Below, one piece after another: positions 1 to 64,000 of a DNA stretch of 64,000 nt. Below the pieces are notes generated by a model. The model did no database searches, was not told the DNA's origin, and saw only the letters and a program-made list of their open reading frames with translations. Position 1 is the first letter of the stretch. The number at the start of each line of letters is the position of its first letter. Made by a program: the position numbers and the translations under genes. The stretch is from a bacterium (GTDB lineage: Bacteria; Oederibacteriota; CAKKQC01): NCBI GenBank assembly GCA_919901855.1, contig CAKKQC010000010.1, positions 43,214 to 107,213 of the forward strand, given 5' to 3'.

Positions 1-759
1 GTGCTCGGCCACCGGCTCGAGGGGCACCGGCAGAAGGACGACAACGCGGACCAGACGTTCACGAAGAAGCTCGGCAGCCGGATCCTGCCCGAGTTCATCT
101 CGATCGTGAGCGATCCCACCCGCGACACCATGGCGGGCACCACGCTCATGGGCTCGTACCGGTACGACGACGAGGGTGTCGAGGCGCGGCCCGTTTCCCT
201 CGTCGACCGGGGGGTCCTGAAGTCCTGGATGATGTGCCGCTCGCCCGTCCGGGGCTTCCCGGCGTCGAACGGCCACGGCCGCAAGCAGGCGGGGACCGGC
301 GCGGTGGCCCGGCAGGCGAACCTCCTGGTCGAGGCGTCGCGTACGATGCCCGTGGCGCGCCTGCGCGCGGAACTGATCAGGCTCTGCAAGGCGGCGAAGA
401 AGCCCTACGGGCTCTACTTCGAGGACATCGAGGGCGGGTTCACGTTCACGGGCCGCACTACTCCGAACGCGTTCAACGTCATGCCCGTCGTCGTGCGCCG
501 GATCTTCACCAACGGCCGCCCCGATGAGCTCGTGCGGGGCGTGGACCTGATCGGGACGCCGCTAACGACGCTGGCCCGGATCGTGGCGGCCGGGGACGAC
601 ACCGGGGTCTTCAACGGCTACTGCGGCGCGGAGTCCGGTTACGTCCCCGTCTCGGCGACCTGTCCGACCCTCCTGATCGCGGAGATGGAGATCCAGCGCA
701 AGCAGAAGGGGGAGGAGCGGAATCCCCTCCTGCCCCAGCCCGCGTGGTTGCGGCGATGA
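1..759 (+). CDS. TldD/PmbA-family metallopeptidase, C-terminal part (5' end cut by window edge)
   Basis: Translation carries the conserved SNGHG/GxC region typical of TldD/PmbA (peptidase U62); ORF runs from window edge to TGA at 757-759. Confidence 0.7.
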   Translation: MLGHRLEGHRQKDDNADQTFTKKLGSRILPEFISIVSDPTRDTMAGTTLMGSYRYDDEGVEARPVSLVDRGVLKSWMMCRSPVRGFPASNGHGRKQAGTGAVARQANLLVEASRTMPVARLRAELIRLCKAAKKPYGLYFEDIEGGFTFTGRTTPNAFNVMPVVVRRIFTNGRPDELVRGVDLIGTPLTTLARIVAAGDDTGVFNGYCGAESGYVPVSATCPTLLIAEMEIQRKQKGEERNPLLPQPAWLRR

Positions 760-2534
760 GGGCCTTCGCGGGATTCCTGGCGGCCGCCATGCTCCTCGCC
801 GGCGGCGTCCGGGCGGCCGAGGCGCCCGACCCGATCGTGCGCGCGCTGGAGCCCGAGCTGAGCCGGAACCTCGCGAAGCTCCTGCTGCCCGACCAGCCCC
901 GGCCGTACTGGTTCGCGTTCAGCGGGATGGCGATGGAGAATCTCGAGATCGGCGGGCGGCTCGGCGACATCGTCCAGGACGACCTCTCGCGCCTGCACTA
1001 CCTGCAGGCCCGCATCCGGGTGGGGTCGACGATCATGGACAACACGAACTTCATCGGTTACGGCGACGGGGGGAGCGTGCGGATGACCACGGGCGATGAC
1101 ACGCCCGGGCCGGTCGTGCGCGACGCGTGGCTGGCCGCCGACGGCGCCTACAAGAACGCCGTGGGCACGCTGGCGGCGAAGGAGGCCGCGCTGAAGCGGG
1201 AGACCCAGGAGGACCGCGCGCCGGATTTCTCGCCCGCCGAGCCCGCGGAGGTATGGGAGGAGCCCGCGACGCTGTCCGACGCCGACCGCGGCGTCCTGCG
1301 CGACCACGCTAGAGCGCTCTCGGCCGTCTTCCGCGCCTTCCCCGCGATCCAGCGGGGCGACATCCGGATCAACGCCCGCGCCGCCACGTTCCGGTTCGTG
1401 GATACCGAGGGTTTCCGCTTCCGCGCTTCGCAGCGCGCCGTCCGCATCCTGGTCACGGCGAACACGCAGGCGACCGACGGCACGCCCCTCCAGGACGCCG
1501 TCTCGGTGATGGCGCCGACGGCGCCGGCCCTGCCGTCCGCCGCCTCGCTGGCGGGGACAGCGCGCGCGCTCGCGGAGCGGCTGTCGCGCCGGGTGACCGC
1601 CGAGGGGCTCAAGGACCCGTACCTGGGCCCCGTGCTCTTCACGGCGCCCGCGGCGGCGGAGTTCGTTCGGCAGACGCTGGCCGGCGAGCTCGCGGGCACC
1701 CCCGCGCCGGTCGCCGCCGAGGATTACATGAAGGCCTCGGTCAAGGGCGGCCTGCTCGTGAAGTTCCTGGACCTGCGGGTCCTGCCGGAGTGGATGGACG
1801 TCGTGGATGACCCCGGTCGTACGGAGTGGCAGAGTACGCCGCTATGCGGCGGCTACGCCGTGGACCGCGAGGGCGTGCGCGCTCGCCGGGTGGACCTCGT
1901 GCGCGACGGCCGGCTCGTGAGCCTGCTCATGTCGCGCGCGCCGTCGGACAAGTTCAAGGAGAGCAACGGCCACGGCCGGATCGTGGCGGGCAACATGGCG
2001 CGGGCTGCGATCTCGAACCTGATCATGACCGCGCGCAAAGGGCAAAGCGAGAAGGCCTTGGTGGACCGGCTGCTCAAGATGGCCCGCGCGGAGGGGCTGC
2101 CCTACGCGATCATCGTCCGCCACCTGAACGAGCCGGCGACGGGCGAGGGCGGGGGGCCGAGGCGGATCACGATGGGCACGGGCCGCGAGGACCCCTCGGA
2201 GGCGCCGTCGCGGTGGGGCCTCAGCCCGGCGCTCGACATCGTCCGGGTCGACGTCAGGACGGGAGTCGAGACCCCCCTCCGGGGCGCCATCTTCGGCCCC
2301 GTGGGCGTCGCCGAACTGCGGACCATCGTCGCCGCGGGCGAGGAGTCGGCCGTGTACTCGTTCTTCATTCCGTCCGACATGGTCGGCGTGTACCAGTGGC
2401 CGCAGGAGGACACGCCGGCGTCGATCGTGGCGCCGTCCCTGCTCTTCTCCCAGCTCGAGGTCCGGCCGACGGCGAAGAAGCACGTGCCCCTGCCGTTCCT
2501 GCCGAACCCGTTTTTCGCCAGGGGCGCCCCCTGA
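756..2534 (+). CDS. TldD/PmbA-family protein with N-terminal signal peptide
   Basis: ATG at 756 overlaps upstream stop (ATGA); hydrophobic N-terminus MRAFAGFLAAAMLLAGGVRA; second ESNGHGR motif; paralog of upstream gene. Confidence 0.7.
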   Translation: MRAFAGFLAAAMLLAGGVRAAEAPDPIVRALEPELSRNLAKLLLPDQPRPYWFAFSGMAMENLEIGGRLGDIVQDDLSRLHYLQARIRVGSTIMDNTNFIGYGDGGSVRMTTGDDTPGPVVRDAWLAADGAYKNAVGTLAAKEAALKRETQEDRAPDFSPAEPAEVWEEPATLSDADRGVLRDHARALSAVFRAFPAIQRGDIRINARAATFRFVDTEGFRFRASQRAVRILVTANTQATDGTPLQDAVSVMAPTAPALPSAASLAGTARALAERLSRRVTAEGLKDPYLGPVLFTAPAAAEFVRQTLAGELAGTPAPVAAEDYMKASVKGGLLVKFLDLRVLPEWMDVVDDPGRTEWQSTPLCGGYAVDREGVRARRVDLVRDGRLVSLLMSRAPSDKFKESNGHGRIVAGNMARAAISNLIMTARKGQSEKALVDRLLKMARAEGLPYAIIVRHLNEPATGEGGGPRRITMGTGREDPSEAPSRWGLSPALDIVRVDVRTGVETPLRGAIFGPVGVAELRTIVAAGEESAVYSFFIPSDMVGVYQWPQEDTPASIVAPSLLFSQLEVRPTAKKHVPLPFLPNPFFARGAP

Positions 2535-3721
2535 TGCCCGGAGGGCCGGCCGCTCCCAAGGCCGGATTCTTCAACCTGCCGAAGAACGTCGTCCTGCTCG
2601 GCTGGACGAGCCTGCTCACGGACGTCGGCAGCGAGATGATCCTGCCGATCCTCCCGCTCTTCCTCAAGGGGGCGCTGGGCGCCCCCATCGCGGCCATCGC
2701 GTTCATCGAGGGCGTCGCCGAGGCCACGGCCAACGGGTTCAAGCTCGTGAGCGGCGGGCTCTCGGACCGGATCGGCCGGTCGAAACCCTTCGTCTTTTTC
2801 GGCTATGGGCTCTCGACGATCGTGAAGCCCATCCTCGCGATCGCGCCGACCTGGCACTTCGTCCTCGGGGTCAGGTTCGCGGACCGGGTGGGCAAGGGGC
2901 TCCGGACGGCGCCCCGGGACGCGATCGTGGCCGCCTCGACGCCCAAGGAACAATACGGCAAGGCCTACGGCTTTCACCGGTCGATGGACACGACCGGCGC
3001 GCTCCTCGGCGGGGCGATCGCCATGGTCGTCATGTGGTTCGTGACCGACGTCAACTCGACGGCCATCCGGTGGATGTTCGCGTTCTCCGTGGTCCCGTGC
3101 CTCGCGGCCATGTTCTTCATCGTGCCCGTGCAGGAGGAGGCCGCGCCCCAGCCGGGCAAAGGTCTCCGTCTCATGTTCGACTTCCCGGCGCAGGTGTGGC
3201 TGCTCATGGCCGGAATCACGCTCTGGGAGCTGGGGAACCTCTCGTACGCGCTCGTCCTGCTTCGTATCTATGATCCAGTTGTCGGCGTGAGCGCGAAGTG
3301 GGTCCCCGTCGTCTACTTCGGCTACAACCTCGTCTATCTCGTGGTGGCGATGCCCATGGGGATGCTCTCGGACAAGTTCGGGATCAAGGCGGCGCTCCTG
3401 ACCTCCCCGCTCCTGGGCGCCGCCGCGTTCTGGACGCTCGGGGCGCCGGTGCCGTGGGTGGCGGTGACGGGCGGTATCGTCCTGTACGCCCTGCACTCGG
3501 CCGCGATCAACACGATTCCCCGCGCGGCGGTCGCGCACTACGCGACACCCGGCGCCCGCGGCACGCTCTTCGGCCTCGTCGGCGCCTGCGCGTTCCTCGG
3601 CAACACGCTCGCGGGCCAGATCTGGCAGAGGGTGGACTCCTCGACCGCCATGCGCGTGGCCGGCGCGCTCTCCCTTCTTTCTCTGATCCCCTTCGCCCTC
3701 CTCAAGCCTAAGCAGAGCTGA
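2534..3721 (+). CDS. MFS transporter
   Basis: ATG overlaps upstream stop (TGATG); multiple hydrophobic helices; MFS-like N-terminus (LLGWTSLLTDVGSEMILPILPLF). Confidence 0.75.
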   Translation: MPGGPAAPKAGFFNLPKNVVLLGWTSLLTDVGSEMILPILPLFLKGALGAPIAAIAFIEGVAEATANGFKLVSGGLSDRIGRSKPFVFFGYGLSTIVKPILAIAPTWHFVLGVRFADRVGKGLRTAPRDAIVAASTPKEQYGKAYGFHRSMDTTGALLGGAIAMVVMWFVTDVNSTAIRWMFAFSVVPCLAAMFFIVPVQEEAAPQPGKGLRLMFDFPAQVWLLMAGITLWELGNLSYALVLLRIYDPVVGVSAKWVPVVYFGYNLVYLVVAMPMGMLSDKFGIKAALLTSPLLGAAAFWTLGAPVPWVAVTGGIVLYALHSAAINTIPRAAVAHYATPGARGTLFGLVGACAFLGNTLAGQIWQRVDSSTAMRVAGALSLLSLIPFALLKPKQS

Positions 3722-3793
3722 CGGAAGTCCCGGGGGCCTGACCCCGGCGGCACAGGGTTGATCGTGACAATACGGCCGAGTAAGGTGGGACCG

Positions 3794-5221
3794 ATGGCTT
3801 GTGATGTCTCCGGCGGGGACCGTTTGCCCGCCAGGACGGTTCAAGGGATCTCCTGCCTCCTGCTGGCGGTCATCGTGTCCGGTGCCGCCTTCGGGAGCTG
3901 TCTCGAATGGGAGGCACGTTACGACCCGCCCCCGCCGGGCAACTATGCGGAAGCTCGGAGCGTGGCCGTCGATTCGTCGGGAAATACCGTCACAGTCGGG
4001 TTCGAGACCCGGAACGACTTGGGGCAGGGAAACGACTGGATCCTTCGGAAGTACGACAAGGCGGGGTCTTTGCTGTGGAGCCGGTCATATGCCAGTCCGG
4101 TACACGACGACGCCAATGGGGTGGCTATCGCGCCCGATGGAACCGTGGTCGTGGCGGGGACGGCGGGCGGGTGGTGGATGGTCCGGGCCTACGGGGCTGA
4201 CGGGGCGGACCTCTGGTCGAACACGATGACTGGCGTGTGGCACGCCAATGCTGCGGCCGTGGGTCCCGACGGCAACGTGGTTGTGGTTGGGGGATTCCCC
4301 TTCTGGGTCGTCCGGAAGTACTCACCTGCCGGGGCCATTCTGTGGACCCGGACGTTCACGGACGCCGCCAACCCGTATGACGACGCCTATGGGGTCGCGG
4401 TGGGGCCAGCGGGCGACATTGTGGCGGTCGGGCAATCCTCTCAGGGCTGGTGCATCCGGCTCTACGATGCCGGTGGCAACGACACCGGCGGGTTCGGGGA
4501 GTTTCATGACGGAACCCCCCAGGACGTCGCGACGTCGGTGGCGATGGACGCGGCCGGGAATCTCGTGGTGGGCGGGCGCATCGGGATCGGGATGGGTGTC
4601 CTGCCTATCCAGTTGAAGATGTATGACCATGGTGGCGGTGTGCGATGGTTCCGGAAACTGTGGGCGCCATACACCGCGACGGCTGTCGTGGTCGCCGGCG
4701 ATGCGCGTATCTACGTGGGCTCGGGTGACGGGGTCGTCGGGGTCAAGTCGGCGACCGGTGATCAGGTGTGGCGGGACCGCTTCGACGATCAAGGGATCTA
4801 CATGGATGTCTCAGGGCTCGCGATCGGTCCGAATGGGAGGATGATCGCCGTGGGGGGAGGGGGTTGGGGGACCTTTCGGACTCGCAGCTACTACGATCTC
4901 TCAACGTGTCCCGGGGCGATTCTCTCACCATACGGATCCGGCGACGTGGTGGTGGCCTATCCTAATCCCGTGACGGGAGACACCACGCGGCTCGCGGTCG
5001 CACTTCAGGCCGACGGGGACGAGGTCACGGTCGACCTGTTCAATGCGGCCATGCGGTGCGTCTACACGGGCTCCTGGAGGAACGTGCGGCAGGGGGAGGG
5101 CGGGGTGACGATGACGGGGTTGAGCCGGTTGGCGCCCGGGCTCTACTACGTCAAGGTTCGCGAACGAGGCAGTCGTGGATCGCATGGCTATCCCCTGGCG
5201 CGGCTCGTGATCAAGCGATGA
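3794..5221 (+). CDS. Secreted beta-propeller repeat protein with T9SS-type C-terminal sorting domain
   Basis: RBS AAGGTGG before ATG 3794; ~8 repeats of a DGxVVVxG...W motif; C-terminus YPNPV...VDLFN...GLYYVKV...RLVIKR matches Por-secretion-tail/FlgD-Ig-like pattern. Confidence 0.6.
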   Translation: MACDVSGGDRLPARTVQGISCLLLAVIVSGAAFGSCLEWEARYDPPPPGNYAEARSVAVDSSGNTVTVGFETRNDLGQGNDWILRKYDKAGSLLWSRSYASPVHDDANGVAIAPDGTVVVAGTAGGWWMVRAYGADGADLWSNTMTGVWHANAAAVGPDGNVVVVGGFPFWVVRKYSPAGAILWTRTFTDAANPYDDAYGVAVGPAGDIVAVGQSSQGWCIRLYDAGGNDTGGFGEFHDGTPQDVATSVAMDAAGNLVVGGRIGIGMGVLPIQLKMYDHGGGVRWFRKLWAPYTATAVVVAGDARIYVGSGDGVVGVKSATGDQVWRDRFDDQGIYMDVSGLAIGPNGRMIAVGGGGWGTFRTRSYYDLSTCPGAILSPYGSGDVVVAYPNPVTGDTTRLAVALQADGDEVTVDLFNAAMRCVYTGSWRNVRQGEGGVTMTGLSRLAPGLYYVKVRERGSRGSHGYPLARLVIKR

Positions 5222-6135
5222 TCACCGTGGCGCTTCTGATCGGGGGAATGCTGGCCGGGGGAGCTAACGGCCGGGCGGCGACGCCGGGCGAGGTCACGGT
5301 CTTCGAAGCGGCGGCCGTGCGGGGCAACGCCCTGCTCGCGCCGATGGACGCCCGCCGTACCGGCCTCGGCGAGGCGTTCGTGGCGGCCGGCGATGACGGA
5401 TCGGCGGCGGGCAATCCGGCCGGCCTGGGTCAGGTGACGCGGCCCGGTGTCTTCGGGAGCTACCACAGGGCGGGAAGCGCCTACAACGCCACTCACGCCG
5501 GCGTGGCGGTGCCGCTCGGTCCGGGGACCCTCGCGGCGGGTTTCTCGTACTTCGATCTCGGCCGGCCGGACTTGCGGGACGCCGATGGGTGGGGTCTCTC
5601 GCCCCAGTCGTTCTACGACTACGCGCTCTTCCTTGGCTGGGGCATGGCCAATCCGGGCTGGACCGGGATTCCCGGCTGGATGGGCGTCTCCGTGGAGGCC
5701 GTGCAGGAAGGTGTGGGAGGAGCAGCGGAGGCGGTCACTTTCGGGGAAGTGGTGCCGCTGGGCGACAAGCTCAAGGCGGGCGTGATGGTGGAACATCTTG
5801 GCGTCAAGCTGGATGGATACGCGCTGCCTTCCGCCGGAAGGATCGGGGCCGTATACCAAGTGGCTCCCACGCTCGATGGGGCCGTGGACGTGCGCTACGG
5901 GTTCACGGATCGTCAGACCGATTTGGCAGTGGGGTTCGAGGCCTTCCGTGACCGGGCGCTTCAGCTTCGCGCCGGCTACCGTGTGCAGTCGCCCTCCCTC
6001 GGTGCGGGCTCCATGGCGGGACTCTCATTCGGAGTGGGCGCGCGCTGGAAGGGGTTTCATCTCGACTACGCGTTCCAGTCCTACGGTGACATCGGGAGCG
6101 GCCAGTTCGTGACCCTCGGTTGGGGAGGCCGGTAG
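5218..6135 (+). CDS. Putative secreted/outer-membrane protein, possibly T9SS-associated
   Basis: ATG overlaps upstream stop (ATGA); N-terminal signal-like MITVALLIGGMLAGGANG; G/Y/F-rich beta-strand-like composition; function unknown. Confidence 0.4.
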   Translation: MITVALLIGGMLAGGANGRAATPGEVTVFEAAAVRGNALLAPMDARRTGLGEAFVAAGDDGSAAGNPAGLGQVTRPGVFGSYHRAGSAYNATHAGVAVPLGPGTLAAGFSYFDLGRPDLRDADGWGLSPQSFYDYALFLGWGMANPGWTGIPGWMGVSVEAVQEGVGGAAEAVTFGEVVPLGDKLKAGVMVEHLGVKLDGYALPSAGRIGAVYQVAPTLDGAVDVRYGFTDRQTDLAVGFEAFRDRALQLRAGYRVQSPSLGAGSMAGLSFGVGARWKGFHLDYAFQSYGDIGSGQFVTLGWGGR

Positions 6136-6177
6136 CGGCTCCATTCCCTGTGGCATGATGGGCTTGGAGACAGAAAC

Positions 6178-6390
6178 ATGACCGTCGCACAGATCGAACG
6201 CATGATCAGCCGCCTGCCGAAGGCCACCCAGGCCGACCTGGTGCGCCGACTCGAGGCGAAGACCTGGTGCATCCGGTTCACGGCCGTGGTCGGGAAGCTC
6301 CGTCGGCAGGCCGGCCGGGTCCGGGACGCCGAGATCACCCGGGTCGTTGAGGAAGTCAGGCAGGCCCGGTATGCATCGGGCGGACATTGA
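6178..6390 (+). CDS. Hypothetical small protein (70 aa)
   Basis: ORF with GGAGA-type RBS about 7 nt upstream of ATG; no recognisable motif. Confidence 0.3.
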   Translation: MTVAQIERMISRLPKATQADLVRRLEAKTWCIRFTAVVGKLRRQAGRVRDAEITRVVEEVRQARYASGGH

Positions 6391-6421
6391 CGCGGCTTCC
6401 CGCCTCTGGGAGGATATAGCC

Positions 6422-6709
6422 ATGAACACGGCTATGTCATTCATCAATACCGTGACCCTGAAGAACGAGGCCAACAAGGTGATCCGCCGGGTCACCCGGT
6501 CGCGGGCGCCGGTTATCGTGACGCAACGCGGCAAGCCTGCCGTCGCCATCATCCCGGTTGATGATGGCGCGCTCGAGCTCTCGTATGCTCACCGCTACCA
6601 GGCGGCGATCCAGGAGGGACTGGCCGACTACCGGGCCGGTCGTCACGTGCCTCTGGGCGCGTTCGTCAAGAAGCACTTCCCCCGGCACGTCGAGCGCCTG
6701 TCGCGGTAG
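6422..6709 (+). CDS. Type II antitoxin, Phd/YefM family
   Basis: RBS GGGAGG 7 nt upstream; N-terminus MSFINTVTLKNEANKVIRRV...PVIVTQRGKPAVAIIPVDD is Phd/YefM-like; followed 16 nt later by toxin gene. Confidence 0.65.
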   Translation: MNTAMSFINTVTLKNEANKVIRRVTRSRAPVIVTQRGKPAVAIIPVDDGALELSYAHRYQAAIQEGLADYRAGRHVPLGAFVKKHFPRHVERLSR

Positions 6710-6725
6710 CGCTCCAGAGTCGGCG

Positions 6726-7046
6726 ATGCCGGCCGAATCACAGGGTGCCACCGGACCCGTTGGCCTCCCGGCTAATGCCCGGCTCTTGGCGCGTGCCGAA
6801 CGCGATCTGCTCGACCTGCTCCGCCGTAATCCCCGGGAAGCGCTGCGAGTCATCGAGGACATCATCCGGCTGGCGCGCCGTGACCTCCCCTTGGGTCAGG
6901 TGAAGAAACTGCCGGGCATGGGGGTGAACCGGGAGCTTTCCAGCGGCCGCTTTCGCGTCGTGCACTTCTGGAACAATGGGCGGCTCTTCATCGTGACCGT
7001 CTTCCCCAAGAAGGATCAGCGCAAAGTCTTCCGGCATCTGCCATAA
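6726..7046 (+). CDS. Type II toxin, RelE/ParE family
   Basis: C-terminal RVVHFWNNGRLFIVTVFPKKDQ is RelE/ParE-like; size ~106 aa; directly downstream of antitoxin. Confidence 0.65.
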   Translation: MPAESQGATGPVGLPANARLLARAERDLLDLLRRNPREALRVIEDIIRLARRDLPLGQVKKLPGMGVNRELSSGRFRVVHFWNNGRLFIVTVFPKKDQRKVFRHLP

Positions 7047-7124
7047 CCGCCGCCGGGGAGTTGCGGGTCCTCAGTAATTGGGGGACGTGCTGAGCAAGTT
7101 ACGCGCGAGAAGTGGCCACGGTCT

Positions 7125-8402
7125 CTACGCGCCTTCGGCCAGCTTGCGGTAGTGCTCCGGGGGCTGGAAGATGCCGCCGGTCATCTCGTGGTAGATCGCG
7201 TCGAGATCGAACCCGCCGCGGCGGACCTCGGTCCACGAGGCGCCGGCCTTGGGATGGTACGACTGCATCGTCGTCCAGTTCGCGTAGTACTGGGAGCCGT
7301 TGGTCTCGAACGCGGGGGCGTCGAGGCCGGGGAGCGCGGGCAGGCGGGCCGCCACGGCCTTGTTCCAGTCCACGAGGATCGGGGAGACCGTTAGATCGGC
7401 GACGAAGCAGGGGATCCTGGCAGCCGTGGCTGCGGCCAGCATCCGGAGTGTGATCGAGAGCGTCTTGGCCGCGGGCTTGAGCGCGATCGCGCCGTAGCCG
7501 AGCGCGATGCGCCGCCGGACCTCGACGTCCGAGTGCGCGCTCTCGTCGGCGGCGACGCGGACCCCGAGGTCGCCGACGTTGACTTCCAGCTCCTCCGGGT
7601 ACGGCTCCTCGAGCAGCACGATCCGGTCGAAGGCGCCGATGGCTCGGGTATGGTCGAGCAGTCGGTTGAGCCGGTCGGGGGAGTCGTACCGGCCGTTGGC
7701 ATCTAGATAATAGAGGACGTCGCCGCCGGCCGCGTTGTGGATTTCCTCCACCCGCCGCATGTCCCAGCGGACCATCTTCTCGGGGTCGCCGTCGCCCTCC
7801 GGGTCCGACCCGATCTTGATCTTGAGCAGGCGGTGGCCGTCTTCCACGAGCCCCCGGATCCGGTCCGTCGGAATCGCGTACCCGACGAGCGGGATGATCG
7901 TCAGCCGCGTCGCCAGCGGGCTCAGCAGGTCCCGTTCCCCGGCCGTGAGGAGATTGTTCAGCCGCGAGGTCGCGTGCGACCGGGCGTGCAACTGCCACGC
8001 GGCGTTGTCGAGCGCGACGAGGGCGTTGAGCACGAACGTCAGCCGCACGTCGAGGCCGGTGACGGCTTTCGCCTTCGCGATCGCGCCGGGCAGGACCGAG
8101 TCCAGGAGCTGACCCGGCCGGCTGAACGGAATCCCGGCGGCGCGGCGGGCGGCATCCTCGAGCACGGCGAACATGAACTCGTTGCCCCGGTCGCTTCCGT
8201 GGCGCATGAAGACCTCGCGGTCGGACCAGAGGACCCCCTGGGTGCAGAGCCCGACGCCGAGGCGGCCCTCGGTGTCCCGGAGCGCGACCACGGTCTGCCA
8301 CAGGTCGGTCTGGGCCCCGCCCTTGAACCCGAGCGGCGTCGAGAGGGGCTCGCGCTCGCAGGCGCACCGGGCGGAGGCGACAACGACGGGGGGATGGTCC
8401 AT
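7125..8402 (-). CDS. Enolase-superfamily enzyme (mandelate racemase/muconate lactonizing enzyme family)
   Basis: MR/MLE motifs in order: KIKIG (KxK), LDANGRY (DxN), LEEP, ADES; start taken at MDHPP (ATG 8402-8400 on minus strand). Confidence 0.75.
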   Translation of the reverse strand: MDHPPVVVASARCACEREPLSTPLGFKGGAQTDLWQTVVALRDTEGRLGVGLCTQGVLWSDREVFMRHGSDRGNEFMFAVLEDAARRAAGIPFSRPGQLLDSVLPGAIAKAKAVTGLDVRLTFVLNALVALDNAAWQLHARSHATSRLNNLLTAGERDLLSPLATRLTIIPLVGYAIPTDRIRGLVEDGHRLLKIKIGSDPEGDGDPEKMVRWDMRRVEEIHNAAGGDVLYYLDANGRYDSPDRLNRLLDHTRAIGAFDRIVLLEEPYPEELEVNVGDLGVRVAADESAHSDVEVRRRIALGYGAIALKPAAKTLSITLRMLAAATAARIPCFVADLTVSPILVDWNKAVAARLPALPGLDAPAFETNGSQYYANWTTMQSYHPKAGASWTEVRRGGFDLDAIYHEMTGGIFQPPEHYRKLAEGA

Positions 8403-8464
8403 AGTGCCGTTATCGTAGCGCGTTGTCCGGCCGGTCTTTCGCCGGGGGCGGCGGGGGTGCGATA

Positions 8465-9640
8465 ATGCAGACCTCCATGAAACGCACACTGGAGGCCCTC
8501 GGCTCCCTCAAGCTCGCCGTCGTCGGCATGGTCCTGCTCATGCTGCTAGTCGGGGCATGCACGCTGGCGCAGGTCCGGCTCGGCATCTACGGCGCCGTCG
8601 CGGTCTATATCCGCACGTTCCTCGTCTGGGTCCGGGTCCCCGGCACCGCGCTATCGGTGCCCGTATTCCCCGGCGGGGGATTCGTCGGGTTGCTCCTCAT
8701 CGTCAACATGACCGCCTCGCTCGTGACCCGCTGGTCGGCGGGCCGGCTGAAGCCGGGCCTCGCCCTCACCCATATCGGCGTCATCCTCCTGCTCGCGGGC
8801 GAGTTCCAGACGGCCTTCCGCGCCCACGAGTCATCGCTGTCCATCGAGGTCGGGCAGACGCTCGACTACACCGAGGCGACCCGGCGCACGGAACTCGCGA
8901 TCGAGGAGGGGAAGGCCCCGGCGGCCCACGGAACGAAGGCGGAGGCGACGCCAGCGGGGAAGCCGCTCGCGACGATCTCCGAGCGCGACCTGGCCCGCGG
9001 CGGCGAGCTGGCCCTGCCGGGCCTTCCGGTGTCGCTCAAGGTCCTGCGGTTCCTCCGCAACGGGCACCTCGTGATGCAGAAGGAGGCCGCGGCCGGCGCG
9101 ATCGTGGTGACGGCCGGGTCCGGCCGGAAGCTCACGGTCGTCGAGCTGCCCGCCGCGACGTCGGACGACGAGCCGGAAACCCCCGTCGCGTACGTCGAGG
9201 CGGTCGCGGGGGGCAAGAGCCTGGGCGTCTGGCTCGTGTCGCCCGTGCTCGGACCCCAGGTCCTCGAGGCGGGGGGGCGCAAGCTGGCCCTCTCCATGCA
9301 CCCGGAGCGGGTCTGGATGCCGTTCACGCTCACGCTCAAGCACTTCAGCCACGACGTCTATCCGGGCACCGATATTCCGCGCAACTTCTCGAGCCTCGTC
9401 CGGCTCGTGGACGCGGAACGGCACGAGGATCGTGACGTCCTGATCTGGATGAACCACCCCTTAAGGTACCGCGGCCTGACCTTCTACCAGGCGAGCTACG
9501 GGAAGGGCGACACGCTCTCGGTCCTGCAGGTGGTCCGCAACCCCGGCTGGATCCTGCCGTATCTTTCGTGCCTGATCGTGACCGTCGGCATGGCGTGGCA
9601 TTTCCTCCTCAGGCTGGCGGCGGCCCGGAGGGACCCGTGA
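8465..9640 (+). CDS. resB: Cytochrome c biogenesis protein ResB/Ccs1 (system II)
   Basis: N-terminal TM helix, large soluble domain, C-terminal TM helices; stop overlaps the ccsA start (GTGA). Confidence 0.7.
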   Translation: MQTSMKRTLEALGSLKLAVVGMVLLMLLVGACTLAQVRLGIYGAVAVYIRTFLVWVRVPGTALSVPVFPGGGFVGLLLIVNMTASLVTRWSAGRLKPGLALTHIGVILLLAGEFQTAFRAHESSLSIEVGQTLDYTEATRRTELAIEEGKAPAAHGTKAEATPAGKPLATISERDLARGGELALPGLPVSLKVLRFLRNGHLVMQKEAAAGAIVVTAGSGRKLTVVELPAATSDDEPETPVAYVEAVAGGKSLGVWLVSPVLGPQVLEAGGRKLALSMHPERVWMPFTLTLKHFSHDVYPGTDIPRNFSSLVRLVDAERHEDRDVLIWMNHPLRYRGLTFYQASYGKGDTLSVLQVVRNPGWILPYLSCLIVTVGMAWHFLLRLAAARRDP

Positions 9641-11511
9641 GCGCCTTGTTGAAGAAACACCTCGCCTGGCTGGCGCCGGTCCTGATCGCGCTCTGGGTGG
9701 CCGGCTCATTGCGCGCGCCGAAGCGGGCCGACGGCGCGGACATCGCGGGATTCGCCGCGCTCCCGGTCCTGCACGAGGGACGGGTCAAGCCCCTGGACAC
9801 CGTGGCCCGGTCGAGCCTGCTGGCGCTGCGCGGCAAGCAGACGATTCCGGTCCGCGGCCGCACCGTTGGCGCGGCGGAGTGGCTGCTCGACATGAACGCG
9901 CGACCCGGCGTCGCCGACACCTATGAGGTCTTCGGGATCGACAGTCCGGACGTTCTCGGGGCCGCCGGGTTGGGGCCTACCGACCGGCGCCGGTTCTCGA
10001 TGAAGGAACTACAGCCCGGCCTGCCCGAGCTCGGCTCGCAGGCCGAGCAGGCGGACGCCGTGCCCGCGCGGGAGCGGAGCCGGTTCCAGGTCGCGATCCT
10101 GGGGCTCAACTCGCGGTTCATGACGTACCGGGGACTGCAGAACAGCCTGGCGCCCGGGGATACGGCGGACTACCCCGGCGAGATCGCCGCGTACGCCAAG
10201 GTGCTCGGCCCGGGCATCAAGGCGCTCCACGCGCATCGGACGGGCGCCGGGATCGACCGCAAGGCCCTGTCGGCGCTGGGCGGCTACTTCCGGCGCTACC
10301 AGTACATGGCCGAGAGCGCCCCGTTCCGGGCGCTCCCGCCCCGGGACGGGGACCCCGCGGACGCCTGGGAGAACGCGGGCGAGGGGCTGATCGAGGGGAT
10401 GCAGACGGGCGAGATCCACCCCCATGTGGCCGTGTTCGCGGGGCTGCTGGACGCGTGGAAGCGCGGTGACGCCAAGGCGTTCAACGCCGGGCTCGGGGAA
10501 TACCGGCGCTGGCTGGCCGACCACGCGCCGAAGGCGGCCCGCGCCGCGGTGGCCGAGGTCCTCTTCAACCGCGCCCAGCCCTTCTACGCCGGCATGGTCA
10601 TCTACGTCCTCGCGCTCCTGCTCGGGTTCGCGGCGTGGCTGGTATGGCCCGAGACACTCCGGCTCACGGCGTTCCGCCTCATGGCGCTCGCCTGGGGGAT
10701 TCACACGGCCGGGCTCGCGTTCCGGATCATCCTGCAGGGGCGCCCCCCGGTCACGAACCTCTACTCCTCCGCGGTCTTCGTCGGCTGGGCCTCGGTGGGG
10801 CTGGGCCTCGAGCTCGAGCGCCGGTTCCGCAACGGGCTGGGGACCGTCGTCGGGGCCCTGATCGGGTTCGTGACGCTCATCATCGCGCACCATCTCGCGG
10901 CCCAGGGCGACTCGATGGAGATGATGCGGGCGGTGCTCGACTCGAACTTCTGGCTGGCCACGCACGTGGTGACGATCACGATCGGGTACGCGGCGACCTA
11001 CCTCGCGGGCGTTCTGGCCATCGCGTACATCCTCCGGGGCACGCTGACGCGGTCGCTCGACGAGGCGCAGGCGGCGGCACTCTCGGGCATGGTGTACGGC
11101 ATCGTGGCCTTCGCCCTCTTCTTCAGCTTCATCGGGACCGTGCTGGGTGGGATCTGGGCGGACCAGTCGTGGGGCCGGTTCTGGGGCTGGGACCCGAAGG
11201 AGAACGGGGCGCTGCTCATCGTGCTCTGGATGGCCGTGATCCTGCACGCGCGGAACCGGTACGTCTCGGACCGCGTGATCATGGTCATGGCCGTCTTCGG
11301 GAACGTCATCACGAGCCTGTCCTGGTTCGGCGTGAACATGCTCGGGATCGGCCTGCACTCGTACGGGTTCATGGACCGCGCGTTCCTATGGCTCTCGGTC
11401 TTCGTCGCGTCCCAGCTCGCGGTGATGGGGCTGGGGCTCATGCCGCTCCACCGCTGGCGCTCCCGCCTCCCCGGCGAGCCGGGCCCGTCTCCGTTCCTGC
11501 CGGAGCGCTGA
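9637..11511 (+). CDS. ccsA: Cytochrome c biogenesis protein CcsA/ResC (system II)
   Basis: Tryptophan-rich WWD motif ADQSWGRFWGWDPKENGALL; polytopic; translationally coupled to resB. Confidence 0.85.
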   Translation: MSALLKKHLAWLAPVLIALWVAGSLRAPKRADGADIAGFAALPVLHEGRVKPLDTVARSSLLALRGKQTIPVRGRTVGAAEWLLDMNARPGVADTYEVFGIDSPDVLGAAGLGPTDRRRFSMKELQPGLPELGSQAEQADAVPARERSRFQVAILGLNSRFMTYRGLQNSLAPGDTADYPGEIAAYAKVLGPGIKALHAHRTGAGIDRKALSALGGYFRRYQYMAESAPFRALPPRDGDPADAWENAGEGLIEGMQTGEIHPHVAVFAGLLDAWKRGDAKAFNAGLGEYRRWLADHAPKAARAAVAEVLFNRAQPFYAGMVIYVLALLLGFAAWLVWPETLRLTAFRLMALAWGIHTAGLAFRIILQGRPPVTNLYSSAVFVGWASVGLGLELERRFRNGLGTVVGALIGFVTLIIAHHLAAQGDSMEMMRAVLDSNFWLATHVVTITIGYAATYLAGVLAIAYILRGTLTRSLDEAQAAALSGMVYGIVAFALFFSFIGTVLGGIWADQSWGRFWGWDPKENGALLIVLWMAVILHARNRYVSDRVIMVMAVFGNVITSLSWFGVNMLGIGLHSYGFMDRAFLWLSVFVASQLAVMGLGLMPLHRWRSRLPGEPGPSPFLPER

Positions 11512-11515
11512 TCCC

Positions 11516-12151
11516 GTGCCGATGCTGCTCGAGCCCGGCGACGTGGTCGTGTTCCAGGGCGACAGCATAACGGACGCCGGGCGGGACCGCGGAGTCGCGG
11601 ACTCGATGGGGTCCGGATACGCCATGATCGCCGCGGGGTGGTTCTCGGCCGCGTATCCCGACCGGTGCGTCCGGTTCATGAACCTCGGGATCAGCGGCGA
11701 CCGGGTGAAGGATCTCAAGGCGCGGTGGCAGGCCGACTGCGTCGGCCTGCGTCCGACGTGGATCTCGATCCTCGCCGGCATCAACGACGTCTGGCGGCGG
11801 TACGACTCGGACGACCCGACTCCCGTCGAGGCGTTCCGGGCGGGGTATCGCGACCTCCTGACGGCCGCGCGCGCCGCGGGGGACGCGCACGTCATCATTA
11901 TGGAGCCCTTCCTGCTTCACGCGAAGCCGGGGCAGGAGCGCTGGCGCGAGGACCTGGACCCCAAGATCGCGGCGGTCCGGGAGCTGGCGGCCGAGACGGG
12001 CGCGATCCTGATCCCGCTCGACCGGCTCTTCGCGGACGCCTGCCGGCGCCAGGATCCCGCGTTCTGGGCCGCCGACGGGGTGCACCCGACGCCCGCCGGG
12101 CACGCGCTGATCGCCCGGGCGTGGCTGGACGCGGTCGGGGGGGCTTGCTGA
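11516..12151 (+). CDS. SGNH/GDSL hydrolase family protein
   Basis: GDS block VVVFQGDSITDAG near N-terminus; C-terminal DGVHPT (catalytic Asp/His block). Confidence 0.75.
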   Translation: MPMLLEPGDVVVFQGDSITDAGRDRGVADSMGSGYAMIAAGWFSAAYPDRCVRFMNLGISGDRVKDLKARWQADCVGLRPTWISILAGINDVWRRYDSDDPTPVEAFRAGYRDLLTAARAAGDAHVIIMEPFLLHAKPGQERWREDLDPKIAAVRELAAETGAILIPLDRLFADACRRQDPAFWAADGVHPTPAGHALIARAWLDAVGGAC

Positions 12152-12966
12152 TGGCGACGATCCTGCTCCGGGCGGCCTTCGCCGGCTACCTGGGCGGGAC
12201 GCTCGCGTTCCTGGGGTACCTGGCGACGAGGCGGCACGGGCTGGCGAAGATCGGGCTGGGCCTCTCGGTGGCGGCCCTGGCGGTGCACACGGCCTCCTAC
12301 GGCACGGACTGCGCCGTGTACCGGGCGATGGTGATCGTGACCCCGCGCGGCATGTGCTCGCTGCTCGCGTTCGTGACGGCGGCGCTGACTCTCGCGATCG
12401 CCGCGCGCCACCGGCTCCTGATCCTGGGCGCGTTCATCATGCCCATCGTCGCGATCCTCGCCGGCGTCGCGGTCGCGGCTCCCGAGCCCGGGACCCCGGC
12501 GGTCGTCCTCCAGGGCCCGCTCTTTCCACTGCACGTCTGGACCACCTACCTCGGGTTCGCGGGGTTCACGGTCGCGTTCGGCGTGGCCGTGGCGTGGCTC
12601 GTGCAGGAGCGCGAGATCCGGTCGCGCCATCCCAAGCCGCTCGCGTTCGTGCTCCCGCCGTTGGACACGATCGAGCGGCTGAGCCTGTCGCTCGTGAACC
12701 ATGCGCTCCTGCTGACGGGGGCGGGCATCGTGACGGGCGTCCTGTACCTCAAGCAGACCGACGGCGTGTGGTGGGCGTGGGAGCCGAAGGCGACGGCGAC
12801 CGTTGCCTGCTGGGGAATCTACGCGGCGGTACCCGTGCTTCGCCGGACGGCGGGCTGGCGGGGCCGCCGGCTGGCGCTCCTCCTCGTCGCCGGGTTCGTA
12901 TTCGTCGTCTTCATCTTTGGTGGCCTCAGCCACCTGCCCGGGCCGCTCAAGCCGGGTCCGCGCTAG
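12151..12966 (+). CDS. Cytochrome c assembly family membrane protein (HemX-like, CcsA family)
   Basis: Polytopic membrane protein with WAWEPKATAT region; TGATG overlap with upstream gene; position immediately upstream of hemA as in hemAXCDB operons. Confidence 0.6.
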   Translation: MATILLRAAFAGYLGGTLAFLGYLATRRHGLAKIGLGLSVAALAVHTASYGTDCAVYRAMVIVTPRGMCSLLAFVTAALTLAIAARHRLLILGAFIMPIVAILAGVAVAAPEPGTPAVVLQGPLFPLHVWTTYLGFAGFTVAFGVAVAWLVQEREIRSRHPKPLAFVLPPLDTIERLSLSLVNHALLLTGAGIVTGVLYLKQTDGVWWAWEPKATATVACWGIYAAVPVLRRTAGWRGRRLALLLVAGFVFVVFIFGGLSHLPGPLKPGPR

Positions 12967-12976
12967 CCCTCCAGCC

Positions 12977-14269
12977 ATGGGCCTGCTGTGCCTGGGCCTG
13001 TCGCATCGCACGGCGCCGCTCGCCGTGCGGGAACGCCTGGCGTTATCCCGGGACGAGATCGCGGAGGCGGCGGCCATGGTCCGGCGCCTCTCCGGCATCG
13101 ACGAGGCCGTGGTGGTGTCCACCTGCAACCGGATCGAGCTCTACATCGCCGGGGCCGGCCGCGCGGCCGGGCCGGCCGAGCCGCCCGGGGTGGCGTGGCG
13201 CCGCACCGTCGGCGCGGTCGTCCGGCTCCTCGCCAAGGCTCGCCGGGTGCCGGCGGGCGTCCTCGCCCGGTCGTCGTACGTGCACGCGGACCTCGACGCC
13301 GTGCGCCACCTGATCGAGGTCGCGGCCGGCCTCGACTCCCAGGTCGTGGGGGAGGCCCAGATCCTGCCCCAGGTGCGCCGCGCCCACGAGGCCTCGTTGC
13401 GCGCGGGCGCGACGGGCCCGGTCCTGAACGGCGTCTTCAACCGGGCCCTGGCCGCCGCCAAGCGCGTTCGCACCGAGACCGAGATCGGACGGCTGCCGGC
13501 GTCCGTGAGCTCGGTCGCCGTGGACCTCGCGGAACGGATCTTCGGCGAGCTGGCCGGGCGCACGGTGCTCCTGATCGGGACCGGCGAGACGGCGGAGCTC
13601 GTGGCCGAGAACCTGGTCGGGGACAGCGATCTCATGGTCCTGGTGGCGAGCGAGCGGCACCACGAGGCCGCCCGGCGAATCGCGCACCGGTTCGGGGGCG
13701 AGGCCATCGAGCTCGCGGCGGTGCCGGCTGCGCTGGCCCGCGTGGACATCGTGATCGCGGCCACGGCGGTCAAGGAACCGGTTATCCTCCGGGCCCACCT
13801 CGCCGCGGCCATGGCGCACCGCAAGGCGCGCCCCATCTTCCTCGTCGACCTCGGCGTCCCGCGCAACATCGAGGCGGGCGCCGGCGACGTGGCCGGCGTC
13901 TACCTCTACGATCTCGACGACCTCAAGGGGGTGGCGGACGGCAACCTGAAGCGCCGGGAGGAATGGATCGCGCCCGCGCGCCGCATCGCGGAGGCGGAAG
14001 TGGCGGCGACCGGAGCGTGGCTCGCCACCCTCGAGGTCGTCCCCGTCATCCGCGACCTCGAGCGGTTCGGCGAGGCCTGCCGGCAGGCCGTGCTGGCGCG
14101 CGCCGGCCGGCGCGTGCGCGACCTGCCGCCGGAGACGCGGGAGGAGGTCGAGTACCTGACGAAGGCGCTGGTGGCCAAGCTGCTGCACCCGCCGATCCGC
14201 AACCTCAAGGACCTGCCCGGTCCGGGGCGGTACGCCGACCTCGTGCGCCGGCTCTTCGGATTCCAGTGA
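12977..14269 (+). CDS. hemA: Glutamyl-tRNA reductase
   Basis: N-terminus MGLLCLGLSHRTAPLAVRERL...VVVSTCNRIELY is the HemA signature. Confidence 0.9.
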   Translation: MGLLCLGLSHRTAPLAVRERLALSRDEIAEAAAMVRRLSGIDEAVVVSTCNRIELYIAGAGRAAGPAEPPGVAWRRTVGAVVRLLAKARRVPAGVLARSSYVHADLDAVRHLIEVAAGLDSQVVGEAQILPQVRRAHEASLRAGATGPVLNGVFNRALAAAKRVRTETEIGRLPASVSSVAVDLAERIFGELAGRTVLLIGTGETAELVAENLVGDSDLMVLVASERHHEAARRIAHRFGGEAIELAAVPAALARVDIVIAATAVKEPVILRAHLAAAMAHRKARPIFLVDLGVPRNIEAGAGDVAGVYLYDLDDLKGVADGNLKRREEWIAPARRIAEAEVAATGAWLATLEVVPVIRDLERFGEACRQAVLARAGRRVRDLPPETREEVEYLTKALVAKLLHPPIRNLKDLPGPGRYADLVRRLFGFQ

Positions 14270-15198
14270 TCGCCGCGCCGTTGCGGCTCGGCACGCGGGG
14301 GAGCCCGCTCGCGCTCGCGCAGGCGACGCTCGTGGAACGCACCCTCGCGGCCGCGCACCCCGGCCTAGTCGTGGAGCGGATCGTGATCAGGACGACCGGG
14401 GACCGGGCCCCGCAGACGGGGTCATTGGAAACAGGCGGGCCGATGCCGGGCAAGGGCGTCTTCGTGAAGGAGATCCAGGAGGCCCTGCTCGCGCAGGTCG
14501 TGGACGTCGCCGTCCACAGCCTCAAGGACCTGCCCGTCGAGCCCGTGCCCGGCCTCACTCTCGCCGCGGTCCTGCCCCGCGAGGACGTGCGCGACGCGTT
14601 CTGTTCCCGGGACGGCCGGACGCTGGACGAGCTGGAGCCGGGCGCGCGGGTGGCGACCGGGAGCCTGCGGCGCGAGACCCAGCTCCGCCGGGCCTACCCG
14701 CACTTCGCGTTCGTCCCCATTCGCGGCAACGTGGACACGCGGCTGCGCAAGGTTCGCGAGGGCCAGGCTGAAGGCACGATCCTGGCGCGCGCCGGGCTCG
14801 TGCGGCTCGGGCTGGAGGCGGCGGTTACGGAGCTGATCCCGGCTGCCGTGTGCCTGCCCGCGCCGGGCCAAGGCGCGATCGGGTGCGAGGTGCGGAGCGA
14901 CGACCGGGTCACGGGCGATGTCATCCGCTGCCTCGACCATCCGGCGACCATGACCGCGGTCGTCGCCGAGCGCGCGTTCCTGCGGCGGCTCGGCGGCGGC
15001 TGCCGGACGCCGATCGCGGCCTGGGGACAGCCGGAGCCCAAGGGGACGATCACGCTCCACGGGTTCGTCGGGAACCCGCGGGGACCCGAGTTCCTCGCCT
15101 CGTCGGTGACCGGACCCGCGACCGGGGCGGAGGCGCTGGGCACGAGGCTGGCCGAGCGTTTCCTCGCCGAGGGCGCTGCCGCGTTCCTGACGGAATGA
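14266..15198 (+). CDS. hemC: Hydroxymethylbilane synthase (porphobilinogen deaminase)
   Basis: GTG start overlapping hemA stop; LRLGTRGSPLALAQA N-terminus; GGGCRTPIAA cofactor-binding region. Confidence 0.9.
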   Translation: MIAAPLRLGTRGSPLALAQATLVERTLAAAHPGLVVERIVIRTTGDRAPQTGSLETGGPMPGKGVFVKEIQEALLAQVVDVAVHSLKDLPVEPVPGLTLAAVLPREDVRDAFCSRDGRTLDELEPGARVATGSLRRETQLRRAYPHFAFVPIRGNVDTRLRKVREGQAEGTILARAGLVRLGLEAAVTELIPAAVCLPAPGQGAIGCEVRSDDRVTGDVIRCLDHPATMTAVVAERAFLRRLGGGCRTPIAAWGQPEPKGTITLHGFVGNPRGPEFLASSVTGPATGAEALGTRLAERFLAEGAAAFLTE

Positions 15199-15986
15199 CC
15201 CGGCCGCCGCTGGCCGGCGTGCGCGTGGTCACCACGCGGGAAGGGCCCGCGGATCCGGTGCTGGCTCGTCACCTTCGGCTGGTCGGAGCCCGCGTGATCG
15301 GCTGCCCGGCGATCCGGCTGGAACGGATTACCCGCCCGCGAGGCGCGGTCGCCGTCGTGCGGCGGTGGCCGGCGTTCGACTGGATCGTCTTCACGAGCGC
15401 CGCCGCCGTCCGTGACTGGAACCGGTTCCGCCGGGCGAGAAGGCTGGGTCCGCGGGGACCGCGGGCCGCCGCGGTGGGACGCGAGACCGCGCGCGCGATC
15501 CGGAACGTCCTCGGCCTCCGCGTGGCCGCCATGCCGAAGAGGTTCTCGGGGGACGCGCTGGCCGGCGCGCTCGGCCCGGTCCGCGGCCTCAGGATCCTGA
15601 TCCCGCGCGCCCTCGTGGCCCGCGAAGCCCTGCCGCGCGAGTTGAGGCGGCGGGGGGCCACGGTCACGATCCTCCCGCTCTACCGGACCCGTCCCGACGC
15701 GCAAGGGCTTCTGGCCCTCCGCCGCCTCGTCCTGGCCGGCCGCGCCGACTGGGTGGCGTTCGCGAGCCCGTCGGCCGCGGCGTCCGTCTTCGGCGCCCTG
15801 GGCGTGGCGGGGCGCCGGGCTTTCCGGGCGCGCGTCCGGGCCGCCTCGATCGGCCCCACCACGTCGGCGGCGCTTCGCCGCCGGGGGCTGCCCCCGGCGG
15901 CGGAAGCGGCGACATCGACCATGGCCGGCCTCGCGAGGGCGATCCTGCGGTACCATCGGAGGAGACATGTCACCCCGGCTCGCTGA
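15195..15986 (+). CDS. hemD: Uroporphyrinogen-III synthase
   Basis: ATGA overlap with hemC; ~263 aa; position between hemC and hemB; HemD-like fold pattern. Confidence 0.75.
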
Positions 15987-16953
15987 TCTCCGTGTCCGCC
16001 CGCGGCGCCTGCGCCGTTCCGAGGCCCGCCGCCGGCTGGTCCGCGAGACCGTCCTCACTCCGGACGATCTCGTCATGCCGTACTTCGTCATCCCCGGCCG
16101 CCGGCGCCGGGAGCCGGTTCCGTCGATGCCCGGCGTCGAGCGGCTCACGGTGGACGAACTAGTCCGCGAGGCCGCGGCGCTGTTCCGGCTCGGGGTGCCC
16201 GGCGTCATCCTGTTCGGCCTGCCGTCCCGCAAGGATGCGACCGGCAGCGAGGCGTGGTCCGGTTCCGGCGCCGTTCAGCAGGGCGTCCGGGCGCTCAAGC
16301 GGGCCGTGCCGGATCTCGTCGTCATGACCGACGTTTGCCTGTGCGAGTACACCCACCACGGCCACTGCGGCGTGTTCCACGGCGGCGAGGTGGACAACGA
16401 CGCGACCCTGCCCCTGCTGGCAAAAGCCGCTCTGTCGCACGCCCGCGCGGGAGCGGATCTCGTGGCGCCGTCGGACATGATGGACGGGCGCGTGCGCGCG
16501 ATCCGGCGGGCGCTGGACCGGGCCGGATTCGCGCGGACCGGCATCCTCGCCTACGCGGCCAAGTACGCGTCCGGTTTCTACGGGCCCTTCCGCGAGGCCG
16601 CGGGGTCCACGCCGCGCTCCGGGGACCGGCGGGGCTACCAAATGGACCCGCCCAACGCGCGCGAGGCGATGCGCGAGATCGCCCTCGATCTCGAGGAGGG
16701 GGCGGACGCGGTCATGGTGAAACCCGCGCTCGCGTACATGGACGTGATCCGGATGGCGCGGGAACGGTTCGATGCGCCGCTCGCCGCCTACAACGTGAGC
16801 GGTGAGTACGCGATGGTGAAGGCCGCCGCCGCGCGGGGGTGGCTGGACGAGCGCCGGGTGGTCCTCGAGATCCTGACGGGGCTGAAGCGCGCCGGGGCCG
16901 ACTTCATCCTCACTTACCACGCGAAGGACGCGGCACGGTGGCTGCGCGGGTGA
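15967..16953 (+). CDS. hemB: Porphobilinogen synthase (delta-aminolevulinate dehydratase)
   Basis: RPRRLRRS...MPYFV N-terminus and [17 protein letters not shown] metal site. Confidence 0.9.
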
Positions 16954-17618
16954 CGGCGAAGCGGCGTGGATTCGCCGTGCGATACACCGATGCGGTCCAG
17001 CGGCGCCGGGACGAGTTGTGTTTCGGCGTCTGGGGGATCGGATTCCTCGTCGCCTGGGTCCGGATCTGGCGTGACCCCGATCCCGTGGGCGTATGGGATC
17101 GGTTCCCGCGTCTCTTCGCGGGGGAGTGGCGTCCCGAAACCCCGGTGGCCTGGATCTGCCTGCTGGCCGGCGTGGGATTCCGCGTCTGGGCGGCGGGGAA
17201 CCTCGAGAAGAACCGGTTCGACCGGCCCAAAGGTCCGTACCGGATGGTCCGCCACCCCTTGTACCTAGGCACCCTCCTCGTCTCGCTGGCGTTCTTTCTC
17301 TCCATCGGCCTGCCCGTGACCGGGCTCCTGCTCTGGGTCGGCCTACTCGCCGGCGTCTTCCTGCCCGTGCTCCGCAAGGAAGAGCGCGAACTGGCGGGCT
17401 GGTTTCCCGGCCCGTACGGACGGTACCGACAGTTGGTGCCGGCGCTGGTCCCCGACCCGCGCGCGGTGCCCGCGGCCCTGGCGTCCGACGTCTTCACGCT
17501 CGAGCGGGCGCGGCGGAACTTCGGACTGCGGGCGCTCTGGTTCCTTCTTCTGGTCCCCGCGCTCAACGTGGGACTGGAATGCTGGATCTGGTACCGATGG
17601 CACTACCCCGCGGCCTGA
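16950..17618 (+). CDS. Isoprenylcysteine carboxyl methyltransferase-like (ICMT/PEMT family) membrane methyltransferase
   Basis: GTG overlapping hemB stop; [13 protein letters not shown] motif; hydrophobic helices. Confidence 0.6.
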
Positions 17619-18640
17619 CATATGCCGTCCTGCTGACGGCTGTCCTCGCCACCGGGTGCAGTGGGATGCGGACGTATCCGAACGGGATCAACCACTGCTA
17701 CCTGTGCGCGGTCAAGATCGCGCGGCTGAACGGCTACCAGATCCGGGAGCAGGACTTTCACCCCAAGGCGGGCGACCTCGTCGCGGCCCGCAGCGTCCCG
17801 GACCCCAAGGAGACGAAGGTCTCGCGCGGCTTCTTCCGGAGGGCCTGGGAGGTTCTGTGGAACCTCTGGGAGCACGGCAAGTTCGAGCTCTGGGACGAGG
17901 ACCTCGCGGCGGCCCGGGTGAAGACCGAGGAGCGGTTCACGGTGTCGTTCACGTCGCGCGTGAGCGGGCCGCTCGGCTGGCTGGGCGTGAGCCGTCCCCG
18001 CGAGACCCGGATCAAGGTCGAACTGGACGTCTCGGACTACGGCCGCGAGGACTGGGTGATGGCCCGGAAGAAGCTGAAACCCGCCGACCACGAGCGCGTG
18101 TACAAGGAGATCAAGGACTGCCTCGCCTATGCCAGCCCCACGGCCTATCTCACGGCCACCAAGAAGGCTCGGGTCGCAGTCGAGACGGCTGCGTCACAGC
18201 CGACGGCCGTCTCAGCAGCCCTGGCGCAGCCGACGGCGCAGCCAGTCGCCGGGACTCCGCAGGCCTCCGCTATCGGGGCAACCACCACAGTCGAGTCGGC
18301 GGCGTCTCCGTCATCGGCGACCGCGGCAGAGTCGTCGACTCCGAAGCCCCCGACGGCAACCTCGATGTCGGCCGAGGCGATCGCGTCACTGCTGAGCCGG
18401 GGCCGGGGGAGCTACGACGCGGGGAAGTACGAAGAGGCGATCCCCCTTCTGGAGCAGGTGATCGCGGCGGATCCCGAGAGCGCGGAGGCGTTCGGGTATC
18501 TCGGCGCCGCCTACTACCAGCGCAAGCGGCTGGACGACGCGATCCGGGCCTACGAGGTCTACGTCAAACTCGTGCCGTCGGACACCCGCACGCAGGCGTT
18601 CCTCGGGGAGATCCGGAAGGAAAAGTCCCAGCCTAGGTGA
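17597..18640 (+). CDS. Putative lipoprotein with C-terminal TPR-like repeats
   Basis: Signal peptide ending in a lipobox-like LATGC; Ala/Thr/Pro-rich linker; C-terminal TPR-like helices (YEEAIPLLEQVIAADPESAEAFGYLGAAYY). Confidence 0.5.
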   Translation: MALPRGLTYAVLLTAVLATGCSGMRTYPNGINHCYLCAVKIARLNGYQIREQDFHPKAGDLVAARSVPDPKETKVSRGFFRRAWEVLWNLWEHGKFELWDEDLAAARVKTEERFTVSFTSRVSGPLGWLGVSRPRETRIKVELDVSDYGREDWVMARKKLKPADHERVYKEIKDCLAYASPTAYLTATKKARVAVETAASQPTAVSAALAQPTAQPVAGTPQASAIGATTTVESAASPSSATAAESSTPKPPTATSMSAEAIASLLSRGRGSYDAGKYEEAIPLLEQVIAADPESAEAFGYLGAAYYQRKRLDDAIRAYEVYVKLVPSDTRTQAFLGEIRKEKSQPR

Positions 18641-19046
18641 GGGGGGTCGGGCTGGTCTTCTTCGCGTAACCGACGAGGGATTCGATGTCCTCCCCGGTGC
18701 GGTCCCGGAAGGCGACGCCGGCGAGGAACCGGCCCAGGTTCTCCATGGCGTTGTGCCGCATCCACTGGATCTGGCCCTCGAACCGGAGTTCCGCCTGGGT
18801 CTCGGGATGGCGGAAGGCGAGCCGCAGAACGTCCCCGTCGCTGACCTCGCTGTCGAACGCGATCAGGAATCCGCCCCGGCTGATGTTCAGGGTCTCGATC
18901 CGAAACCGGTCCTGGCCCCGCAGGGCGGGGTCTCCGGAGGCCTGCTCGCGCGAGCGCCGGTAGAGGGGTTCCGCGGTTCCGATCACGTGCAGGGAATATC
19001 GGGCGTCATTCCGTCGTTCCGCATAGGAGGAATCGGTGTCGGGCAT
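18633..19046 (-). CDS. PilZ domain protein (putative c-di-GMP receptor)
   Basis: RRNDARY (RxxxR) followed by NISRGGFLI (D/NxSxGG) motifs. Confidence 0.7.
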   Translation of the reverse strand: MPDTDSSYAERRNDARYSLHVIGTAEPLYRRSREQASGDPALRGQDRFRIETLNISRGGFLIAFDSEVSDGDVLRLAFRHPETQAELRFEGQIQWMRHNAMENLGRFLAGVAFRDRTGEDIESLVGYAKKTSPTPLT

Positions 19047-19088
19047 GTGTTACCTGTCACATCTTACCCCAGCCGGACCGCTCTATCC

Positions 19089-19125
19089 TTGACAGGCGGC
19101 CCGGGGGGGACGAAGATAGACCCGG
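19089..19125 (+). promoter_or_regulatory. Candidate promoter region upstream of the 19174 operon (perfect TTGACA -35 hexamer)
   Basis: TTGACA at 19089-19094 in a GC-rich intergenic region shared with divergent PilZ gene; -10 element not clear. Confidence 0.25.
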
Positions 19126-19173
19126 GAACAGGATCGCCGTGCGGAGAGTTGCTTGTACGGGAGGAGAACATAC

Positions 19174-20658
19174 ATGAAAAAGGTACTCGTTCTTGCCATC
19201 ATCGCCCTTGCGGCCGTCACGGTCGCCGGGAGCGTCTTTGCCGAAAGCCGGATCGTGGCGATGTCCGGCATCGTACGCGTCTCGCCGCCGGCCCAGCCCG
19301 GGAGCGAGACGTGGTCGCAGGCCGCGGTGGGGCAGCCCCTCGTCGCCGGAAGCCTCGTGATGACGGGCGAGAACAGCCGCGTTTCGATCGAGGTCAGCCC
19401 GGGCAACACGGTCCGGCTCCGGGGCAACGCCAAGATCGTGATCGGAGGTCCCCAGGGCCGGACGACGCGGTTCAAGCTGCTGTCGGGAGTCCTGCGCGGG
19501 GCGTTCAACCGGCTCACGGGCGGGGAACGGTTCGAGGTCGAATTCTCCTCCATGAGCGCCGTCGCGTCCGTGAAGGGCACGACGTTCGAGGCCGAGGAGG
19601 GCTCCAACGGGGCGAGCATCCGCACGCTCTTCGGCGCGATCGAGATGGCCCTGAGCGGAGGCTCCCAGAGCATCCCGCAGGGTTGCGGCCTCTTCGTGAC
19701 GCCGGGCGGCGTGATCCAGATCCGGCCGCTGACCGAGGGCGAGATCCAGGACGGGCTGGGCAAGGGCCAGGGCAACCGGCTGGATCTGCATGACTTCGTC
19801 CAGAACTCCCGGGACGCGGCCGCCGCGGACCAGGACATCATCGTCCAGATCCGGGAGGACGACTTCGCGGTCGGTCGGAGCCTCCGGGACGTGCACGGGA
19901 ACCTGGCGCGGGTCGACCAGCGGCTGGTCCGCCCCACCCCCTACTCGATCGAGTTCGTTAACATCGTGAAGCGGGATTCCTACCGTTACAACGGCAAGTT
20001 CTCGTACGCCGGCTCCCCGGGTCCCCGGTTCGACTACCTCATGGGCCGGATCGACTTCAACATGGGGCTCCCGGACAAGGTCGTGGCTTGGCCCGGGTTC
20101 TTCATGGACAACAAGGACACGCTCAAGGCGACGCACGCCTTCGTGGAGCTCGCCAACGGCCGCCTCGGGCACGCCACCCTGGTCGTCCGGCGGGACACGA
20201 ACTTCGGGGACAACGAAGGGGACGCTTTCAAGCTCAACGGCCTCCCCTTGATCGTGGACGGCGACGCCCCGACCACGGACGCCGACGGGCACGAGGCCGG
20301 CGACCTCTGGGCAACGACGGTCATGACGGCCTACGGCGACACGAACGCCAACGGGATCCTGGACCTGGGCGAGAAGACCCTGGCGAACCGGGTGGACCTC
20401 CGGATGGAGGCCTATGTGCTCAACGCGACCGGCAAAGTCCTGAATGTGGGCGACTTCACCGGGAACGCGCTCAACGATCCGTTCGGATTCGCGAAGACGG
20501 TGGCCATGGAGAGCATCCTGTCGTTCGCGGATTACCGGCCGGCGGGCACCGCCGTGGCGGCGGGGAACAACATCGACCTGATCGTCATCCCGGACCTCGT
20601 GATCGCGATCGCCGAGAGGTTCGGACCGAGCCTGGCGACGGTCGACACCGGCAACTGA
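19174..20658 (+). CDS. Secreted protein with N-terminal FecR-like domain
   Basis: RBS GGGAGGAG before ATG; signal peptide MKKVLVLAIIALAAVTVAGSVFA; FecR-like beta-rich N-terminal region; long C-terminal region of unknown function. Confidence 0.5.
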   Translation: MKKVLVLAIIALAAVTVAGSVFAESRIVAMSGIVRVSPPAQPGSETWSQAAVGQPLVAGSLVMTGENSRVSIEVSPGNTVRLRGNAKIVIGGPQGRTTRFKLLSGVLRGAFNRLTGGERFEVEFSSMSAVASVKGTTFEAEEGSNGASIRTLFGAIEMALSGGSQSIPQGCGLFVTPGGVIQIRPLTEGEIQDGLGKGQGNRLDLHDFVQNSRDAAAADQDIIVQIREDDFAVGRSLRDVHGNLARVDQRLVRPTPYSIEFVNIVKRDSYRYNGKFSYAGSPGPRFDYLMGRIDFNMGLPDKVVAWPGFFMDNKDTLKATHAFVELANGRLGHATLVVRRDTNFGDNEGDAFKLNGLPLIVDGDAPTTDADGHEAGDLWATTVMTAYGDTNANGILDLGEKTLANRVDLRMEAYVLNATGKVLNVGDFTGNALNDPFGFAKTVAMESILSFADYRPAGTAVAAGNNIDLIVIPDLVIAIAERFGPSLATVDTGN

Positions 20659-20674
20659 TCCCGGAGGCCCTGAG

Positions 20675-21436
20675 ATGAACCACGTGATTCGAGCGCTATC
20701 CCTGTGTTTCGCGGTCGTCTGGGCGTCCGCGGCTCCCGCGTCGATCAAGAACGAGCTGATCCGGATCGGCGAGGCTGTCCTCACGAAGATCGCGCTCGAC
20801 CCGGCGGACTTCCTCTTCGACATCCACCTGAACGCGGAGGATCGCACGCCCCTCCCGATCGACAAGGACGGCCAGGTTGGGATGAATGTCTTCCCGGCCC
20901 TGATCCCGTTTACGGAGGTAAACCTCTCGGGAAAGGCCAAGCTGCACCGGGAACACGCGGGATGGCCGCAGATCGATATCAACTTCGGAGGGTGGAACTC
21001 GATCGCGGGCATGGTGGCGAGTGGCATGGTCGAGGACTTCAAGGGCGGGCTGTACGGATACCACGGCGGAATCTCGGCGGCCGTTTCCGCGGACCCGCGG
21101 CTGCGGCTCTTTGGGGGATACGAGTTCTCCCAGATGCGCGTCGACGTGACCGTCAACTTCAAGGACTCCTCGACGAGTACGGGAACGGGGTTCGACCTCC
21201 AGAACTCGCTCTCGCACCTGAACGTGGGGAAGACCGAGCACTTCCTGTTCGCGGGCGCCGAGGTGCTCAGGTCCGCGCGGAAGCGGCTCGTGGCGGAGGT
21301 CGGATACGGAGTCGTCAGCAACAAGCTGATGGCGCGGCTGACCTGGTCCTCCAAGAACTTCGACAGCGGATTCGTCTTCTTCCCCGAGAGTGCATGGGTC
21401 TTGTGGCCGGTGTGGAACTTCCAGGTGCGGTTCTGA
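20675..21436 (+). CDS. Hypothetical secreted protein, possible outer-membrane beta-barrel
   Basis: N-terminal signal peptide; alternating beta-strand-like pattern; C-terminal residue Phe. Confidence 0.45.
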   Translation: MNHVIRALSLCFAVVWASAAPASIKNELIRIGEAVLTKIALDPADFLFDIHLNAEDRTPLPIDKDGQVGMNVFPALIPFTEVNLSGKAKLHREHAGWPQIDINFGGWNSIAGMVASGMVEDFKGGLYGYHGGISAAVSADPRLRLFGGYEFSQMRVDVTVNFKDSSTSTGTGFDLQNSLSHLNVGKTEHFLFAGAEVLRSARKRLVAEVGYGVVSNKLMARLTWSSKNFDSGFVFFPESAWVLWPVWNFQVRF

Positions 21437-22866
21437 TGCGTTCCGTGGTGCTCACCGCGCTCGTTCTTGTGCATGGTATGGCCATGGCCGCCGACGCTGG
21501 CAAGCAGGGCGGGGCCGCGCCCGCGACACCGGCTGCTGCCGCTCCGGCTGTTGAGAAGCCCGCCGCCGCGCCCGCGGCGGATGTCGCGACGGCGACCGCT
21601 CCGGTGGCCACAACCGCAACCGCGACGGCAACGGCGGCTCCCGTCCAGGCGTCCGCAGCGGACGTCGCCGCGGACATAGCGGCGGACGAGGCGGCGGACG
21701 CCGCCGCCGAGGCCGGGACGAAGCGGGGCCTGGTGCCGTTCTATGCGTTCCATTTCAGCGAGGGATTGAGTCTGCCCAACATCGGCGGATTCTTCTTCGG
21801 GAACAAGATCGGGTCCACGGTCGGGGGGAAGGTCGTCCTCACGCCCGAGCAGAGCCTGTTCGGGGCCTACGAGCTGAGCTATGAGGGACCGGGCATGCGC
21901 GCCCAGGAGGGCCACGAGTTCCGGGAGCGTTCGATCGACCATTCGATCTCGGCCGGTCACGCCTGGAAGGTGTCGCCCGCGTACGTCGTGAGCTCCAGGA
22001 TCCAGTACATGAACGAGTTCCGCCGGACGGGCGCGAACGAGTCGTTCGGCAACGGGCTTTACGACTACTGGTCGCTGGGCCTCGCGGAGCGCGTGGACCT
22101 CGGGATCGTCCCGGGCGTGCCGCTGGGGGCCGGCCTCGCCTACGCCTACGTCCGGTTCCCGAACTACACCGACCTCCTGCAGGAGTTCATGTCCGCATCG
22201 GTCAACTCCGAGCTGTCCGGGGGCCAGCAGGATTACCACCGGATCCGGTTCGATGCGGACGGCAGGTTCGGAGGGGACCGCGGGCGCGGCTGGCTGTCGG
22301 TCTCGATGCTGGATTTCATCAAGGCGAGGGTCGTCACGGGCTTCGGCACCGCGGCCGGGCCGAGGCAGGTCGATTACGTGACGGAGCTCGGCGGATCGTG
22401 GAAGGCCGCGGTCGCCCAGACGGATTCCATGGCGATGACGGCGGAACCCGTGCTCCGGGTGACGATGCGGAACTCGAACCAGAACTTCCTGCGGTTCCGG
22501 CACTTCGGCGACACGCTGCCGTCCTTCATCAAGGGCAACTACAACTACGTCTCGCCGTCGCTCGGGGTTCCCGTGCGGTGGGAATGGAAGAACGGGCGAT
22601 CGCTCTTCTTCGCGCCGACCTACGCCCTGCTCGCCTACGGATCGCGGCCCCCGCGCGACACGGCCAACGAGTACCGGGTGGGCAAGAAGCAGTTGAACCA
22701 GACGCTGATCCTCGCGATGGGTTACACGTCGAAGTTCTACGCCTACTCGTCGTGGACGTTCGGGTACGCGGTGCAGGTACAGAAGTCGAACAACCGGTTC
22801 GAGAAGTTCCTGCCGTACAACTACACCGGGCATCTCTTCTACACGTCGCTAGATATCACATACTAG
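21436..22866 (+). CDS. Hypothetical secreted protein, possible outer-membrane beta-barrel, with Ala/Thr/Pro-rich N-terminal linker
   Basis: TGATG overlap with upstream gene; signal peptide; low-complexity A/T/P linker; aromatic-rich body ending in Tyr. Confidence 0.45.
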   Translation: MRSVVLTALVLVHGMAMAADAGKQGGAAPATPAAAAPAVEKPAAAPAADVATATAPVATTATATATAAPVQASAADVAADIAADEAADAAAEAGTKRGLVPFYAFHFSEGLSLPNIGGFFFGNKIGSTVGGKVVLTPEQSLFGAYELSYEGPGMRAQEGHEFRERSIDHSISAGHAWKVSPAYVVSSRIQYMNEFRRTGANESFGNGLYDYWSLGLAERVDLGIVPGVPLGAGLAYAYVRFPNYTDLLQEFMSASVNSELSGGQQDYHRIRFDADGRFGGDRGRGWLSVSMLDFIKARVVTGFGTAAGPRQVDYVTELGGSWKAAVAQTDSMAMTAEPVLRVTMRNSNQNFLRFRHFGDTLPSFIKGNYNYVSPSLGVPVRWEWKNGRSLFFAPTYALLAYGSRPPRDTANEYRVGKKQLNQTLILAMGYTSKFYAYSSWTFGYAVQVQKSNNRFEKFLPYNYTGHLFYTSLDITY

Positions 22867-22887
22867 CCTGATATAATCTCCCCGTTG

Positions 22888-22960
22888 GGGGCAGTAGCTC
22901 AGTTGGGAGAGCGCGTCGTTCGCAACGACGAGGTCACCGGTTCAATCCCGGTCTGCTCCA
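22888..22960 (+). tRNA. tRNA-Ala (anticodon CGC)
   Basis: 73-nt cloverleaf: acceptor GGGGCAG/CTGCTCC with G3:U70, D-arm GCTC-AGTTGGGA-GAGC, anticodon loop TTCGCAA, T-arm ACCGG-TTCAATC-CCGGT; CCA not encoded. Confidence 0.9.
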
Positions 22961-22973
22961 CGTCATTGTGGCC

Positions 22974-23561
22974 ATGCTGAATGATGCGGTGTTGCTCCTG
23001 AACTCGACGTACGAGCCGCTGAACGTGATCAACGTGAAGCGGGCCCTTCGGCTCGTCCTGACTCGCAAGGCCGACCCCGTCGAGGCCGACGGCGCGATCG
23101 TACACACGATCACGAGGTCGTTTCCGCTGCCGGTCGTGGTGCGGCTGGCCTACTACGTGCGGCGGCCCAACCAGCGGGTGAAGTTCACGAAGCGGACCGT
23201 GCTCGCGCGGGACCAGCACACGTGCCAGTACTGCGGCGCGCAGACGCGCGACCTCACGCTCGACCACGTCCTGCCGAAGACGCTGGGCGGTGAGACAATC
23301 TGGACCAACGTCGTGGCGGCCTGCAAGAAGTGCAACGGCGCGAAGGGCGGCCGCACGCTGAAGGAGGCGGGGCTCAAGCTCCGGCGCGCGCCCCGCGAGC
23401 CGCGGTTCCTGCCGTACCTGCGGCTGGTCAAGAACTCCTACCAGCGGGCCTGGGACAAGTACCTGTTCACGGACCCCGAGAGCCCGTTCCTGCTGCGCGG
23501 TCCCCTGCCCGTGGCCGTCCCGGGCCGCGTGCATCGCCGCACCGCTCCCGCGTTGGCCTGA
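22974..23561 (+). CDS. HNH endonuclease
   Basis: Conserved N-terminus LLLNSTYEPLNVI; HNH core CQYCG...LTLDHVLPK...GGET...W.N.V.AC..CN..K. Confidence 0.8.
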   Translation: MLNDAVLLLNSTYEPLNVINVKRALRLVLTRKADPVEADGAIVHTITRSFPLPVVVRLAYYVRRPNQRVKFTKRTVLARDQHTCQYCGAQTRDLTLDHVLPKTLGGETIWTNVVAACKKCNGAKGGRTLKEAGLKLRRAPREPRFLPYLRLVKNSYQRAWDKYLFTDPESPFLLRGPLPVAVPGRVHRRTAPALA

Positions 23562-23566
23562 CGACC

Positions 23567-24871
23567 GTGCCGTTTCAGGCGTGGGCGATCCCGTGGCTGG
23601 GTAACGAGCTCCCGAGGGCCGTCGTGGGCTATCTCTTTGCCGTGGCCTGCTACTTCACCGTGGGGGCGAGCCTGCTCATGGTCGTGCTCGAGCACCGGGC
23701 GCAGCGCGAAGGGAACCAGTTCCTGCTTTCGTTCCTCCAGGATTGGAGCCGGTTCATCCTGCTCATGACGACGGTCCTCGGGCTCGTGCTCGCGGCGGGG
23801 GCGTGGCTGGTCGCCGCCGTCACCGAGCCGGCGGCGGTATTCGTCCTGACGCGGGTGTTGTTCTGGGTCTGGGGCATTCTCTGGGTGCTTGCCGGGCTGG
23901 CGCTGTGCTCCGGCCTCCTGCACTACAGCGGGTGGGGGGCCGTGGCGCCCGGGCACCACCTCGTGGTCGGTTGGGTGATGGCGGGCTGCGCCTGGGGCTC
24001 GCTGTTCGTGGTCAACGGCATCCTCGCCTTCCTCCTGGATCCCGGAGCCTGGCTGGAGACCGGCCGTCTGCTGGACGGCTTCTTTAACGCGACGTTCAAC
24101 CCGTCGCTCCTCGTGCATGCCGGTCTCGCGCTCGGCATCGGCGGCCTCTTCACCCTCGTGGCCGGGGCCGAGACCGACCCGCCCCGCCTGCGGTCCGTGC
24201 TCGTCCGAACGGCCTCGTGGTTCGCGCTGGCCGGGTTCACGCTCGCGCCGGTCGGGGAGGCGTGGCAGGTCGCCGTCATGCCGCCGGCGGCGCGCGAGGC
24301 GTTGTTCGGGCCGTCGGGGCACGGTCCCGGCGTGTTCGCGATCGGTCCCGCGCTCGCGATCCTGATCGTCGCCTTCCTGGCCACCGGGCCGCTCGTGCGG
24401 ACGGCCGTCACGCCCCGGCCGCTGGCGTTCCTGCTCCTCCTGCTCGGATTGGCCGCCGCGGGCGTGAGCGGCTGGTCGCGCGAGGCCGCGCGCGCCCCCT
24501 GGGTGATCTCCGGGTATCTCCAGGTCAACGGACTGGGGCCCCGGGAAGCTAATGCCGCGCGCGTCGAGGGCTTCCTGCGCCGGGCCCGGTACGCCCGCTC
24601 GCGGACGACCGCGAACGCGGCTGCCGGGGAACCCGCGTCCGCGGGTCAGGAACTCTTCCGGTTCCAGTGCGGGTGCTGCCACACGACCACCGGGGTGCGC
24701 GGCCTGCGCCGCATCGTGCAGGGGTGGGATGTCGAGACGATCGACCACCAGCTTGGACGCCTCGAGAAGCTGCGGGGGGTGATGCCGGCATTCGCCGGGA
24801 CGGACGCCGAGCGCCGGGCGTTGGCGCGCTGGCTCGCGTCCCTGGCGGTCCCGAAGGGGGGGAAGCCGTGA
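23567..24871 (+). CDS. Polytopic membrane protein with C-terminal c-type cytochrome domain
   Basis: Multiple TM helices followed by FQCGCCHTTTG (CxxCH heme-binding motif) and a downstream Met (GVMPAF); start codon uncertain (GTG 23567). Confidence 0.55.
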   Translation: MPFQAWAIPWLGNELPRAVVGYLFAVACYFTVGASLLMVVLEHRAQREGNQFLLSFLQDWSRFILLMTTVLGLVLAAGAWLVAAVTEPAAVFVLTRVLFWVWGILWVLAGLALCSGLLHYSGWGAVAPGHHLVVGWVMAGCAWGSLFVVNGILAFLLDPGAWLETGRLLDGFFNATFNPSLLVHAGLALGIGGLFTLVAGAETDPPRLRSVLVRTASWFALAGFTLAPVGEAWQVAVMPPAAREALFGPSGHGPGVFAIGPALAILIVAFLATGPLVRTAVTPRPLAFLLLLLGLAAAGVSGWSREAARAPWVISGYLQVNGLGPREANAARVEGFLRRARYARSRTTANAAAGEPASAGQELFRFQCGCCHTTTGVRGLRRIVQGWDVETIDHQLGRLEKLRGVMPAFAGTDAERRALARWLASLAVPKGGKP

Positions 24872-26040
24872 GCGGCGTGCCCGGTCCCGGCCTGTTCCCG
24901 CTTCCCGCATCGCCGGGAGTCCTGCGGGGACTCGAGCTCGCGATGGCCGTCGTGGCGGCGGTTCCCGCGTCGCTCGCCCTGGGGTGGCCCGTGCTCACGC
25001 TCGTCGCGGAAGCCGTCGGGCGGGGCGGCGCGGAGATCTCGCTGCGGCGCCTCGCCGCCTGGCTCGCGCGCCGGACGCCCGGCGCGGTCGTGCTCGCGAT
25101 CGGGCTCGCGTTCCCGCCCTTCCTGCTCGGCCTCGCGCTCTACGGGGAGGCCGTCCTGAGCGCGGCCGCGCAGATGGCGTGGTTGTGGCTGGCCGTGATC
25201 CCGCTCCTGTTCCTCGGCGTGGGATCGTCCTTCTGGGTGGCCCTGCGGCGCCGCGGCGCGGAACCGTCCACCCTGCGGCCCTTCCTGCCCGACGTCGTCG
25301 AGAGCTACATTCTCGCGTTCCGGCGGCGCGGGATCGAGCGGGCGGGCGCCGCGGTGACGGTCCTCTGCCTCGTGTCCCTGTTGGGCGTGGGGTTCGTCCT
25401 GGTGGCCCACGGCGTTCTCGTGGCCCGGCCCGACCTGTGGGGGCCGGTCGCGGGGATCCCCGACGGGTGGGGCCTGCCGCTGCGCGATCCCCAGCTCCTG
25501 CCCCGCCTGCTGTTCGCCCTGCTCGGGGCGCTGGCGCTCTCGGGGTTCGCGGTGGCCTGGCACGGCGCGGACCGGGAGGCGGCCGGCGAGGCGGCCTACG
25601 GGCGGGCCGCGCTCCGGTTCGGGGTCGTGTGGTTCGGCGCCGCGACGGCGCTGGAGCTGCTCGCGGCCGTCTGGCTCGTCCTGTCCCTGCCCGGCCCGGT
25701 GGGGAAGGCCGCGCTGGCGGGCGGGGCGGGGTCCCTGCTGTGGACGGCATTGGGGGCGGCGGTCGCGGCCGTGACGCTGGCCGTCGTGGCCGCCGCCGCC
25801 GAGGAGCCGCGCCAGTACGTGCTGGGGGCGGCCGTCGCGGTGGCGGTGTCGCTGATCGCCGAGACGGCGGTTCGACAGCGGATCAGGGACGCGGCGCTCG
25901 CCGGCATCCCGGACATCGCGCTGCGCGCCGGCATGCTCCAGCCGGGGTCCATGATGCTGTTCATCGTGGTCTCGGTCCTGGGCGCCGGGCTGGTCGCGTA
26001 TCTCCTCTGGGCCACCTCGGGATCCCGCCGCGCCTTCTGA
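24868..26040 (+). CDS. Polytopic membrane protein, unknown function
   Basis: GTGA overlap with upstream gene; ~10 predicted hydrophobic helices; no recognisable motif. Confidence 0.45.
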   Translation: MSGVPGPGLFPLPASPGVLRGLELAMAVVAAVPASLALGWPVLTLVAEAVGRGGAEISLRRLAAWLARRTPGAVVLAIGLAFPPFLLGLALYGEAVLSAAAQMAWLWLAVIPLLFLGVGSSFWVALRRRGAEPSTLRPFLPDVVESYILAFRRRGIERAGAAVTVLCLVSLLGVGFVLVAHGVLVARPDLWGPVAGIPDGWGLPLRDPQLLPRLLFALLGALALSGFAVAWHGADREAAGEAAYGRAALRFGVVWFGAATALELLAAVWLVLSLPGPVGKAALAGGAGSLLWTALGAAVAAVTLAVVAAAAEEPRQYVLGAAVAVAVSLIAETAVRQRIRDAALAGIPDIALRAGMLQPGSMMLFIVVSVLGAGLVAYLLWATSGSRRAF

Positions 26041-26056
26041 GGCCGTTCCGCCTCCC

Positions 26057-26599
26057 GTGATCCTGTGCCTCGGCCTCTCCCTGCGGCAGGCGTCGTTCAA
26101 TGTCCGGTTGGCCCGCGCGGCCGCCACTCTGGTCCGCGAGGCCGGAGCCGGGGCGGAGCCGGTCGCGCTGCGCGACCTCGGGATTCCGCCATACGACGCC
26201 GATGTCGAGGCGACGCTGGGGATCCCCGCGCCGGTGCACGACCTGGCGGAGCGGGTTCGCTCCGCCCGCGGGGTGATCATCGCCTTCCCCGAGTACAACC
26301 GGGCGATGGCCGGCGTGGCCAAGAACGCGATCGACTGGCTCTCGCGCGTGCGACCGTACGTCTTTGAAGGCAAGCCCGCGCTCCTGCTCTCGGCCTCGTC
26401 GGGGCGGGGCGCCGGCGCCGCCGCCCTGGCGACGTCCCGCCCCATCCTGGAACACGTGGACGCCGTCGTGTACGCGGAGACGTTCGGGCTGGCGCGCGCG
26501 AAGGAGGCTTTCGACGAGGCGGGCGTGATCGCGGATCCGGAGACGGCCGTCCGCCTCCGCGCGGTCATCGCGGGCTGGCTCGCCTCGCTTCCTTCCTGA
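26057..26599 (+). CDS. NAD(P)H-dependent FMN reductase family protein
   Basis: N-terminus ILCLGLSLRQASFN matches the flavodoxin-like GSxRxxSxN pattern; ~180 aa. Confidence 0.65.
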   Translation: MILCLGLSLRQASFNVRLARAAATLVREAGAGAEPVALRDLGIPPYDADVEATLGIPAPVHDLAERVRSARGVIIAFPEYNRAMAGVAKNAIDWLSRVRPYVFEGKPALLLSASSGRGAGAAALATSRPILEHVDAVVYAETFGLARAKEAFDEAGVIADPETAVRLRAVIAGWLASLPS

Positions 26600-27866
26600 C
26601 CCCCAACGACAAGGCGCTGCCCGCGAGGAGCGTCACCGCGAGCGTCCACAACCCGGCCTGGTAGCTCCCCGTCCTGTCGCAGATCTTCCCGACGATCACG
26701 GGTCCAACGAACCCGCCGGCGTTGCCGACCGAGTTGATGAGGGCGATGCCGCCCGCGGCGGCAGTGCCGGTGAGGAAGGTGCCGGGCAGGCTCCAGAACG
26801 GCCCGAGGGTCCCCCAGATGCCGCCGGCCGCCACGCACAGGGCGGCGAGGGCGAGCCACGGGTGGGCCTGCTGGAAGACCCCGGCGGCGAGGAGGCCGCA
26901 GGCCCCCGCGGCCGCAGGTACGGCCACGTGCCAGCGCCGCTCGCCCACGGCGTCCGAGTGGTGGCCGATGGCGACGATCGAGACCGTGGCGGCGAGGTAG
27001 GGCAGGGCGGTCAGCACCGAGGCCTGCGCGTTCGTGAGCCCCCCGAAGCTCTTGAGGATCTGCGGCAGCCAGAAGACGACGCCGTAGTAGCTGATTATGA
27101 GGGCGAAGTAGGTCAGGCACAGGTGCCACACCCGCCCCGAGGTCAGCGCCGCGAGCAGGCCGGCCGCATGCTCCCCGCGGACGGTAGCGTGCTCGCGCGC
27201 GATGCGCGCGCGCAGCCAGGTCCGGTCGGCCCCGGGCAGCCAGGCCGCGTCCTCCACGCGGTCGTCGAGCCGCCGCAGGACGACGAGGCCGAGTAGGGCC
27301 GCCGGCAGCCCCTCGAGCAGGAATAGCCACTGCCAGCCCGCCAGACCGAGCGTCCCCTTCAGCCCCATGATCCATCCTGCCAGCGGCCCGCCGATCACGC
27401 CGGAGAGCGACGTCGAGGTCAGGAACCACGCCGAGGCCCGCGCCCGGTCGCGCGCCGGGATCCAGAACGTCAGGTAGTAGATGATGCCGGGGAAGAACCC
27501 CGCCTCGGCGAATCCCAGCAGGCACCGGAGGACGTAGAACCCGGTCGCGGTATGCACGAACACCATGCACGCCGTCAGGAGGCCCCAGGACACCATGATC
27601 CGCGCGATCCACCAGCGGGCGCCGACGGCCTCCAGGATCAGGTTGCTCGGGACCTCGAAGAAGACGTATCCGACGAAGAACATGCCCGCCCCCAGCCCGA
27701 AGACGGTCGCGCTGAACCCGAGGTCGACCCGCATCTCGAGGGCCGCGTAGCCGACGTTGACCCGGTCGATGTAGTTCATCATGTAGCAGAGGAAGAGGAA
27801 GGGGATCAGCCGCCACATCACCGTCGAGACGACGCGCTTCTCGCGAGCGATCGGGGACTCAGCCAC
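26565..27866 (-). CDS. MFS transporter (anion:cation symporter-like)
   Basis: 12 TM-like helices; MFS signature region LIPFLFLCYMMNYIDRVNVGYA; G-rich loops. Confidence 0.8.
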   Translation of the reverse strand: MAESPIAREKRVVSTVMWRLIPFLFLCYMMNYIDRVNVGYAALEMRVDLGFSATVFGLGAGMFFVGYVFFEVPSNLILEAVGARWWIARIMVSWGLLTACMVFVHTATGFYVLRCLLGFAEAGFFPGIIYYLTFWIPARDRARASAWFLTSTSLSGVIGGPLAGWIMGLKGTLGLAGWQWLFLLEGLPAALLGLVVLRRLDDRVEDAAWLPGADRTWLRARIAREHATVRGEHAAGLLAALTSGRVWHLCLTYFALIISYYGVVFWLPQILKSFGGLTNAQASVLTALPYLAATVSIVAIGHHSDAVGERRWHVAVPAAAGACGLLAAGVFQQAHPWLALAALCVAAGGIWGTLGPFWSLPGTFLTGTAAAGGIALINSVGNAGGFVGPVIVGKICDRTGSYQAGLWTLAVTLLAGSALSLGVRKEARRASPR

Positions 27867-28920
27867 CGGCGTCCTTGCGCAGGTGGACGACCCGCTGGGG
27901 GAACGGGATGTCGATGCCCCCCGCCTCGAGCCGGGTCTTGAGCGCGATGTTGACCTCGCTGCGCACGTCCAGCACGCGTTCGTACCGCGCGATCGTGTAC
28001 TCGATGACGAGCTGGAGGGCGGAATCGCCGAACTCGGTGAAATAGACCGCCGGCGGCGGGGTCTTGGCCACCTCCGGATGGCTCCCGACCGCGTCCAGGA
28101 TGAGCCGGCGCGCGCGCTCGACGTCCGTCGAGTAGCCGACCCCGATCGTCTGCCGGACCACGAGCGTGCCGTCGGGGCGGGCGTAGTTCGTGATGCTCTG
28201 CTTCACGAGGTCCGCGTTGGGGACCACGAGCAGGGTGCCGCCCAGGGTCTCGATGCGCGTGCTGCGCAGCCCGATCGTCCGGACGAATCCTCCCCGGCTG
28301 TCGGGCAGCTCGATCCGGTCCCCCACGCGGAAGGGGCGGTCCACCATGATCGCCAGTCCGCCGATCACGTTTGCGATCATCTCCTGCGCCGCCAGCGCGA
28401 TCGCGAGGGATATGACGCCGGCCGCGCCCAGGAGCGCCGTGACCTTGATGTTGTACGCCCCGAGGACGGCCGTCAGGGCGAAGAAGAAATACGCGAGCCG
28501 GGAGACCCAGCGCACGGCCGGCATCAACTGCTGGTCCAGCCGGGTCTCGGAGCCGCGGCTCAGCCGCTCGAGGTACCAGGCGGCGCCCTCTTCGGTGAGC
28601 CGGGTGCACAGCCATGCGGCCGCGAAGGCGGTCGAGAGCAGCAGCAGTCCGTGCAGGTACGGCGTCACGTGCGCGCCCGCGATCCGGGGGTTGGCGGTCA
28701 TGTCGTTGACGATCATGAGGAGGCCGCCCGCGAACACGAGCGCCTGGAGCGCCCTCTTGGCGGCGTGGGCGAGCCGGTCGTCGAGCTCCCCCTTGTGCCG
28801 CAGGGCGAGCGGGATCAGCACCCGCTCGACCAGGATGCCGAGAACCGATGCGACCGCGGCCAGGGCGGCCGCGATGCACCCCAGGATCACCCAGGGGTCG
28901 TTGAAGAGCTCACTCACCAT
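27859..28920 (-). CDS. Mechanosensitive ion channel, MscS family
   Basis: TM helices followed by conserved IANVIGGLAIMVDRPFRVGDRIE and beta-domain typical of MscS. Confidence 0.85.
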   Translation of the reverse strand: MVSELFNDPWVILGCIAAALAAVASVLGILVERVLIPLALRHKGELDDRLAHAAKRALQALVFAGGLLMIVNDMTANPRIAGAHVTPYLHGLLLLSTAFAAAWLCTRLTEEGAAWYLERLSRGSETRLDQQLMPAVRWVSRLAYFFFALTAVLGAYNIKVTALLGAAGVISLAIALAAQEMIANVIGGLAIMVDRPFRVGDRIELPDSRGGFVRTIGLRSTRIETLGGTLLVVPNADLVKQSITNYARPDGTLVVRQTIGVGYSTDVERARRLILDAVGSHPEVAKTPPPAVYFTEFGDSALQLVIEYTIARYERVLDVRSEVNIALKTRLEAGGIDIPFPQRVVHLRKDAGG

Positions 28921-28952
28921 GCGGGGTATGATACTCCAATCGGACCAGGGCG

Positions 28953-30584
28953 GTGAACACGACGATGCGACCCGAAGACGGACTGTACCTGCTGGACGCC
29001 GACCTCTCGGCCGTTCCCGCGCTCGCCACCGACACCCTCGTGATCGGGAGCGGGGTCGCGGGGCTCTCGGCGGCCCTGGCCGCGTCCCGGCACGGCGGCG
29101 TCATCGTGGCCTCGAAGGCCGAGGCGTCCGAGAGCAACACCCTCTACGCCCAGGGCGGGGTGGCGGTGGCCCTGGGTGCCGGGGACTCGCCCGCGGCGCA
29201 CGCGGTCGACACGCTCGAGGTCGCGTGCGGACTGGCGGACCCCGCGGCGGTGGCCAAGCTCGTGGGCGAGGGGCCCGAGCGGGTCCGGGACCTGATCGGG
29301 CTGGGCGCCTCGTTCGACCGGGAGGGCGGCGAGCTGGCCTTCGGGCGGGAGGGCGGCCACGGCCTCGCCCGCGTCATCCACGCGGCGGGCGACGCGACCG
29401 GGCGCGAGATCGAGCTGGCGCTCCTGCGGGCGGTCAGGGCGGACGAGCGCATCACGATCCTGGAGCGCATGTGCGCGACGGACCTGCTGCACGCGGAGGG
29501 AGCCGTCTTCGGCGCCCTGTTCACGTCCCGGGAACCCGCGGGACTCCTGCAGGTCAGGGCCCGGGCCGTCATCCTGGCCACCGGTGGTGCCGGCCAGCTC
29601 TACCGCGAGACGACCAACCCGGACGTCGCGACCGGGGACGGCGTGGCGCTGGGCTGGCGGGCGGGCGCCGAGGTGGCCGATGTCGAGTTCGTCCAGTTCC
29701 ATCCCACGACGCTCTACCTCGCCGGGGCGCGCCGGTTCCTGATCTCGGAGGCCATGCGCGGCGAGGGCGGGGTCCTCCTGAACGGCGCCGGCGAGCGGTT
29801 CATGCCCCGGTACGATTCCCGGGGCGAGCTCGCCCCCCGGGACGTCGTGTCGCGGGCGATCGTGAGCGAGCTGGCCCGCACGGGCGCGCCCAGCGTGTGG
29901 CTGGACATGAGCGGGATCCCGGCCGCGCGGCTCGAGCGCCGGTTCCCCCAGATCCTGTCCGTCTGCGCCGAGTACGGGCTCGACGTGCGGCGCCAGCGCA
30001 TTCCCGTCCGGCCGAGCGCCCACTACTTCATGGGCGGCGTCCGGACGGATCTGGGCGCCCGGACGTCCGTCCAGGGCCTGTTCGCGTGCGGCGAGGCGGC
30101 GGCGTCGGGTGTGCACGGGGCGAACCGGCTCGCCTCCAACTCGCTCCTCGAGGGCCTCGTCTTCGGCCACGCCGCGGGGCACGGCGCGGGCGCCCTCGTG
30201 GAGGCGCGCCGCGGCCGGATGCCCCCCATGCGGCGGCTCGTTCACGCGCCGTCGCGCAAGACGATTCCCCTCGATGTCGAGGACGTGATCCGCAGCCTCA
30301 AGAGTCTCATGTGGCGGGCGGCGGGGGTCGTGCGCCGCAGGGAGGACCTCGAGGCGGCCCTCGAACAGCTCCTGTTCTGGGAGCAATACGTCTACCAGGG
30401 CGAGTTCCGCACCGCCCGGGGCCTCGAGCTTCAGAACATGCTCCTGGTGGCCGAGCTCATCATCCGCGCCGCGCTAGCCCGCCGCGAGAGCCGCGGCGCC
30501 CATTTCCGGACGGACTTTCCCGCCCGGGACGACGCCGCGTTCGGCCGCCGGCTGGTCTTTTCCCGTACCACGCCGCTCCCCTGA
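28953..30584 (+). CDS. nadB: L-aspartate oxidase
   Basis: FAD-binding N-terminus DTLVIGSGVAGLSAAL; RxHY/HFRTD active-site blocks; ~540 aa. Confidence 0.9.
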   Translation: MNTTMRPEDGLYLLDADLSAVPALATDTLVIGSGVAGLSAALAASRHGGVIVASKAEASESNTLYAQGGVAVALGAGDSPAAHAVDTLEVACGLADPAAVAKLVGEGPERVRDLIGLGASFDREGGELAFGREGGHGLARVIHAAGDATGREIELALLRAVRADERITILERMCATDLLHAEGAVFGALFTSREPAGLLQVRARAVILATGGAGQLYRETTNPDVATGDGVALGWRAGAEVADVEFVQFHPTTLYLAGARRFLISEAMRGEGGVLLNGAGERFMPRYDSRGELAPRDVVSRAIVSELARTGAPSVWLDMSGIPAARLERRFPQILSVCAEYGLDVRRQRIPVRPSAHYFMGGVRTDLGARTSVQGLFACGEAAASGVHGANRLASNSLLEGLVFGHAAGHGAGALVEARRGRMPPMRRLVHAPSRKTIPLDVEDVIRSLKSLMWRAAGVVRRREDLEAALEQLLFWEQYVYQGEFRTARGLELQNMLLVAELIIRAALARRESRGAHFRTDFPARDDAAFGRRLVFSRTTPLP

Positions 30585-30613
30585 GAGGGTAGAATAGAGG
30601 GCGGGGAGACTGC

Positions 30614-31702
30614 ATGGCCATATTGCGCGAAGCAACCAAGGAAGTTATCTGCAAGATCGTCTACCACGGCGCCGGCCGGAGCGGGAAGACGACCAGCCTG
30701 CTGCATATGAACCACCGGCTCGCGCCGGGCCAGCGGGGCCAGTTCATCACCCTGGAGACTCCGACCGAGCGCACGCTCTTCTTCGACCTCCTTCCGGTCA
30801 AGGTGCTGGCGGGCGGGTACTCGTTCCGCTACCTCGTCTTCGCGACGCCGGGGCAGGAGTACTACCACGCGAGCCGGCGGTTGGTCCTCAAGGGCGCGGA
30901 TGCCATCGTGTTCGTCGTGGATTCCCAGCGCGAGCGTGCGCAGGACAACTGGGAATCGTGGGAGCTCCTGGAAAAGAACCTCAAGGAGCTCGGCCAGCGC
31001 GCCGACGCCCTTCCGCTCGTCATCCAGTACAACAAGCGGGACCTGCCGAACGCGATGCCGCTGGAGGAGGCCGAGCGCCGCTACAACGTCCGCCGGTCGT
31101 TCTCGTTCCCCGCGATCGCGCGGACCGGCCAGGGCGTGTACGAGACCTTCCTCACGGCGGCCAAGCTCGCGCTCACGCGCCTCTCCCTGCCCGGGGCCGA
31201 AAACGCGATGGGGGAGCTGTTCCACTCGCTCGTGATCACGGAGGACGACGGCGACCGGCTGACGAAACAGCTCGCGAAGCTGAACATCGAGAGTGGGGCG
31301 ACCACCTCGTTCCTCGTGGAGGAGAGCAGCGGCATCATCGCCTCCGCGGGCACCTTGCCCGCCGGGGACCAGGAGGCGCTGGGGGCCATCCTGGCCTGCA
31401 ACTTCATGGCCGCGCAGGAGCTGGCCGGGAACCTCGCGGGCGCGAGCTTCGCGGGCACCGTCCAGCGGGGCCGCCAGTGGATCCTCCGTTCCATGCGCGT
31501 GGACCAGCGCAGGTTCGTGGTGACGGCCTGCGGGCGCGGCGCCGCGTCGCGGAAGGTACGGGACGCCATGCTCTACGCGCGCGGAGCGCTGGGGGCGCAA
31601 CTCAAGATGGTGGACCAGATGTCGCCGAACCGCCTCAGGCAGGCGCACGAGGTCTTCAGCTCGGTGACCGCGATCGCGGTCCACGAACTGGGAAAGGCGT
31701 AA
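30614..31702 (+). CDS. mglA: MglA-like Ras-superfamily GTPase fused to a C-terminal roadblock/LC7-like domain
   Basis: G1 GAGRSGKTT, switch II ATPGQE, G4 NKRD, and near-colinear similarity to MglA from memory over residues 1-195; residues ~200-362 show the same pattern as the downstream roadblock protein. Confidence 0.75.
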   Translation: MAILREATKEVICKIVYHGAGRSGKTTSLLHMNHRLAPGQRGQFITLETPTERTLFFDLLPVKVLAGGYSFRYLVFATPGQEYYHASRRLVLKGADAIVFVVDSQRERAQDNWESWELLEKNLKELGQRADALPLVIQYNKRDLPNAMPLEEAERRYNVRRSFSFPAIARTGQGVYETFLTAAKLALTRLSLPGAENAMGELFHSLVITEDDGDRLTKQLAKLNIESGATTSFLVEESSGIIASAGTLPAGDQEALGAILACNFMAAQELAGNLAGASFAGTVQRGRQWILRSMRVDQRRFVVTACGRGAASRKVRDAMLYARGALGAQLKMVDQMSPNRLRQAHEVFSSVTAIAVHELGKA

Positions 31703-31703
31703 C

Positions 31704-32381
31704 GTGGCCATCGGCGACGCCAACGTCGGGTTCACGCTGACGCCGCAGGGGCGGATGCGGCTCATCCGCCTCCTGGACACCTTCGCCGAGCAGCTCCCGC
31801 AGGCTTCGGCGTTCCTGACCGACCTCGCCGGACGGATCGTCGAGATCGCGCGGAAGCCGGTCGGCGTCAAGCTCGAGGAGATCTCGGCCCTGGCGGCCGG
31901 CTGCTACGCCTCGACGCACCAGCTCGCCGGCGCGTTTCAGGAGAAGAACTTCGCGCTGGCGTTCCAGCACGAGGACGACCGTCAGGTCCTCGTGTGGCCG
32001 GTGGGGGAGCGGGCCCTGCTCGTCGTCCTCCTGCGGGGGGTGTCCGCGCTCGAGGACCTCGAGGAGAAGATGGAGGGTCCGCTCGGGGCCGACCTCGCCG
32101 CCGTGGTGCAGGAGGCGCGGGAGCCGCTCCAGTCGGTCCCGCCGCCCCGGATCGAGCCCGCCGAGGTGCCTCCCGAGGTGCGCGCGCTGGAGCGCGCGCT
32201 CACGGAGCTGATCATGGACCTCCAGGCGAAGCATCCCACCGGGTTCACGCCGGAGGTTTCTTCCAGGCTCCTGCACGCCCGCGAGGACCTCGCCCGCGCC
32301 ATTGCCGGGGGCGACTGGCCGCGGGCCGGCGAGCTCTGCGCCTCCACGCGCGCATGGCTCGGCCAGGTGTTCCCGGGCTGA
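31704..32381 (+). CDS. mglB: MglB-like roadblock/LC7 domain protein
   Basis: GTG 1 nt after upstream stop; roadblock pattern (AFLTDLAGRIVEIA...ISALAAGCYASTHQLAGAF...QVLVWPVGERALLVVLL) with C-terminal extension. Confidence 0.65.
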   Translation: MAIGDANVGFTLTPQGRMRLIRLLDTFAEQLPQASAFLTDLAGRIVEIARKPVGVKLEEISALAAGCYASTHQLAGAFQEKNFALAFQHEDDRQVLVWPVGERALLVVLLRGVSALEDLEEKMEGPLGADLAAVVQEAREPLQSVPPPRIEPAEVPPEVRALERALTELIMDLQAKHPTGFTPEVSSRLLHAREDLARAIAGGDWPRAGELCASTRAWLGQVFPG

Positions 32382-32403
32382 GGCCCCCGGTGGGCAGGGC
32401 AAA

Positions 32404-33024
32404 GTGAACTACCGGTCCCTCGTCTACCGCGGCATCGCCATCGCGCTCGTGATCTTCTTCGTCGGCGTGATGTTGGGCCTCGCCCGGATGACGTGGAACG
32501 GGGAGCCCCCCAGGGCGATCCTCCGGTTTCTCGCCGGGTTTGCCCCCCTCTCGGTCATCAGCGGCATCCTGATCTCCTGGGCGTGGGAGAGCGCCACGGC
32601 TTCGTCCCACGGCTTCTACGCCGGCGGCGCCGGGGTGCCGGGGCCGATTCTCGACCTGTCCCGCATCCGGTCGCACCTCAAGCGCGAGGAATGGGACCTG
32701 GCGCGCTCCGCGCTCGACCGGCAGTGGGCGCAGTACCCGGGCAACGGCGACCTCCTGCGGGAGTACGAGCGCTACTTCGTCGACGCGCTGGGCGCCCCGA
32801 GCGGCGCAGTCAAGTTCTTAGAGGAGCAGGTGCCGGTCCTCAAGGGGGACGACCGCGCCTACGCCTTCATGCGGCTGGCCGAGCTCCACGCCGACGTCCT
32901 GCACGAGCCGGAACCGGCCAGGCACTGGTGCCATCGCCTCCTGACCGAGTTCCCGTCCTCCCCGCTCGCGGAACAGACGCGGGCCCTCCTGGACAGCCTG
33001 CCGCCCGAGCGACGCCCCGCGTGA
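32404..33024 (+). CDS. Membrane protein with C-terminal TPR-like region, unknown function
   Basis: Two N-terminal TM helices; helical C-terminus; start uncertain (GTG 32404). Confidence 0.4.
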   Translation: MNYRSLVYRGIAIALVIFFVGVMLGLARMTWNGEPPRAILRFLAGFAPLSVISGILISWAWESATASSHGFYAGGAGVPGPILDLSRIRSHLKREEWDLARSALDRQWAQYPGNGDLLREYERYFVDALGAPSGAVKFLEEQVPVLKGDDRAYAFMRLAELHADVLHEPEPARHWCHRLLTEFPSSPLAEQTRALLDSLPPERRPA

Positions 33025-33746
33025 CGGCCGCGCGGCCCCGGTTCTCGGTCCTGATCCCGGCCCGCAACGAGGAGGCCCTTCTGCCCGCCTGCCTCGAGTC
33101 CGTTCGGGCGGCCTCCCGGGGATTCGAGGGGGCGGTCGAGGTCGTCGTCGCCGTCAACCGGTCGACCGACCGGACCAAGGAGATCGCGCGCGCCTTCGGG
33201 GCCGTCATCGTGCGCGACGAGAGCAGGTGCATGGCGAAGATCAGGAACGCGGCCGCCCGGGCGTCCACGGGCGAGATCCTCATGACGATTGACGCCGACA
33301 GCCGGATGAGTCCGGGGATGATCGCGGCCGTGGACGCGCGAATCCGGTCGGGCCGGTACGTCGGGGGAGGGGTCCTGATCCGGCCGGAGCGGATGTCCCT
33401 GGGGATCGCGGCCAGCGGGCTAGTCCTCTTCATGTACACGTTCTGGAGGCGCATCTACGCCGGGCTGTTCTGGTGTCGGCGCGAGGACTTCGAGGCGGTG
33501 GGCGGGTTCGACGAGTCCCTGACGAGCGCCGAGGACATCGACTTCGCGAAGCGGCTGGGGAGGTTCGGCCGGCGCACTGGCAGGAGATTCGGCATGATCT
33601 GGCGGGCGCACATCACGACGTCGTGCCGCAAGTTCGACCGGTTCGGCGACTGGCACCTGTTCACGCAACTGCCCGCCGCGATCCGTCTCCTCGGGGGCCG
33701 TTCCGCCCGCGACGCCGACCCGTACTATTACGACGTGCCGCGATAA
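33021..33746 (+). CDS. Glycosyltransferase family 2
   Basis: GTGA overlap; RFSVLIPARNEE...IDADSR...EDIDF motif order (DxD-like and ED acceptor motifs). Confidence 0.7.
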   Translation: MTAARPRFSVLIPARNEEALLPACLESVRAASRGFEGAVEVVVAVNRSTDRTKEIARAFGAVIVRDESRCMAKIRNAAARASTGEILMTIDADSRMSPGMIAAVDARIRSGRYVGGGVLIRPERMSLGIAASGLVLFMYTFWRRIYAGLFWCRREDFEAVGGFDESLTSAEDIDFAKRLGRFGRRTGRRFGMIWRAHITTSCRKFDRFGDWHLFTQLPAAIRLLGGRSARDADPYYYDVPR

Positions 33747-33790
33747 CACGACGGCGGGGCTCCGGGGTGGGAGTCTGGTCTAATAGGAGC

Positions 33791-34951
33791 ATGGCCAGAC
33801 GACGAATCCGGAAGCGGTCACCGCGGGCGCGCGGCCCCGCGCGCTCGTGGGTCGTGGCCGTGCTCGTGGTGGGGGCATTGGCGGTCGCGCTTTATGTCCT
33901 GACCCGTGGGCCGGGCGTTCAACCCGTCGCCAGCCCGGAAGTCCGGCTCGAGCGGACCGCGGACCATCCGGCGCGGGCCGCAGCGGCCCGGCCGCGATCG
34001 AAGACCTCCCTCGCCCCGTCGCTGGTGGCGGCCCCGGGGGAGGGCGGCCCGCTCGCCCTCTCCCCGGCGCCCACGTTCGGCGCCTCGGGCCCCGCGTTCC
34101 GGGTCGTGTGGCGCCGGGTCGCGGACCTGCCCGAGTCGCGGGCCAGGTTCGGCGCCGCCGTGGCCGGCGGGCGCATCTGGGTCGTCGGGGGCGAGTCGCG
34201 GAACGGCGTCCTCGCGTCCGCCGTCACGTACGACCCGGCCGCCGACCGCTGGACCCCGGCGGGGACCATGCGCGCGGCGAGAAGCAACCACGGTCTCGTG
34301 GCGGTGGACGGCCGCATCTGGGCGATCGGCGGGTTCAACGGCGAGGCGCTGCTCGGCGGCGTCGAGGTCCTTGACCCTTCGACGGGATCGTGGACGACCG
34401 TCGAGGGGGCCGGCGGGTCTATGCCCACGCCGCGCAGCGGGTTCGCGTGCGCGGCGGTGGGCGGCCGGATCTGGACGTTCGGCGGCGACCACCCCGTCAT
34501 CGAGGTCTTCGACACCGCGACGCGCCGGTGGGAGTCCAGGGGGAATATGCCCTCGCCGTTGTCCGCCGCGTCGGCGGTTGTCTCGCGGGACCTGGTCTAC
34601 CTCATCGGGGGCTTCGGGGGCGCGGCGGCCAGCCCCGCGATCCGCGTTTACGACACGCGCGCCGGCCGGTGGCTGTCCGACGCGGCGCCCATGCAGCAGG
34701 CCCGGGCCGGTCTCGCCGTCGTCGACGACGCGGGCGGGGCCGTCTTCTCGATCGGGGGCACGTTCCGGTCCCCGCTGTCCCTCGTCGAAGTCTGCCGGGC
34801 GCCGGGGGAGCCGTGGTGGGGCATGGACGACCTCCCCGCGCCGAGAGCGAACCTGCGGGCGGTCATCGCCCGCGGCAAGCTCTACGCCATCGGGGGCATG
34901 GACCGCGCGGCCGAGGTCTCCGTCTTCGAGGGAACGGTGACGCCGCCCTAG
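33791..34951 (+). CDS. Kelch-repeat beta-propeller protein with N-terminal membrane anchor
   Basis: RBS AGGAG before ATG; TM helix WVVAVLVVGALAVALYVL; repeated GGRIW..GG...P.ARS Kelch-like blades. Confidence 0.65.
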   Translation: MARRRIRKRSPRARGPARSWVVAVLVVGALAVALYVLTRGPGVQPVASPEVRLERTADHPARAAAARPRSKTSLAPSLVAAPGEGGPLALSPAPTFGASGPAFRVVWRRVADLPESRARFGAAVAGGRIWVVGGESRNGVLASAVTYDPAADRWTPAGTMRAARSNHGLVAVDGRIWAIGGFNGEALLGGVEVLDPSTGSWTTVEGAGGSMPTPRSGFACAAVGGRIWTFGGDHPVIEVFDTATRRWESRGNMPSPLSAASAVVSRDLVYLIGGFGGAAASPAIRVYDTRAGRWLSDAAPMQQARAGLAVVDDAGGAVFSIGGTFRSPLSLVEVCRAPGEPWWGMDDLPAPRANLRAVIARGKLYAIGGMDRAAEVSVFEGTVTPP

Positions 34952-35018
34952 CCCCTGAGGAGGGACCCGCTCGTGGTGCCCGTCGCGAGGCCGAGGACGC
35001 ACCAGAACTGGTGTAGGA

Positions 35019-37262
35019 TTGGGTGTGGCCACAGTCCGTGCCTTCGGTCGCGGCACCGCCCGTCGGGCCGCGTTCGTTTTCTTCCTCTGTTCCGGCTTCT
35101 GCTCCCTCGTCTACGAGGTCGTCTGGCTGAGACTGGCGTACGCGGCTTTCGGTGTCAACACGGAGGTCATGTCCGTGGTGATCTCCGTCTTCATGGGCGG
35201 GCTCGCGCTCGGGTCCTGGTGGGGGGGGCGGTGGATTGGATCGCTGGCCCGGGGCAGGTCGGCGCTGTGGTTCTACGCCGCCGCCGAGGTCGTGATCGGC
35301 GCGGGGGCCTTCGTCGTGCCTCTGGCGTTCGACGCCTCCCGGCGCCTCCTGCTGGCCCACGGCCCGGCTGACGCGCCCGCCTACCTTGCCAGCTCGGCCT
35401 TCCTGCTGGCCCTGAGCCTCCTGCCGTGGTGCCTGGCGATGGGCGCCACGTTCCCGTTCGCGATGGCGTTTCTGCGGCAGGCGGGGGCGGGCGATGAGGG
35501 GAGCTTCAGCTACCTCTATCTGGCCAACGTGATCGGCGCGATGACCGGCACGCTGGCGGCTGCGCTCTTCCTCGTCGAACTGGCTGGATTCCGCGGGACG
35601 CTTCATATGGCGGCGGGGCTCAACGTCGCCGTCGCCGCATCGGCCGCCTGGCTTGCGACCCGGAGCGTCCGGGGCCGGGCCCCGGAGACTGCCCGCCACG
35701 CCAGCTCGCCGGCTTTGGCCGGGACGCGCATCTACCCGGTCGTGCTCTTCGTGACCGGATTCACGTCGATGGGGATGGAGGTTGCCTGGATCCGGAGCTT
35801 CACCATCATTCTCGGGAACCAGATCTACTCGTTCGCCTGGCTCCTGGCCGTCTACCTGTTCGCCACCTGGCTCGGGTCCGCGGCGTACCGCCGCGACCGC
35901 GCAGGGGGGCGCCGTCCGCAGTCGCCCGGTCGTCTGGCGGGGTGGGCCGCCGTCTTCGCGCTCTGGCCCGTCCTCCTCGGCGATCCCCGCCTCGGTCCGG
36001 AACGCCTCCAGGTGCTGATCAGCCTCATGCCCTTCTGCTTCGTCCTCGGGTACCTGACGCCGCGCCTAGTGGATATGCGGTCCGCAGGCCGTCCGGCGGA
36101 GGCGGGCCGCGCCTACGCATGGAACATTCTGGGATGCATCCTCGGCCCGGTGGCCGCCTCCTACGGGCTCCTGCCGCGCTGGGGCGCCCAGGCGACGCTG
36201 GCCATCCTCGCCGTGCCGTACCTCGTGCTGGCCCCCGTGCTGACGGGCTGGAAGGCATGGCGGCTCCTCGACGGCGCCCTCGCCGGCGCGGCGGCCGCAT
36301 GCTTCGTCGGCGCGACCGGCTTCTCCCTCAGCTTCGACGGCGCCGTGGGCTCGGACCATCCGCCCGTGCGCCTCCTCCGGGACGCCACGGCCACGGTGGT
36401 GGCCTGCGGGCAGGGCACGGACAAGGACCTCTACACCAACGGCCTCGGGTTGACGCGGATGACGCCCGTCACCAAGATCATGGCGCACCTGCCCATGGTC
36501 TGCCTGACCCGCCCGCCGGAGGCGGTCGCGGTCATCTGCCTGGGCATGGGCACGACCTTCCGGTCCATGGCGAGGTGGGGCGTGGACACGACCGCCGTGG
36601 AGCTCGTGCCGAGCGTTAAGGAGGTCTTCGGCTTCTTCCACCCGGACGGCCCGGCGCTCGAACGCGACCCGCGGTTCCGGGTGATCATCGACGACGGCCG
36701 GCGGTTCCTGATGCGCACGGGCCGGCGGTTCGACGTGATCACCGTGGACCCGCCGCCGCCGGTCGAAGCGGCGGTGTCGAGTCTGCTCTATTCGACCGAG
36801 TTCTACGTGCTGGCCAGGTCCCGGCTCAAGCCCGGCGGAATCCTCCAGCAGTGGTATCCCGAGGGCGAGATCGCGGGCGGTCAGGCGACCCTGCGGGCCC
36901 TCCGTGGCGTTTTCCCCCATGTGCGCGCCTTCCGCTCCTGGCTCGGGAAGGGTGTGCATTTCCTGGCGTCCGAGCATGAAATCGTCCTGCCCGGCGAGGC
37001 CGTGATCCGCGACCGCATGCCGCCCGCGGCCCGGGCGGACCTCGTCGAGTGGGGGCGTCCGGCCAGCCTGCGCGAGTTCGCCCGGGGCATGCCGGGGCTG
37101 GAAGTCGAGGTCGCGGGCCTGCTGGACCCCGACTCCGCGTTCGAGCTGACCGACGACCGCCCGCGCAACGAGTACTACCTGGTCCGGAGATTGCGGCGGT
37201 GGATCTCGCGCACGCCCCCGGGCCCGGTCGAGCTCCGCTGGCCGTGGTCGCCGGCTCCCTGA
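35019..37262 (+). CDS. Spermidine synthase-like protein with fused N-terminal polytopic membrane domain
   Basis: N-terminus FFLCSGFCSLVYEVVWLRL typical of membrane-fused spermidine-synthase-like proteins; C-terminal DVITVDPPPP...GGIL methyltransferase-fold block; TTG/GTG start. Confidence 0.65.
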   Translation: MGVATVRAFGRGTARRAAFVFFLCSGFCSLVYEVVWLRLAYAAFGVNTEVMSVVISVFMGGLALGSWWGGRWIGSLARGRSALWFYAAAEVVIGAGAFVVPLAFDASRRLLLAHGPADAPAYLASSAFLLALSLLPWCLAMGATFPFAMAFLRQAGAGDEGSFSYLYLANVIGAMTGTLAAALFLVELAGFRGTLHMAAGLNVAVAASAAWLATRSVRGRAPETARHASSPALAGTRIYPVVLFVTGFTSMGMEVAWIRSFTIILGNQIYSFAWLLAVYLFATWLGSAAYRRDRAGGRRPQSPGRLAGWAAVFALWPVLLGDPRLGPERLQVLISLMPFCFVLGYLTPRLVDMRSAGRPAEAGRAYAWNILGCILGPVAASYGLLPRWGAQATLAILAVPYLVLAPVLTGWKAWRLLDGALAGAAAACFVGATGFSLSFDGAVGSDHPPVRLLRDATATVVACGQGTDKDLYTNGLGLTRMTPVTKIMAHLPMVCLTRPPEAVAVICLGMGTTFRSMARWGVDTTAVELVPSVKEVFGFFHPDGPALERDPRFRVIIDDGRRFLMRTGRRFDVITVDPPPPVEAAVSSLLYSTEFYVLARSRLKPGGILQQWYPEGEIAGGQATLRALRGVFPHVRAFRSWLGKGVHFLASEHEIVLPGEAVIRDRMPPAARADLVEWGRPASLREFARGMPGLEVEVAGLLDPDSAFELTDDRPRNEYYLVRRLRRWISRTPPGPVELRWPWSPAP

Positions 37263-37272
37263 TCGACCGGCC

Positions 37273-39255
37273 TCAGGGGGGCAGGACGTAGAGGCCCGGG
37301 CGGCCCGTGATCAGCGAGACCACGGTCCAGACCGAGGCGATCAGGGATTCCCCCAGGATCAGCCCCAGGAAGAACGGCAGGGCGCGCCGATAGGCGGTCG
37401 CGCCGCCGAACGTCATCGCGCACCACTTCGCCAGCCAGCCCAGGAAGATCGAGAACCAGATGGCCGCGATGGCCCAGGTGCCGCACATGATGAACCCGAA
37501 CGGCGTGAGCGGCCACCACAGGAACCGGGCGCGCAGGAACAGCATTCCGGCCGCCAGCGCCGCCCCGATTCCGGCGTGCGCGACGGACACGGGGAGGATC
37601 CGGACGCGACCGGCGGCCAGCCAGTCGTACGTACGGGGAGACTTCTGGTGGCCGACGAGGTTTCCGAAGTAGCCCTGCTGCATCTGGAGGTTAGCGAAGT
37701 CGTCGCCGTTCACGCCGCCGTACTTGTAGCAGGTCGTGATGCGACCGGCCGCCGAGGCCAGGATGGCGACGACGACCGTCACGCCGAACACGGCGAGGAC
37801 GCGGCCCGCGTGCAGCCGCGCGAGGGTCGCGGCGCGGACGCCGTTCATGAGGTAGGGCATCAGGATCTCGCGCAGCGTGTGCATGAGCACGCCCTTCTGC
37901 ATCGTGAGCCCGACCAGCGTTCGCGGGCCCATCCAACCGGAGGGCACCAGTCCCGTAGCCACGTCGTAGGCGGCCACATCGCTCACGACGAAGAGGAGCC
38001 CGGCCTCCGCCACCAGCCGCGTGAGCACGAGCAGGACGCAGAGGAAGAGGATGATCGCGGCGACGGCTGCCCACCACACCACGCCCGCGGCCATCAGCCA
38101 CGCAACCATCCCGGCGACGCCGCCGGCGGCCAGGACGAGCGTGAGCCGGGCCGGGAGCAGGTCGTCGCCCGCCCGGCCTCCCCACGCGTCCCGGAGCCAT
38201 CGCGCCAGGGACGCGCGCGCCGACCACGTGAGGAAGCCCGCGATCGTGACGATGGCCCCCGCGGCCTCGTGCACGGACACCTGCCGCCACCAGTCGCTGT
38301 AGAACCCGCCCTCGCCCCCGGCTCCAGCCCACGCGATCCAGACGTAGCTCAGCTTGTAGAGGACGAAGAATACCCAGAACGACAGCGAGACTTCGGTCGA
38401 GAGGAGAAACGTGAGCCCGATTATCGAGAAGTACACGTTCGCGTCCGCGAGGTCGAACTCGCTCCACGGCCGGTCGGGGAACAGCCCGTACGTGGACCAG
38501 CCGAGCTGGATCGCGGGGAGGGCGGGGTAGTACGACCGCAGCCCGTTCACGCCGAGCACGAGGATGGGCACGGCGGCGCCGAGCCAGACCGTGGGGGTAG
38601 TCAGGAACGCGTTCAGCCGCCTCCCCTCGGCGGGTTCCCGGGTCATCTCGAGCGGCAGGTAGACGATCGGGAAGATGAGCCGCTCGCGGTCCGCCCACTG
38701 CCGGAAGAAGAGCGACGTGAGCGCGAACATGGCGCCGTACAGGAGGAGCGCGAACGCGGACCAGACCGCGAGCGGCCGCAGCCACAGCCCCCAGGGAATC
38801 GACCGGTCCTTCGGGAGCCCCTCGAAGAACCAGCGCGCCGCGGAGCTGTTCGGGTCCCGCGTGACGACCATCCAGGCCGGCAGGTGCGGGAGCAGGTACG
38901 TGTCGTACCCGTTCGCGTTCGTGGCGTAGTACGCGGGGCCGACCAGCCAGCCGGGCAGGTACCGCATGAGCCCGGACGCCCCGATTCCCCCCGCGACCCC
39001 GATCATGCCCCACACGAGCAGGAGTTCGCCCTGCCCGAACCGCATCCGGGCGGGCACGAACGCGTTGAACCCCAGGATCATGGCGAGCAGGACGCCGACG
39101 CCGGCGGTGGGCAGGTGGTTGCCCATGAGCAGCGTGTTGCGCAGGTAGTAGTCGTTGTAGTTCATGACGAGGTTCATCGCCACCGCGCACAGCAGTCCGA
39201 GGCACACGGCCCGCGCCGTCACGGGTGATCCGGCGCTTCTTCTATCGTCATTCAC
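37273..39255 (-). CDS. Large polytopic membrane protein, unknown function
   Basis: 660-aa ORF with >12 hydrophobic helices; aromatic-rich loops; no catalytic motif recognised. Confidence 0.5.
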   Translation of the reverse strand: MNDDRRSAGSPVTARAVCLGLLCAVAMNLVMNYNDYYLRNTLLMGNHLPTAGVGVLLAMILGFNAFVPARMRFGQGELLLVWGMIGVAGGIGASGLMRYLPGWLVGPAYYATNANGYDTYLLPHLPAWMVVTRDPNSSAARWFFEGLPKDRSIPWGLWLRPLAVWSAFALLLYGAMFALTSLFFRQWADRERLIFPIVYLPLEMTREPAEGRRLNAFLTTPTVWLGAAVPILVLGVNGLRSYYPALPAIQLGWSTYGLFPDRPWSEFDLADANVYFSIIGLTFLLSTEVSLSFWVFFVLYKLSYVWIAWAGAGGEGGFYSDWWRQVSVHEAAGAIVTIAGFLTWSARASLARWLRDAWGGRAGDDLLPARLTLVLAAGGVAGMVAWLMAAGVVWWAAVAAIILFLCVLLVLTRLVAEAGLLFVVSDVAAYDVATGLVPSGWMGPRTLVGLTMQKGVLMHTLREILMPYLMNGVRAATLARLHAGRVLAVFGVTVVVAILASAAGRITTCYKYGGVNGDDFANLQMQQGYFGNLVGHQKSPRTYDWLAAGRVRILPVSVAHAGIGAALAAGMLFLRARFLWWPLTPFGFIMCGTWAIAAIWFSIFLGWLAKWCAMTFGGATAYRRALPFFLGLILGESLIASVWTVVSLITGRPGLYVLPP

Positions 39256-39326
39256 GGCGTCATTATAAGGGCGTCGGCGTCGGCCTTCGCCGGACCTTGC
39301 CGCCGAAGCGGCGGTACGATGGGGGC

Positions 39327-40703
39327 GTGATCAGGGAACCCGTCCACAAGGCCCGGCCGCCGGAACTCCGGGTCCCGCTCCTCCTGAACCCCGGCAAGGG
39401 ATGCGCCACCTTCCAGCGGTTCAACGGCGATCCCCTCAACCCCGGGGAGGCGTGGTCCGAGGAGGGCCCGCTTACATTCCCCCACGCCGACACGTGGGTT
39501 GCCGAGGGCTACCTACCCTCGACCGTCGCCTACTGCCGGTGGTTCTGGCACGTCCTCGAACCGGAGCCGGGGCGGATCGATTTCGATATGGTCGAAGGCG
39601 CGCTCGTCGCCGCGAAGGCCCGCGGCCAGTCCCTGCAAGTCCGGCTCATGCCGTTCGGCTCCCTTCACCAGCCCCAGCTCCCGGCGTGGTACCAGGCCAA
39701 GCATCCGCCGACGATGGCGAAGACGGACCCGCCGGGCGGCCGCAGCCACCTCGAGCCCGACCACGACAGCCCGGAGTATTTCGACGCGTGGGGCCGCGTG
39801 ATCGCCGAGTTCGGCCGCCGGTTCGACGGCCATCCGGATCTCGAGAGCGTGGACCTCGCCTTCCTCGGGCCCTGGGGCGAGGGCGCGGGCGACGCGAAGC
39901 GCGAGACCGTGGACCGGTTCGTGGACCTCTACGTCCAGTCACATCCGAAGACGCTCCTGCTCGCGAACACGGACGGATACCAGTTCGAGTGCGGGGCCGC
40001 GCGCGGGTGCGGGTGGCGGTGCGACTGCTTCGGCGACCTGCGGGGGCGCAAGGAGGCGGCGGGGAAGCCCTACCTCGCCTGGAACCATACTTACGAGTTC
40101 TACCCGCAGGCCGTGGCCGCGGCGTTGGCCGCGGACGTGTGGCGAACCCGGCCGATCACGTTCGAGACCTGTGCCACGCCGCTCGGGTGGCGGAACAAGT
40201 GGTACGCGGGGATCGAGGACCTCGAGTTCATGCTCGCGCAGGGGCTCAAGTTCCACGCCTCGGTCTTCATGCCCAAGTCCTCGCCGATCCCGGCCGAGTA
40301 CCTGGACCCGCTGGCCGTGTTCTGCGACGCGATGGGGTACCGGTTCGTGCTCCGCCAGGCGCGGTGGCAGGGCGCCGTCGAGCGCGGCGGCACCATGGAC
40401 CTCGAGCTCTGGATCGAGAACACGGGCACCGCGCCGGTCTACCGCGACTACCGCCTCGCCTTCCGGATCGAGAGCGCGGGCGCGGAGGCGGTCGTGCCCG
40501 TCGAGGGCGAAGCTAGGGGTTGGCTTCCGGGCGACGCGATCATCGAGCGCACGGTCTCCGTGCCCCGCGGCCTGCCCGCGGGCGCCGCGCGGCTCTCGGC
40601 GGGGCTCGTCCGGCCGGGCGAGGCCGTTCCAGCCGTCCGGTTCGCGAACGCGGGGACGGACGCCGACGGCTGGTTGCCGCTGGGCGAGGTCCGCGTCGCA
40701 TGA
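39327..40703 (+). CDS. Putative TIM-barrel glycoside hydrolase-like protein (GH42-like), start uncertain
   Basis: W.W..LEPEPG.IDFDMV...A...G..L.VRLMPFG pattern resembles GH42-type barrels; ORF open from 39225; no in-frame ATG near the 5' end. Confidence 0.4.
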   Translation: MIREPVHKARPPELRVPLLLNPGKGCATFQRFNGDPLNPGEAWSEEGPLTFPHADTWVAEGYLPSTVAYCRWFWHVLEPEPGRIDFDMVEGALVAAKARGQSLQVRLMPFGSLHQPQLPAWYQAKHPPTMAKTDPPGGRSHLEPDHDSPEYFDAWGRVIAEFGRRFDGHPDLESVDLAFLGPWGEGAGDAKRETVDRFVDLYVQSHPKTLLLANTDGYQFECGAARGCGWRCDCFGDLRGRKEAAGKPYLAWNHTYEFYPQAVAAALAADVWRTRPITFETCATPLGWRNKWYAGIEDLEFMLAQGLKFHASVFMPKSSPIPAEYLDPLAVFCDAMGYRFVLRQARWQGAVERGGTMDLELWIENTGTAPVYRDYRLAFRIESAGAEAVVPVEGEARGWLPGDAIIERTVSVPRGLPAGAARLSAGLVRPGEAVPAVRFANAGTDADGWLPLGEVRVA

Positions 40704-42136
40704 AGCGGATCCGGTACGAGCTCGCGGGCGGGCCGGACGCGCGGGACCTGGAGGCGGTGCGTGGGCAGGTCCTCGAGGTCCTCGAGAAGGTGGGCGTGGA
40801 CTGTCCCCACGAACGGACGCTCAACCGGCTGGCGGGCGACACCGGGATCCGCGTGGACGGGAGCCGCGTGTACTTCGCCCCGTCCCTCGTGGACGCGACC
40901 ATCGAGGCGTTCCGCCGCGCCGGGCCGCAGCGGGCGGTGCCCGACGAGGTGACCATCGGGGGGCCGTGGAACTGCTTCAACATCGAGGACATGGAGACCG
41001 GCCGGGTCCGGGCTTCCACCTCCCGCGATGTCCGCGAGATGTTCAAGCTCCTGTATGCCGCCGGGGGCGGGCCCGTCATGCTCGGGGCGGTCCGGGGCGG
41101 CCCCGTCAGTCCGGTCTTTCCGGCCGATATCCCGGGGCCCCTCCAGGTCCTTTACGTCGAGAAGGCGGGGATCGAGCTCACGCGGACGACCGGGTCCCTG
41201 CTCGAGTTCGGCGACGAGCGGATGGAGGAGATCGCGATCGAGATGCATAAGGCCGCCGGCCGACGCTACCGGATGATGGTCGAGTTCCCGATCAGCCCGC
41301 TCCGGTTCAACCCCCGGGGACTGGACAAGATCTGGACCTACCGGGACCGGACGGATATCGATCTTTACGCCGCGGCGGCCCCGATCCCGCAGGCCGGCGC
41401 CACCGCCCCGCGCGTCCTGCCGGGCGGGATCGTGCAGTCCGTGGCCGAGACCTACGCGGGCGCCATCACCGTGGACCGGATCACGGAGGGGCGCATCCCC
41501 GTCCGGCCCGAGTTCCGGCTCGAGATCTCGGACCTCCGGACGATGACCACCGCCTTCGGGGGCGCGCCCGAGTACCTGGTCACGCAGATGGCGATGCGGG
41601 ACGTCTACCGGTACTTCACCGGGAACCCGCGGATCGAGTGCTGTTTCCAGACCAACGCCAAGCGGTGCGACCTCCAGGCCATGATGGAGAAGACCTCGTG
41701 GGTGGTCGTCCACGCGCTCGGAGGCTTCCGCGACTTCTGGTTCGGCGCCGGCCAGCTCTCGATGGACGAGGTCTTCAGCCCGGCCCAGTTCGTGATCGAC
41801 CTCGAGCTCGGCCGCTATGCCGCCCGCCTCGTCCGGGGCGTGGCCTGGGACGACGAGCCGGGGGCGGCCTTTCGCGTGATCGCGGAGGCGGCGCCGGGCG
41901 GCGACTACCTCACCCACGACAGCACGATGGGGGCGCTGGGAGACCTCCACGAGTCCGACCTCTTCCCGCGGACGAGCGTGGCGCAGTGGCGCGAGGCGGG
42001 GGAGCCGGATCTCAGGGATCGCGCGATCGCGAAGGCGAAGGCCCTGATCGCGGGGCACGACCACCGGCTGGACGAGCGGGTCCAGCGCGAACTCGACCGC
42101 CTATGGGCGAAGGCGCAGGCGTTGGCGGGCGGTTGA
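40700..42136 (+). CDS. MttB-family (trimethylamine methyltransferase-like) protein, non-pyrrolysine type
   Basis: ATGA overlap; ~478 aa; N-terminal RIRYEL...VLEVLEKVGV and overall pattern of MttB superfamily; no in-frame amber codon. Confidence 0.6.
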   Translation: MKRIRYELAGGPDARDLEAVRGQVLEVLEKVGVDCPHERTLNRLAGDTGIRVDGSRVYFAPSLVDATIEAFRRAGPQRAVPDEVTIGGPWNCFNIEDMETGRVRASTSRDVREMFKLLYAAGGGPVMLGAVRGGPVSPVFPADIPGPLQVLYVEKAGIELTRTTGSLLEFGDERMEEIAIEMHKAAGRRYRMMVEFPISPLRFNPRGLDKIWTYRDRTDIDLYAAAAPIPQAGATAPRVLPGGIVQSVAETYAGAITVDRITEGRIPVRPEFRLEISDLRTMTTAFGGAPEYLVTQMAMRDVYRYFTGNPRIECCFQTNAKRCDLQAMMEKTSWVVVHALGGFRDFWFGAGQLSMDEVFSPAQFVIDLELGRYAARLVRGVAWDDEPGAAFRVIAEAAPGGDYLTHDSTMGALGDLHESDLFPRTSVAQWREAGEPDLRDRAIAKAKALIAGHDHRLDERVQRELDRLWAKAQALAGG

Positions 42137-42174
42137 GCGTCCCCGCCGTCCCGCCTGCTACCATTGACCGAGCC

Positions 42175-43674
42175 ATGGGCCGGTTACTGCTCCGACTCTT
42201 CCTCGCCGTCTTCGTCGTATTCGCTTTCCTCCCGTCCCGGGCCGGGTGGGCGATGGGAACCCGGATGCGCCAGCCCAATATCGTCTTTATCCTCGCGGAC
42301 GACCTCGGGTGGGCCGATCTCGGCTGTTACGGCAACCGCATCTTCGAGACTCCGAACATCGACGGGCTCGCGCGGTCGGGCGTCCGGTTCACGGAGGCCC
42401 ACGTCTGCACCGTCTGCATGCCCTCCCGGGTCGGGATCCTGACCGGCAAGAACCCGACCCGGCTCGCCAGCCTGTACGGCGCCACCGAGCCCTGCCGCGC
42501 CACGCCCTGGGATTCCCTCCCGCCGGGGGAGGTCACGTACGCGGAGGCGCTCGCCGCCGCCGGGTACGCAACCGGACACGTGGGCAAGTGGGGCGTCCGG
42601 CACTGGCAGGACCGGGGGGAGCGCGACCGGGGCTTCGCGTGGTGCGCGTTCACCGAGGACTGGTACTTCCTGCCGAACTACCGGTACCCGTTCTTCACCG
42701 GCGAGAACCACTTCCTCGACCTGGCGCCGGCCGAGGACCCCGGGTACCTCGTCGACGCCATGACGGCGAAGGCGGAGGCGTTCCTTACCGAGCACCGGGA
42801 CCGGCCGTTCCTGCTCACGCTCTCGCATTTCGCGGTCCACACGCCGATCGCGAACCAGGGCAAGCCGGAGCTGGCCGCCCGGATCCGGGAGCGGGCGAAG
42901 GCCGCGGGGGTCACGGTCACGCCCGACTACGGCGCGATCGTCGAGAGCCTGGACGCGAGCACGGGCCGGATCCTGGCCACGCTCCGGAAGCTGGGCCTCG
43001 AGGAGCGCACCGTCGTGGTCTTCCTCTCCGACAACGGGGGCGAGTGGAACCCCGAGACTCCCGGCGGCTTGGCCGTCACGTCGAACGCGCCCCTGCGCGG
43101 GGGGAAGGCGACCGTGTACGAGGGCGGGATCCGGGTCCCCCTGATCGTGCGGTGGCCGGGGACGGTGAAGCCGGGGACCGTCACCGCGGCGCTGACCGCG
43201 GTCGAGGACGTCTACCCGACCCTCCTGGGGATCGCGGGCGTCCCGGTACCGGCGAAGCAGAAGATCGACGGCGTCAGCCTCGTCCCCGTGCTCGACGGGT
43301 CGCGGGCGAGCGTCCGGGAGACGATGTTCACCCAGTGGGAGGGCGCGGTCGCGCGCCGGGGGCCGTGGAAGCTGATCGAGTACCCGCCGTACGTCCCCAC
43401 GGCCGCCGAGATCGAATCCGGCCGCGCGAAGGCGGCGAAGAAGGGCAAGCCGTACACGCCGCCGGAACCCAGGCGGTTCGCGCTCGAGCTCTACAACCTC
43501 GCCGACGACCTCGGGGAGACGCACGACCTCTCGGCCGGGCAGCCCGGGATCGTCCGCGACCTGCGCCGCGAGCTCCACGCGTGGATGAAGGCCATGGTCG
43601 GCGAGGCGCAATACTCCCTGGACCGTCCGCGCGCGGACGCGAAGGCGCAGGGCCAGACCTACCCCGATCCCTGA
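42175..43674 (+). CDS. Sulfatase (formylglycine-dependent, Cys-type), secreted
   Basis: Signal peptide; PNIVFILADDLGWADLGCYG; CMPSR FGly motif; GKWG and SDNGG blocks. Confidence 0.85.
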   Translation: MGRLLLRLFLAVFVVFAFLPSRAGWAMGTRMRQPNIVFILADDLGWADLGCYGNRIFETPNIDGLARSGVRFTEAHVCTVCMPSRVGILTGKNPTRLASLYGATEPCRATPWDSLPPGEVTYAEALAAAGYATGHVGKWGVRHWQDRGERDRGFAWCAFTEDWYFLPNYRYPFFTGENHFLDLAPAEDPGYLVDAMTAKAEAFLTEHRDRPFLLTLSHFAVHTPIANQGKPELAARIRERAKAAGVTVTPDYGAIVESLDASTGRILATLRKLGLEERTVVVFLSDNGGEWNPETPGGLAVTSNAPLRGGKATVYEGGIRVPLIVRWPGTVKPGTVTAALTAVEDVYPTLLGIAGVPVPAKQKIDGVSLVPVLDGSRASVRETMFTQWEGAVARRGPWKLIEYPPYVPTAAEIESGRAKAAKKGKPYTPPEPRRFALELYNLADDLGETHDLSAGQPGIVRDLRRELHAWMKAMVGEAQYSLDRPRADAKAQGQTYPDP

Positions 43675-43724
43675 CGGGCCCCGCGGACTCCGGCGGCCGG
43701 GCAACGGGGTATAATCCCTTTCGC

Positions 43725-44708
43725 ATGCGACTGGTCCAGCTTTTCCTCGAGGGCGGCGCGCGCCGCGTGGCGGTCTCCGACGGCGGGCCGCTCCGGATCA
43801 TCCGCGGCGTGGCCACGACGATCGAGCTGGGGCGCCGGGCGATCGCGGACGGGACCGGGCTGGCCCTTACGGTCGAGGCGCTCGGGTTCGACGGAACCGC
43901 GGACTGGGACCGGGAGCTCGGGGCGGGCCGGGTACTGCCCCCCGCGGATCATCCCGAGCCGGCCCGGTGTCACGTCACCGGCACCGGGCTGACCCATCTC
44001 GGGAGCGCCGACGCGCGCGCGAAGATGCACGCGACGCTGGCGGCCGGGGATCTCACCGACTCGATGCGGATGTTCAAGCTGGGGCTCGAGGGCGGCAAGC
44101 CGGCGGACGGCGGCGCGGGCGTACAGCCCGAGTGGTTCTACAAGGGCAACGGCCTCTCCGTGGTCCCACCCGGTGGGGCTCTCGTCCGGCCGTCGTTCGC
44201 CCTCGACGGCGGGGACGAGGCCGAGATCTGCGGCGTCTACCTCGTCGGCGACGACGGGACGCCCTGGCGCCTCGGGTTCGCGCTCGGCAATGAGTTCTCG
44301 GACCACGCCATGGAGCGGATCAACTACCTCTACCTCGCCCACTCCAAGCTGCGCGCCTGCGCCTTCGGCCCCGAACTGCTGGTCGGCGGCCTGCCGGGCA
44401 GCGTCCGGGGCCGGGTCGCCGTGGTCCGGAACGGCGCCCCGGTGTGGGAGAGGGAGTTCCTGAGCGGCGAGGAGAACATGACGCACACGATCGCGAATCT
44501 CGAGGCGCACCACTTCAAGTACCCGTTCTTCCGTCGTCCCGGCGACCTCCACGTGCACTTCTTCGGGACGGGGACGTTCTCGTTCCGGGACGGGATCGCG
44601 GTCGGGGACGGCGACGTGCTCCGGATCGAGTCCGAGGTCTTCGGCCGCCCGCTCGAGAATCCCGTGCGGTTCGACCCCGCGGAGTTCGTCGCCGTGAGGG
44701 CCCTGTGA
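43725..44708 (+). CDS. Fumarylacetoacetate hydrolase (FAH) family protein, GguC/2-keto-3-deoxy-pentonate dehydratase-like
   Basis: ~327 aa; WFYKGNG and EICGVYLVGDDG regions resemble FAH-fold GguC/KdxD-like proteins; family call from memory only. Confidence 0.5.
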   Translation: MRLVQLFLEGGARRVAVSDGGPLRIIRGVATTIELGRRAIADGTGLALTVEALGFDGTADWDRELGAGRVLPPADHPEPARCHVTGTGLTHLGSADARAKMHATLAAGDLTDSMRMFKLGLEGGKPADGGAGVQPEWFYKGNGLSVVPPGGALVRPSFALDGGDEAEICGVYLVGDDGTPWRLGFALGNEFSDHAMERINYLYLAHSKLRACAFGPELLVGGLPGSVRGRVAVVRNGAPVWEREFLSGEENMTHTIANLEAHHFKYPFFRRPGDLHVHFFGTGTFSFRDGIAVGDGDVLRIESEVFGRPLENPVRFDPAEFVAVRAL

Positions 44709-46171
44709 GCGGGATGGCGGTCGACGAGGCCGTCAGCGCCGCGGTCGCGGCGTTCCCGGAGTACCGGGCCCGCTCCCGGGAGGAGATCGCGCGATTCCTG
44801 GACGCGATCGGGGAAGGCATCCTGGGGCTCGGCGACGTCCTGCTGGAGACCTGCGCCGCCGAGACCGGCCTGCCGCGGGCCCGGCTCGAGGGCGAGCGGG
44901 CGCGGACCGTGGGCCAGCTCGGGCTCTTCGCCCGCGTCGTCGGCGAGGGCTCCTGGGTCCGGGCGCGCATTGACCGGGCCCTGCCGGACCGCAAGCCGGC
45001 GCCCCGGCCCGACATCCGGTCCATGCTCGTCCCGCTGGGCCCGGTCGCCGTCTTCGGGTCGTCGAACTTCCCGTTCGCGTTCTCGACGGCGGGCGGCGAC
45101 ACCGCCTCGGCGCTCGCGGCCGGCTGTCCCGTGATCGTGAAGGCGCATTCCGGGCACCCGGGGACCTCGGATCTCGTGGCTGGGGTGGTGTCCGCGGCCG
45201 TGAAGTCGGCCGGACTGCCGGCGGGGGTGTTCAGCCACGTGCACTGCGACCATGCCGGGGGCCTGGCGCTCGTCCGCGCGGCCGGGGTGAAGGCGGCGGG
45301 GTTCACGGGGTCGCTCGCGGCCGGCCGCGCGCTGTTCGACGCCGCCGCATCCCGGCCCGACCCGATTCCCCTGTTCGCGGAGATGGGATCGGTGAACCCC
45401 GTGGTCGTCCTGCCGTCCGCGCTCGCGGGCGGCGCCGCCGGGCTGGCGGAATCCCTGTGCGGCTCCGTGACCCTGGGCGTCGGCCAGTTCTGCACGAATC
45501 CCGGGCTCGTGTTCGTCCTGGAGGGACCTGGTACGGACGCCTTCCTCGCCGCCCTCGCGGGGCGCATTGCGGCGACCCCGCCGGCGGCGATGCTGACGGG
45601 GGCCATCCTCGCCGCCTACGTCGCGGGAGTCGAGCGGATGGCCGCCGTGCCCGGCGTGACCGTGGCCGGCCGGGCGGCGACGGCGCCGGACCGGCCGAGG
45701 CGCGAGGGCGCCGCCGTGGTCATGGCGGTGTCGGGCGCCGTCTTCCTGGCGACGCCGGTGTTGCGCGAAGAGATCTTCGGCCCGTCGACGCTGGTCGTTC
45801 GTTGTGCCGACAACGACGAACTGGAGGCCGGGATTGCCGCCCTGCCCGGCCAGCTCACGGCCACGGTGCACGGGACCGAACCGGATGTCGCCTCCCGCCC
45901 CGGGCTCGTCTCCCTCCTGCGCGACCGGTCGGGCCGGCTTCTCTTCGGCGGCGTCCCCACCGGCGTCGAGGTCGGGGACTCGATGCAGCACGGGGGACCC
46001 TGGCCCGCGACCACCGACGCGCGGTTCACCTCGGTGGGCAGTGCCGCGATCCTCCGGTTCGTGCGGCCCGCGGCCTGGCAGGGCTTCCCCGACGCCCTGC
46101 TCCCGCCCGCGTTGCGGGACGCCAACCCCTTGAGGATTCACCGGCTCGTGGACGGTGTCTGGACCGCGTGA
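44705..46171 (+). CDS. Aldehyde dehydrogenase family (alpha-ketoglutarate semialdehyde dehydrogenase-like)
   Basis: GTGA overlap with upstream gene; FGSSNFPF, catalytic Cys region GQFCTNPG, and EEIFGP blocks. Confidence 0.8.
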   Translation: MSGMAVDEAVSAAVAAFPEYRARSREEIARFLDAIGEGILGLGDVLLETCAAETGLPRARLEGERARTVGQLGLFARVVGEGSWVRARIDRALPDRKPAPRPDIRSMLVPLGPVAVFGSSNFPFAFSTAGGDTASALAAGCPVIVKAHSGHPGTSDLVAGVVSAAVKSAGLPAGVFSHVHCDHAGGLALVRAAGVKAAGFTGSLAAGRALFDAAASRPDPIPLFAEMGSVNPVVVLPSALAGGAAGLAESLCGSVTLGVGQFCTNPGLVFVLEGPGTDAFLAALAGRIAATPPAAMLTGAILAAYVAGVERMAAVPGVTVAGRAATAPDRPRREGAAVVMAVSGAVFLATPVLREEIFGPSTLVVRCADNDELEAGIAALPGQLTATVHGTEPDVASRPGLVSLLRDRSGRLLFGGVPTGVEVGDSMQHGGPWPATTDARFTSVGSAAILRFVRPAAWQGFPDALLPPALRDANPLRIHRLVDGVWTA

Positions 46172-46228
46172 CCTCCGTGCGGGGCTATGATACTGGGGTG
46201 CTCCAATACATGAAGGGTTTCGCCAACC

Positions 46229-48046
46229 GTGGTTGACATCGTAATCGCGGCCCTGCTGGCCATCGGCACTTCGACAGCCGCGCCCGCGCCGGCCTCTCCG
46301 GTAACCGTCAAGCTGCTCTGCGACTCCGGCTCCATCAGGCTGGGTCAGCCGGTCTGGGTCGGGGTGGAGTTCCGGATGAAGCCCGGCTGGCACATCTACT
46401 GGCGCAATCCGGGCGATTCGGGAATGCCGACGTCCATCGCCTGGACGCTGCCGTCCGGATTCACGGTCGGCGAAATCCAGTGGCCGCGGCCCGAACGGAT
46501 GCTCGAGGGGACCCTGGTCACCTACGGGTACTCGGGCTCCGTCCTGTTGATGGCGCGCCTGACCACGCCAAGGGAGATGAAGTCCTTCACCGGGCTCCAC
46601 CTCGCCGCGTCCGCCTCGTGGCTCGCATGCAAGGACATGTGCATCCCGGGGAAGGCGGATGTCGTCCTCGATCTGCCCGCCGGAGACGGTCAACCGGGTC
46701 CGAATGCCGGGATCTTCGTCCGGACCCGCCGGCTCCTCCCCGCGCCCGGGGTCGCGCCGCCCGGCGCGTCGGCGGTCCCGCCGGGTTCCCCGGAGCCGCC
46801 GGGCGCCTCACCGGCCGGGGACGAGGACCTGGGGCTCGGGTTCTGGGGTGCCCTCCTGTTCGCGTTCCTGGGCGGCATGATCCTGAACCTGATGCCCTGC
46901 GTCTTCCCCGTGCTCTCGATCAAGGTCATCGGCTTCGTCCGCGAGTCTTCCCATCAGCCGCGTGAGGTGAAGGTGCACGGCCTGCTCTACGGCCTCGGCG
47001 TGGTCGTGTCGTTCTGGCTGCTCGCGTCGGGGCTCATCCTGCTCAGGGCCGGCGGGGAACGGCTCGGGTGGGGTTTCCAGCTCCAGTCGCCCACCGTGAT
47101 CCTGGGGCTGGCCGTCATCATGTTCCTGCTGTCGTTGAACCTGCTCGGCGTGTTCGAGGCGGGCACCTCCATCGCCCACACGACGGGGAAGTTCACGTGG
47201 ACCGAGGGCCGGGCCGGCGCCTTCTTCACCGGCGTCCTCGCCACGTTTCTCGCCACTCCCTGCACGGCGCCGTTCATGGGGACCGCGCTCGGGTACGCGA
47301 TGACCCGGCCGGTCCACGAGGGGCTGGCCGTCTTCACCGCGCTCGGAGTCGGCATGGCCGCCCCGTATATGGGCCTGTCGTTCGCGCCCCATCTCAGCCG
47401 GTACCTGCCCCGGCCCGGGCGGTGGATGGAGACCTTCAAGCAGGTCATGGCGTTCCCCCTGCTGGTCACGGTCATCTGGCTGCTCTGGGTTCTCGGCCTC
47501 CAGGCGGGGCTGGCCGCCGTCATCACTGCGCTGGGCTGTCTCCTTGTGTCCGGCGTGGCCGGCTGGCTCTACGGGCGTTGGCACACCAGGTTCATGCGGG
47601 TGGTGGTCGTCCTCCTGATCGCTGGCGGCGTGCTGGCTACCGTGGCGAGCATGCGGAACGCGGCCCCCATGGGAGCCCCGGCGGCCGCCGGCGAATGGGA
47701 ACCCTACACCCAGGGCCGGCTCGATGCGGCGTTGGCCAAGGGCGACCCCGTGTTCGTGGACTTCACGGCGGCGTGGTGCCTGACCTGCAAGGTCAACGAG
47801 ATGACGGCCCTCAATGTCCGCGACGTCATGGAAGCGTTCCGCCGGCACCGGGTCGTGCTCCTGAAGGCGGACTGGACCAATCCCAACCCGGACATCGAGC
47901 GCGCCCTGGCCGCGTCCGGCCGTACCGGGGTTCCCCTATACCTGCTCTACACGGGCGGACGTGGCTCCGCGCCGAAGGTGCTTCCGCAGATCCTGACGGC
48001 CCGGAAGGTCCTGGCCGAACTGGACGCCCTGCCCGCCCGCAACTGA
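46229..48046 (+). CDS. dsbD: Thiol:disulfide interchange protein DsbD
   Basis: N-terminal periplasmic domain, central CcdA-like TM domain with MPCVFPVLS Cys, C-terminal thioredoxin domain with WCLTC (CxxC). Confidence 0.8.
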   Translation: MVDIVIAALLAIGTSTAAPAPASPVTVKLLCDSGSIRLGQPVWVGVEFRMKPGWHIYWRNPGDSGMPTSIAWTLPSGFTVGEIQWPRPERMLEGTLVTYGYSGSVLLMARLTTPREMKSFTGLHLAASASWLACKDMCIPGKADVVLDLPAGDGQPGPNAGIFVRTRRLLPAPGVAPPGASAVPPGSPEPPGASPAGDEDLGLGFWGALLFAFLGGMILNLMPCVFPVLSIKVIGFVRESSHQPREVKVHGLLYGLGVVVSFWLLASGLILLRAGGERLGWGFQLQSPTVILGLAVIMFLLSLNLLGVFEAGTSIAHTTGKFTWTEGRAGAFFTGVLATFLATPCTAPFMGTALGYAMTRPVHEGLAVFTALGVGMAAPYMGLSFAPHLSRYLPRPGRWMETFKQVMAFPLLVTVIWLLWVLGLQAGLAAVITALGCLLVSGVAGWLYGRWHTRFMRVVVVLLIAGGVLATVASMRNAAPMGAPAAAGEWEPYTQGRLDAALAKGDPVFVDFTAAWCLTCKVNEMTALNVRDVMEAFRRHRVVLLKADWTNPNPDIERALAASGRTGVPLYLLYTGGRGSAPKVLPQILTARKVLAELDALPARN

Positions 48047-48109
48047 CGGGGAAGTCCGGCTGGCCTTATCCATGCCTCCGATCATGCTGTTCGATGTCTC
48101 CCGGTACGA

Positions 48110-49681
48110 ATGCGCAAGGCCAAGGGCGGGCCGGTGAACCGGCGGGCCCTGCTGGCGATCGCCGGGGTTGTGCTGGCGGTACACGCGTGGCTCGTGATCG
48201 ACAACCTCACGATGGATGGGGATACGTTGAGGCTCGCGGGCAGCACCGCCCGCCTGGCGTCGTTCCGGGAATCGCTCTCTTGGCTGGGCTCGAAAGTGGT
48301 GCTCTATGCCGTTCAGCCGCCCATTCTCTGGGCGACCGCCCGGGCGGGCGCGGTGGTGTATCCGGCGTGGAGCCCGCTTTCGGCGGCGCGGTTGATGACG
48401 ATTCTGGCCATCCTCGCGATCGCCGTGCTCCTGGCCATGCTGGCACGCGACGCGGGGGCCGGGCCGGTGGGCCAATGTGCGGCTTCACTCTTCCCGTTCT
48501 GCTGGCACGGATTATCGTTCCTGTCGGTCTCGTGCGACGACAACGTCGTTGCCGACGCGTTACGGCTTGCCGTCGTCCTGGCCGCGGTCCGGTGGCTCTC
48601 CCGACCGGCGGGACGCCGGCGCCACCTCGCGGTCGGAATCGCCCTCGGCACCGCGATGAGTTGGCATTTCCAGTCTGTTCTGCTCCTCCCCGCGATGGCG
48701 ATCGCGGGAGCGTGGAACTGGCGGCGAGAGGGAGCGACGCGACTGCGGGAGACGGTCGAGGCGCTGGCGATCGGAGTCGTCGCCTGGGCGGCATGGGTCG
48801 GCTTCTGTGCTGCCGCTGGTCGCGGACCCGCACCGTCGGTGGCGGCATTGGTGGGGGCGACCGCCGAGAGCCATCACGATACGAAACTGTGGTTCCTGAC
48901 CTCATCCCGGTCGGTCGTGGAGCAGGCGGCTGTCATCTGGGAAGGCTGGAGCCGTATGGTCCTCGGGTTCGAGTGGCTGAGGCCTGCGGGAGGATGGATC
49001 CCCGTCGTTGCGGCGATGGCGCTGGCCGTTACGGCGTTCGCGAGTTCGGCCGTCGCGCTTTCCGGAACCGTCTTCGGACGGGTACTGGCGCCGGTACTGG
49101 CGATCCAGATTGCACACTCTCTCCTGTATGAATCCGATAGTGTCGAGCGGTGGGATGTCCCGGCGATGCTATCGGGGCTTGTGGCGGTTGCCGCGGTCGC
49201 GAGGCTGAGGCGGTCCGGAGCGTTGGCCGAGGCACGCAGGCTGGGAATCGGCTGGGCCGGGTTGGCCCTACTCCTGGCCGCGTGTAACGTCACGGGATAT
49301 GTCAGGTTCAGCCGCAACGCGGAAGCGGTGTTCCTGGACGTCATCGACGGGCGGCGGAAGATCGAGGCGATGGGCGTGGATTGCGTCGGAGCGCACTGGA
49401 GGTTGTGTCGCGCCGCCCGGGCCTTCGCCCCTGAGATCGGGCCCTGGGACTCCTTCGGCCGGGTCATCCAGGGCAGGGCTCCCGATGAGTTTCACCAGTA
49501 TTGGGTCACCAACTGGTTCGTGAACTACCTCCTGATGTACGCGCCGGGATTCTTTGACCGGAAGGGCATGAGGTTGCTGTCGGTAAGCCTGGTTAGGCCA
49601 CCCCCGAGGGGATTGTGGAGGCTCGTGCGGCAGGAAGGCTTCATCTATCTGGTCGAGCCGGTCCGACCATCGCGTCCCTAG
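48110..49681 (+). CDS. Polytopic membrane protein, unknown function
   Basis: 523-aa ORF with ~10 hydrophobic helices; no recognised motif. Confidence 0.45.
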   Translation: MRKAKGGPVNRRALLAIAGVVLAVHAWLVIDNLTMDGDTLRLAGSTARLASFRESLSWLGSKVVLYAVQPPILWATARAGAVVYPAWSPLSAARLMTILAILAIAVLLAMLARDAGAGPVGQCAASLFPFCWHGLSFLSVSCDDNVVADALRLAVVLAAVRWLSRPAGRRRHLAVGIALGTAMSWHFQSVLLLPAMAIAGAWNWRREGATRLRETVEALAIGVVAWAAWVGFCAAAGRGPAPSVAALVGATAESHHDTKLWFLTSSRSVVEQAAVIWEGWSRMVLGFEWLRPAGGWIPVVAAMALAVTAFASSAVALSGTVFGRVLAPVLAIQIAHSLLYESDSVERWDVPAMLSGLVAVAAVARLRRSGALAEARRLGIGWAGLALLLAACNVTGYVRFSRNAEAVFLDVIDGRRKIEAMGVDCVGAHWRLCRAARAFAPEIGPWDSFGRVIQGRAPDEFHQYWVTNWFVNYLLMYAPGFFDRKGMRLLSVSLVRPPPRGLWRLVRQEGFIYLVEPVRPSRP

Positions 49682-49741
49682 CAGGGGCTCTGCAACCGGA
49701 GCCGGTTGCGCGGGGGAGTTCAGCAGGAGGAGGATGATGTC

Positions 49742-50644
49742 ATGAGGAAGACGCTCGGGGCAGTTGTGCGGTGGATCATGGTACTGGCCGGCGGGCTGGT
49801 GCCGGCGCTGGCCGGCGCCAAGGCGTCGTCGAAGCCCGCGTCCCTGGCCGTCCGGCCCGCCTGCGGGGTGACCGGGTACGTGGTCGCCCTCGAGTACGTG
49901 TTCGGGACGCGCGGCAACGTCAGGAATATCGACGACCTCAACCGGCTATTCATGCACGACGCTCCCTGGGGGAGGATCAACCTCGAGCTCCAGTCGTATC
50001 CGCCCTTCAACCCCCGGAATCACGTGTTCGAGAAGGACTGCCTGGCGCTCACGGGAGTGCACGACGGCAGCACGAACTACACCGAGTTCGGCCACATCAC
50101 GAGCGGCGCCATCCTCTCGAAGGCCACGTGCATGGCGCCCTGCATCGTCGAGTTCGTCGCGAAGCTGCCGGCCGGCCGCGGCGTCTGGCCGGCCCTCTGG
50201 CTGTACGACAACCACTCCGGCCGGCACGACTCCTCCGAGATCGACGTCATGGAGAGCCAGAACAACCCGCCGAAGATCGACCGGTCCATGATCTTCCAGT
50301 TCGACCACGGGCCGGGCGCGGGCGAGGTCCTGTCCGACCCGGGCGGGTTCGGGAAGGACGGCTTCTGGCGGCCGTACGGCGCCATGCCGGGCGGCGACAT
50401 GTCCACGCGGTTCGCGGCCTACTCCGTCCACTGGCTGCCCGACCGGACGGTCCGGTACGTGGACGACCGGGAGGGGATCACGCGCGCGTTCCGGTGGACC
50501 GGCCCGGAGGCGCCCAACCTCATTGTCTACAACTCCATCAGTTCGGAGAAGAACGACTGGACGGGCCCGGTGCTCCCCGAAAGTTTCGCCCGCGACAACT
50601 CCGTCTTTCGCATCAAGTCGATCCGGGTCTTCGTCCCGCGCTAG
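49742..50644 (+). CDS. Glycoside hydrolase family 16 (laminarinase/beta-glucanase-like), secreted
   Basis: Signal peptide; GH16 catalytic motif EIDVME; ~300 aa beta-jelly-roll size. Confidence 0.8.
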   Translation: MRKTLGAVVRWIMVLAGGLVPALAGAKASSKPASLAVRPACGVTGYVVALEYVFGTRGNVRNIDDLNRLFMHDAPWGRINLELQSYPPFNPRNHVFEKDCLALTGVHDGSTNYTEFGHITSGAILSKATCMAPCIVEFVAKLPAGRGVWPALWLYDNHSGRHDSSEIDVMESQNNPPKIDRSMIFQFDHGPGAGEVLSDPGGFGKDGFWRPYGAMPGGDMSTRFAAYSVHWLPDRTVRYVDDREGITRAFRWTGPEAPNLIVYNSISSEKNDWTGPVLPESFARDNSVFRIKSIRVFVPR

Positions 50645-50668
50645 GCGGCGGACTCGAAGTCTTATCCG
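50643..50668 (+). other. tRNA-Ser anticodon-arm fragment (possible attachment-site remnant)
   Basis: AGGCGGCGGACTCGAA (50643-50658) identical to 53613-53628 of the intact tRNA-Ser; followed after a 5-nt insertion by ATCCG, also as in the tRNA. Confidence 0.4.
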
Positions 50669-50850
50669 ACCCTTTTCGACGATGGCGGCCAGATCAGGTA
50701 ATCCTTAGGGTGAATGAGGAGCGGGCCTTTCGCGAGCGATGCGAGGAGTGCGAAGGGAAATGAGTTGAACCCCAGCCGATGCTGGGACGGCGTCATGCGT
50801 CCTGTGATCCCGCCCGCCCGCTGATCCGAGTCTCGGTACGGACGGCCGCT

Positions 50851-50885
50851 CCGAGAGATCTGAAGTTTGACTTTAAATCTCTCGG
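50851..50885. repeat. AT-rich hairpin: 9-bp inverted repeat CCGAGAGAT/ATCTCTCGG with 17-nt loop
   Basis: Perfect 9-bp arms at 50851-50859 and 50877-50885; loop TCTGAAGTTTGACTTTAA is AT-rich in a ~70% GC genome; 17 nt upstream of the ATPase start. Confidence 0.5.
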
Positions 50886-50901
50886 GCGCTACTATTGACC
50901 A

Positions 50902-52134
50902 GTGCGATACTTGCGCCGGGCTGCCGAAGGGGTATTACGCAAGACTGCCCGGAGCTTCCCTGCCATCATGCTCACGGGCCCCCGGCAGTCCGGGAAGACC
51001 ACTCTCCTCAGGCACGCGTTCGCCCGGTCGCACCGGTTCGTGTCGCTAGAGGACCTGGACGTGCGCTCGCTCGCGCTGGCCGATCCACGCGAGTTTCTCC
51101 GGCACCACGCCCCCCCGCTCGTGCTCGACGAGGTCCAGTACGCGCCCGGCCTGCTCAGCTACATCAAGACGGCGATTGATGAACACCGGAAGCCGGGGCA
51201 GTGGTTGATGACCGGCTCACAGGCGTTTCCCCTGATGCAGAACGTCGGGCAGTCGCTGGCAGGCCGGGTGGCGGTCATGGCGCTGATGCCCCTGTCATAC
51301 CAGGAGTACGCCCGGGTGGCGGGACGCGCGGGCACCGTGGGAGCCGTGGTTTCCCGGCTTTTCCGGGCAAAGGGCGCGACAGCCGCTATCGCAGGGGCGC
51401 CCCGGTGTTCGCTCGGAAGCTGGCTCTTGCGCGGGGGATATCCGGAGCCGAGGTTGAAAGCGGGAATGGACATCTCGAAGTGGTGTGCGGGGTACGTGCA
51501 GACCTACCTCGAACGCGACGTACGAACGCTGGTGCAGGTGGGGGACCTGAACGCATTCGGAAGGTTCTTGGCATTGTGCGCCGCGCGGACCGCGCAGATT
51601 CTCAACCTTTCGGAGCTCGCGCGTGACGCCGGCATCAGCGTTCCTACGGCGAAGAAGTGGCTTTCGGTTCTCGAGGCGAGCTACACGGTATTCCTGGTCC
51701 AGCCCTATTACCGGAGCATCGGGAAGCGACTCATCAAGGCGCCGAAGATGTACTTCGCGGACACCGCACTGGTCTCGTACCTGTGCGGATTCCGGAGCGA
51801 AGAGACGGTCTTGAAGGGGCCGATGCGCGGGGCGATCATGGAGACCGCCGTGGTCTCGGCGTGCTACAAGGCCTACGCGAACATGGGAGAGAAGCCCGGT
51901 CTGTTCTACTGGCGGACGTGGGACGGGGAGGAGGTAGATCTCTTGTTGGAATGGGATGGAGGCCTCTTCCCGATCGAGGTCAAGGCGACAGCCACGGTGA
52001 CGGCGGAGGACGGGAAGACCGTGGCGGCATGGGTGGAACGCGCCGGAGGAGGCAGCGGGATCGTCGTGGCTGATATCCCGAGTGCCATTCCGCTCAGGCC
52101 GAATGTCACAGCTGTTCCATGGCACTGGTTGTAG
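50902..52134 (+). CDS. AAA-family ATP-binding protein (AAA_14/DUF4143-type)
   Basis: Walker A GPRQSGKTT, Walker B LVLDEVQ; C-terminal region of DUF4143-type ATPases; GTG start. Confidence 0.75.
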   Translation: MRYLRRAAEGVLRKTARSFPAIMLTGPRQSGKTTLLRHAFARSHRFVSLEDLDVRSLALADPREFLRHHAPPLVLDEVQYAPGLLSYIKTAIDEHRKPGQWLMTGSQAFPLMQNVGQSLAGRVAVMALMPLSYQEYARVAGRAGTVGAVVSRLFRAKGATAAIAGAPRCSLGSWLLRGGYPEPRLKAGMDISKWCAGYVQTYLERDVRTLVQVGDLNAFGRFLALCAARTAQILNLSELARDAGISVPTAKKWLSVLEASYTVFLVQPYYRSIGKRLIKAPKMYFADTALVSYLCGFRSEETVLKGPMRGAIMETAVVSACYKAYANMGEKPGLFYWRTWDGEEVDLLLEWDGGLFPIEVKATATVTAEDGKTVAAWVERAGGGSGIVVADIPSAIPLRPNVTAVPWHWL

Positions 52135-52178
52135 CCTGACCGCGCTAGCTCCCTGCGAGGTGGCGCCGCGGCGACCGG

Positions 52179-53429
52179 CTATTCCAACACTGTCAGGGCG
52201 GTCCGCGCCGGCGCAATGTAGGCGCGGGGCCCGTTCGCGTTCGGCGTTCCCTCCCGGTCGGACCAGCGCGCCGCGACCTCGATCGTGTAGCGGCCCGGGG
52301 GCGCCGGGTGCGAGGTGCCAAGGCGCGGCCGGATGTGGCCGTCCCAGCCCGCAGAGAGCTTCGCGTCGTGCCCGGGCCCGATCCGGGTCCCGAGGAGGCC
52401 CCCGCTCGGGCAGCCCATCGCGTCCCGGTCGTCCACGCGCACGCGCGTGCCGCGCGGGTCGCGCACGATCAGGTCCCACGACCCCGTGCAGATCAGCGAG
52501 GGATTGGTCCAGACGGGCCCGGAACTCCGGTTGGCCAGCCGGAGGGTGAAGACCGCCCGGTCGCCGGGGCGCAGCCGCGGGCGGTCCGCCTCGAGCACGA
52601 GCTCCACGCCGACTGGGCCGGCGGGCGGCGTGTCGTCGCGGCCGGACGCGAGCACGCGGCGCGTCCATTCCGCCTGGTCGAAGGCGCCCGGGGGGAACTC
52701 CTCCTGCTCCACGACCCGCCCCCCGGCGTCCACGACGTAGCGCGCGCCCAGGATCGCGGCGAACGACACGCCCCGCTCCGGGGGCGTCGGCGCGTACTTC
52801 ACGTTTCCGCGGGGCTCGCGCGCGGCGGACTTGATCCAGAATCCCGCCTGCCGCTTGTACGCGAAGAAGACCTCCAGCCGCCTCGCGTTCGGGAGCCACG
52901 CCGGCCGGTAGATCACGAGGTCGTAGGCCGGCAGGTCGCGCAGGATCCTGCCGCCCGGCCGGGCGCGCAGACGCTCGCGGGCCCGCCGAAACTCCCCGTC
53001 GACCGCCGCGCGCTGCGCGATCCGGAGGGCGTCGAACCGGTCGCGCAGCTCCCGCAGCTTGCCGGCCAGCGTCCAGGGAATCTCCGGGAGGCCGTCGAGG
53101 ATCCGCAGCGAGCGCACGGCGAGGTGCGGGCCGCGCACCGGCTCTCCGCCGAGCTCGACGAGATGGACCGGTTCCGTCACCCCGAACGTGCGCGCCGCGG
53201 CGGGCTCAGCCTGGGACGACCCGGCCGGGGCGAAGGCCGGAACGTACACCCTGCCTCCCGCCAGCAGGCGGTACTTCTCCTGCCGCTCGGACCTCGCCCA
53301 CTCCCAGGAGAACCCGGGTTCGAAGTACACGCCCCACGGATGCTCGTCCGGCAGCACGAGCACGCCCGTGAGCGACTCCGGCGCCGCCGCGGCGGACGCC
53401 GCGACCAGGAGGGCGGCGAGCAGGTGCAT
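52179..53429 (-). CDS. Hypothetical secreted protein
   Basis: Signal peptide MHLLAALLVAASAAAAP; 416 aa; no recognised motif. Confidence 0.45.
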   Translation of the reverse strand: MHLLAALLVAASAAAAPESLTGVLVLPDEHPWGVYFEPGFSWEWARSERQEKYRLLAGGRVYVPAFAPAGSSQAEPAAARTFGVTEPVHLVELGGEPVRGPHLAVRSLRILDGLPEIPWTLAGKLRELRDRFDALRIAQRAAVDGEFRRARERLRARPGGRILRDLPAYDLVIYRPAWLPNARRLEVFFAYKRQAGFWIKSAAREPRGNVKYAPTPPERGVSFAAILGARYVVDAGGRVVEQEEFPPGAFDQAEWTRRVLASGRDDTPPAGPVGVELVLEADRPRLRPGDRAVFTLRLANRSSGPVWTNPSLICTGSWDLIVRDPRGTRVRVDDRDAMGCPSGGLLGTRIGPGHDAKLSAGWDGHIRPRLGTSHPAPPGRYTIEVAARWSDREGTPNANGPRAYIAPARTALTVLE

Positions 53430-53574
53430 ACGGATGCTTATACCACCATCGGCTTGCTCGGAATGATCTCGGAATGGAAGCGATGATTCAGCTCAACGTC
53501 GCCTCAGGGAAAGCGGTGAGACTCTCTGGACACCCCACAGGGGTCTTCTTGAGGCAGACGGCGGCCAGAAAGCG

Positions 53575-53583
53575 GTGTAAAAT
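53575..53583 (+). promoter_or_regulatory. Candidate -10 element (TG-TAAAAT) for tRNA-Ser
   Basis: TAAAAT at 53578-53583 preceded by TG, 7 nt upstream of the tRNA 5' end. Confidence 0.3.
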
Positions 53584-53590
53584 CCATAGC

Positions 53591-53677
53591 GGAGAGGTGG
53601 CCGAGCGGCCGAAGGCGGCGGACTCGAAATCCGCTAGGGGGGAAACTTCCTCGGGGGTTCAAATCCCCCCCTCTCCG
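53591..53677 (+). tRNA. tRNA-Ser (anticodon CGA)
   Basis: 87-nt class II tRNA: acceptor GGAGAGG/CCTCTCC, anticodon stem GCGGA/TCCGC with loop CTCGAAA, long variable arm, T-arm GGGGG-TTCAAAT-CCCCC. Confidence 0.9.
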
Positions 53678-53699
53678 GATTCATGACCGGGAGGGGCTC

Positions 53700-55439
53700 A
53701 TGCGCGCATTCACCATGGTCATCGCCGTGGGGCTCATCGTGAGCGCTCGGGCGGCGGACTCGGCGGAACTGGTCAAGGGCTGGAAGTTCGCCCTCGGGGA
53801 CGGGCCGGAGCGGGCGGCCACGGGGTTCGACGACTCGGGCTGGAAGCCCATAGAGGCGGGCAAGCCCTGGGAGCAGGCTGGGTATCCCGATTACGACGGC
53901 TACGCCTGGTACCGGATCAGGGTCCGCGTGCCGGCGGCGTGGAGGAACTCCGAAGCATACCGGGTGAAAAGGGCCCTCCTGCTGTCGCTGGGGCCGATCG
54001 ACGACTGCGATCAGACCTTCTTCAACGGAGAGCTCGTGGGCGGGACCGGCAGGATGCCGCCCGAATACGCCTCGGCCTACAATGTCCCGCGCCGGTACGA
54101 GATCGCGGAAAGCCAAGTGAACTGGGACGGCGACAACGTGATCGCGGTCCGGGTCTACGACGGCGGGGGAGCCGGTGGGTTGGTGGGGGGACCACTGGCC
54201 CTGCGCGCGCCCGCGGCGTCCGATTACATCGAGCTGGCCTTCGGGCTGGGGTCGGGCGACGGTTCGTTCCCGGCGGGGAAGCCGATGGAGATCTCGGTCG
54301 AGCTCAGGAACTCTTACGTGAAGGCGGTCGGAGGGAGACTCGCGGTCCGCGTGACGACCGACGACGGGAAGCCGGTCAGGGACTTCGCGGGAGAGCTGAA
54401 GGTTTTGAGAGGCGGGAAGGGGAAGAAGGCGTTCAGCTTCGATCCGCCCGCGCCCGGCATCTACCGCGTGTCCGCGTCGCTCGCCCTCGGCGGGGGGCTC
54501 GAGCCCGTGGAGAAATCGATGAACCTGGGCTACGCGATCACGGCCATCGACGATCCGCTGACGCGCCAGCCGGACTTCCTCGACTTCTGGGAGCGGACGC
54601 TGAAAGAGTTGGCCGCGGTGCCGCCCCAATACAAGGTCACGAAGAGCGGCAAGGATTCGACAGCCGAGGTGGACGTCTTCCTGGTCGAGATGCGCAGCCT
54701 GGGGAACGCCCGGGTGCGCGGGTGGCTCTCGGTGCCCAGGAAGGGCGGGCCGTTCCCGGCAGTGCTCATGGTGCCCGGGCACAGCGCGAACCAGACGCCG
54801 TTCGTGTGGTTCACGGACATGATCGTCTTCTCGTTCAACATCCGGGGGCACGGGAACTCGCAGGACGACGTGAATCCGGGGTTCCCCGGGTACCTGACTT
54901 ACGGACTCGAGAGCCCGGACACCTTCATCTACCGCGGCGCGTACGCCGACTGCGTGCGGGCGGTGGACTACCTCGCGTCGCGGCCGGACGTGGACCCCCG
55001 GCGCATCGGGGTCGAGGGCGGCAGCCAGGGCGGGGCGCTAACGTTCGCGACCGCGGCCCTGGACCGCCGGGTAGCCCTGGCGGCACCGGACGTGCCGTTC
55101 CTGTCCGACTTCGAGAAGTACGTGGACCTCAGCGAATGGCTCGGCAACGAGTGGCGGGGGTTCGCGCGCGACAAGCGGATGACGTTCCCCGACGTCCTCC
55201 GGGTCCTTAGCTACTTCGACATCAAGAACTTCGCGCCCTTGATCACGTGCCCGCTGTTCATGGGCGCCGGGCTCCAGGACCCCACGTGCCCGCCGCGAAT
55301 CAACTTCGCGGCCTACAACCAGGTGACCTCGAAGAAGGATTACCGCCTCTACCCCTTCGGCGACCATGGCGGCGGCGGGGACGTCCACTGGAAGCTCAAG
55401 CACGAGTGGATGCGGCGGCAGTTCGGCCTCGCGCAGTAG
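53700..55439 (+). CDS. Acetylxylan esterase/cephalosporin-C deacetylase family (CE7) with N-terminal beta-sandwich domain, secreted
   Basis: RBS GGGAGGGG; signal peptide; GGSQGG nucleophile motif; C-terminal His region; N-terminal galactose-binding-like domain. Confidence 0.8.
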   Translation: MRAFTMVIAVGLIVSARAADSAELVKGWKFALGDGPERAATGFDDSGWKPIEAGKPWEQAGYPDYDGYAWYRIRVRVPAAWRNSEAYRVKRALLLSLGPIDDCDQTFFNGELVGGTGRMPPEYASAYNVPRRYEIAESQVNWDGDNVIAVRVYDGGGAGGLVGGPLALRAPAASDYIELAFGLGSGDGSFPAGKPMEISVELRNSYVKAVGGRLAVRVTTDDGKPVRDFAGELKVLRGGKGKKAFSFDPPAPGIYRVSASLALGGGLEPVEKSMNLGYAITAIDDPLTRQPDFLDFWERTLKELAAVPPQYKVTKSGKDSTAEVDVFLVEMRSLGNARVRGWLSVPRKGGPFPAVLMVPGHSANQTPFVWFTDMIVFSFNIRGHGNSQDDVNPGFPGYLTYGLESPDTFIYRGAYADCVRAVDYLASRPDVDPRRIGVEGGSQGGALTFATAALDRRVALAAPDVPFLSDFEKYVDLSEWLGNEWRGFARDKRMTFPDVLRVLSYFDIKNFAPLITCPLFMGAGLQDPTCPPRINFAAYNQVTSKKDYRLYPFGDHGGGGDVHWKLKHEWMRRQFGLAQ

Positions 55440-56947
55440 CGTTCCTGCTGGCGGCCGCGGCCCTCGCGGCCGGGGGATGGTTCCTGTTCCGTCCGCGCGA
55501 CGACATCGCCTCTTCGCCGCGTCCGTGGGTGAATCACGACGTGGCCCAGCTCCTCGTCCTGGGGCGCCAGTTCGCCGCCGGCGACCGGCCGTACCTGGAC
55601 TGGATCGATCCGAACCTGCCCGCGGTCCACGTCGCGTCGCACATGGTGATCCGCCTGGAGCGGGAGACCGGCATCCGGGCCGTGTACCTCTACCACGCGG
55701 GTGTCTTGCTGCTGGCTCTCCTGGGGTGCTGGGTCCTGGCTGCATTGACCTCGCCGTTGGGGACATGGCGTGCCGTGGCCGTCATCACGGCTTACTTGGG
55801 CATCGTGTTCTGCCCCACGATTCCGGCGACTTCGGACTTCGGCCAACGGGAGCACATTCTGACGCTCGTCCTCCTGCCGTGGCTGGTCTGGCGGACAAGA
55901 CTTGGAGCCGAGCCTTCTCCCGTCCTGCGCGGTCTGCTCGCGTTCCTCCTGGGGTGGTGGGGTGGCGCGAAGCTGGTCTATCTCGCGGTGCCGCTGGCCG
56001 TCGAAGCCCTCCGGTGGCGGACGGGACCGCGGCTGCGGGCCTTGGAAGCGGTCTGCTTCACGGCCGGGCTGGCGGCGTCGGTCGTGCTCTGCCGGTTCCT
56101 GTGGCCGGGGGCCCTGACCGCGTTCGTGACCACGGTCCTCCCGCTCCTGTCACCGACCCGTCCCGGCGCTGCATTCACGATTCCCCTCCGGGGCTTCCTG
56201 GGCCAGCCGCAGTTGCTTACCGGCGCCGCGGGGACCGCCGTGCTCGCGCTCCTGCTCTGGCGGGCCCGGCGGCGCGGGCTGGCGGGGGCCGCGGAATGCC
56301 GGGCTTGGGGCGCGGCAACGGTCGCGGCCGCGATCGCCATGGTCATCCAGCGCAAGGGATTCGCCTACCACGCCATCCCGCTCACGGGCATCGTCGTGAT
56401 GGGGGCTATCCTCGCGCTCTGCCGCGTCACTGGCGGCCGGGTGGCGGCGACGGCGGCGGCGGCGTTCGCCGTGCTCTGCTTCGCGTCCTTCCGGGACCCG
56501 GGCCGCTTTGGCCTCGAGGACGTCACCCCGCTCACGGCGCTCGCCCGGCCCGGTGAGGCGGTCATGGTGTGCTCGACCGACGTCCTCTACTCGCGGGACG
56601 CGGACCACCTCGGGCTCCGGTTGGCCGGTCCGTGGGGTATCCACTTCGCGCTCGCGGGCGTCCTGGCGGAGCCGGACCCCGGGCGGCGGGCGGCCGCGCT
56701 GGCCGCCTACCGGGCCCGGATGACGGATTCGATCTCGCGGCTGCACTGCGGACTCGTCCTCGTGCGCGAGGTGCCCGTGCCCGGGTGCGGCACGCTCGAG
56801 GACGCGCTCCGGCCGGCGGGAGGGTTCCTGCCGCCGGGTCCCTGGCGCCGCCTGGCGCCGGCCGACGTCCAGCGCCGGTTCGGCGGGGATGGGGCGTGGG
56901 TGGTCTACCGTAGAGGACCGGGTATTGGGTTACGTGGTGGCATCTAG
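55406..56947 (+). CDS. Polytopic membrane protein, unknown function
   Basis: Long ORF with ~12 hydrophobic helices; start uncertain (GTG 55406 overlapping upstream gene, or further upstream). Confidence 0.4.
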   Translation: MDAAAVRPRAVAFLLAAAALAAGGWFLFRPRDDIASSPRPWVNHDVAQLLVLGRQFAAGDRPYLDWIDPNLPAVHVASHMVIRLERETGIRAVYLYHAGVLLLALLGCWVLAALTSPLGTWRAVAVITAYLGIVFCPTIPATSDFGQREHILTLVLLPWLVWRTRLGAEPSPVLRGLLAFLLGWWGGAKLVYLAVPLAVEALRWRTGPRLRALEAVCFTAGLAASVVLCRFLWPGALTAFVTTVLPLLSPTRPGAAFTIPLRGFLGQPQLLTGAAGTAVLALLLWRARRRGLAGAAECRAWGAATVAAAIAMVIQRKGFAYHAIPLTGIVVMGAILALCRVTGGRVAATAAAAFAVLCFASFRDPGRFGLEDVTPLTALARPGEAVMVCSTDVLYSRDADHLGLRLAGPWGIHFALAGVLAEPDPGRRAAALAAYRARMTDSISRLHCGLVLVREVPVPGCGTLEDALRPAGGFLPPGPWRRLAPADVQRRFGGDGAWVVYRRGPGIGLRGGI

Positions 56948-56960
56948 TAGAATTCAGGCG

Positions 56961-57188
56961 ATGGCAACGGTCCAGGATCCCAAGTCACGCCCCAATCGGC
57001 GGCGGTATCTTGAGGCGCTCGCGCGGATGAGTCCCGAGGACAAGCTGCGCAAGGCCTTCGAGCTCACGTCGTTCTGCCGGGCGCTCCTGGCGGCAGGCCT
57101 GGCGTCCACCTTTCCCGGCCTCTCGGAGGAGGAGCGCCGTCGGCTGTACCTGGTCCGGCTGGACCGATGTCACAACAAGACCTTCTGA
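56961..57188 (+). CDS. Hypothetical small helical protein
   Basis: 75-aa ORF from ATG 56961 overlapping the downstream nucleotidyltransferase-like gene by 22 nt. Confidence 0.3.
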   Translation: MATVQDPKSRPNRRRYLEALARMSPEDKLRKAFELTSFCRALLAAGLASTFPGLSEEERRRLYLVRLDRCHNKTF

Positions 57189-57733
57189 TCGCCGTCGTCC
57201 GATTCCTGGAAGCGGATCGCCAGCGCTACCTGATCACGGGCTCGATCGCGTCGAGCTTGCTGGGTGAACCGCGGGCGACGCACGACATCGACCTCGTCGT
57301 GGCCATGACGCCGGAGGCCGTGCTCCGGCTCGCGACCGCCTTCCCGCCGCCCCGGTACTACCTGGATCCGGAGGCGGCCCGCGACGCGACGCTCCGCCGC
57401 GGGATGTTCAACCTGCTCGATTCGGAGGAGGGGGACAAGGTGGATTTCTGGATGCTTCGCGACGAGGCGTTCGACCAATCGTGCATGAGTCGCCGCGTGG
57501 TCGTGGAGGCCTTCGGCGTCCGGCTCTGGGTGGCCAGCGCGGAGGACCTGGTGCTGGCCAAACTGCGGTGGTCGGTCCAGTCGGGGGGGAGCGAACGTCA
57601 ATGGCAGGATGCCTTGGGGGTGTTCGATCTCCAGCGCTCCCGTCTCGATCTCTCCTACATGCGGACCTGGGCGGACACGCTGGGAGTCCGCGCCCTTCTC
57701 GACCGGCTCGAATCCGGCTCCGCGCCGGACTGA
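57167..57733 (+). CDS. Minimal nucleotidyltransferase-fold protein
   Basis: ITGSIASSLLGEPRATHDIDLVV matches the hG[GS]x(9-13)Dh[DE]h nucleotidyltransferase motif. Confidence 0.45.
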   Translation: MSQQDLLIAVVRFLEADRQRYLITGSIASSLLGEPRATHDIDLVVAMTPEAVLRLATAFPPPRYYLDPEAARDATLRRGMFNLLDSEEGDKVDFWMLRDEAFDQSCMSRRVVVEAFGVRLWVASAEDLVLAKLRWSVQSGGSERQWQDALGVFDLQRSRLDLSYMRTWADTLGVRALLDRLESGSAPD

Positions 57734-57747
57734 CCTCGCGGGACGTG

Positions 57748-60264
57748 ATGTCGATAGGATCCGGGGCCGTCCGTCCGCTTGCGTCGGCGGTGTTCGTGGC
57801 GGCGGCGCTGAACGGCGTCGCTCTCGGCATGGCGCCAGCGTGGCGGGATCCCGCGCAGCCCATCGACCGGCGCGTCGCCGACCTCGTCGCGCGGATGACG
57901 GTCGAGGAGAAGATCGCGCAGATGGGCACGGACGCCCCCGCCATCCCGCGGCTGGGCGTGCCCGCGTACAACTGGGCGGGGGAATGCGTGCACGGGATCG
58001 TGGCCGAGGGCGCGTCGATCTTCCCGCAGGCGATCGCGCTGGGGGCGAGCTGGGACCCGGACCTCGTTCATGCGGCCGCGGAGGCGATGGGCGACGAGGC
58101 GCGGGTCCTGCACCGCCGGGGCCGAACCGGTCTCACGTTCTTCAGCCCCGTGCTGAATCTCGCGCGGGACCCGCGCTGGGGGCGCGTGCAGGAATCGTAC
58201 GGCGAGGATCCCCTCCTCGCCGGCCGGCTCGGGGCCGCCTTCGTCCGGGGGCTGCAGGGCGGCGACCGGGCGCGTCCGAAGGCCCTCGCGATCGTCAAGC
58301 ACCTGGCCGTCTACAGCGACGAGATCCACCGGCATACGGGCTCGGCGACCGTGAGCGAGGACACCCTCCGCCGCTACTACCTCCCCCAGTTCGCGGCCGC
58401 GATCCGCGACGCCGGAGCGGGCGGGGTCATGTGCGCGTACAACGCGGTCAACGGGACGCCGTGCTGCGCCTCGGAGAAGCTCCTCACGGGCGTGCTGCGG
58501 GACGAATGGAAGTTCGACGGGTTCGTGGTCTCGGACTGCGGAGCCATAGACGATCTCGTGGGTGGCCACGGCTGGCGGTCGAACCTGCCCGAGGCGGCGG
58601 GGACCGCGGTTAAGGCCGGGTGCGACCTCGACTGCGGGACGACGTTCGCGAAGGCCCTGCCCGTGGCGCTGCGGCGGGAATACATCTCGCCGGCGGATTT
58701 TGACCGGGCGGTGGGAAGGCTGATGCGGGCCCGGTTCCGGCTCGGGCTCTTCGACCCGCCGGAACGGAGCCCGTTCCGCTCGATCCCCGACGGCGCCGTC
58801 GACAGTCCCGCCCATCGCGCCCTCGCTCTGCGGGCGGCCCGCGAGGGACAAGTGCTTCTGGCCAACCCCGGCGGCATGCTCCCGTTCCCGGCCACGCTCA
58901 CCTCGGTGGCCGTAATCGGGCCGAGCGCGGCGGTGAAGCGGTTGGGCGACTACAGCGGCTGGTTCACGCGGGTCGTGACCCCGCTGGCGGGGCTCCGGGC
59001 CGTTCTCCCTCCGTCCGTCACGATCCGCCATGCCAGGGGGTGCGAGATATCGCGCCGGACGCCGGTGTCGGCGGAGTCCTTCACGACGGATCCGTCGCGG
59101 CCCGGCCGCCGGGGTGTGTTCGCGGAGTGGTTCGCGAACGGCGATCTGGCGGGCGCACCGGTGTCCCGGCGCGAGGCGGTGGTCGGGTTCTCGCGGTCCC
59201 GGGACGGCCTCCCCGTGACCCCGGGGCGGGACGGCATCTCCGCGCGCTGGAAGTGCTGGATCGTGCCGCCGGCCACCCGTACGTATCGCCTTTCCGTGAC
59301 CGCGCCCGGCCGGGTGCGGATGTGGTTCGACGGGAAGCGCGTCGTGGACCAGTGGATGGAGCGGCCGCCGACCACGGATACGGCCACGGTGGCCATGCAG
59401 GCCGGCATTCCACGCCGCCTCGACCTCGAGTGGGCGAGCGCAGACCCGGATGCCGGGCTCGAGTTCGGGTGGGATGTCGAGCCGGACCGGGCACTGTTGG
59501 AGGAAGCGGTGGCCGCGGCGCGGGCCTCCGACGCCGTAGTTCTCGTCGTGGGGACGGACCGGTACACGGAGAACGAGGGGGGCGACCGCGAAACGCTTGA
59601 CCTGCCGGGCGACCAGGCGATGCTCATCCGCGCCGTCGTGGAGGCCAACCCGAGGACCGTGGTCGTGCTCGAGTGCGGGGGGCCCGTGAACCTCGACTGG
59701 GCGGCGTCCGGCGCGCCGCCCGCCGTCCTGCAGGCGTGGTTCCCGGGGGAGGAGGGCGGCACCGCGATCGCGGAGGTCCTGACGGGCAAGGTCAATCCGT
59801 CGGGGCGCCTGCCCCTCACGTGGTACGAATCGGCGGATGACCTCCCGCCCATGGAGGATTACGAGCCCGCGCACGGCCGCACGTACATGCACGCCAAGGC
59901 GCCGGTGAGGTTCCCGTTCGGGTTTGGGCTGAGCTACACGGAGTTCACGTACGCGAACCTCCGGGTCTCGCCGGTCCCCCTCCCCGCCGGATCGCCGCTC
60001 ACGGCCGAGGCTGACATCACGAACTCAGGGGTGCGGGACGGCGACGAGGTCGTCCAGGCCTACGTGTCGGCTCCGGGCCCCGGGCGTCCCGTCCGGGCTC
60101 TCGCGGACTTCGCCCGGGTCTCGCTCAAGCCCGGGGAGACGAAGACCGTCACGCTGACGGTTCCGGCGGCGGCGCTCGACGTGCCCGGCACGTGGCATCT
60201 CATGGTGGGGCCGGACTCCTCGACCGGTCTCGTCGAGTCCTTCGAGGTTTCCCCGGCCCGCTAG
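57748..60264 (+). CDS. Glycoside hydrolase family 3 (beta-glucosidase/xylosidase) with inserted PA14 domain, secreted
   Basis: Signal peptide; GH3 blocks KHLAVYS and GFVVSDCGAID (nucleophile Asp); PA14-like insert; C-terminal fibronectin-like domain. Confidence 0.85.
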   Translation: MSIGSGAVRPLASAVFVAAALNGVALGMAPAWRDPAQPIDRRVADLVARMTVEEKIAQMGTDAPAIPRLGVPAYNWAGECVHGIVAEGASIFPQAIALGASWDPDLVHAAAEAMGDEARVLHRRGRTGLTFFSPVLNLARDPRWGRVQESYGEDPLLAGRLGAAFVRGLQGGDRARPKALAIVKHLAVYSDEIHRHTGSATVSEDTLRRYYLPQFAAAIRDAGAGGVMCAYNAVNGTPCCASEKLLTGVLRDEWKFDGFVVSDCGAIDDLVGGHGWRSNLPEAAGTAVKAGCDLDCGTTFAKALPVALRREYISPADFDRAVGRLMRARFRLGLFDPPERSPFRSIPDGAVDSPAHRALALRAAREGQVLLANPGGMLPFPATLTSVAVIGPSAAVKRLGDYSGWFTRVVTPLAGLRAVLPPSVTIRHARGCEISRRTPVSAESFTTDPSRPGRRGVFAEWFANGDLAGAPVSRREAVVGFSRSRDGLPVTPGRDGISARWKCWIVPPATRTYRLSVTAPGRVRMWFDGKRVVDQWMERPPTTDTATVAMQAGIPRRLDLEWASADPDAGLEFGWDVEPDRALLEEAVAAARASDAVVLVVGTDRYTENEGGDRETLDLPGDQAMLIRAVVEANPRTVVVLECGGPVNLDWAASGAPPAVLQAWFPGEEGGTAIAEVLTGKVNPSGRLPLTWYESADDLPPMEDYEPAHGRTYMHAKAPVRFPFGFGLSYTEFTYANLRVSPVPLPAGSPLTAEADITNSGVRDGDEVVQAYVSAPGPGRPVRALADFARVSLKPGETKTVTLTVPAAALDVPGTWHLMVGPDSSTGLVESFEVSPAR

Positions 60265-60276
60265 CCACCCCCGCCG

Positions 60277-61203
60277 CTACATGCTGTTCTTCTTGATGAA
60301 GGAGACGAGGTCGCGGAGCCTGGCGTGCGCGAGCCCGACGACGGTGTCGGCGGCGCCGTAGTACATGGCCAGCTCGCCCGTCTTCTCGTCTAGGATCGCG
60401 GCGTTCGGAAAGACGACGTTGGGCACGTCGCCCGCGATCTCGTAGAGCTCGGTGGGCGCGAGCAGGTACGGGGCGGTCCGGTACTTGACCTTCCACGGCC
60501 GCTCCCGGTCCAGGATCGCGCCGAAGGCGCAGTAGACCATGCCGGAGCAGGTCTGGCGGACGCCGTGGTAGATGAGCAGCCAGCCGTCCGCGATCTCGAT
60601 GGGCGCCGGCCCGGCCCCGATCTTGGTGCCCTGCCAGTACCCGGTCGCCTGCATGACGGCGCGGTGATTCCCCCAATGGATCAGGTCCGGGCTCTCGGCG
60701 TAGTAGATGTCGCCGAAGGGCGTATGGCCCTTGTCGCTCGGCCGGTGGAGCGTCGCGAACTTGCCGCGGATCTTGCGCGGGAAGAGGACGGCGTTGCGAT
60801 TGTAGGGCAGCATGACGGGGCAGATCTGGCGGAACCGCTTGAAATCGCGGGTGACGCCGAGCCCGATGCACGGGCCCGCGGCGGGGTAGTAGCACCACGT
60901 CACGTAGTAGTCCCGCCCCATCTGCGTCACGCGGGGGTCGTACCCGAACCCGGACGTCCCGCTGTCGGGCAGCCAGCCGGTCATGGTCACGCGCCCGGGG
61001 TTGATGTCCCACGAGATTCCGTCGCGGCTGAACCCGGCGTGGATTTCGGAGTTGCCCGCCTGGGTGTCGACGCGGAAGACGCCGGCGAAGCGGTCGCGGA
61101 AGGGCACGACCGCGCTGTTGAAGATCGAGTTGGAGCCGGGGACGGCCCGGGACGTGATGATGGGGTTGCCGGCGTATCGGGTGAATACGGTCTCGTTGGC
61201 CAT
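60277..61203 (-). CDS. Glycoside hydrolase family 130-like (glycoside phosphorylase/glycosidase)
   Basis: RBS GGGAGG 7 nt upstream of ATG (minus strand); 5-bladed propeller pattern with conserved Asp/Tyr-rich blocks (YNPIIT...FNSAVV...GFSRDGISW). Confidence 0.7.
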   Translation of the reverse strand: MANETVFTRYAGNPIITSRAVPGSNSIFNSAVVPFRDRFAGVFRVDTQAGNSEIHAGFSRDGISWDINPGRVTMTGWLPDSGTSGFGYDPRVTQMGRDYYVTWCYYPAAGPCIGLGVTRDFKRFRQICPVMLPYNRNAVLFPRKIRGKFATLHRPSDKGHTPFGDIYYAESPDLIHWGNHRAVMQATGYWQGTKIGAGPAPIEIADGWLLIYHGVRQTCSGMVYCAFGAILDRERPWKVKYRTAPYLLAPTELYEIAGDVPNVVFPNAAILDEKTGELAMYYGAADTVVGLAHARLRDLVSFIKKNSM

Positions 61204-61215
61204 TTGGACCTCCCT

Positions 61216-61300
61216 GGGGACGTACGTGAAATTGTGAAATTCTCCGTCGAGCTTACGATACCAGCCCTTCGGAGAATTTCACAATTTCACGTACGTCCCC
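61216..61300. repeat. Perfect 31-bp inverted repeat with 23-nt spacer
   Basis: GGGGACGTACGTGAAATTGTGAAATTCTCCG at 61216-61246; exact reverse complement at 61270-61300; each arm contains GAAATTgtGAAATT; right arm overlaps the last codons and stop of the MFS gene. Confidence 0.9.
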
Positions 61301-62600
61301 TGGCGTGCTCGCGGAGGTCCATGGCGACCTGGAGGGCGAGGGCGGTGGAGAAGAAGGCGAGCATCATGACGAACGGGGCCCGGGGGTTGTGGACGTACAG
61401 GGCACCCGCGATAGCGGGCGCGGGCGCCGTCATGACCATGAAAAGGACGTTGGCGAGGGCCGTGATCCGGGGCCGCTCGTCGTCCCGCATCTGGTTCGCC
61501 CAGTAGGTGTTGGCCGTGGACCACAGGATGCCGAAGCCGAGGCCCTCGGCCACCATGGCGCCCATGACGATCCAGAGCGCGCCGGCGGGGGCCAGGACGA
61601 TCGCGAGCAGGTAGGTCATCCGTAAGCCCAGCCCGAGGTAGAAGAACCGGTGGATGCGCGCGAGCCGGATCATGGGATTGATGAAGACTAGGGCCGCGAC
61701 CACCATCGCGCTGTTGATGAGCGGCAGGACCGAGATCCGGGCCTTGTCGAGCGCGAGCCCCCGGGGGTCGGTGAGGTAGAGATAGCCGTAGGTGAACCCG
61801 ACGACGATGGCCATCCGCATCAGGAGCTGGTAGAAGAACATGAGCCGCAGGACCGGGCGGGCCAGGATCGTGCGGAACGCGTGGCCGTGGCCGTGCAGGA
61901 GGCCGCGGAGTCCCGCCCGGCGCACCCGCCGCGCGGCGTGGCCTGGTGTCCGGTCCTTGACGGTCCGCCACCGGATCGCGATCCCGGTGATCATGAGGGC
62001 CGCGCCGAAGACGAAGATGCCCCGGACCGTGTTCGAGACGCCCCAGGCGCGGACCAGGGGGGCGCCAAGCGGGACCAGCAGGCCGCCGCCCATGAAGTTC
62101 AGGCCGCCGAGGGCGAACAGGAACGGCCGGCGCGCGCGCGGCGTGCCCGAGAGGAGGAGCGAGATCCAGGCCGGGACCACGACCCACTGGAAGCCCTCGA
62201 CGCAGGCGCCCGCGAGGAAGCCCGTGTAGCTGGTGGCGGTCGCGTAACAGATCATGGCCGTCGGCCAGAGGCACAGGTCGAGGAAGACGAGCGCGCGCTT
62301 CCAGCCGATCCGGTCCGCGATCCAGCCGCCGCAGAACGAGCCCGCGATCTGGAACAGGACCTGGGTGGAGCTGATCGTCCCGATCTCGATCTCGGAGAGC
62401 CCCTGCTCCCGCATGAAGATGCGCAGGTACACGACGGAGAACGCGGTCGGCAGGGTCCAGAAGAAGGACGTGAGCGCCAGGATCTGGGCGTTGCGCGAGA
62501 GCCCGCGGAACTGGGTGCCGATGCCCCGGAGGCGGTCGGCGACGTGCCCGGGGACCCGGACGGTGGCCCAGGAGACCAGATCGAGCAGGGGGGAGAACAA
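61287..62600 (-). CDS. MFS transporter (sugar transporter-like)
   Basis: 12 hydrophobic helices; MFS-like loops; last codons (...RGRT-stop) lie inside the inverted repeat. Confidence 0.75.
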   Translation of the reverse strand: MFSPLLDLVSWATVRVPGHVADRLRGIGTQFRGLSRNAQILALTSFFWTLPTAFSVVYLRIFMREQGLSEIEIGTISSTQVLFQIAGSFCGGWIADRIGWKRALVFLDLCLWPTAMICYATATSYTGFLAGACVEGFQWVVVPAWISLLLSGTPRARRPFLFALGGLNFMGGGLLVPLGAPLVRAWGVSNTVRGIFVFGAALMITGIAIRWRTVKDRTPGHAARRVRRAGLRGLLHGHGHAFRTILARPVLRLMFFYQLLMRMAIVVGFTYGYLYLTDPRGLALDKARISVLPLINSAMVVAALVFINPMIRLARIHRFFYLGLGLRMTYLLAIVLAPAGALWIVMGAMVAEGLGFGILWSTANTYWANQMRDDERPRITALANVLFMVMTAPAPAIAGALYVHNPRAPFVMMLAFFSTALALQVAMDLREHARGRT

Positions 62601-62612
62601 GGGCGGGGGGCC

Positions 62613-63959
62613 CTAGTCCCGGACCGGGGGCGGGGGGAAGGGGTCGCCCGTCTTCACGAGCCAGTCGCGCAGCAGTCCCCGGTGCCGGTCCAGTTCGGGT
62701 CGGGTACCGGGTTCCCCGGCAAGGTTACGGGTCTCGCCCGGATCGGCGGCTAGGTCGAAGAGGGTCTCGCGGACCGCGCCGCGCGAGAAAGCCGAGTAGG
62801 CCCAGCGGGTGGTCCGAACGGCGCGGCCCGCGATGTCGGAGTCACCGGATACCGGGTAGAGGGCGCAGAAGGCGGATTCGGGGCCGGAGGCCGAGGGATC
62901 AGCGATCACGGGAGCCAGGTCCGTCCCGTGGAGGCCGGGCGGGGGCATAACTCCGGCCAGCCCGCAGAGCGTCGGGAAGAGGTCCAGCCCCGAGGCGGGT
63001 CTCTGGCGTTCGACCCGGCCCCCGGTGACTCCGGGCCGGGTCACGATGAAGGGCACCGAGATCGCGTCCTCATAGAGCGAGAGCTTGCCGATCCACCGGT
63101 GGGCGGGGGTGCCCTCGCCGTGGTCGCTCGTGTAGACGACGGGGGTTACCGCTTCGAGGCCGGCAGCGCGCAGGCCGTCCAGCACGACCCCCACGGCGGC
63201 GTCGGCCTGCCCGACGAACCGGTGGTAGAGCGCGGCGCTAGCCTGCCAAGCCAGGTCGTCCCACCCCTTGGCGAGCGTGGCCGACCACTCGTGCGTGAAC
63301 CGGGTCTCACGGTGAAGATCGGCCTCCCCGTCCGGCGGCTCCACGTTCGGCGGCAGGGGGGCGAGCTCGGCGTCGGCCACCGGGCCGGCCCGGTCGTACG
63401 CGGTCGGAAAGCAGATATCGTGCGGATTCATGAGCGATACCACGAGCAGGAACGGCCGGTCGTGCGGCCGGCGGAGGAAGGCGGCGGCGGCTTCGGCCAC
63501 GGGGACGTCGGCGTATCCGCCGAGGTTGTGCTCCCATGCGCCGGGCCGCCCCGCGACCCGCACGGGATACCCGTTCCGGTCGGTCTCGCGCCCCCGCAGG
63601 GGTAGGTTGTCGAACCCGGGGATCGCGTCCCGCTCCAGCGGGTACTCCTCGGGCACGTGCCACTTGCCCGCCCAGACCGTCTCGTACCCGGCGGCGCGGA
63701 AGACTCCGCCGAGGGTCGGGAGGCCGGGGTCGAGCTTCTGGTGGTTCGTGGTCACCCCCGAGGCGAGCGGAGTCCGCCCCGTCACCCAGGCCGCGCGCGA
63801 GGGGGAGCAGAGGGGGGAGGCGCAGTACGACCGGGCGAACCTGACGCCCCGGGCGGCGAGCGCGTCGAGGTGCGGGGTGCGGACGAACGCATCGCCGTCG
63901 GCCCCCAGGGCGCCGTTGCGGTGCTGGTCGGTCAGGATGACCAGGAGATTCGGCGGCAT
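62613..63959 (-). CDS. Sulfatase (formylglycine-dependent, Cys-type), no obvious signal peptide
   Basis: PNLLVILTDQHR; CSPSR FGly motif; GKWH block; C-terminal sulfatase domain. Confidence 0.85.
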   Translation of the reverse strand: MPPNLLVILTDQHRNGALGADGDAFVRTPHLDALAARGVRFARSYCASPLCSPSRAAWVTGRTPLASGVTTNHQKLDPGLPTLGGVFRAAGYETVWAGKWHVPEEYPLERDAIPGFDNLPLRGRETDRNGYPVRVAGRPGAWEHNLGGYADVPVAEAAAAFLRRPHDRPFLLVVSLMNPHDICFPTAYDRAGPVADAELAPLPPNVEPPDGEADLHRETRFTHEWSATLAKGWDDLAWQASAALYHRFVGQADAAVGVVLDGLRAAGLEAVTPVVYTSDHGEGTPAHRWIGKLSLYEDAISVPFIVTRPGVTGGRVERQRPASGLDLFPTLCGLAGVMPPPGLHGTDLAPVIADPSASGPESAFCALYPVSGDSDIAGRAVRTTRWAYSAFSRGAVRETLFDLAADPGETRNLAGEPGTRPELDRHRGLLRDWLVKTGDPFPPPPVRD

Positions 63960-64000
63960 GCGGATATTATATGCGGCCGTGAAACGCGACGACCCAGAGG

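Follow-up and report, generated by a model that had tools for sequence, protein, structure and literature searches.

The divergent MttB-like protein described here is a member of a large and uncharacterised branch of the MttB family, which is present in many uncultured bacteria. It is the clade of this protein, and not its orphan status, that is the notable feature. As the clade recurs beside sugar-cleaving enzymes in these bacteria, its substrate is probably sugar-derived and not a methylamine. Our tentative reading, taken from gene context only, is that the branch works in the catabolism of carbohydrates, and not of methylamines or betaines. The protein would be a methyltransferase whose substrate is sugar-derived and carries a methyl group or another modification, and the gene for its corrinoid partner would lie elsewhere. 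In the window, i.e., the whole 64-kb stretch of DNA that was analysed, the genes concerned are the following:

37273 to 39255, minus strand: DUF6785/DUF6784 polytopic membrane protein, in divergent orientation (Pfam DUF6785 406.9 bits, DUF6784 105.4 bits)
39327 to 40703, plus strand: DUF4832-family protein, predicted to have a clan GH-A-like (beta/alpha)8 barrel and a C-terminal beta-sandwich
40700 to 42136, plus strand: MttB-like gene, for a divergent TIM-barrel protein of the MttB superfamily (478 aa, without pyrrolysine, predicted to be cytoplasmic)
42175 to 43674, plus strand: exported Cys-type (formylglycine) sulfatase, 38 nt past the MttB-like stop codon
43725 to 44708, plus strand: AraD1/GguC-family protein of the FAH fold (NCBIfam NF040903 GguC 469.6 bits, cutoff 340)
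44705 to 46171, plus strand: aldehyde dehydrogenase (Pfam Aldedh 127 bits), with a 4-nt overlap with the AraD1 stop codon

The MttB-like ORF is uninterrupted over 478 codons. Its codon bias is normal, and its GC1/2/3 of 0.70/0.48/0.94 is the typical coding signature of a 70% GC genome. The first-pass annotation had called the product an MttB homologue without pyrrolysine, and both parts of this claim were confirmed. The protein matches the Pfam MTTB profile (PF06253) with 125.7 bits (E=1.8e-36, cutoff 25) over profile positions 38-494 of 500, and hhalign aligns it to canonical members with a probability of 100 at 21% identity. Through Foldseek, its AF2 model (pLDDT 92.1, pTM 0.90) was matched to MtgB and MttB at TM 0.73-0.79. 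There is no in-frame TAG in the gene, and the position of Pyl334 in MttB is taken by Q317. The protein, in which no signal peptide was found, is a genuine non-Pyl member of the MttB superfamily with the MttB fold.

At NCBI and JGI, it is annotated as a trimethylamine methyltransferase family protein; the 100% identical NCBI record MEK7474991.1 reads ‘trimethylamine methyltransferase family protein [Candidatus Coatesbacteria bacterium]’. Going by this label, and by neighbours that vary even among close homologues, it could be an ordinary glycine-betaine or TMA-type homologue beside unrelated genes, or a decaying copy. Such an explanation is very improbable. The protein shares 20-25% identity with MtgB and MttB, which are 31% identical to each other, and the substrate residues are replaced. 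In a word-indexed search, relatives scoring at least 136 bits share 32-83% identity with it, and canonical members score at most 79 bits. A clade profile gives 139 bits to MtgB and 126 bits to MttB, and 211-699 bits to the 150 best of 1.84 billion representatives. The strong purifying conservation of the clade (more than 60 clusters, 28 invariant columns), the intact ORF with its normal codon bias, and the GH4 and URO-D-like neighbours, which are non-random and were seen again in an independent set, also argue against an ordinary or decaying copy. The analysis supports a place for the protein outside all the characterised clades (MttB, MtgB, MtcB, MtyB, MtpB and MthB).

At the level of sequence, the substrate pocket is remodelled. 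Three of the four MtgB substrate-contact residues, the roles of which (Y97, R312, H348 and F356) are known from PMC13080624, are replaced. The aromatic Y97 is kept as W90; R312 corresponds to I312, which is unconserved in the clade, H348 to F348, which is variable, and F356 to a near-invariant D356, followed by an invariant E357. R273 and R344 are new invariants of the clade, and E154 is also listed as one. The canonical invariants lost in the clade are H131, K162, G316, D319, S355, E362 and H401 (MtgB numbering). The motifs PL, AGxTxP, AE, DxR, AKxxDxQA, AG and D...T...W are kept, which amount to 25 of the 70 canonical conserved columns, and from this retained core a related reaction is argued.

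Corrinoid and activation partners are indeed missing nearby, as had been noted earlier. In Pfam scans of all of the approximately 48 genes of the window, no B12-binding or pterin-binding domain and no URO-D/MT2 came up, and neither a RamA-type activase nor a pyl gene; with Rfam, no cobalamin riboswitch was found in the window. Likewise, none of 84 non-redundant homologue loci has a credible B12-binding domain. The premise that MttB homologues ‘normally’ adjoin a corrinoid gene was not supported. L052 and L053, both canonical homologues that the same search returned, are also without B12-binding or corrinoid neighbour genes, and the MtgB of Ruegeria pomeroyi depends on MtgC and MtgD, both of which also serve methionine synthesis (PMC12478193). 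A corrinoid partner encoded elsewhere, therefore, has precedent, and the orphan status of the gene is nothing special. With a non-Pyl member that lies outside the characterised clades, has a remodelled pocket and lacks a corrinoid partner nearby, the ‘undescribed substrate’ of the first-pass annotation is reasonable, and the family-wide context would suit a substrate related to glycans.

The missing B12-binding domains in the window and the 84 loci fit a corrinoid-free enzyme equally well, and a corrinoid-independent use of the MttB fold, the other option raised before, is possible. The barrel might have been re-purposed for non-methyltransferase sugar chemistry, such as an isomerase, lyase, hydratase or hydrolase step cooperating with GH4, which we regard as rather doubtful. 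The change of the pocket from aromatic/basic to acidic/polar, with D356, E357, R344, R273 and E154 as new invariants, would agree with such a role, as would the loss of G316 and D319 beside the Pyl position and the sugar-catabolic neighbours (GH4, AP_endonuc_2, GFO/IDH/MocA, aldolase, Dak, ROK and ABC sugar transporters). However, around one-third of the superfamily-conserved columns are kept, including the signature motifs, and canonical relatives, which certainly depend on a corrinoid, are often encoded far from the corrinoid protein (L052, L053; PMC12478193). Moreover, GH4 aside, the neighbour found most often is an MtaA/CmuA-like protein, and for this family, with the exception of uroporphyrinogen decarboxylase itself, only corrinoid-dependent methyl transfer is known (PMC13222342).

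The neighbour census covered 84 non-redundant loci from about ten phyla. GH4 glycosidases were present in 12 and MtaA/CmuA-like URO-D proteins in 15 of them, and sugar ABC transporter and ROK genes recur too. The first set of 39 dereplicated loci (about 10 phyla) had GH4 (9), URO-D-like (9), sulfatase (6), Metallophos (5) and arylsulfotransferase (4) genes. GH4 came top in the Pfam census, in which URO-D, AP_endonuc_2, sugar ABC transporter components and ROK were also recurrent, and it is frequently the next or an overlapping gene (L009, L019, L024, L040). In a replication with 45 independent metagenome loci, URO-D-like genes were found at six and GH4 at three. The URO-D-like neighbours are closest to MtaA/CmuA methyltransferases, half of them keeping the HxCG zinc motif, and the adjacency of this second methyltransferase family favours methyl-transfer chemistry. 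The window has neither a GH4 nor a URO-D-like gene; this context reaches the window gene by homology only, at 33-55% identity to members with those neighbours. The adjacency of sulfatase, GFO/IDH/MocA and AP_endonuc_2 genes may be due to chance, as they are very numerous in Planctomycetota-like genomes.

Locally, the MttB-like ATG (40700-40702) overlaps the TGA of the upstream gene (40701-40703) in an ATGA, gtcgcATGAagcgg, which bears out the translational coupling reported at first. The start of this DUF4832 gene is uncertain (in-frame GTG 39225, TTG 39297 and GTG 39327), with homologues of 445-460 aa favouring 39327. Its product, with more than 433 homologues, has no signal peptide, and its E185 and E280 are invariant in the homologue alignment A4. 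Of the label ‘GH42-like TIM barrel’, the GH-like barrel is correct, since Foldseek pairs the AF2 model (pLDDT 92) with (beta/alpha)8 glycosidases of clan GH-A (probability 1.0, E about 2e-9), namely GH5 endoglycoceramidase, GH35 beta-galactosidases, PslG and beta-amylase (GH5/GH35/GH39/GH14 barrels). GH42 itself is not established, with 18.2 bits under a family threshold of 21, as against 53.8 bits for DUF4832. The DUF4832/MttB-like pairing is not conserved. The closest MttB-like homologue (83% identity) has neighbours different from those of the window, and a 68%-identical DUF4832 homologue has no adjoining MttB-like gene. Sulfatases are present at only 7/84 loci, and the functional weight placed on the GH-like and sulfatase neighbours is not supported.

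The downstream gene does encode a secreted Cys-type sulfatase, with Pfam Sulfatase (186.8 bits) and SGSH_C matches, a hydrophobic, signal-like N-terminus (MGRLLLRLFLAVFVVFAFLPSRAGWA) and the motif C-M-P-S-R (CxPxR). Its place directly after the MttB-like gene would suit a demethylase of quaternary amines that acts on a choline-like osmolyte with a sulfate or phosphate group (choline-O-sulfate, in analogy to the phosphocholine enzyme MthB), its corrinoid partners being elsewhere. MthB shows that MttB members can need an esterified choline (PMC12155760); at some of the loci, there are recurrent genes for sulfatases, Metallophos phosphoesterases and arylsulfotransferase-like proteins; W90 keeps the aromatic character of Y97 in MtgB, and a cation could be bound by D356/E357. 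This explanation is, however, improbable. The second cation-pi residue of MtgB (F356) and the anion-binding R312 and H348 are not conserved, and neither the window nor the loci contain a betaine/choline transporter, a choline kinase or a BetC-type context. The sulfatase is an exported protein, whereas the MttB-like one is predicted to stay in the cytoplasm. The seven loci with a sulfatase are mostly from sulfatase-rich phyla, with none from Firmicutes or Spirochaetes, whose operons are plainly for sugar uptake. Choline-O-sulfate, the example once put forward, is thus disfavoured.

The AraD1/GguC gene follows the sulfatase gene on the same strand after a 50-nt gap. Its family comprises 2-keto-3-deoxy-pentonate dehydratases of oxidative pentose pathways. 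The aldehyde dehydrogenase is a candidate 2,5-dioxovalerate (alpha-ketoglutarate semialdehyde) dehydrogenase, with weak NCBIfam matches, all sub-cutoff, that include 2,5-dioxovalerate and KGSA dehydrogenases. The DUF4832, MttB-like, sulfatase, AraD1/GguC and aldehyde dehydrogenase genes probably form one operon. The DUF6785/DUF6784 membrane protein is possibly a transporter; in the Armatimonadia MAG L028, a homologue is found less than 7 kb away from the MttB-like gene (BLAST cluster), and DUF6785 also turns up in the Pfam census.

For the preferred reading, in carbohydrate catabolism, we infer methyl-transfer chemistry, a sugar substrate and a distant corrinoid partner. The MttB-like protein would be the substrate-specific ‘MT1’ component, its polar pocket (predicted lining W90, R273, R344, Q352, D356 and E357) taking a methylated or otherwise modified sugar-derived molecule, though no named methylated sugar is derivable from the data. 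The acceptor of the methyl group would be a Co(I) corrinoid carrier, the gene for which would lie at another place in the genome. Where, as in many other genomes, adjoining genes encode an MtaA/CmuA-like URO-D protein and a GH4 glycosidase, these would take the later steps; here, the gene may have been recruited into the probable operon with the DUF4832 hydrolase, sulfatase, AraD1/GguC dehydratase and aldehyde dehydrogenase genes.

Among solved structures, the best match is MtgB, the glycine betaine:corrinoid methyltransferase of Desulfitobacterium hafniense (PDB 2QNE/9YCE; 64 bits by single sequence, 139 by clade profile, Foldseek TM 0.73-0.76). Both are full-length, pyrrolysine-free TIM barrels with N- and C-terminal helical extensions, and they share the PL, AGxTxP, AE, DxR, AKxxDxQA and AG motifs and the aromatic residue at Y97 (W90). 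Where MtgB holds glycine betaine by R312, H348 and F356, the MttB-like protein has an unconserved residue, a variable one and D356. The MtgB gene sits with corrinoid protein and MT2 genes, whereas the MttB-like gene lies without them in a glycan/sugar catabolism context. The Pyl-dependent TMA methyltransferase MttB of Methanosarcina barkeri (PDB 7XCL/7XCN) has the same fold (TM 0.78-0.79), and its G110-T111 cis-peptide position corresponds to the conserved G88-P89. Its Pyl334 and Y364 correspond to Q317 and W347, both variable in the clade. Unlike MttB, the protein has no UAG codon or pyl genes, and it scores 133 bits with the Pyl-type model TIGR02369, far under the cutoff of 525.

In aerobic Proteobacteria, orphan genes of the MttB family (R. 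pomeroyi MtgB with MtgC/MtgD; Sinorhizobium meliloti 4YYC) also have no adjacent corrinoid gene, and their context, like that of the MttB-like gene, mirrors the catabolism of the demethylated product. They belong, however, to the canonical clade, with the signature N/D344, I/V346 and hydrophobic residues at 356/357; L052 and L053 adjoin SRPBCC/Amdase/dimethylglycine-dehydrogenase-like genes, and not GH4 or sugar transporters. MthB, the phosphocholine:corrinoid methyltransferase of Eubacterium limosum, is a precedent for an MttB member whose esterified substrate is made by a neighbouring enzyme, but its gene clusters with those of MthC, MthA and MthK, and its substrate is a quaternary amine, features that are not seen for the MttB-like gene. 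An MttB-family sugar demethylase has not been described in the literature searched. Demethylation that enables further metabolism, as proposed here, is known from the URO-D-superfamily O-demethylase/haloalkane MT1 proteins MtvB, OdmB, MtoB and CdmB, and also from the cytochrome P450 sugar O-demethylase of marine bacteria, an oxygen-dependent enzyme of a different family. The MtvB, OdmB, MtoB and CdmB systems, too, belong to another protein family and have adjacent corrinoid proteins, but URO-D-like proteins are frequent beside the MttB-like clade.

With about 70% GC in the window, the genes were called by third-position GC. Those around the MttB-like gene are as follows.

37273-39255, minus strand: DUF6785/DUF6784 membrane protein, divergent from the operon
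39327-40703, plus strand: DUF4832 protein (Pfam DUF4832, 53.8 bits)
40700-42136, plus strand: MttB-like protein (Pfam MTTB, 125.7 bits)
42175-43674, plus strand: sulfatase (PF00884, 186.8 bits)
43725-44708, plus strand: AraD1/GguC protein (profile match)
44705-46171, plus strand: aldehyde dehydrogenase (profile match)
46229-48046, plus strand: DsbD

The MttB-like reading frame is intact (478 codons, GC3 of 0.94), and its ATG lies on the stop codon of the upstream gene in an ATGA overlap. The sulfatase starts 38 nt past the MttB-like stop codon and has a signal-like N-terminus; its PF00884 score of 186.8 bits and its CMPSR sequence, a C/S-x-P-x-R motif, place it among the type I (formylglycine) sulfatases. 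Gene calls, Pfam matches, the overlap and the partner scan all agree with the first-pass annotation, which had described an orphan MttB-family gene with a glycosidase-like gene upstream and a sulfatase downstream. A promoter and terminator scan of 37000-50000 gave no signal above shuffled controls.

The MttB-like protein matches Pfam PF06253 over its full length, scoring 125.7 bits where 25 would suffice and spanning positions 38-494 of the 500 in the profile, and the homology first read from the sequence is thereby confirmed by HMM search. Its AF2 model (pLDDT 92.1, pTM 0.90) has significant Foldseek matches in the MttB family only, namely MtgB (9yce/2qne), a S. meliloti homologue (4yyc) and MttB (7xcl/7xcm/7xcn), with E values of 1e-20 to 7e-26, TM scores of 0.73-0.79 and 19-21% identity, while the next fold has E>0.008. 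As only MttB-family structures match significantly, superfamily membership and fold are secure. The protein is not a Pyl-type trimethylamine (TMA) methyltransferase equivalog, since TIGR02369 gives 133.3 bits where 525 are needed. Nor does it carry pyrrolysine: there is no internal stop codon, and Q317 is aligned at the Pyl334 position, so the earlier call of a non-pyrrolysine member stands.

MttB and MtgB are 31% identical to each other (PMC9842639), and the window protein is 20-25% identical to either. A word-indexed search returned close relatives in about 70 clusters (32-83% identity, 464-488 aa), with canonical members dropping to 79 bits or less. An exhaustive profile search of 1.84 billion representatives gave 6168 matches at E<=1e-3, of which 979 reached E<=1e-30; the best 150 profile matches grade from 699 to 211 bits, and the apparent gap to the canonical members is gone. 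The clade profile scores MtgB at 139 bits and MttB at 126 bits. Those cluster entries of the clade that were looked up are metagenome-only. According to the signature table, the wider radiation has R344, F346, D356, E357, F359 and P361 in common (‘RFGxDEFxP’), positions taken in the canonical proteins by N/D, I/V and hydrophobic residues; the tighter subgroup of the window protein adds G88-P89-W90, E154, R273 and Q352. The gene belongs to a branch of the MttB superfamily that is as yet uncharacterised and is associated with carbohydrates. That it is an ordinary betaine or TMA enzyme, or a relic, is very improbable, being contradicted by sequence, conservation and context alike.

Within this branch, 25 of the 70 canonical columns that are at least 90% conserved are retained, with most signature motifs included. 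They comprise R56, R104, P200-L201, G233, T235, P237, A249-E250, D278, D324, G342, G351, D367, T409 and W430, among others, which suggests that the scaffold has been kept. The canonical conserved residues that are lost (in MtgB numbering) are H131, K162, G316, D319, S355, E362 and H401; of these, G316 and D319 adjoin the Pyl position.

The product of the overlapping upstream gene had been described as a GH42-like TIM barrel. The glycosidase-like barrel is supported by fold, and the GH42 identity is not, as PF02449 reaches 18.2 bits against a cutoff of 21 and covers about 100 residues of the product of 39327-40703. The AF2 model (pLDDT 92) matches the (beta/alpha)8 glycosidases of clan GH-A and has a C-terminal beta-sandwich. 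Its structural matches include GH5 endoglycoceramidases, GH35 beta-galactosidases, PslG and beta-amylase, with GH39 among the barrels; the structure fits clan GH-A barrels generally (GH5, GH35, GH39), not a GH42 architecture. DUF4832 is a large family of more than 433 homologues, 445-460 aa long, in several phyla. E185 and E280 are invariant in alignment A4, and this alignment, taken with secondary structure, suggests that they sit at the positions of the clan GH-A catalytic pair. DUF4832 is not a conserved partner of the MttB-like gene, for no homologue occurs in the 38 other dereplicated loci of the first round. A DUF4832 gene of 68% identity adjoins GH38, with no MttB-like gene there, and an MttB-like gene of 83% identity has AP_endonuc_2, ThuA and a URO-D-like gene at its sides. 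The MttB-like/DUF4832 pairing is specific to this genome.

Further along the operon lie genes for the AraD1/GguC protein and the aldehyde dehydrogenase, which, judged by their families, presumably carry out the last reactions of an oxidative pentose or uronate pathway. Other glycan-degradation genes in the window encode a GH3 with a PA14 insert, a GH130, a CE7 acetyl-xylan esterase, a GH16-like protein, a second sulfatase and MFS transporters. The MttB-like gene stands here in a setting of glycan catabolism, as the picture across the clade would lead one to expect, and the particular neighbours in this window carry little functional information. A second glycan cluster at 57745-63998 holds the GH3 with inserted PA14, the GH130 (a mannoside-phosphorylase family), an MFS transporter and a sulfatase cut by the window end. 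In a gap amid the glycan genes, at 50902-52134, lies an AAA_14/DUF4143 ATPase gene of atypical codon bias, with a tRNA gene (53591-53677) about 1.5 kb downstream; locus L005 has two members of this ATPase family near its MttB-like gene, the one of 83% identity.

Several features elsewhere in the window were also recorded. A contiguous tetrapyrrole-synthesis block at 12917-16953 (hemA for GluTR, hemC, hemD, hemB) comes after a set of genes for cytochrome c biogenesis of the system II type at 8423-12966 (one ResB-like and two CcsA-like); hemE and cobalamin-branch genes were not found in the window. At 3758-6135, two adjacent genes have a third-position GC clearly below the rest of the window and may have been horizontally acquired. 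One encodes a secreted repeat protein with weak beta-propeller/PQQ-like matches and a C-terminal sorting-domain-like tail, and the other a protein with the look of an outer-membrane beta-barrel and no Pfam match. At 30614-32381, a gene for a protein with a Ras/Arf-like small GTPase domain precedes one for a Roadblock/LC7-like protein, a pair that resembles an MglA/MglB-type polarity module. At 35019-37262, a 747-aa fusion joins an MFS-like membrane N-terminal part to a spermidine-synthase-like domain and matches the NCBIfam ‘fused MFS/spermidine synthase’ at 62 bits.

When all other genes of the 64-kb window were scanned with Pfam, no B12-binding domain, URO-D/MT2 (methylcorrinoid methyltransferase), pterin-binding domain, RamA-type activase or pyl gene was found, which bears out the observation that corrinoid and activation partners are missing nearby. 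Rfam found two tRNAs in the window and no cobalamin riboswitch. The ten loci with precomputed Pfam had no B12-binding domain, and in two batches of neighbours none was seen among Pfam families with at least two members, single-member matches lying outside that listing. A regular expression (DxHxxG..SxL..GG) run over the loci met spurious frames only and no credible B12-binding domain. A phmmer search of six-frame ORFs from all loci, with an approximate E. coli MetH B12-domain query and no positive control in the local data to gauge its sensitivity, gave no match. Small ORFs were considered as hidden corrinoid proteins and rejected: in L040, a Sphaerochaeta locus, the 234-aa product is GlcN6P-isomerase/6PGL-like and the 140-aa product is a class II aldolase, and the 201-aa product at L029 matches Dak2. 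A gene cluster of the quaternary-amine type, with a cognate corrinoid protein, a methylcorrinoid:THF/CoM MT2 and often a RamA/RamQ activase, was found neither in the window nor in the 84 related loci.

The first-pass annotation had held that MttB-family genes normally sit beside a corrinoid protein. This is the rule in anaerobic Firmicutes and methanogen systems (PMC12155760, PMC13080624), but it is not general. Two canonical homologues from the same search (L052 and L053) also have no B12-binding neighbours and lie beside SRPBCC, Amdase and dimethylglycine-dehydrogenase-like genes. In Ruegeria pomeroyi, another exception, MtgB needs MtgC and MtgD, which are essential for glycine betaine demethylation and methionine synthesis (PMC12478193). 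The lack of nearby corrinoid genes is therefore not diagnostic, given that the canonical L052 and L053 share it. The main rival reading, that the barrel has been turned to corrinoid-free sugar chemistry other than methyl transfer, draws on the fact that all loci apparently lack corrinoid genes and on the loss of several canonical invariants, and is judged unlikely, if still to be reckoned with.

The wider context was drawn from 10 contexts with precomputed Pfam and 36 loci from species-representative genomes, giving 39 independent loci after dereplication; the genome loci of the clade are all MAGs. They come from Planctomycetota, Armatimonadota, Hebobacteria, Hydrogenedentota, Omnitrophota, Poribacteria, Chloroflexota, Clostridia, Sphaerochaeta and other Spirochaetota. 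Recurrent neighbour families, defined by BLAST clustering of genes at most 7 kb away, were URO-D-like (9/39 loci), GH4 (9/39), sulfatase (6/39), Metallophos (5/39) and arylsulfotransferase-like (4/39). When Pfam families were counted among 212 neighbours at 29 of the 39 loci, GH4 came top with 9 members and URO-D had 6; AP_endonuc_2, permeases and binding proteins of ABC sugar transporters, ROK, GH172/DUF2961 and GFO/IDH/MocA were also present. GH4 often adjoins or overlaps the MttB-like gene (L009, L019, L024, L040). Replication on metagenome contigs added 45 independent loci of 5.7 kb median length, with URO-D-like genes in 6 and GH4 in 3, in each case directly downstream (L062, L063, L101). 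The totals over 84 loci are 12 for GH4 and 15 for URO-D-like genes. As most genomes carry few copies of GH4 and of MtaA-like genes, these counts appear to be far above chance. The URO-D-like neighbours are much diverged; MtaA/CmuA methyltransferases are their nearest relatives, and about half have the HxCG zinc motif. O-demethylase and haloalkane MT1 enzymes (substrate-specific methyltransferases) come from the URO-D superfamily (PMC13222342).

The low-GC loci are plain sugar-uptake operons. The Sphaerochaeta operon (L040) runs GH4, binding protein, two permeases, PHP protein, ROK, GlcN6P-isomerase-like, MttB-like, GH4 and class II aldolase. The Clostridia operon (L037) runs GH4, binding protein, two permeases, a canonical-type MttB (315 bits) and the clade MttB, then an opposite-strand Zn-ADH, GH4 and ROK, with the URO-D-like gene last. 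In the latter (L037:4812-7670, MAG contig CAYRAK010000035.1), the canonical-type protein (Pfam MTTB 315 bits) and the divergent one stand in tandem inside the sugar ABC-transporter/GH4/ROK operon, are about 24% identical to each other's clades, and have no corrinoid protein on the 13-kb contig. Planctomycetota MAGs (L007, L009, L019, L020) have an ASST-like gene directly 3' of the MttB-like gene or the MttB-like/GH4 pair; upstream lie an HD-domain response regulator (L007, L009, L020) and a Metallophos phosphoesterase (L007, L009). This arrangement is a conserved local module. Three unrelated loci share, close to the MttB-like gene, a protein family for which Pfam, NCBIfam and the PDB gave no match (L002:8357-9946, 529 aa, directly upstream; L013:5464-6882, 472 aa; L032:8092-9390, 432 aa), its members falling within 430-530 aa. 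A homologue of the large polytopic DUF6785/DUF6784 protein lies at most 7 kb from an MttB-like gene in an Armatimonadia MAG (L028:17767-20013, minus strand), and this protein could be a candidate transporter for the MttB-like substrate.

The sulfatase and phosphoesterase neighbours, and the precedent of MthB, faintly favour a demethylase of choline-O-sulfate or a phosphocholine-like ester. This is improbable: the pocket residues speak against it, a transporter is missing, and sulfatase and MttB-like protein would be in different compartments. Overall, the first-pass interpretation was partly right, though not for the reasons given. CdmB, which acts on chloromethane, is no precedent for a non-amine MttB, as it belongs to the URO-D superfamily. 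Because the family core is retained and an MtaA/CmuA-like partner recurs, the reading tentatively favoured, from sequence, makes the window protein a methyltransferase of the MT1 type that would act on a sugar-derived substrate, methylated or modified, and would depend on a corrinoid carrier whose gene lies elsewhere in the genome. More speculatively, the MttB-fold proteins of the clade and their MtaA/CmuA-like neighbours might form a previously unrecognised, oxygen-independent system for demethylation (or other modification) of O- or N-methylated sugars or glycosides, which seems rather doubtful at present. The demethylated or otherwise modified sugars would pass to NAD-dependent GH4 glycosidases and downstream sugar pathways, and the system would work with a shared housekeeping corrinoid carrier or without any corrinoid protein. 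The functional claim comes from comparative genomics, and the window copy is without the two most informative neighbours.

To our knowledge, all members of the MttB superfamily characterised so far take their methyl group from trimethylamine or a quaternary amine, and for this reason the family is used in metagenomes of gut, wetland and sea as a marker for the turnover of methylamines and betaines. The branch with a different pocket and carbohydrate context comprises at least 150 clusters at 50% identity; its genes are now annotated ‘trimethylamine methyltransferase’ and would be miscounted in such surveys. The literature searched showed no link of MttB homologues to sugars, GH4, sulfatases or Planctomycetes, and no anaerobic route of sugar O-demethylation. 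The sole sugar O-demethylase found there is an oxygen-dependent P450 (PMC6292453). If the branch acts on methylated sugars, a gap in anaerobic sugar O-demethylation would be filled, and an oxygen-independent system, if true, would add carbohydrates to the methylamines and betaines that make up the MttB substrate range. Concrete test cases are the operons of Sphaerochaeta and Clostridia in which ABC transporter, ROK, GH4 and MttB-like gene come together.

The active site was compared with MtgB and MttB through profile-profile and profile-sequence alignments, with MtgB residues representing the pocket of the quaternary-amine members (MtgB, MtcB, MtyB, MtpB, MthB). The glycine-betaine contacts of MtgB are Y97, F356, R312 and H348, known from its crystal structure and mutagenesis (PMC13080624). 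In the window protein, Y97 is replaced by W90, conserved in the clade; a HMMER pairwise alignment had suggested deletion of the Y97 loop, but the profile-profile alignment pairs Y97 with W90. R312 becomes I312 (not conserved in the clade), H348 becomes F348 (variable), and F356 becomes D356, which is near-invariant and followed by an invariant E357. Three of the four contact residues are not conserved, and glycine-betaine-like specificity is rejected. The quaternary-amine pocket of two aromatics for the trimethylammonium group and basic residues for the anionic group is not matched, with only the Y97 position still aromatic. Compared with MttB, Pyl334 corresponds to Q317 (Q/H/C/D/N/R in the clade) and Y364 to W347 (variable), whereas the G110-T111 cis-peptide that contacts the corrin corresponds to G88-P89, conserved in the clade. 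The corrinoid-facing geometry is possibly kept. The pocket appears to have lost its aromatic and basic character, which fits betaines, and to have become polar, with acidic and basic residues around one aromatic platform, in which it would resemble typical sugar-binding sites.

Follow-up and report, generated by a model that had tools for sequence, protein, structure and literature searches.

Why does a perfect inverted repeat separate a putative transporter gene from a glycoside-hydrolase gene in an uncultured candidate-phylum bacterium? The preliminary description of the window (the whole 64,000-nt stretch of DNA analysed here) had offered three answers: an operator for a dimeric regulator of the glycan-utilization genes, an mRNA structure controlling GH130 translation or a small palindromic mobile repeat. 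The repeat lies in a string of minus-strand genes, sulfatase, MFS transporter and GH130 in that order (Table 1). A GH3 gene on the plus strand converges on these three genes.

Table 1. Features of the inverted repeat and its surroundings, in window coordinates
Feature	Position	Strand	Basis
Miniature element, 85 bp; a pair of inverted TIRs, GGGG outermost, around a 23-nt spacer	61216..61300	.	Sequence; repeat finder; architecture as in gene-less 70–585-bp derivatives elsewhere
Left arm, TIR copy; 3′ hairpin arm in minus-strand mRNA; abuts the GH130 Shine–Dalgarno sequence	61216..61246	+	23/27 to consensus GGGGACGTCCGTGAAATATTGACATTC; nhmmer E = 2.3e-4
Spacer, 23 nt; hairpin loop, partly self-complementary	61247..61269	.	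Sequence; repeat finder
Right arm, TIR copy; 5′ hairpin arm in mRNA; encodes (R)GRT and TGA of MFS	61270..61300	-	nhmmer E = 1.7e-4; junction in Logan contig L194
GH130 gene, 308 aa; follows the element	60277..61203	-	Pfam Glyco_hydro_130, 7e-59
GH130 Shine–Dalgarno sequence AGGGAGG; adjoins the element; pairs with 61314–61321 in the predicted fold	61209..61215	-	Sequence; fold
MFS transporter gene, 437 aa; its 3′ end overlaps the element	61287..62600	-	Pfam MFS_1, 4e-28
MFS stop codon TGA, TIR positions 12–14	61287..61289	-	Sequence
GGACCTCC in the MFS coding sequence, complementary to GGAGGTCC (61206–61213); outer stem over the Shine–Dalgarno sequence; outside the element	61314..61321	-	Repeat finder; folds
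Sulfatase gene, upstream in the same gene string	62613..63959	-	Pfam Sulfatase, 2.8e-46; gene order also in L001/L193

A direct reading of the sequence and a repeat finder both bear out the geometry that had been described, two arms of 31 nt that are exact reverse complements across a 23-nt spacer. The arm reads GGGGACGTACGTGAAATTGTGAAATTCTCCG and is self-complementary only at ACGTACGT. Beyond its perfect part, the palindrome extends imperfectly to 41 nt per arm (90%; 61213–61253 and 61263–61303). By our arithmetic, about 1e-12 perfect 31-nt inverted repeats within 100 nt would be expected by chance in 64 kb. Base composition sets the repeat apart as well: the window has a GC content of 65–76%, the full arm 48% and its 16-mer core 25%. 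The AT-rich core of the preliminary description stands, but its emphasis on a GAAATT tandem was misleading: at this place the consensus of the family described below reads GAAATATTGACATTC, and only one sub-variant looks tandem. All four GAAATT hexamers in the window lie inside the 85-bp element.

A palindrome of this kind could also be collapsed or folded back during assembly, and both the metagenomic source and the arm length of 31 nt, close to that of a k-mer, would suit such an artefact. The identical repeat is present in the ENA contig from which the window derives (ERZ1292638, NODE_12, 222 kb; its MAG bears the NCBI label Candidatus Coatesbacteria), in the middle of which it has unique coding sequence on both sides. 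Run ERR3858135 was assembled independently in Logan, and there a contig carrying the MFS gene and a contig carrying the GH130 gene each end exactly 30 nt into an arm. This length is k−1 for k=31, which indicates that the de Bruijn graph met a real inverted repeat, and the two contigs confirm both arm–flank junctions. The arm, moreover, belongs to a family present in at least 119 unrelated metagenome contigs. We give an assembly artefact scarcely any credence.

Family of the arms and its autonomous unit

The window holds no further site for the 16-mer GTGAAATTGTGAAATT, even with up to three mismatches allowed (0 expected). We also scanned 185,579 species genomes, a collection from which the source MAG is absent, with the 18-mer core; of the 17 single matches, most are probably due to chance, about 17–27 chance matches having been estimated before the scan. 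Only one was useful and led to the family: locus L067, in a Syntrophobacterales MAG, shares 26 of 27 bases including the GGGGACGT tip, and the match forms the left end of a 352-bp element with imperfect inverted repeats that lies between two acyl-CoA genes. From the three arms then known, we wrote a pattern over the first 27 arm bases, 22 of them specified (GGGGACGTNCNTGAAATNNTGANATTC). It matched at least 119 metagenome contigs of 34–68% GC, for which about 0.2 chance matches would be expected in a collection of an assumed size of about 2 Tbp; many of the matches fall at contig ends, as for multi-copy elements. Viral contigs gave no match to the pattern. The 43 matches of the 16-mer in the viral collection lie on contigs of 23–49% GC, share no flanking similarity with the arm and look unrelated.

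At seven of the loci found with the pattern (L077, L081, L083, L124, L126, L139 and L170), two inverted copies of the sequence bound a single unit. This unit measures 1127 bp in L081, 1086 bp in L124 and 1085 bp in the other five. The encoded protein, rather than the DNA pattern, led to another three loci (L189, L190 and L192), which have the same terminal inverted repeats (TIRs), the same 53-nt offset to the gene and the same length of 1085 bp. In total, ten autonomous units were therefore available, nine of about 1085 bp and one of 1127 bp, all with GGGG pointing outward at both ends. The 27-nt TIR has the consensus GGGGACGTyCrTGAAATATTGACATTC and is nearly invariant across contigs of 34–68% GC; TGTGAAATTC is one variant of it. 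Within the first 27 nt, the autonomous ends differ from one another at one to five positions.

Each unit contains one open reading frame of 335–338 aa, whose start lies exactly 53 nt past the first base of the TIR and whose product begins MPR(K/Q)ARIDAPGALHH...; many of the matched contigs have such a frame at this distance from the motif. The ends themselves carry signals for this gene. The left TIR includes TTGACA at positions 19–24, a −35 box, with a −10-like hexamer 17 nt further on in most loci; with the ATG at position 54, the transposase mRNA may be leaderless. The right TIR mostly has an A at position 21, the complement of which belongs to the TAA stop codon of the transposase frame in most loci. 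For an IS-like family that is very abundant and barely characterized, these features of unit, TIR, promoter, stop codon and protein add up to a usable anatomy.

The protein matches Pfam Y1_Tnp (IS200-like; 8e-10) and Bac_DnaA_C (9e-9), and its best NCBIfam model is the REP-associated tyrosine transposase (REP_Tyr_transpos), at 66 bits and thus below the 80-bit cut-off. Both the Y1 domain and the HTH were identified on family members from other contigs rather than on a gene of the source genome. At least 7,995 homologue clusters fall below E = 1e-20; contigs only some 1.1 kb long carry many of them, under source names such as 'REP element-mobilizing transposase RayT' or putative transposase. 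A sequence comparison of the protein with the PDB gave no match. The plasmid collection yielded no DNA match and only distant Y1 proteins (<40% identity), annotated as 'transposase'.

To assign the window arms without circularity, we restricted the input of an nhmmer profile to the seven gene-distal ends, none of which the pattern had selected. The profile recognizes both arms (Table 1) and nothing else in the 64 kb below E = 4, and each arm agrees with the family consensus at 23 of 27 positions. Judged by this sequence evidence, the arms are the TIRs of a widespread IS-like family with a Y1 transposase (TIRYT/RAYT-like). The window copy keeps the two ends and the 23 nt between them and has no gene; neither the window nor a 6-kb extension contains a TIRYT gene. 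Very probably, the 85-bp element is a non-autonomous 'TIR dimer', MITE- or REPIN-like, of the TIRYT family (HUH/Y1 with a DnaA-domain-IV-like HTH).

By analogy with the family, the arms would be the sequences that the transposase binds and cuts, and a TIRYT enzyme supplied in trans would make or move the doublet. In single-stranded DNA, the complementary ends probably pair into a working hairpin, as in REPINs and IS200/IS605. The predicted fold of the DNA strand reaches −50.2 kcal/mol (z = −12.9). A simple internal deletion of an autonomous unit does not explain the window copy, as its two arms are identical to each other and autonomous ends differ at one to five of 27 positions; the identity suggests homogenization or an inverted duplication of one end instead. 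The spacer bears a weak likeness to the LE interior of autonomous elements (13 of 25 positions), which is only suggestive. Its minus strand has CTGGTATCGT at about the offset of CTGGTAGGAT and CTGGTAGTAG in the −10-like region of the LE ends of L139 and L126.

Other element types make poorer parents. A miniature of a DDE family, either a Tn3-derived TIME or an IS630/mariner-type MITE with a TA duplication, would share with the family the outer GGGG, with which a Tn3 TIR also starts, and the TA or AT that lies just outside GGGG in 11 of 23 family copies. Both dinucleotides are self-complementary, however, and may simply lengthen the inverted repeat. The other flanks (TT..AA, AG..CT and AA..TT) are complementary rather than direct, as flanks across the family tend to be. 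Tn3 ends carry an inner TAAG, which the TIR lacks, and a 5-bp duplication is missing too. The sole gene between the TIRs in ten of ten autonomous units encodes a Y1/HUH protein, which leaves a DDE origin barely credible. At the window copy itself we found no target-site duplication (flanks CT|...|TG) and no empty site. One sub-family's copies share a few extra flanking bases, and the true ends may therefore lie slightly outside GGGG.

Several sequence resemblances were also considered and set aside. Read as a DnaA box, GTGAAATT agrees with TGTGGATAA at only five of nine positions. A Tn3-type end, an integron attC site and LacI or CRP half-sites (AATTGTGA or TGTGA) fail on spacing, on partner genes and on duplications.

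Miniature derivatives and a second copy

Gene-less derivatives of the family are found elsewhere at lengths of 70, 81, 82, 98, 111, 122–123, 139–140, 352, 517 and 585 bp. At three or more loci the 123-bp form encloses an unchanged interior, a sign that it was mobilized as a unit. Across 15 short elements, we saw no consistent pattern that would indicate an insertion preference for stop codons. The family thus spawns miniature derivatives across phyla, knowledge of which aids repeat masking and explains contig breaks in sediment and groundwater metagenomes.

One derivative stands particularly close to the window copy. Locus L084 contains an 82-bp doublet whose 27-nt arm cores are identical to those of the window and whose arms are likewise perfect over 31 nt; the two copies differ in arm positions 28–31 and in the loop. 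This doublet sits one base past the stop codon of an EamA-type gene and lies upstream of clpC. Its contig comes from ERZ1292640, of the same ENA accession series as the window's ERZ1292638, and its tetranucleotide correlation with the window is 0.88, within the range of the window's internal control (0.85–0.92), other loci reaching at most 0.65. We infer that L084 probably belongs to the same genome as the window or to a very close one. These are the two copies found of this sub-variant, at a density of one per 64 kb in the window and none in the added 6 kb, and perfect arms are confined to them: the ends of the other 21 elements examined match at 20–26 of 27 positions. The earlier suggestion of a small palindromic mobile repeat is thus upheld by the family TIRs in its arms and by a second doublet at an unrelated locus.

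The same observations bear on the idea that the repeat is an operator, bound by a dimeric transcription factor of the glycan-utilization genes. A perfect dyad with AT-rich arms containing TGTGA/TCACA, set in a carbohydrate gene cluster, is what such a site might look like. Its half-sites, however, would lie about 54 bp apart, centre to centre, and it sits between two genes of one string rather than at a promoter, with no promoter-like site. The regulon that had been envisaged did not materialize: 64 kb rich in glycoside-hydrolase genes contain no other copy, the second copy is next to EamA and clpC genes, and across many phyla the motif flanks transposase genes and recurs in unrelated contexts. 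At three GH130 loci of about 65% identity, a different palindrome, CTAAAACCTTTTAG, is conserved upstream of GH130 and is not present in the window; it is probably the real operator of these more distant loci. We regard an operator at the window repeat as highly improbable. The repeat says nothing on how a regulator controls the sulfatase, MFS and GH130 genes, and a tempting operator annotation is removed.

Predicted hairpin and the neighbouring genes

The element forms the end of one gene and adjoins the ribosome-binding site of the next. The MFS frame ends ...GCC AGG GGA CGT ACG TGA, the right arm supplying the final 3 2/3 codons and the stop, so the C-terminus of the transporter is partly transposon-derived. 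The preliminary description had placed the last four codons and the stop in this arm; the stop (61289–61287) is there, preceded by 3 2/3 codons. It had also set the left arm just upstream of GH130 at its ribosome-binding site, which agrees with our reading: 12 nt (61204–61215) separate the arm from the ATG, and they contain AGGGAGG flush with the arm. By our reading of the sequence, exact removal of 61216–61300 would fuse MFS and GH130 in frame without a stop codon, so the pre-insertion state and the insertion event are not reconstructable from the present sequence.

Folding of the minus-strand transcript, which had been proposed as a check, predicts a very strong hairpin (−93.2 kcal/mol, z = −13.7; none of 200 shuffles matched it). 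In the operon mRNA this hairpin would comprise 31 perfect pairs, at about −93 kcal/mol including its extensions, among them the outer 8-bp stem GGACCTCC/GGAGGTCC, which lengthens it over the GH130 Shine–Dalgarno sequence. An intrinsic (Rho-independent) terminator was considered and rejected: the stem is followed by AGGGAGGUCC and not by a U-tract, and a scan found neither a terminator-like nor a promoter-like site in the element at threshold, in keeping with the earlier remark that this is no canonical terminator. The single Rfam match, to mir-3167, is spurious (32.6 bits; threshold, 86).

That the hairpin may affect the operon mRNA is plausible. In E. coli operons such as malE–malF, REP elements close to a stop codon act as mRNA stabilizers or translation modulators. 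By analogy, the hairpin could slow or stall ribosomes at the MFS stop codon, keep 3′ exonucleases off the mRNA upstream or recruit RNase III, and initiation at GH130 could depend on ribosomes opening the stem. Most simply, however, the contact of the hairpin with the stop codon and the Shine–Dalgarno sequence is a by-product of insertion.

A stronger proposal is that the doublet has been exapted, that is, kept as an intercistronic RNA element because it controls operon expression. This proposal is compatible with a mobile-element origin. Possible roles would be translation coupling between MFS and GH130, a stabilized sulfatase–MFS message, an RNase III site or an internal GH130 promoter. In the predicted fold, the MFS stop codon lies within the 5′ arm, and the 8-bp outer stem, beyond the element, pairs with the Shine–Dalgarno sequence. 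The two copies of the sub-variant both retain perfect 31-nt arms despite their different positions 28–31 and loops, and both lie at or just past the stop codon of a transporter gene, ahead of a co-directional gene; two copies are nevertheless too few to infer selection, and family members occur in many unrelated contexts without a consistent relation to stop codons. The minus-strand arrangement TTGTGA–18 nt–TATCGT resembles the LE promoter of the family, but the promoter scan reported nothing at threshold.

Related GH130 genes point in both directions. The closest homologue, that of L003 (83% identity), is preceded by a small hairpin that ends in ACGTCCGCAAGGAG at the same distance from the ATG as the window repeat, which would favour a kept structure. 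The TIR profile does not recognize this hairpin, and the GH130 loci of about 65% identity lack a comparable one. The orthologous loci compared (L003–L005 at 83%; six at about 63–66%) have different neighbours and no such repeat and provide no gauge of its conservation. Taking these observations together, we consider exaptation unlikely.

In its most specific form, the doublet would have been kept as a perfect palindrome at two unrelated loci as an intercistronic switch, with the MFS stop codon buried in the 5′ arm and the GH130 Shine–Dalgarno sequence clamped where the stem begins. Production of GH130 would then require ribosomes that finish MFS, or an element-borne promoter starting in the 3′ arm. 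We hold this switch to be distinctly improbable. If true, it would amount to a REPIN-like partnership of host and element, in an uncultured candidate-phylum bacterium and involving the poorly studied TIRYT (RAYT Group 1) clade.

Relation to known systems

The non-autonomous TIR dimer, our preferred reading, can be set against several known kinds of element. IS200/IS605 elements (IS608, ISDra2) share with the family the HUH/Y1 catalytic domain (Pfam Y1_Tnp) and, likely, single-stranded hairpin substrates. They differ in having no TIRs, with subterminal hairpins and a tetra- or pentanucleotide target instead, whereas the family here has 27-nt TIRs and an extra HTH. Classical MITEs resemble the window element as short, gene-less pairs of autonomous ends that lie between genes and can supply their neighbours with coding or regulatory sequence. 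A MITE, however, has a DDE parent and a target-site duplication, whereas the parent here is an HUH tyrosine enzyme and the window copy is flanked by CT and TG. The REP elements that stabilize mRNA in E. coli are, like the window repeat, stable hairpins between cistrons that derive from a repeated element and lie at a stop codon or beside it; the stem here, at 31 perfect pairs, is far longer and includes the stop codon, and its effect is predicted.

REPINs provide a closer parallel (Bertels & Rainey 2011, PMC3116915). They too consist of two inverted copies of a transposase-recognition sequence with a short spacer, form a long hairpin and lie gene-less between genes, and a related Y1 enzyme is presumed to move them in trans. 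The window arms, in contrast, carry no GTAG (or CGTC) tag, the arm itself is not a REP-type palindrome of 20–40 nt, and two copies were found here, as against tens to hundreds of REPINs per genome. The parent enzymes differ in character as well, RAYT Group 1, the clade here, being more IS-like than the single-copy Group 2 and 3 RAYTs (PMC5581495). The window element thus works like a REPIN or a MITE but is without the features that define either, having no GTAG-tagged REP units and no target duplication.

The nearest relatives are the TIRYT genes and TIRtrons, a name given by Di Nocera, De Gregorio & Rocco (2013) to RAYT-like genes that have long TIRs instead of REPs (PMC3733652). These authors described the tip motif GGGGWSAS, fixed distances between TIR and gene, and TIR repeats that are single, dimeric or grouped (PMC3733652). 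Quentin et al. (2018) placed proteins with a Bac_DnaA_C tail in TnpA-Y1 subclass 2.1.2, whose distribution is patchy and HGT-like, equated subclass 2.1 with TIRYT and with the RAYT Group 1 of Bertels, and found that TIRYT TIRs do not resemble DnaA boxes (PMC6006769). In the survey of Bertels et al. (2017), Group 1 is the most widely distributed RAYT group and among the most IS-like (PMC5581495). Transposition of any TIRYT element has had no experimental demonstration (PMC6006769, PMC3733652), and the anatomy of the present family helps to pick the DNA on which a TIRYT could first be assayed biochemically.

Two differences from the published TIRtrons deserve mention. The tip here is GGGGACGT, which agrees with GGGGWSAS at six of eight positions; TIRs outside this motif are also described (PMC3733652). 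The clade with the 1085-bp unit, moreover, comes from uncultured sediment and groundwater bacteria and falls outside the 26 published examples, as far as the text of that paper lists them. Both sets encode a RAYT-like Y1 protein with a C-terminal HTH of the Bac_DnaA_C type. Long TIRs that start with GGGG lie at set distances on either side of the gene in both and overlap its 3′ end. Copies of the TIR are found apart from the gene too, whether single, dimeric or grouped; the window element is a dimer. Taken together, this literature and the anatomy of the family identify the repeat between the MFS and GH130 genes as, very probably, a dimeric TIR repeat of this known kind.

The MFS–GH130 junction and the surrounding gene string

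An 8-nt complementarity (GGACCTCC/GGAGGTCC, window 61206-61213 and 61314-61321) pairs a stretch within the coding part of MFS with one that covers the Shine–Dalgarno sequence (SD) of GH130. Because both halves lie outside the 85-bp element between these genes, a doublet of terminal inverted repeats (TIRs) of the TIRYT family, anti-SD pairing at GH130 could exist even in the absence of the element. Precise excision of the element (window 61216-61300) would join MFS in frame to the GH130 ATG with no stop codon, and the ancestral MFS–GH130 junction is beyond reconstruction. At its other end, GH130 (minus strand, ending at 60277) converges with GH3 (plus strand, ending at 60264) across a gap of only 12 nt (window 60264-60277). 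The sulfatase–MFS–GH130 string is headed by a 255-aa ORF just past the window's right end (2470-3237 of the overlapping contig L001), for which Pfam gave no match.

Upstream regions of other GH130 genes

The nearest GH130 homologue (83% identity; contig L003, 61% GC) has other neighbouring genes. Its locus contains a hairpin with a 13-bp stem (CGGACGTTGAACG/CGTTAAACGTCCG; L003 413-443, also present in L004 and L005), whose 3′ tip and spacing to the SD and ATG (ACGTCCGCAAGGAG) parallel those in the window (ACGTCCCCAGGGAGG). This hairpin, undetected by the TIR profile, may be a decayed relic of the same TIR doublet or a coincidence.

Ahead of the GH130 start codon, at a distance of roughly 25-65 nt, three unrelated contigs have a palindrome in common, CTAAAACCTTTTAG. 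One of these contigs, L006, additionally encodes a protein whose domains are of the periplasmic-binding (LacI-type sugar-binding) kind. In the L195, L006 and L198 lineages the palindrome is probably the true operator; it is absent from the 64-kb window, with up to 3 mismatches permitted.

Coordinates of GH130-associated palindromes and TIR-family repeats
Feature	Locus	Position	Detail
Palindrome CTAAAACCTTTTAG	L195	about 2955-2975	
Palindrome CTAAAACCTTTTAG	L006	about 5915-5935	
Palindrome CTAAAACCTTTTAG	L198	about 345-365	
Repeat cluster	L125	3003-5748	Four miniature elements inside 3 kb: a 517-bp pair plus three elements of 139-140 bp
Repeat cluster	L121	952-1036	TIR units in direct tandem
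Repeat cluster	L166	1123-1442	TIR units in direct tandem
Repeat cluster	L173	1989-3406	Two 123-bp copies spaced 1.3 kb
Autonomous element	L077	938-2022	
Autonomous element	L083	4314-5398	
Autonomous element	L139	4157-5241	
Autonomous element	L170	976-2060	
Autonomous element	L189	9948-11032	
Autonomous element	L192	9948-11032	

Distribution and layout of the TIR family

Family repeats are locally clustered in several contigs (see table). In a Verrucomicrobiota MAG (L066 7730-7760), 27 nt (CGTGAAATTGTGAAATTCGTCTATATA) are identical to the inner part of the left end of L067, a 352-bp family element from a Syntrophobacterales MAG, and lack the GGGGACGT tip. The ORF that contains this stretch is 442 aa long and has weak TraG/VirD4-like matches; a piece of a TIR may have been captured in coding sequence here, or mis-called as coding.

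Repeats of a different kind occur in L029 12600-12890 (viral contig IMGVR_UViG_3300031994_000304), where GTGAAATT boxes, at least six of them and facing either way, fill a single intergenic region, and in a second phage-like contig (L039 5677-5724), where a tandem array, (GTGAAATT)n, directly precedes an ORF. The flanks of both show no similarity to the TIR family, and the boxes of the phage-like L029 look iteron- or operator-like.

The autonomous elements, each carrying one Y1 transposase gene, are extremely compact. Their −35 box, TTGACA, sits within the left TIR, and the transposase ATG lies exactly 53 nt from the TIR start at all ten loci, an arrangement that suggests a leaderless transposase mRNA. 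The right TIR mostly has A at position 21, where the left TIR has G, so that the transposase takes its TAA stop codon from the complement of this end; a single base thus sets 'promoter' and 'stop codon' apart between the two ends.
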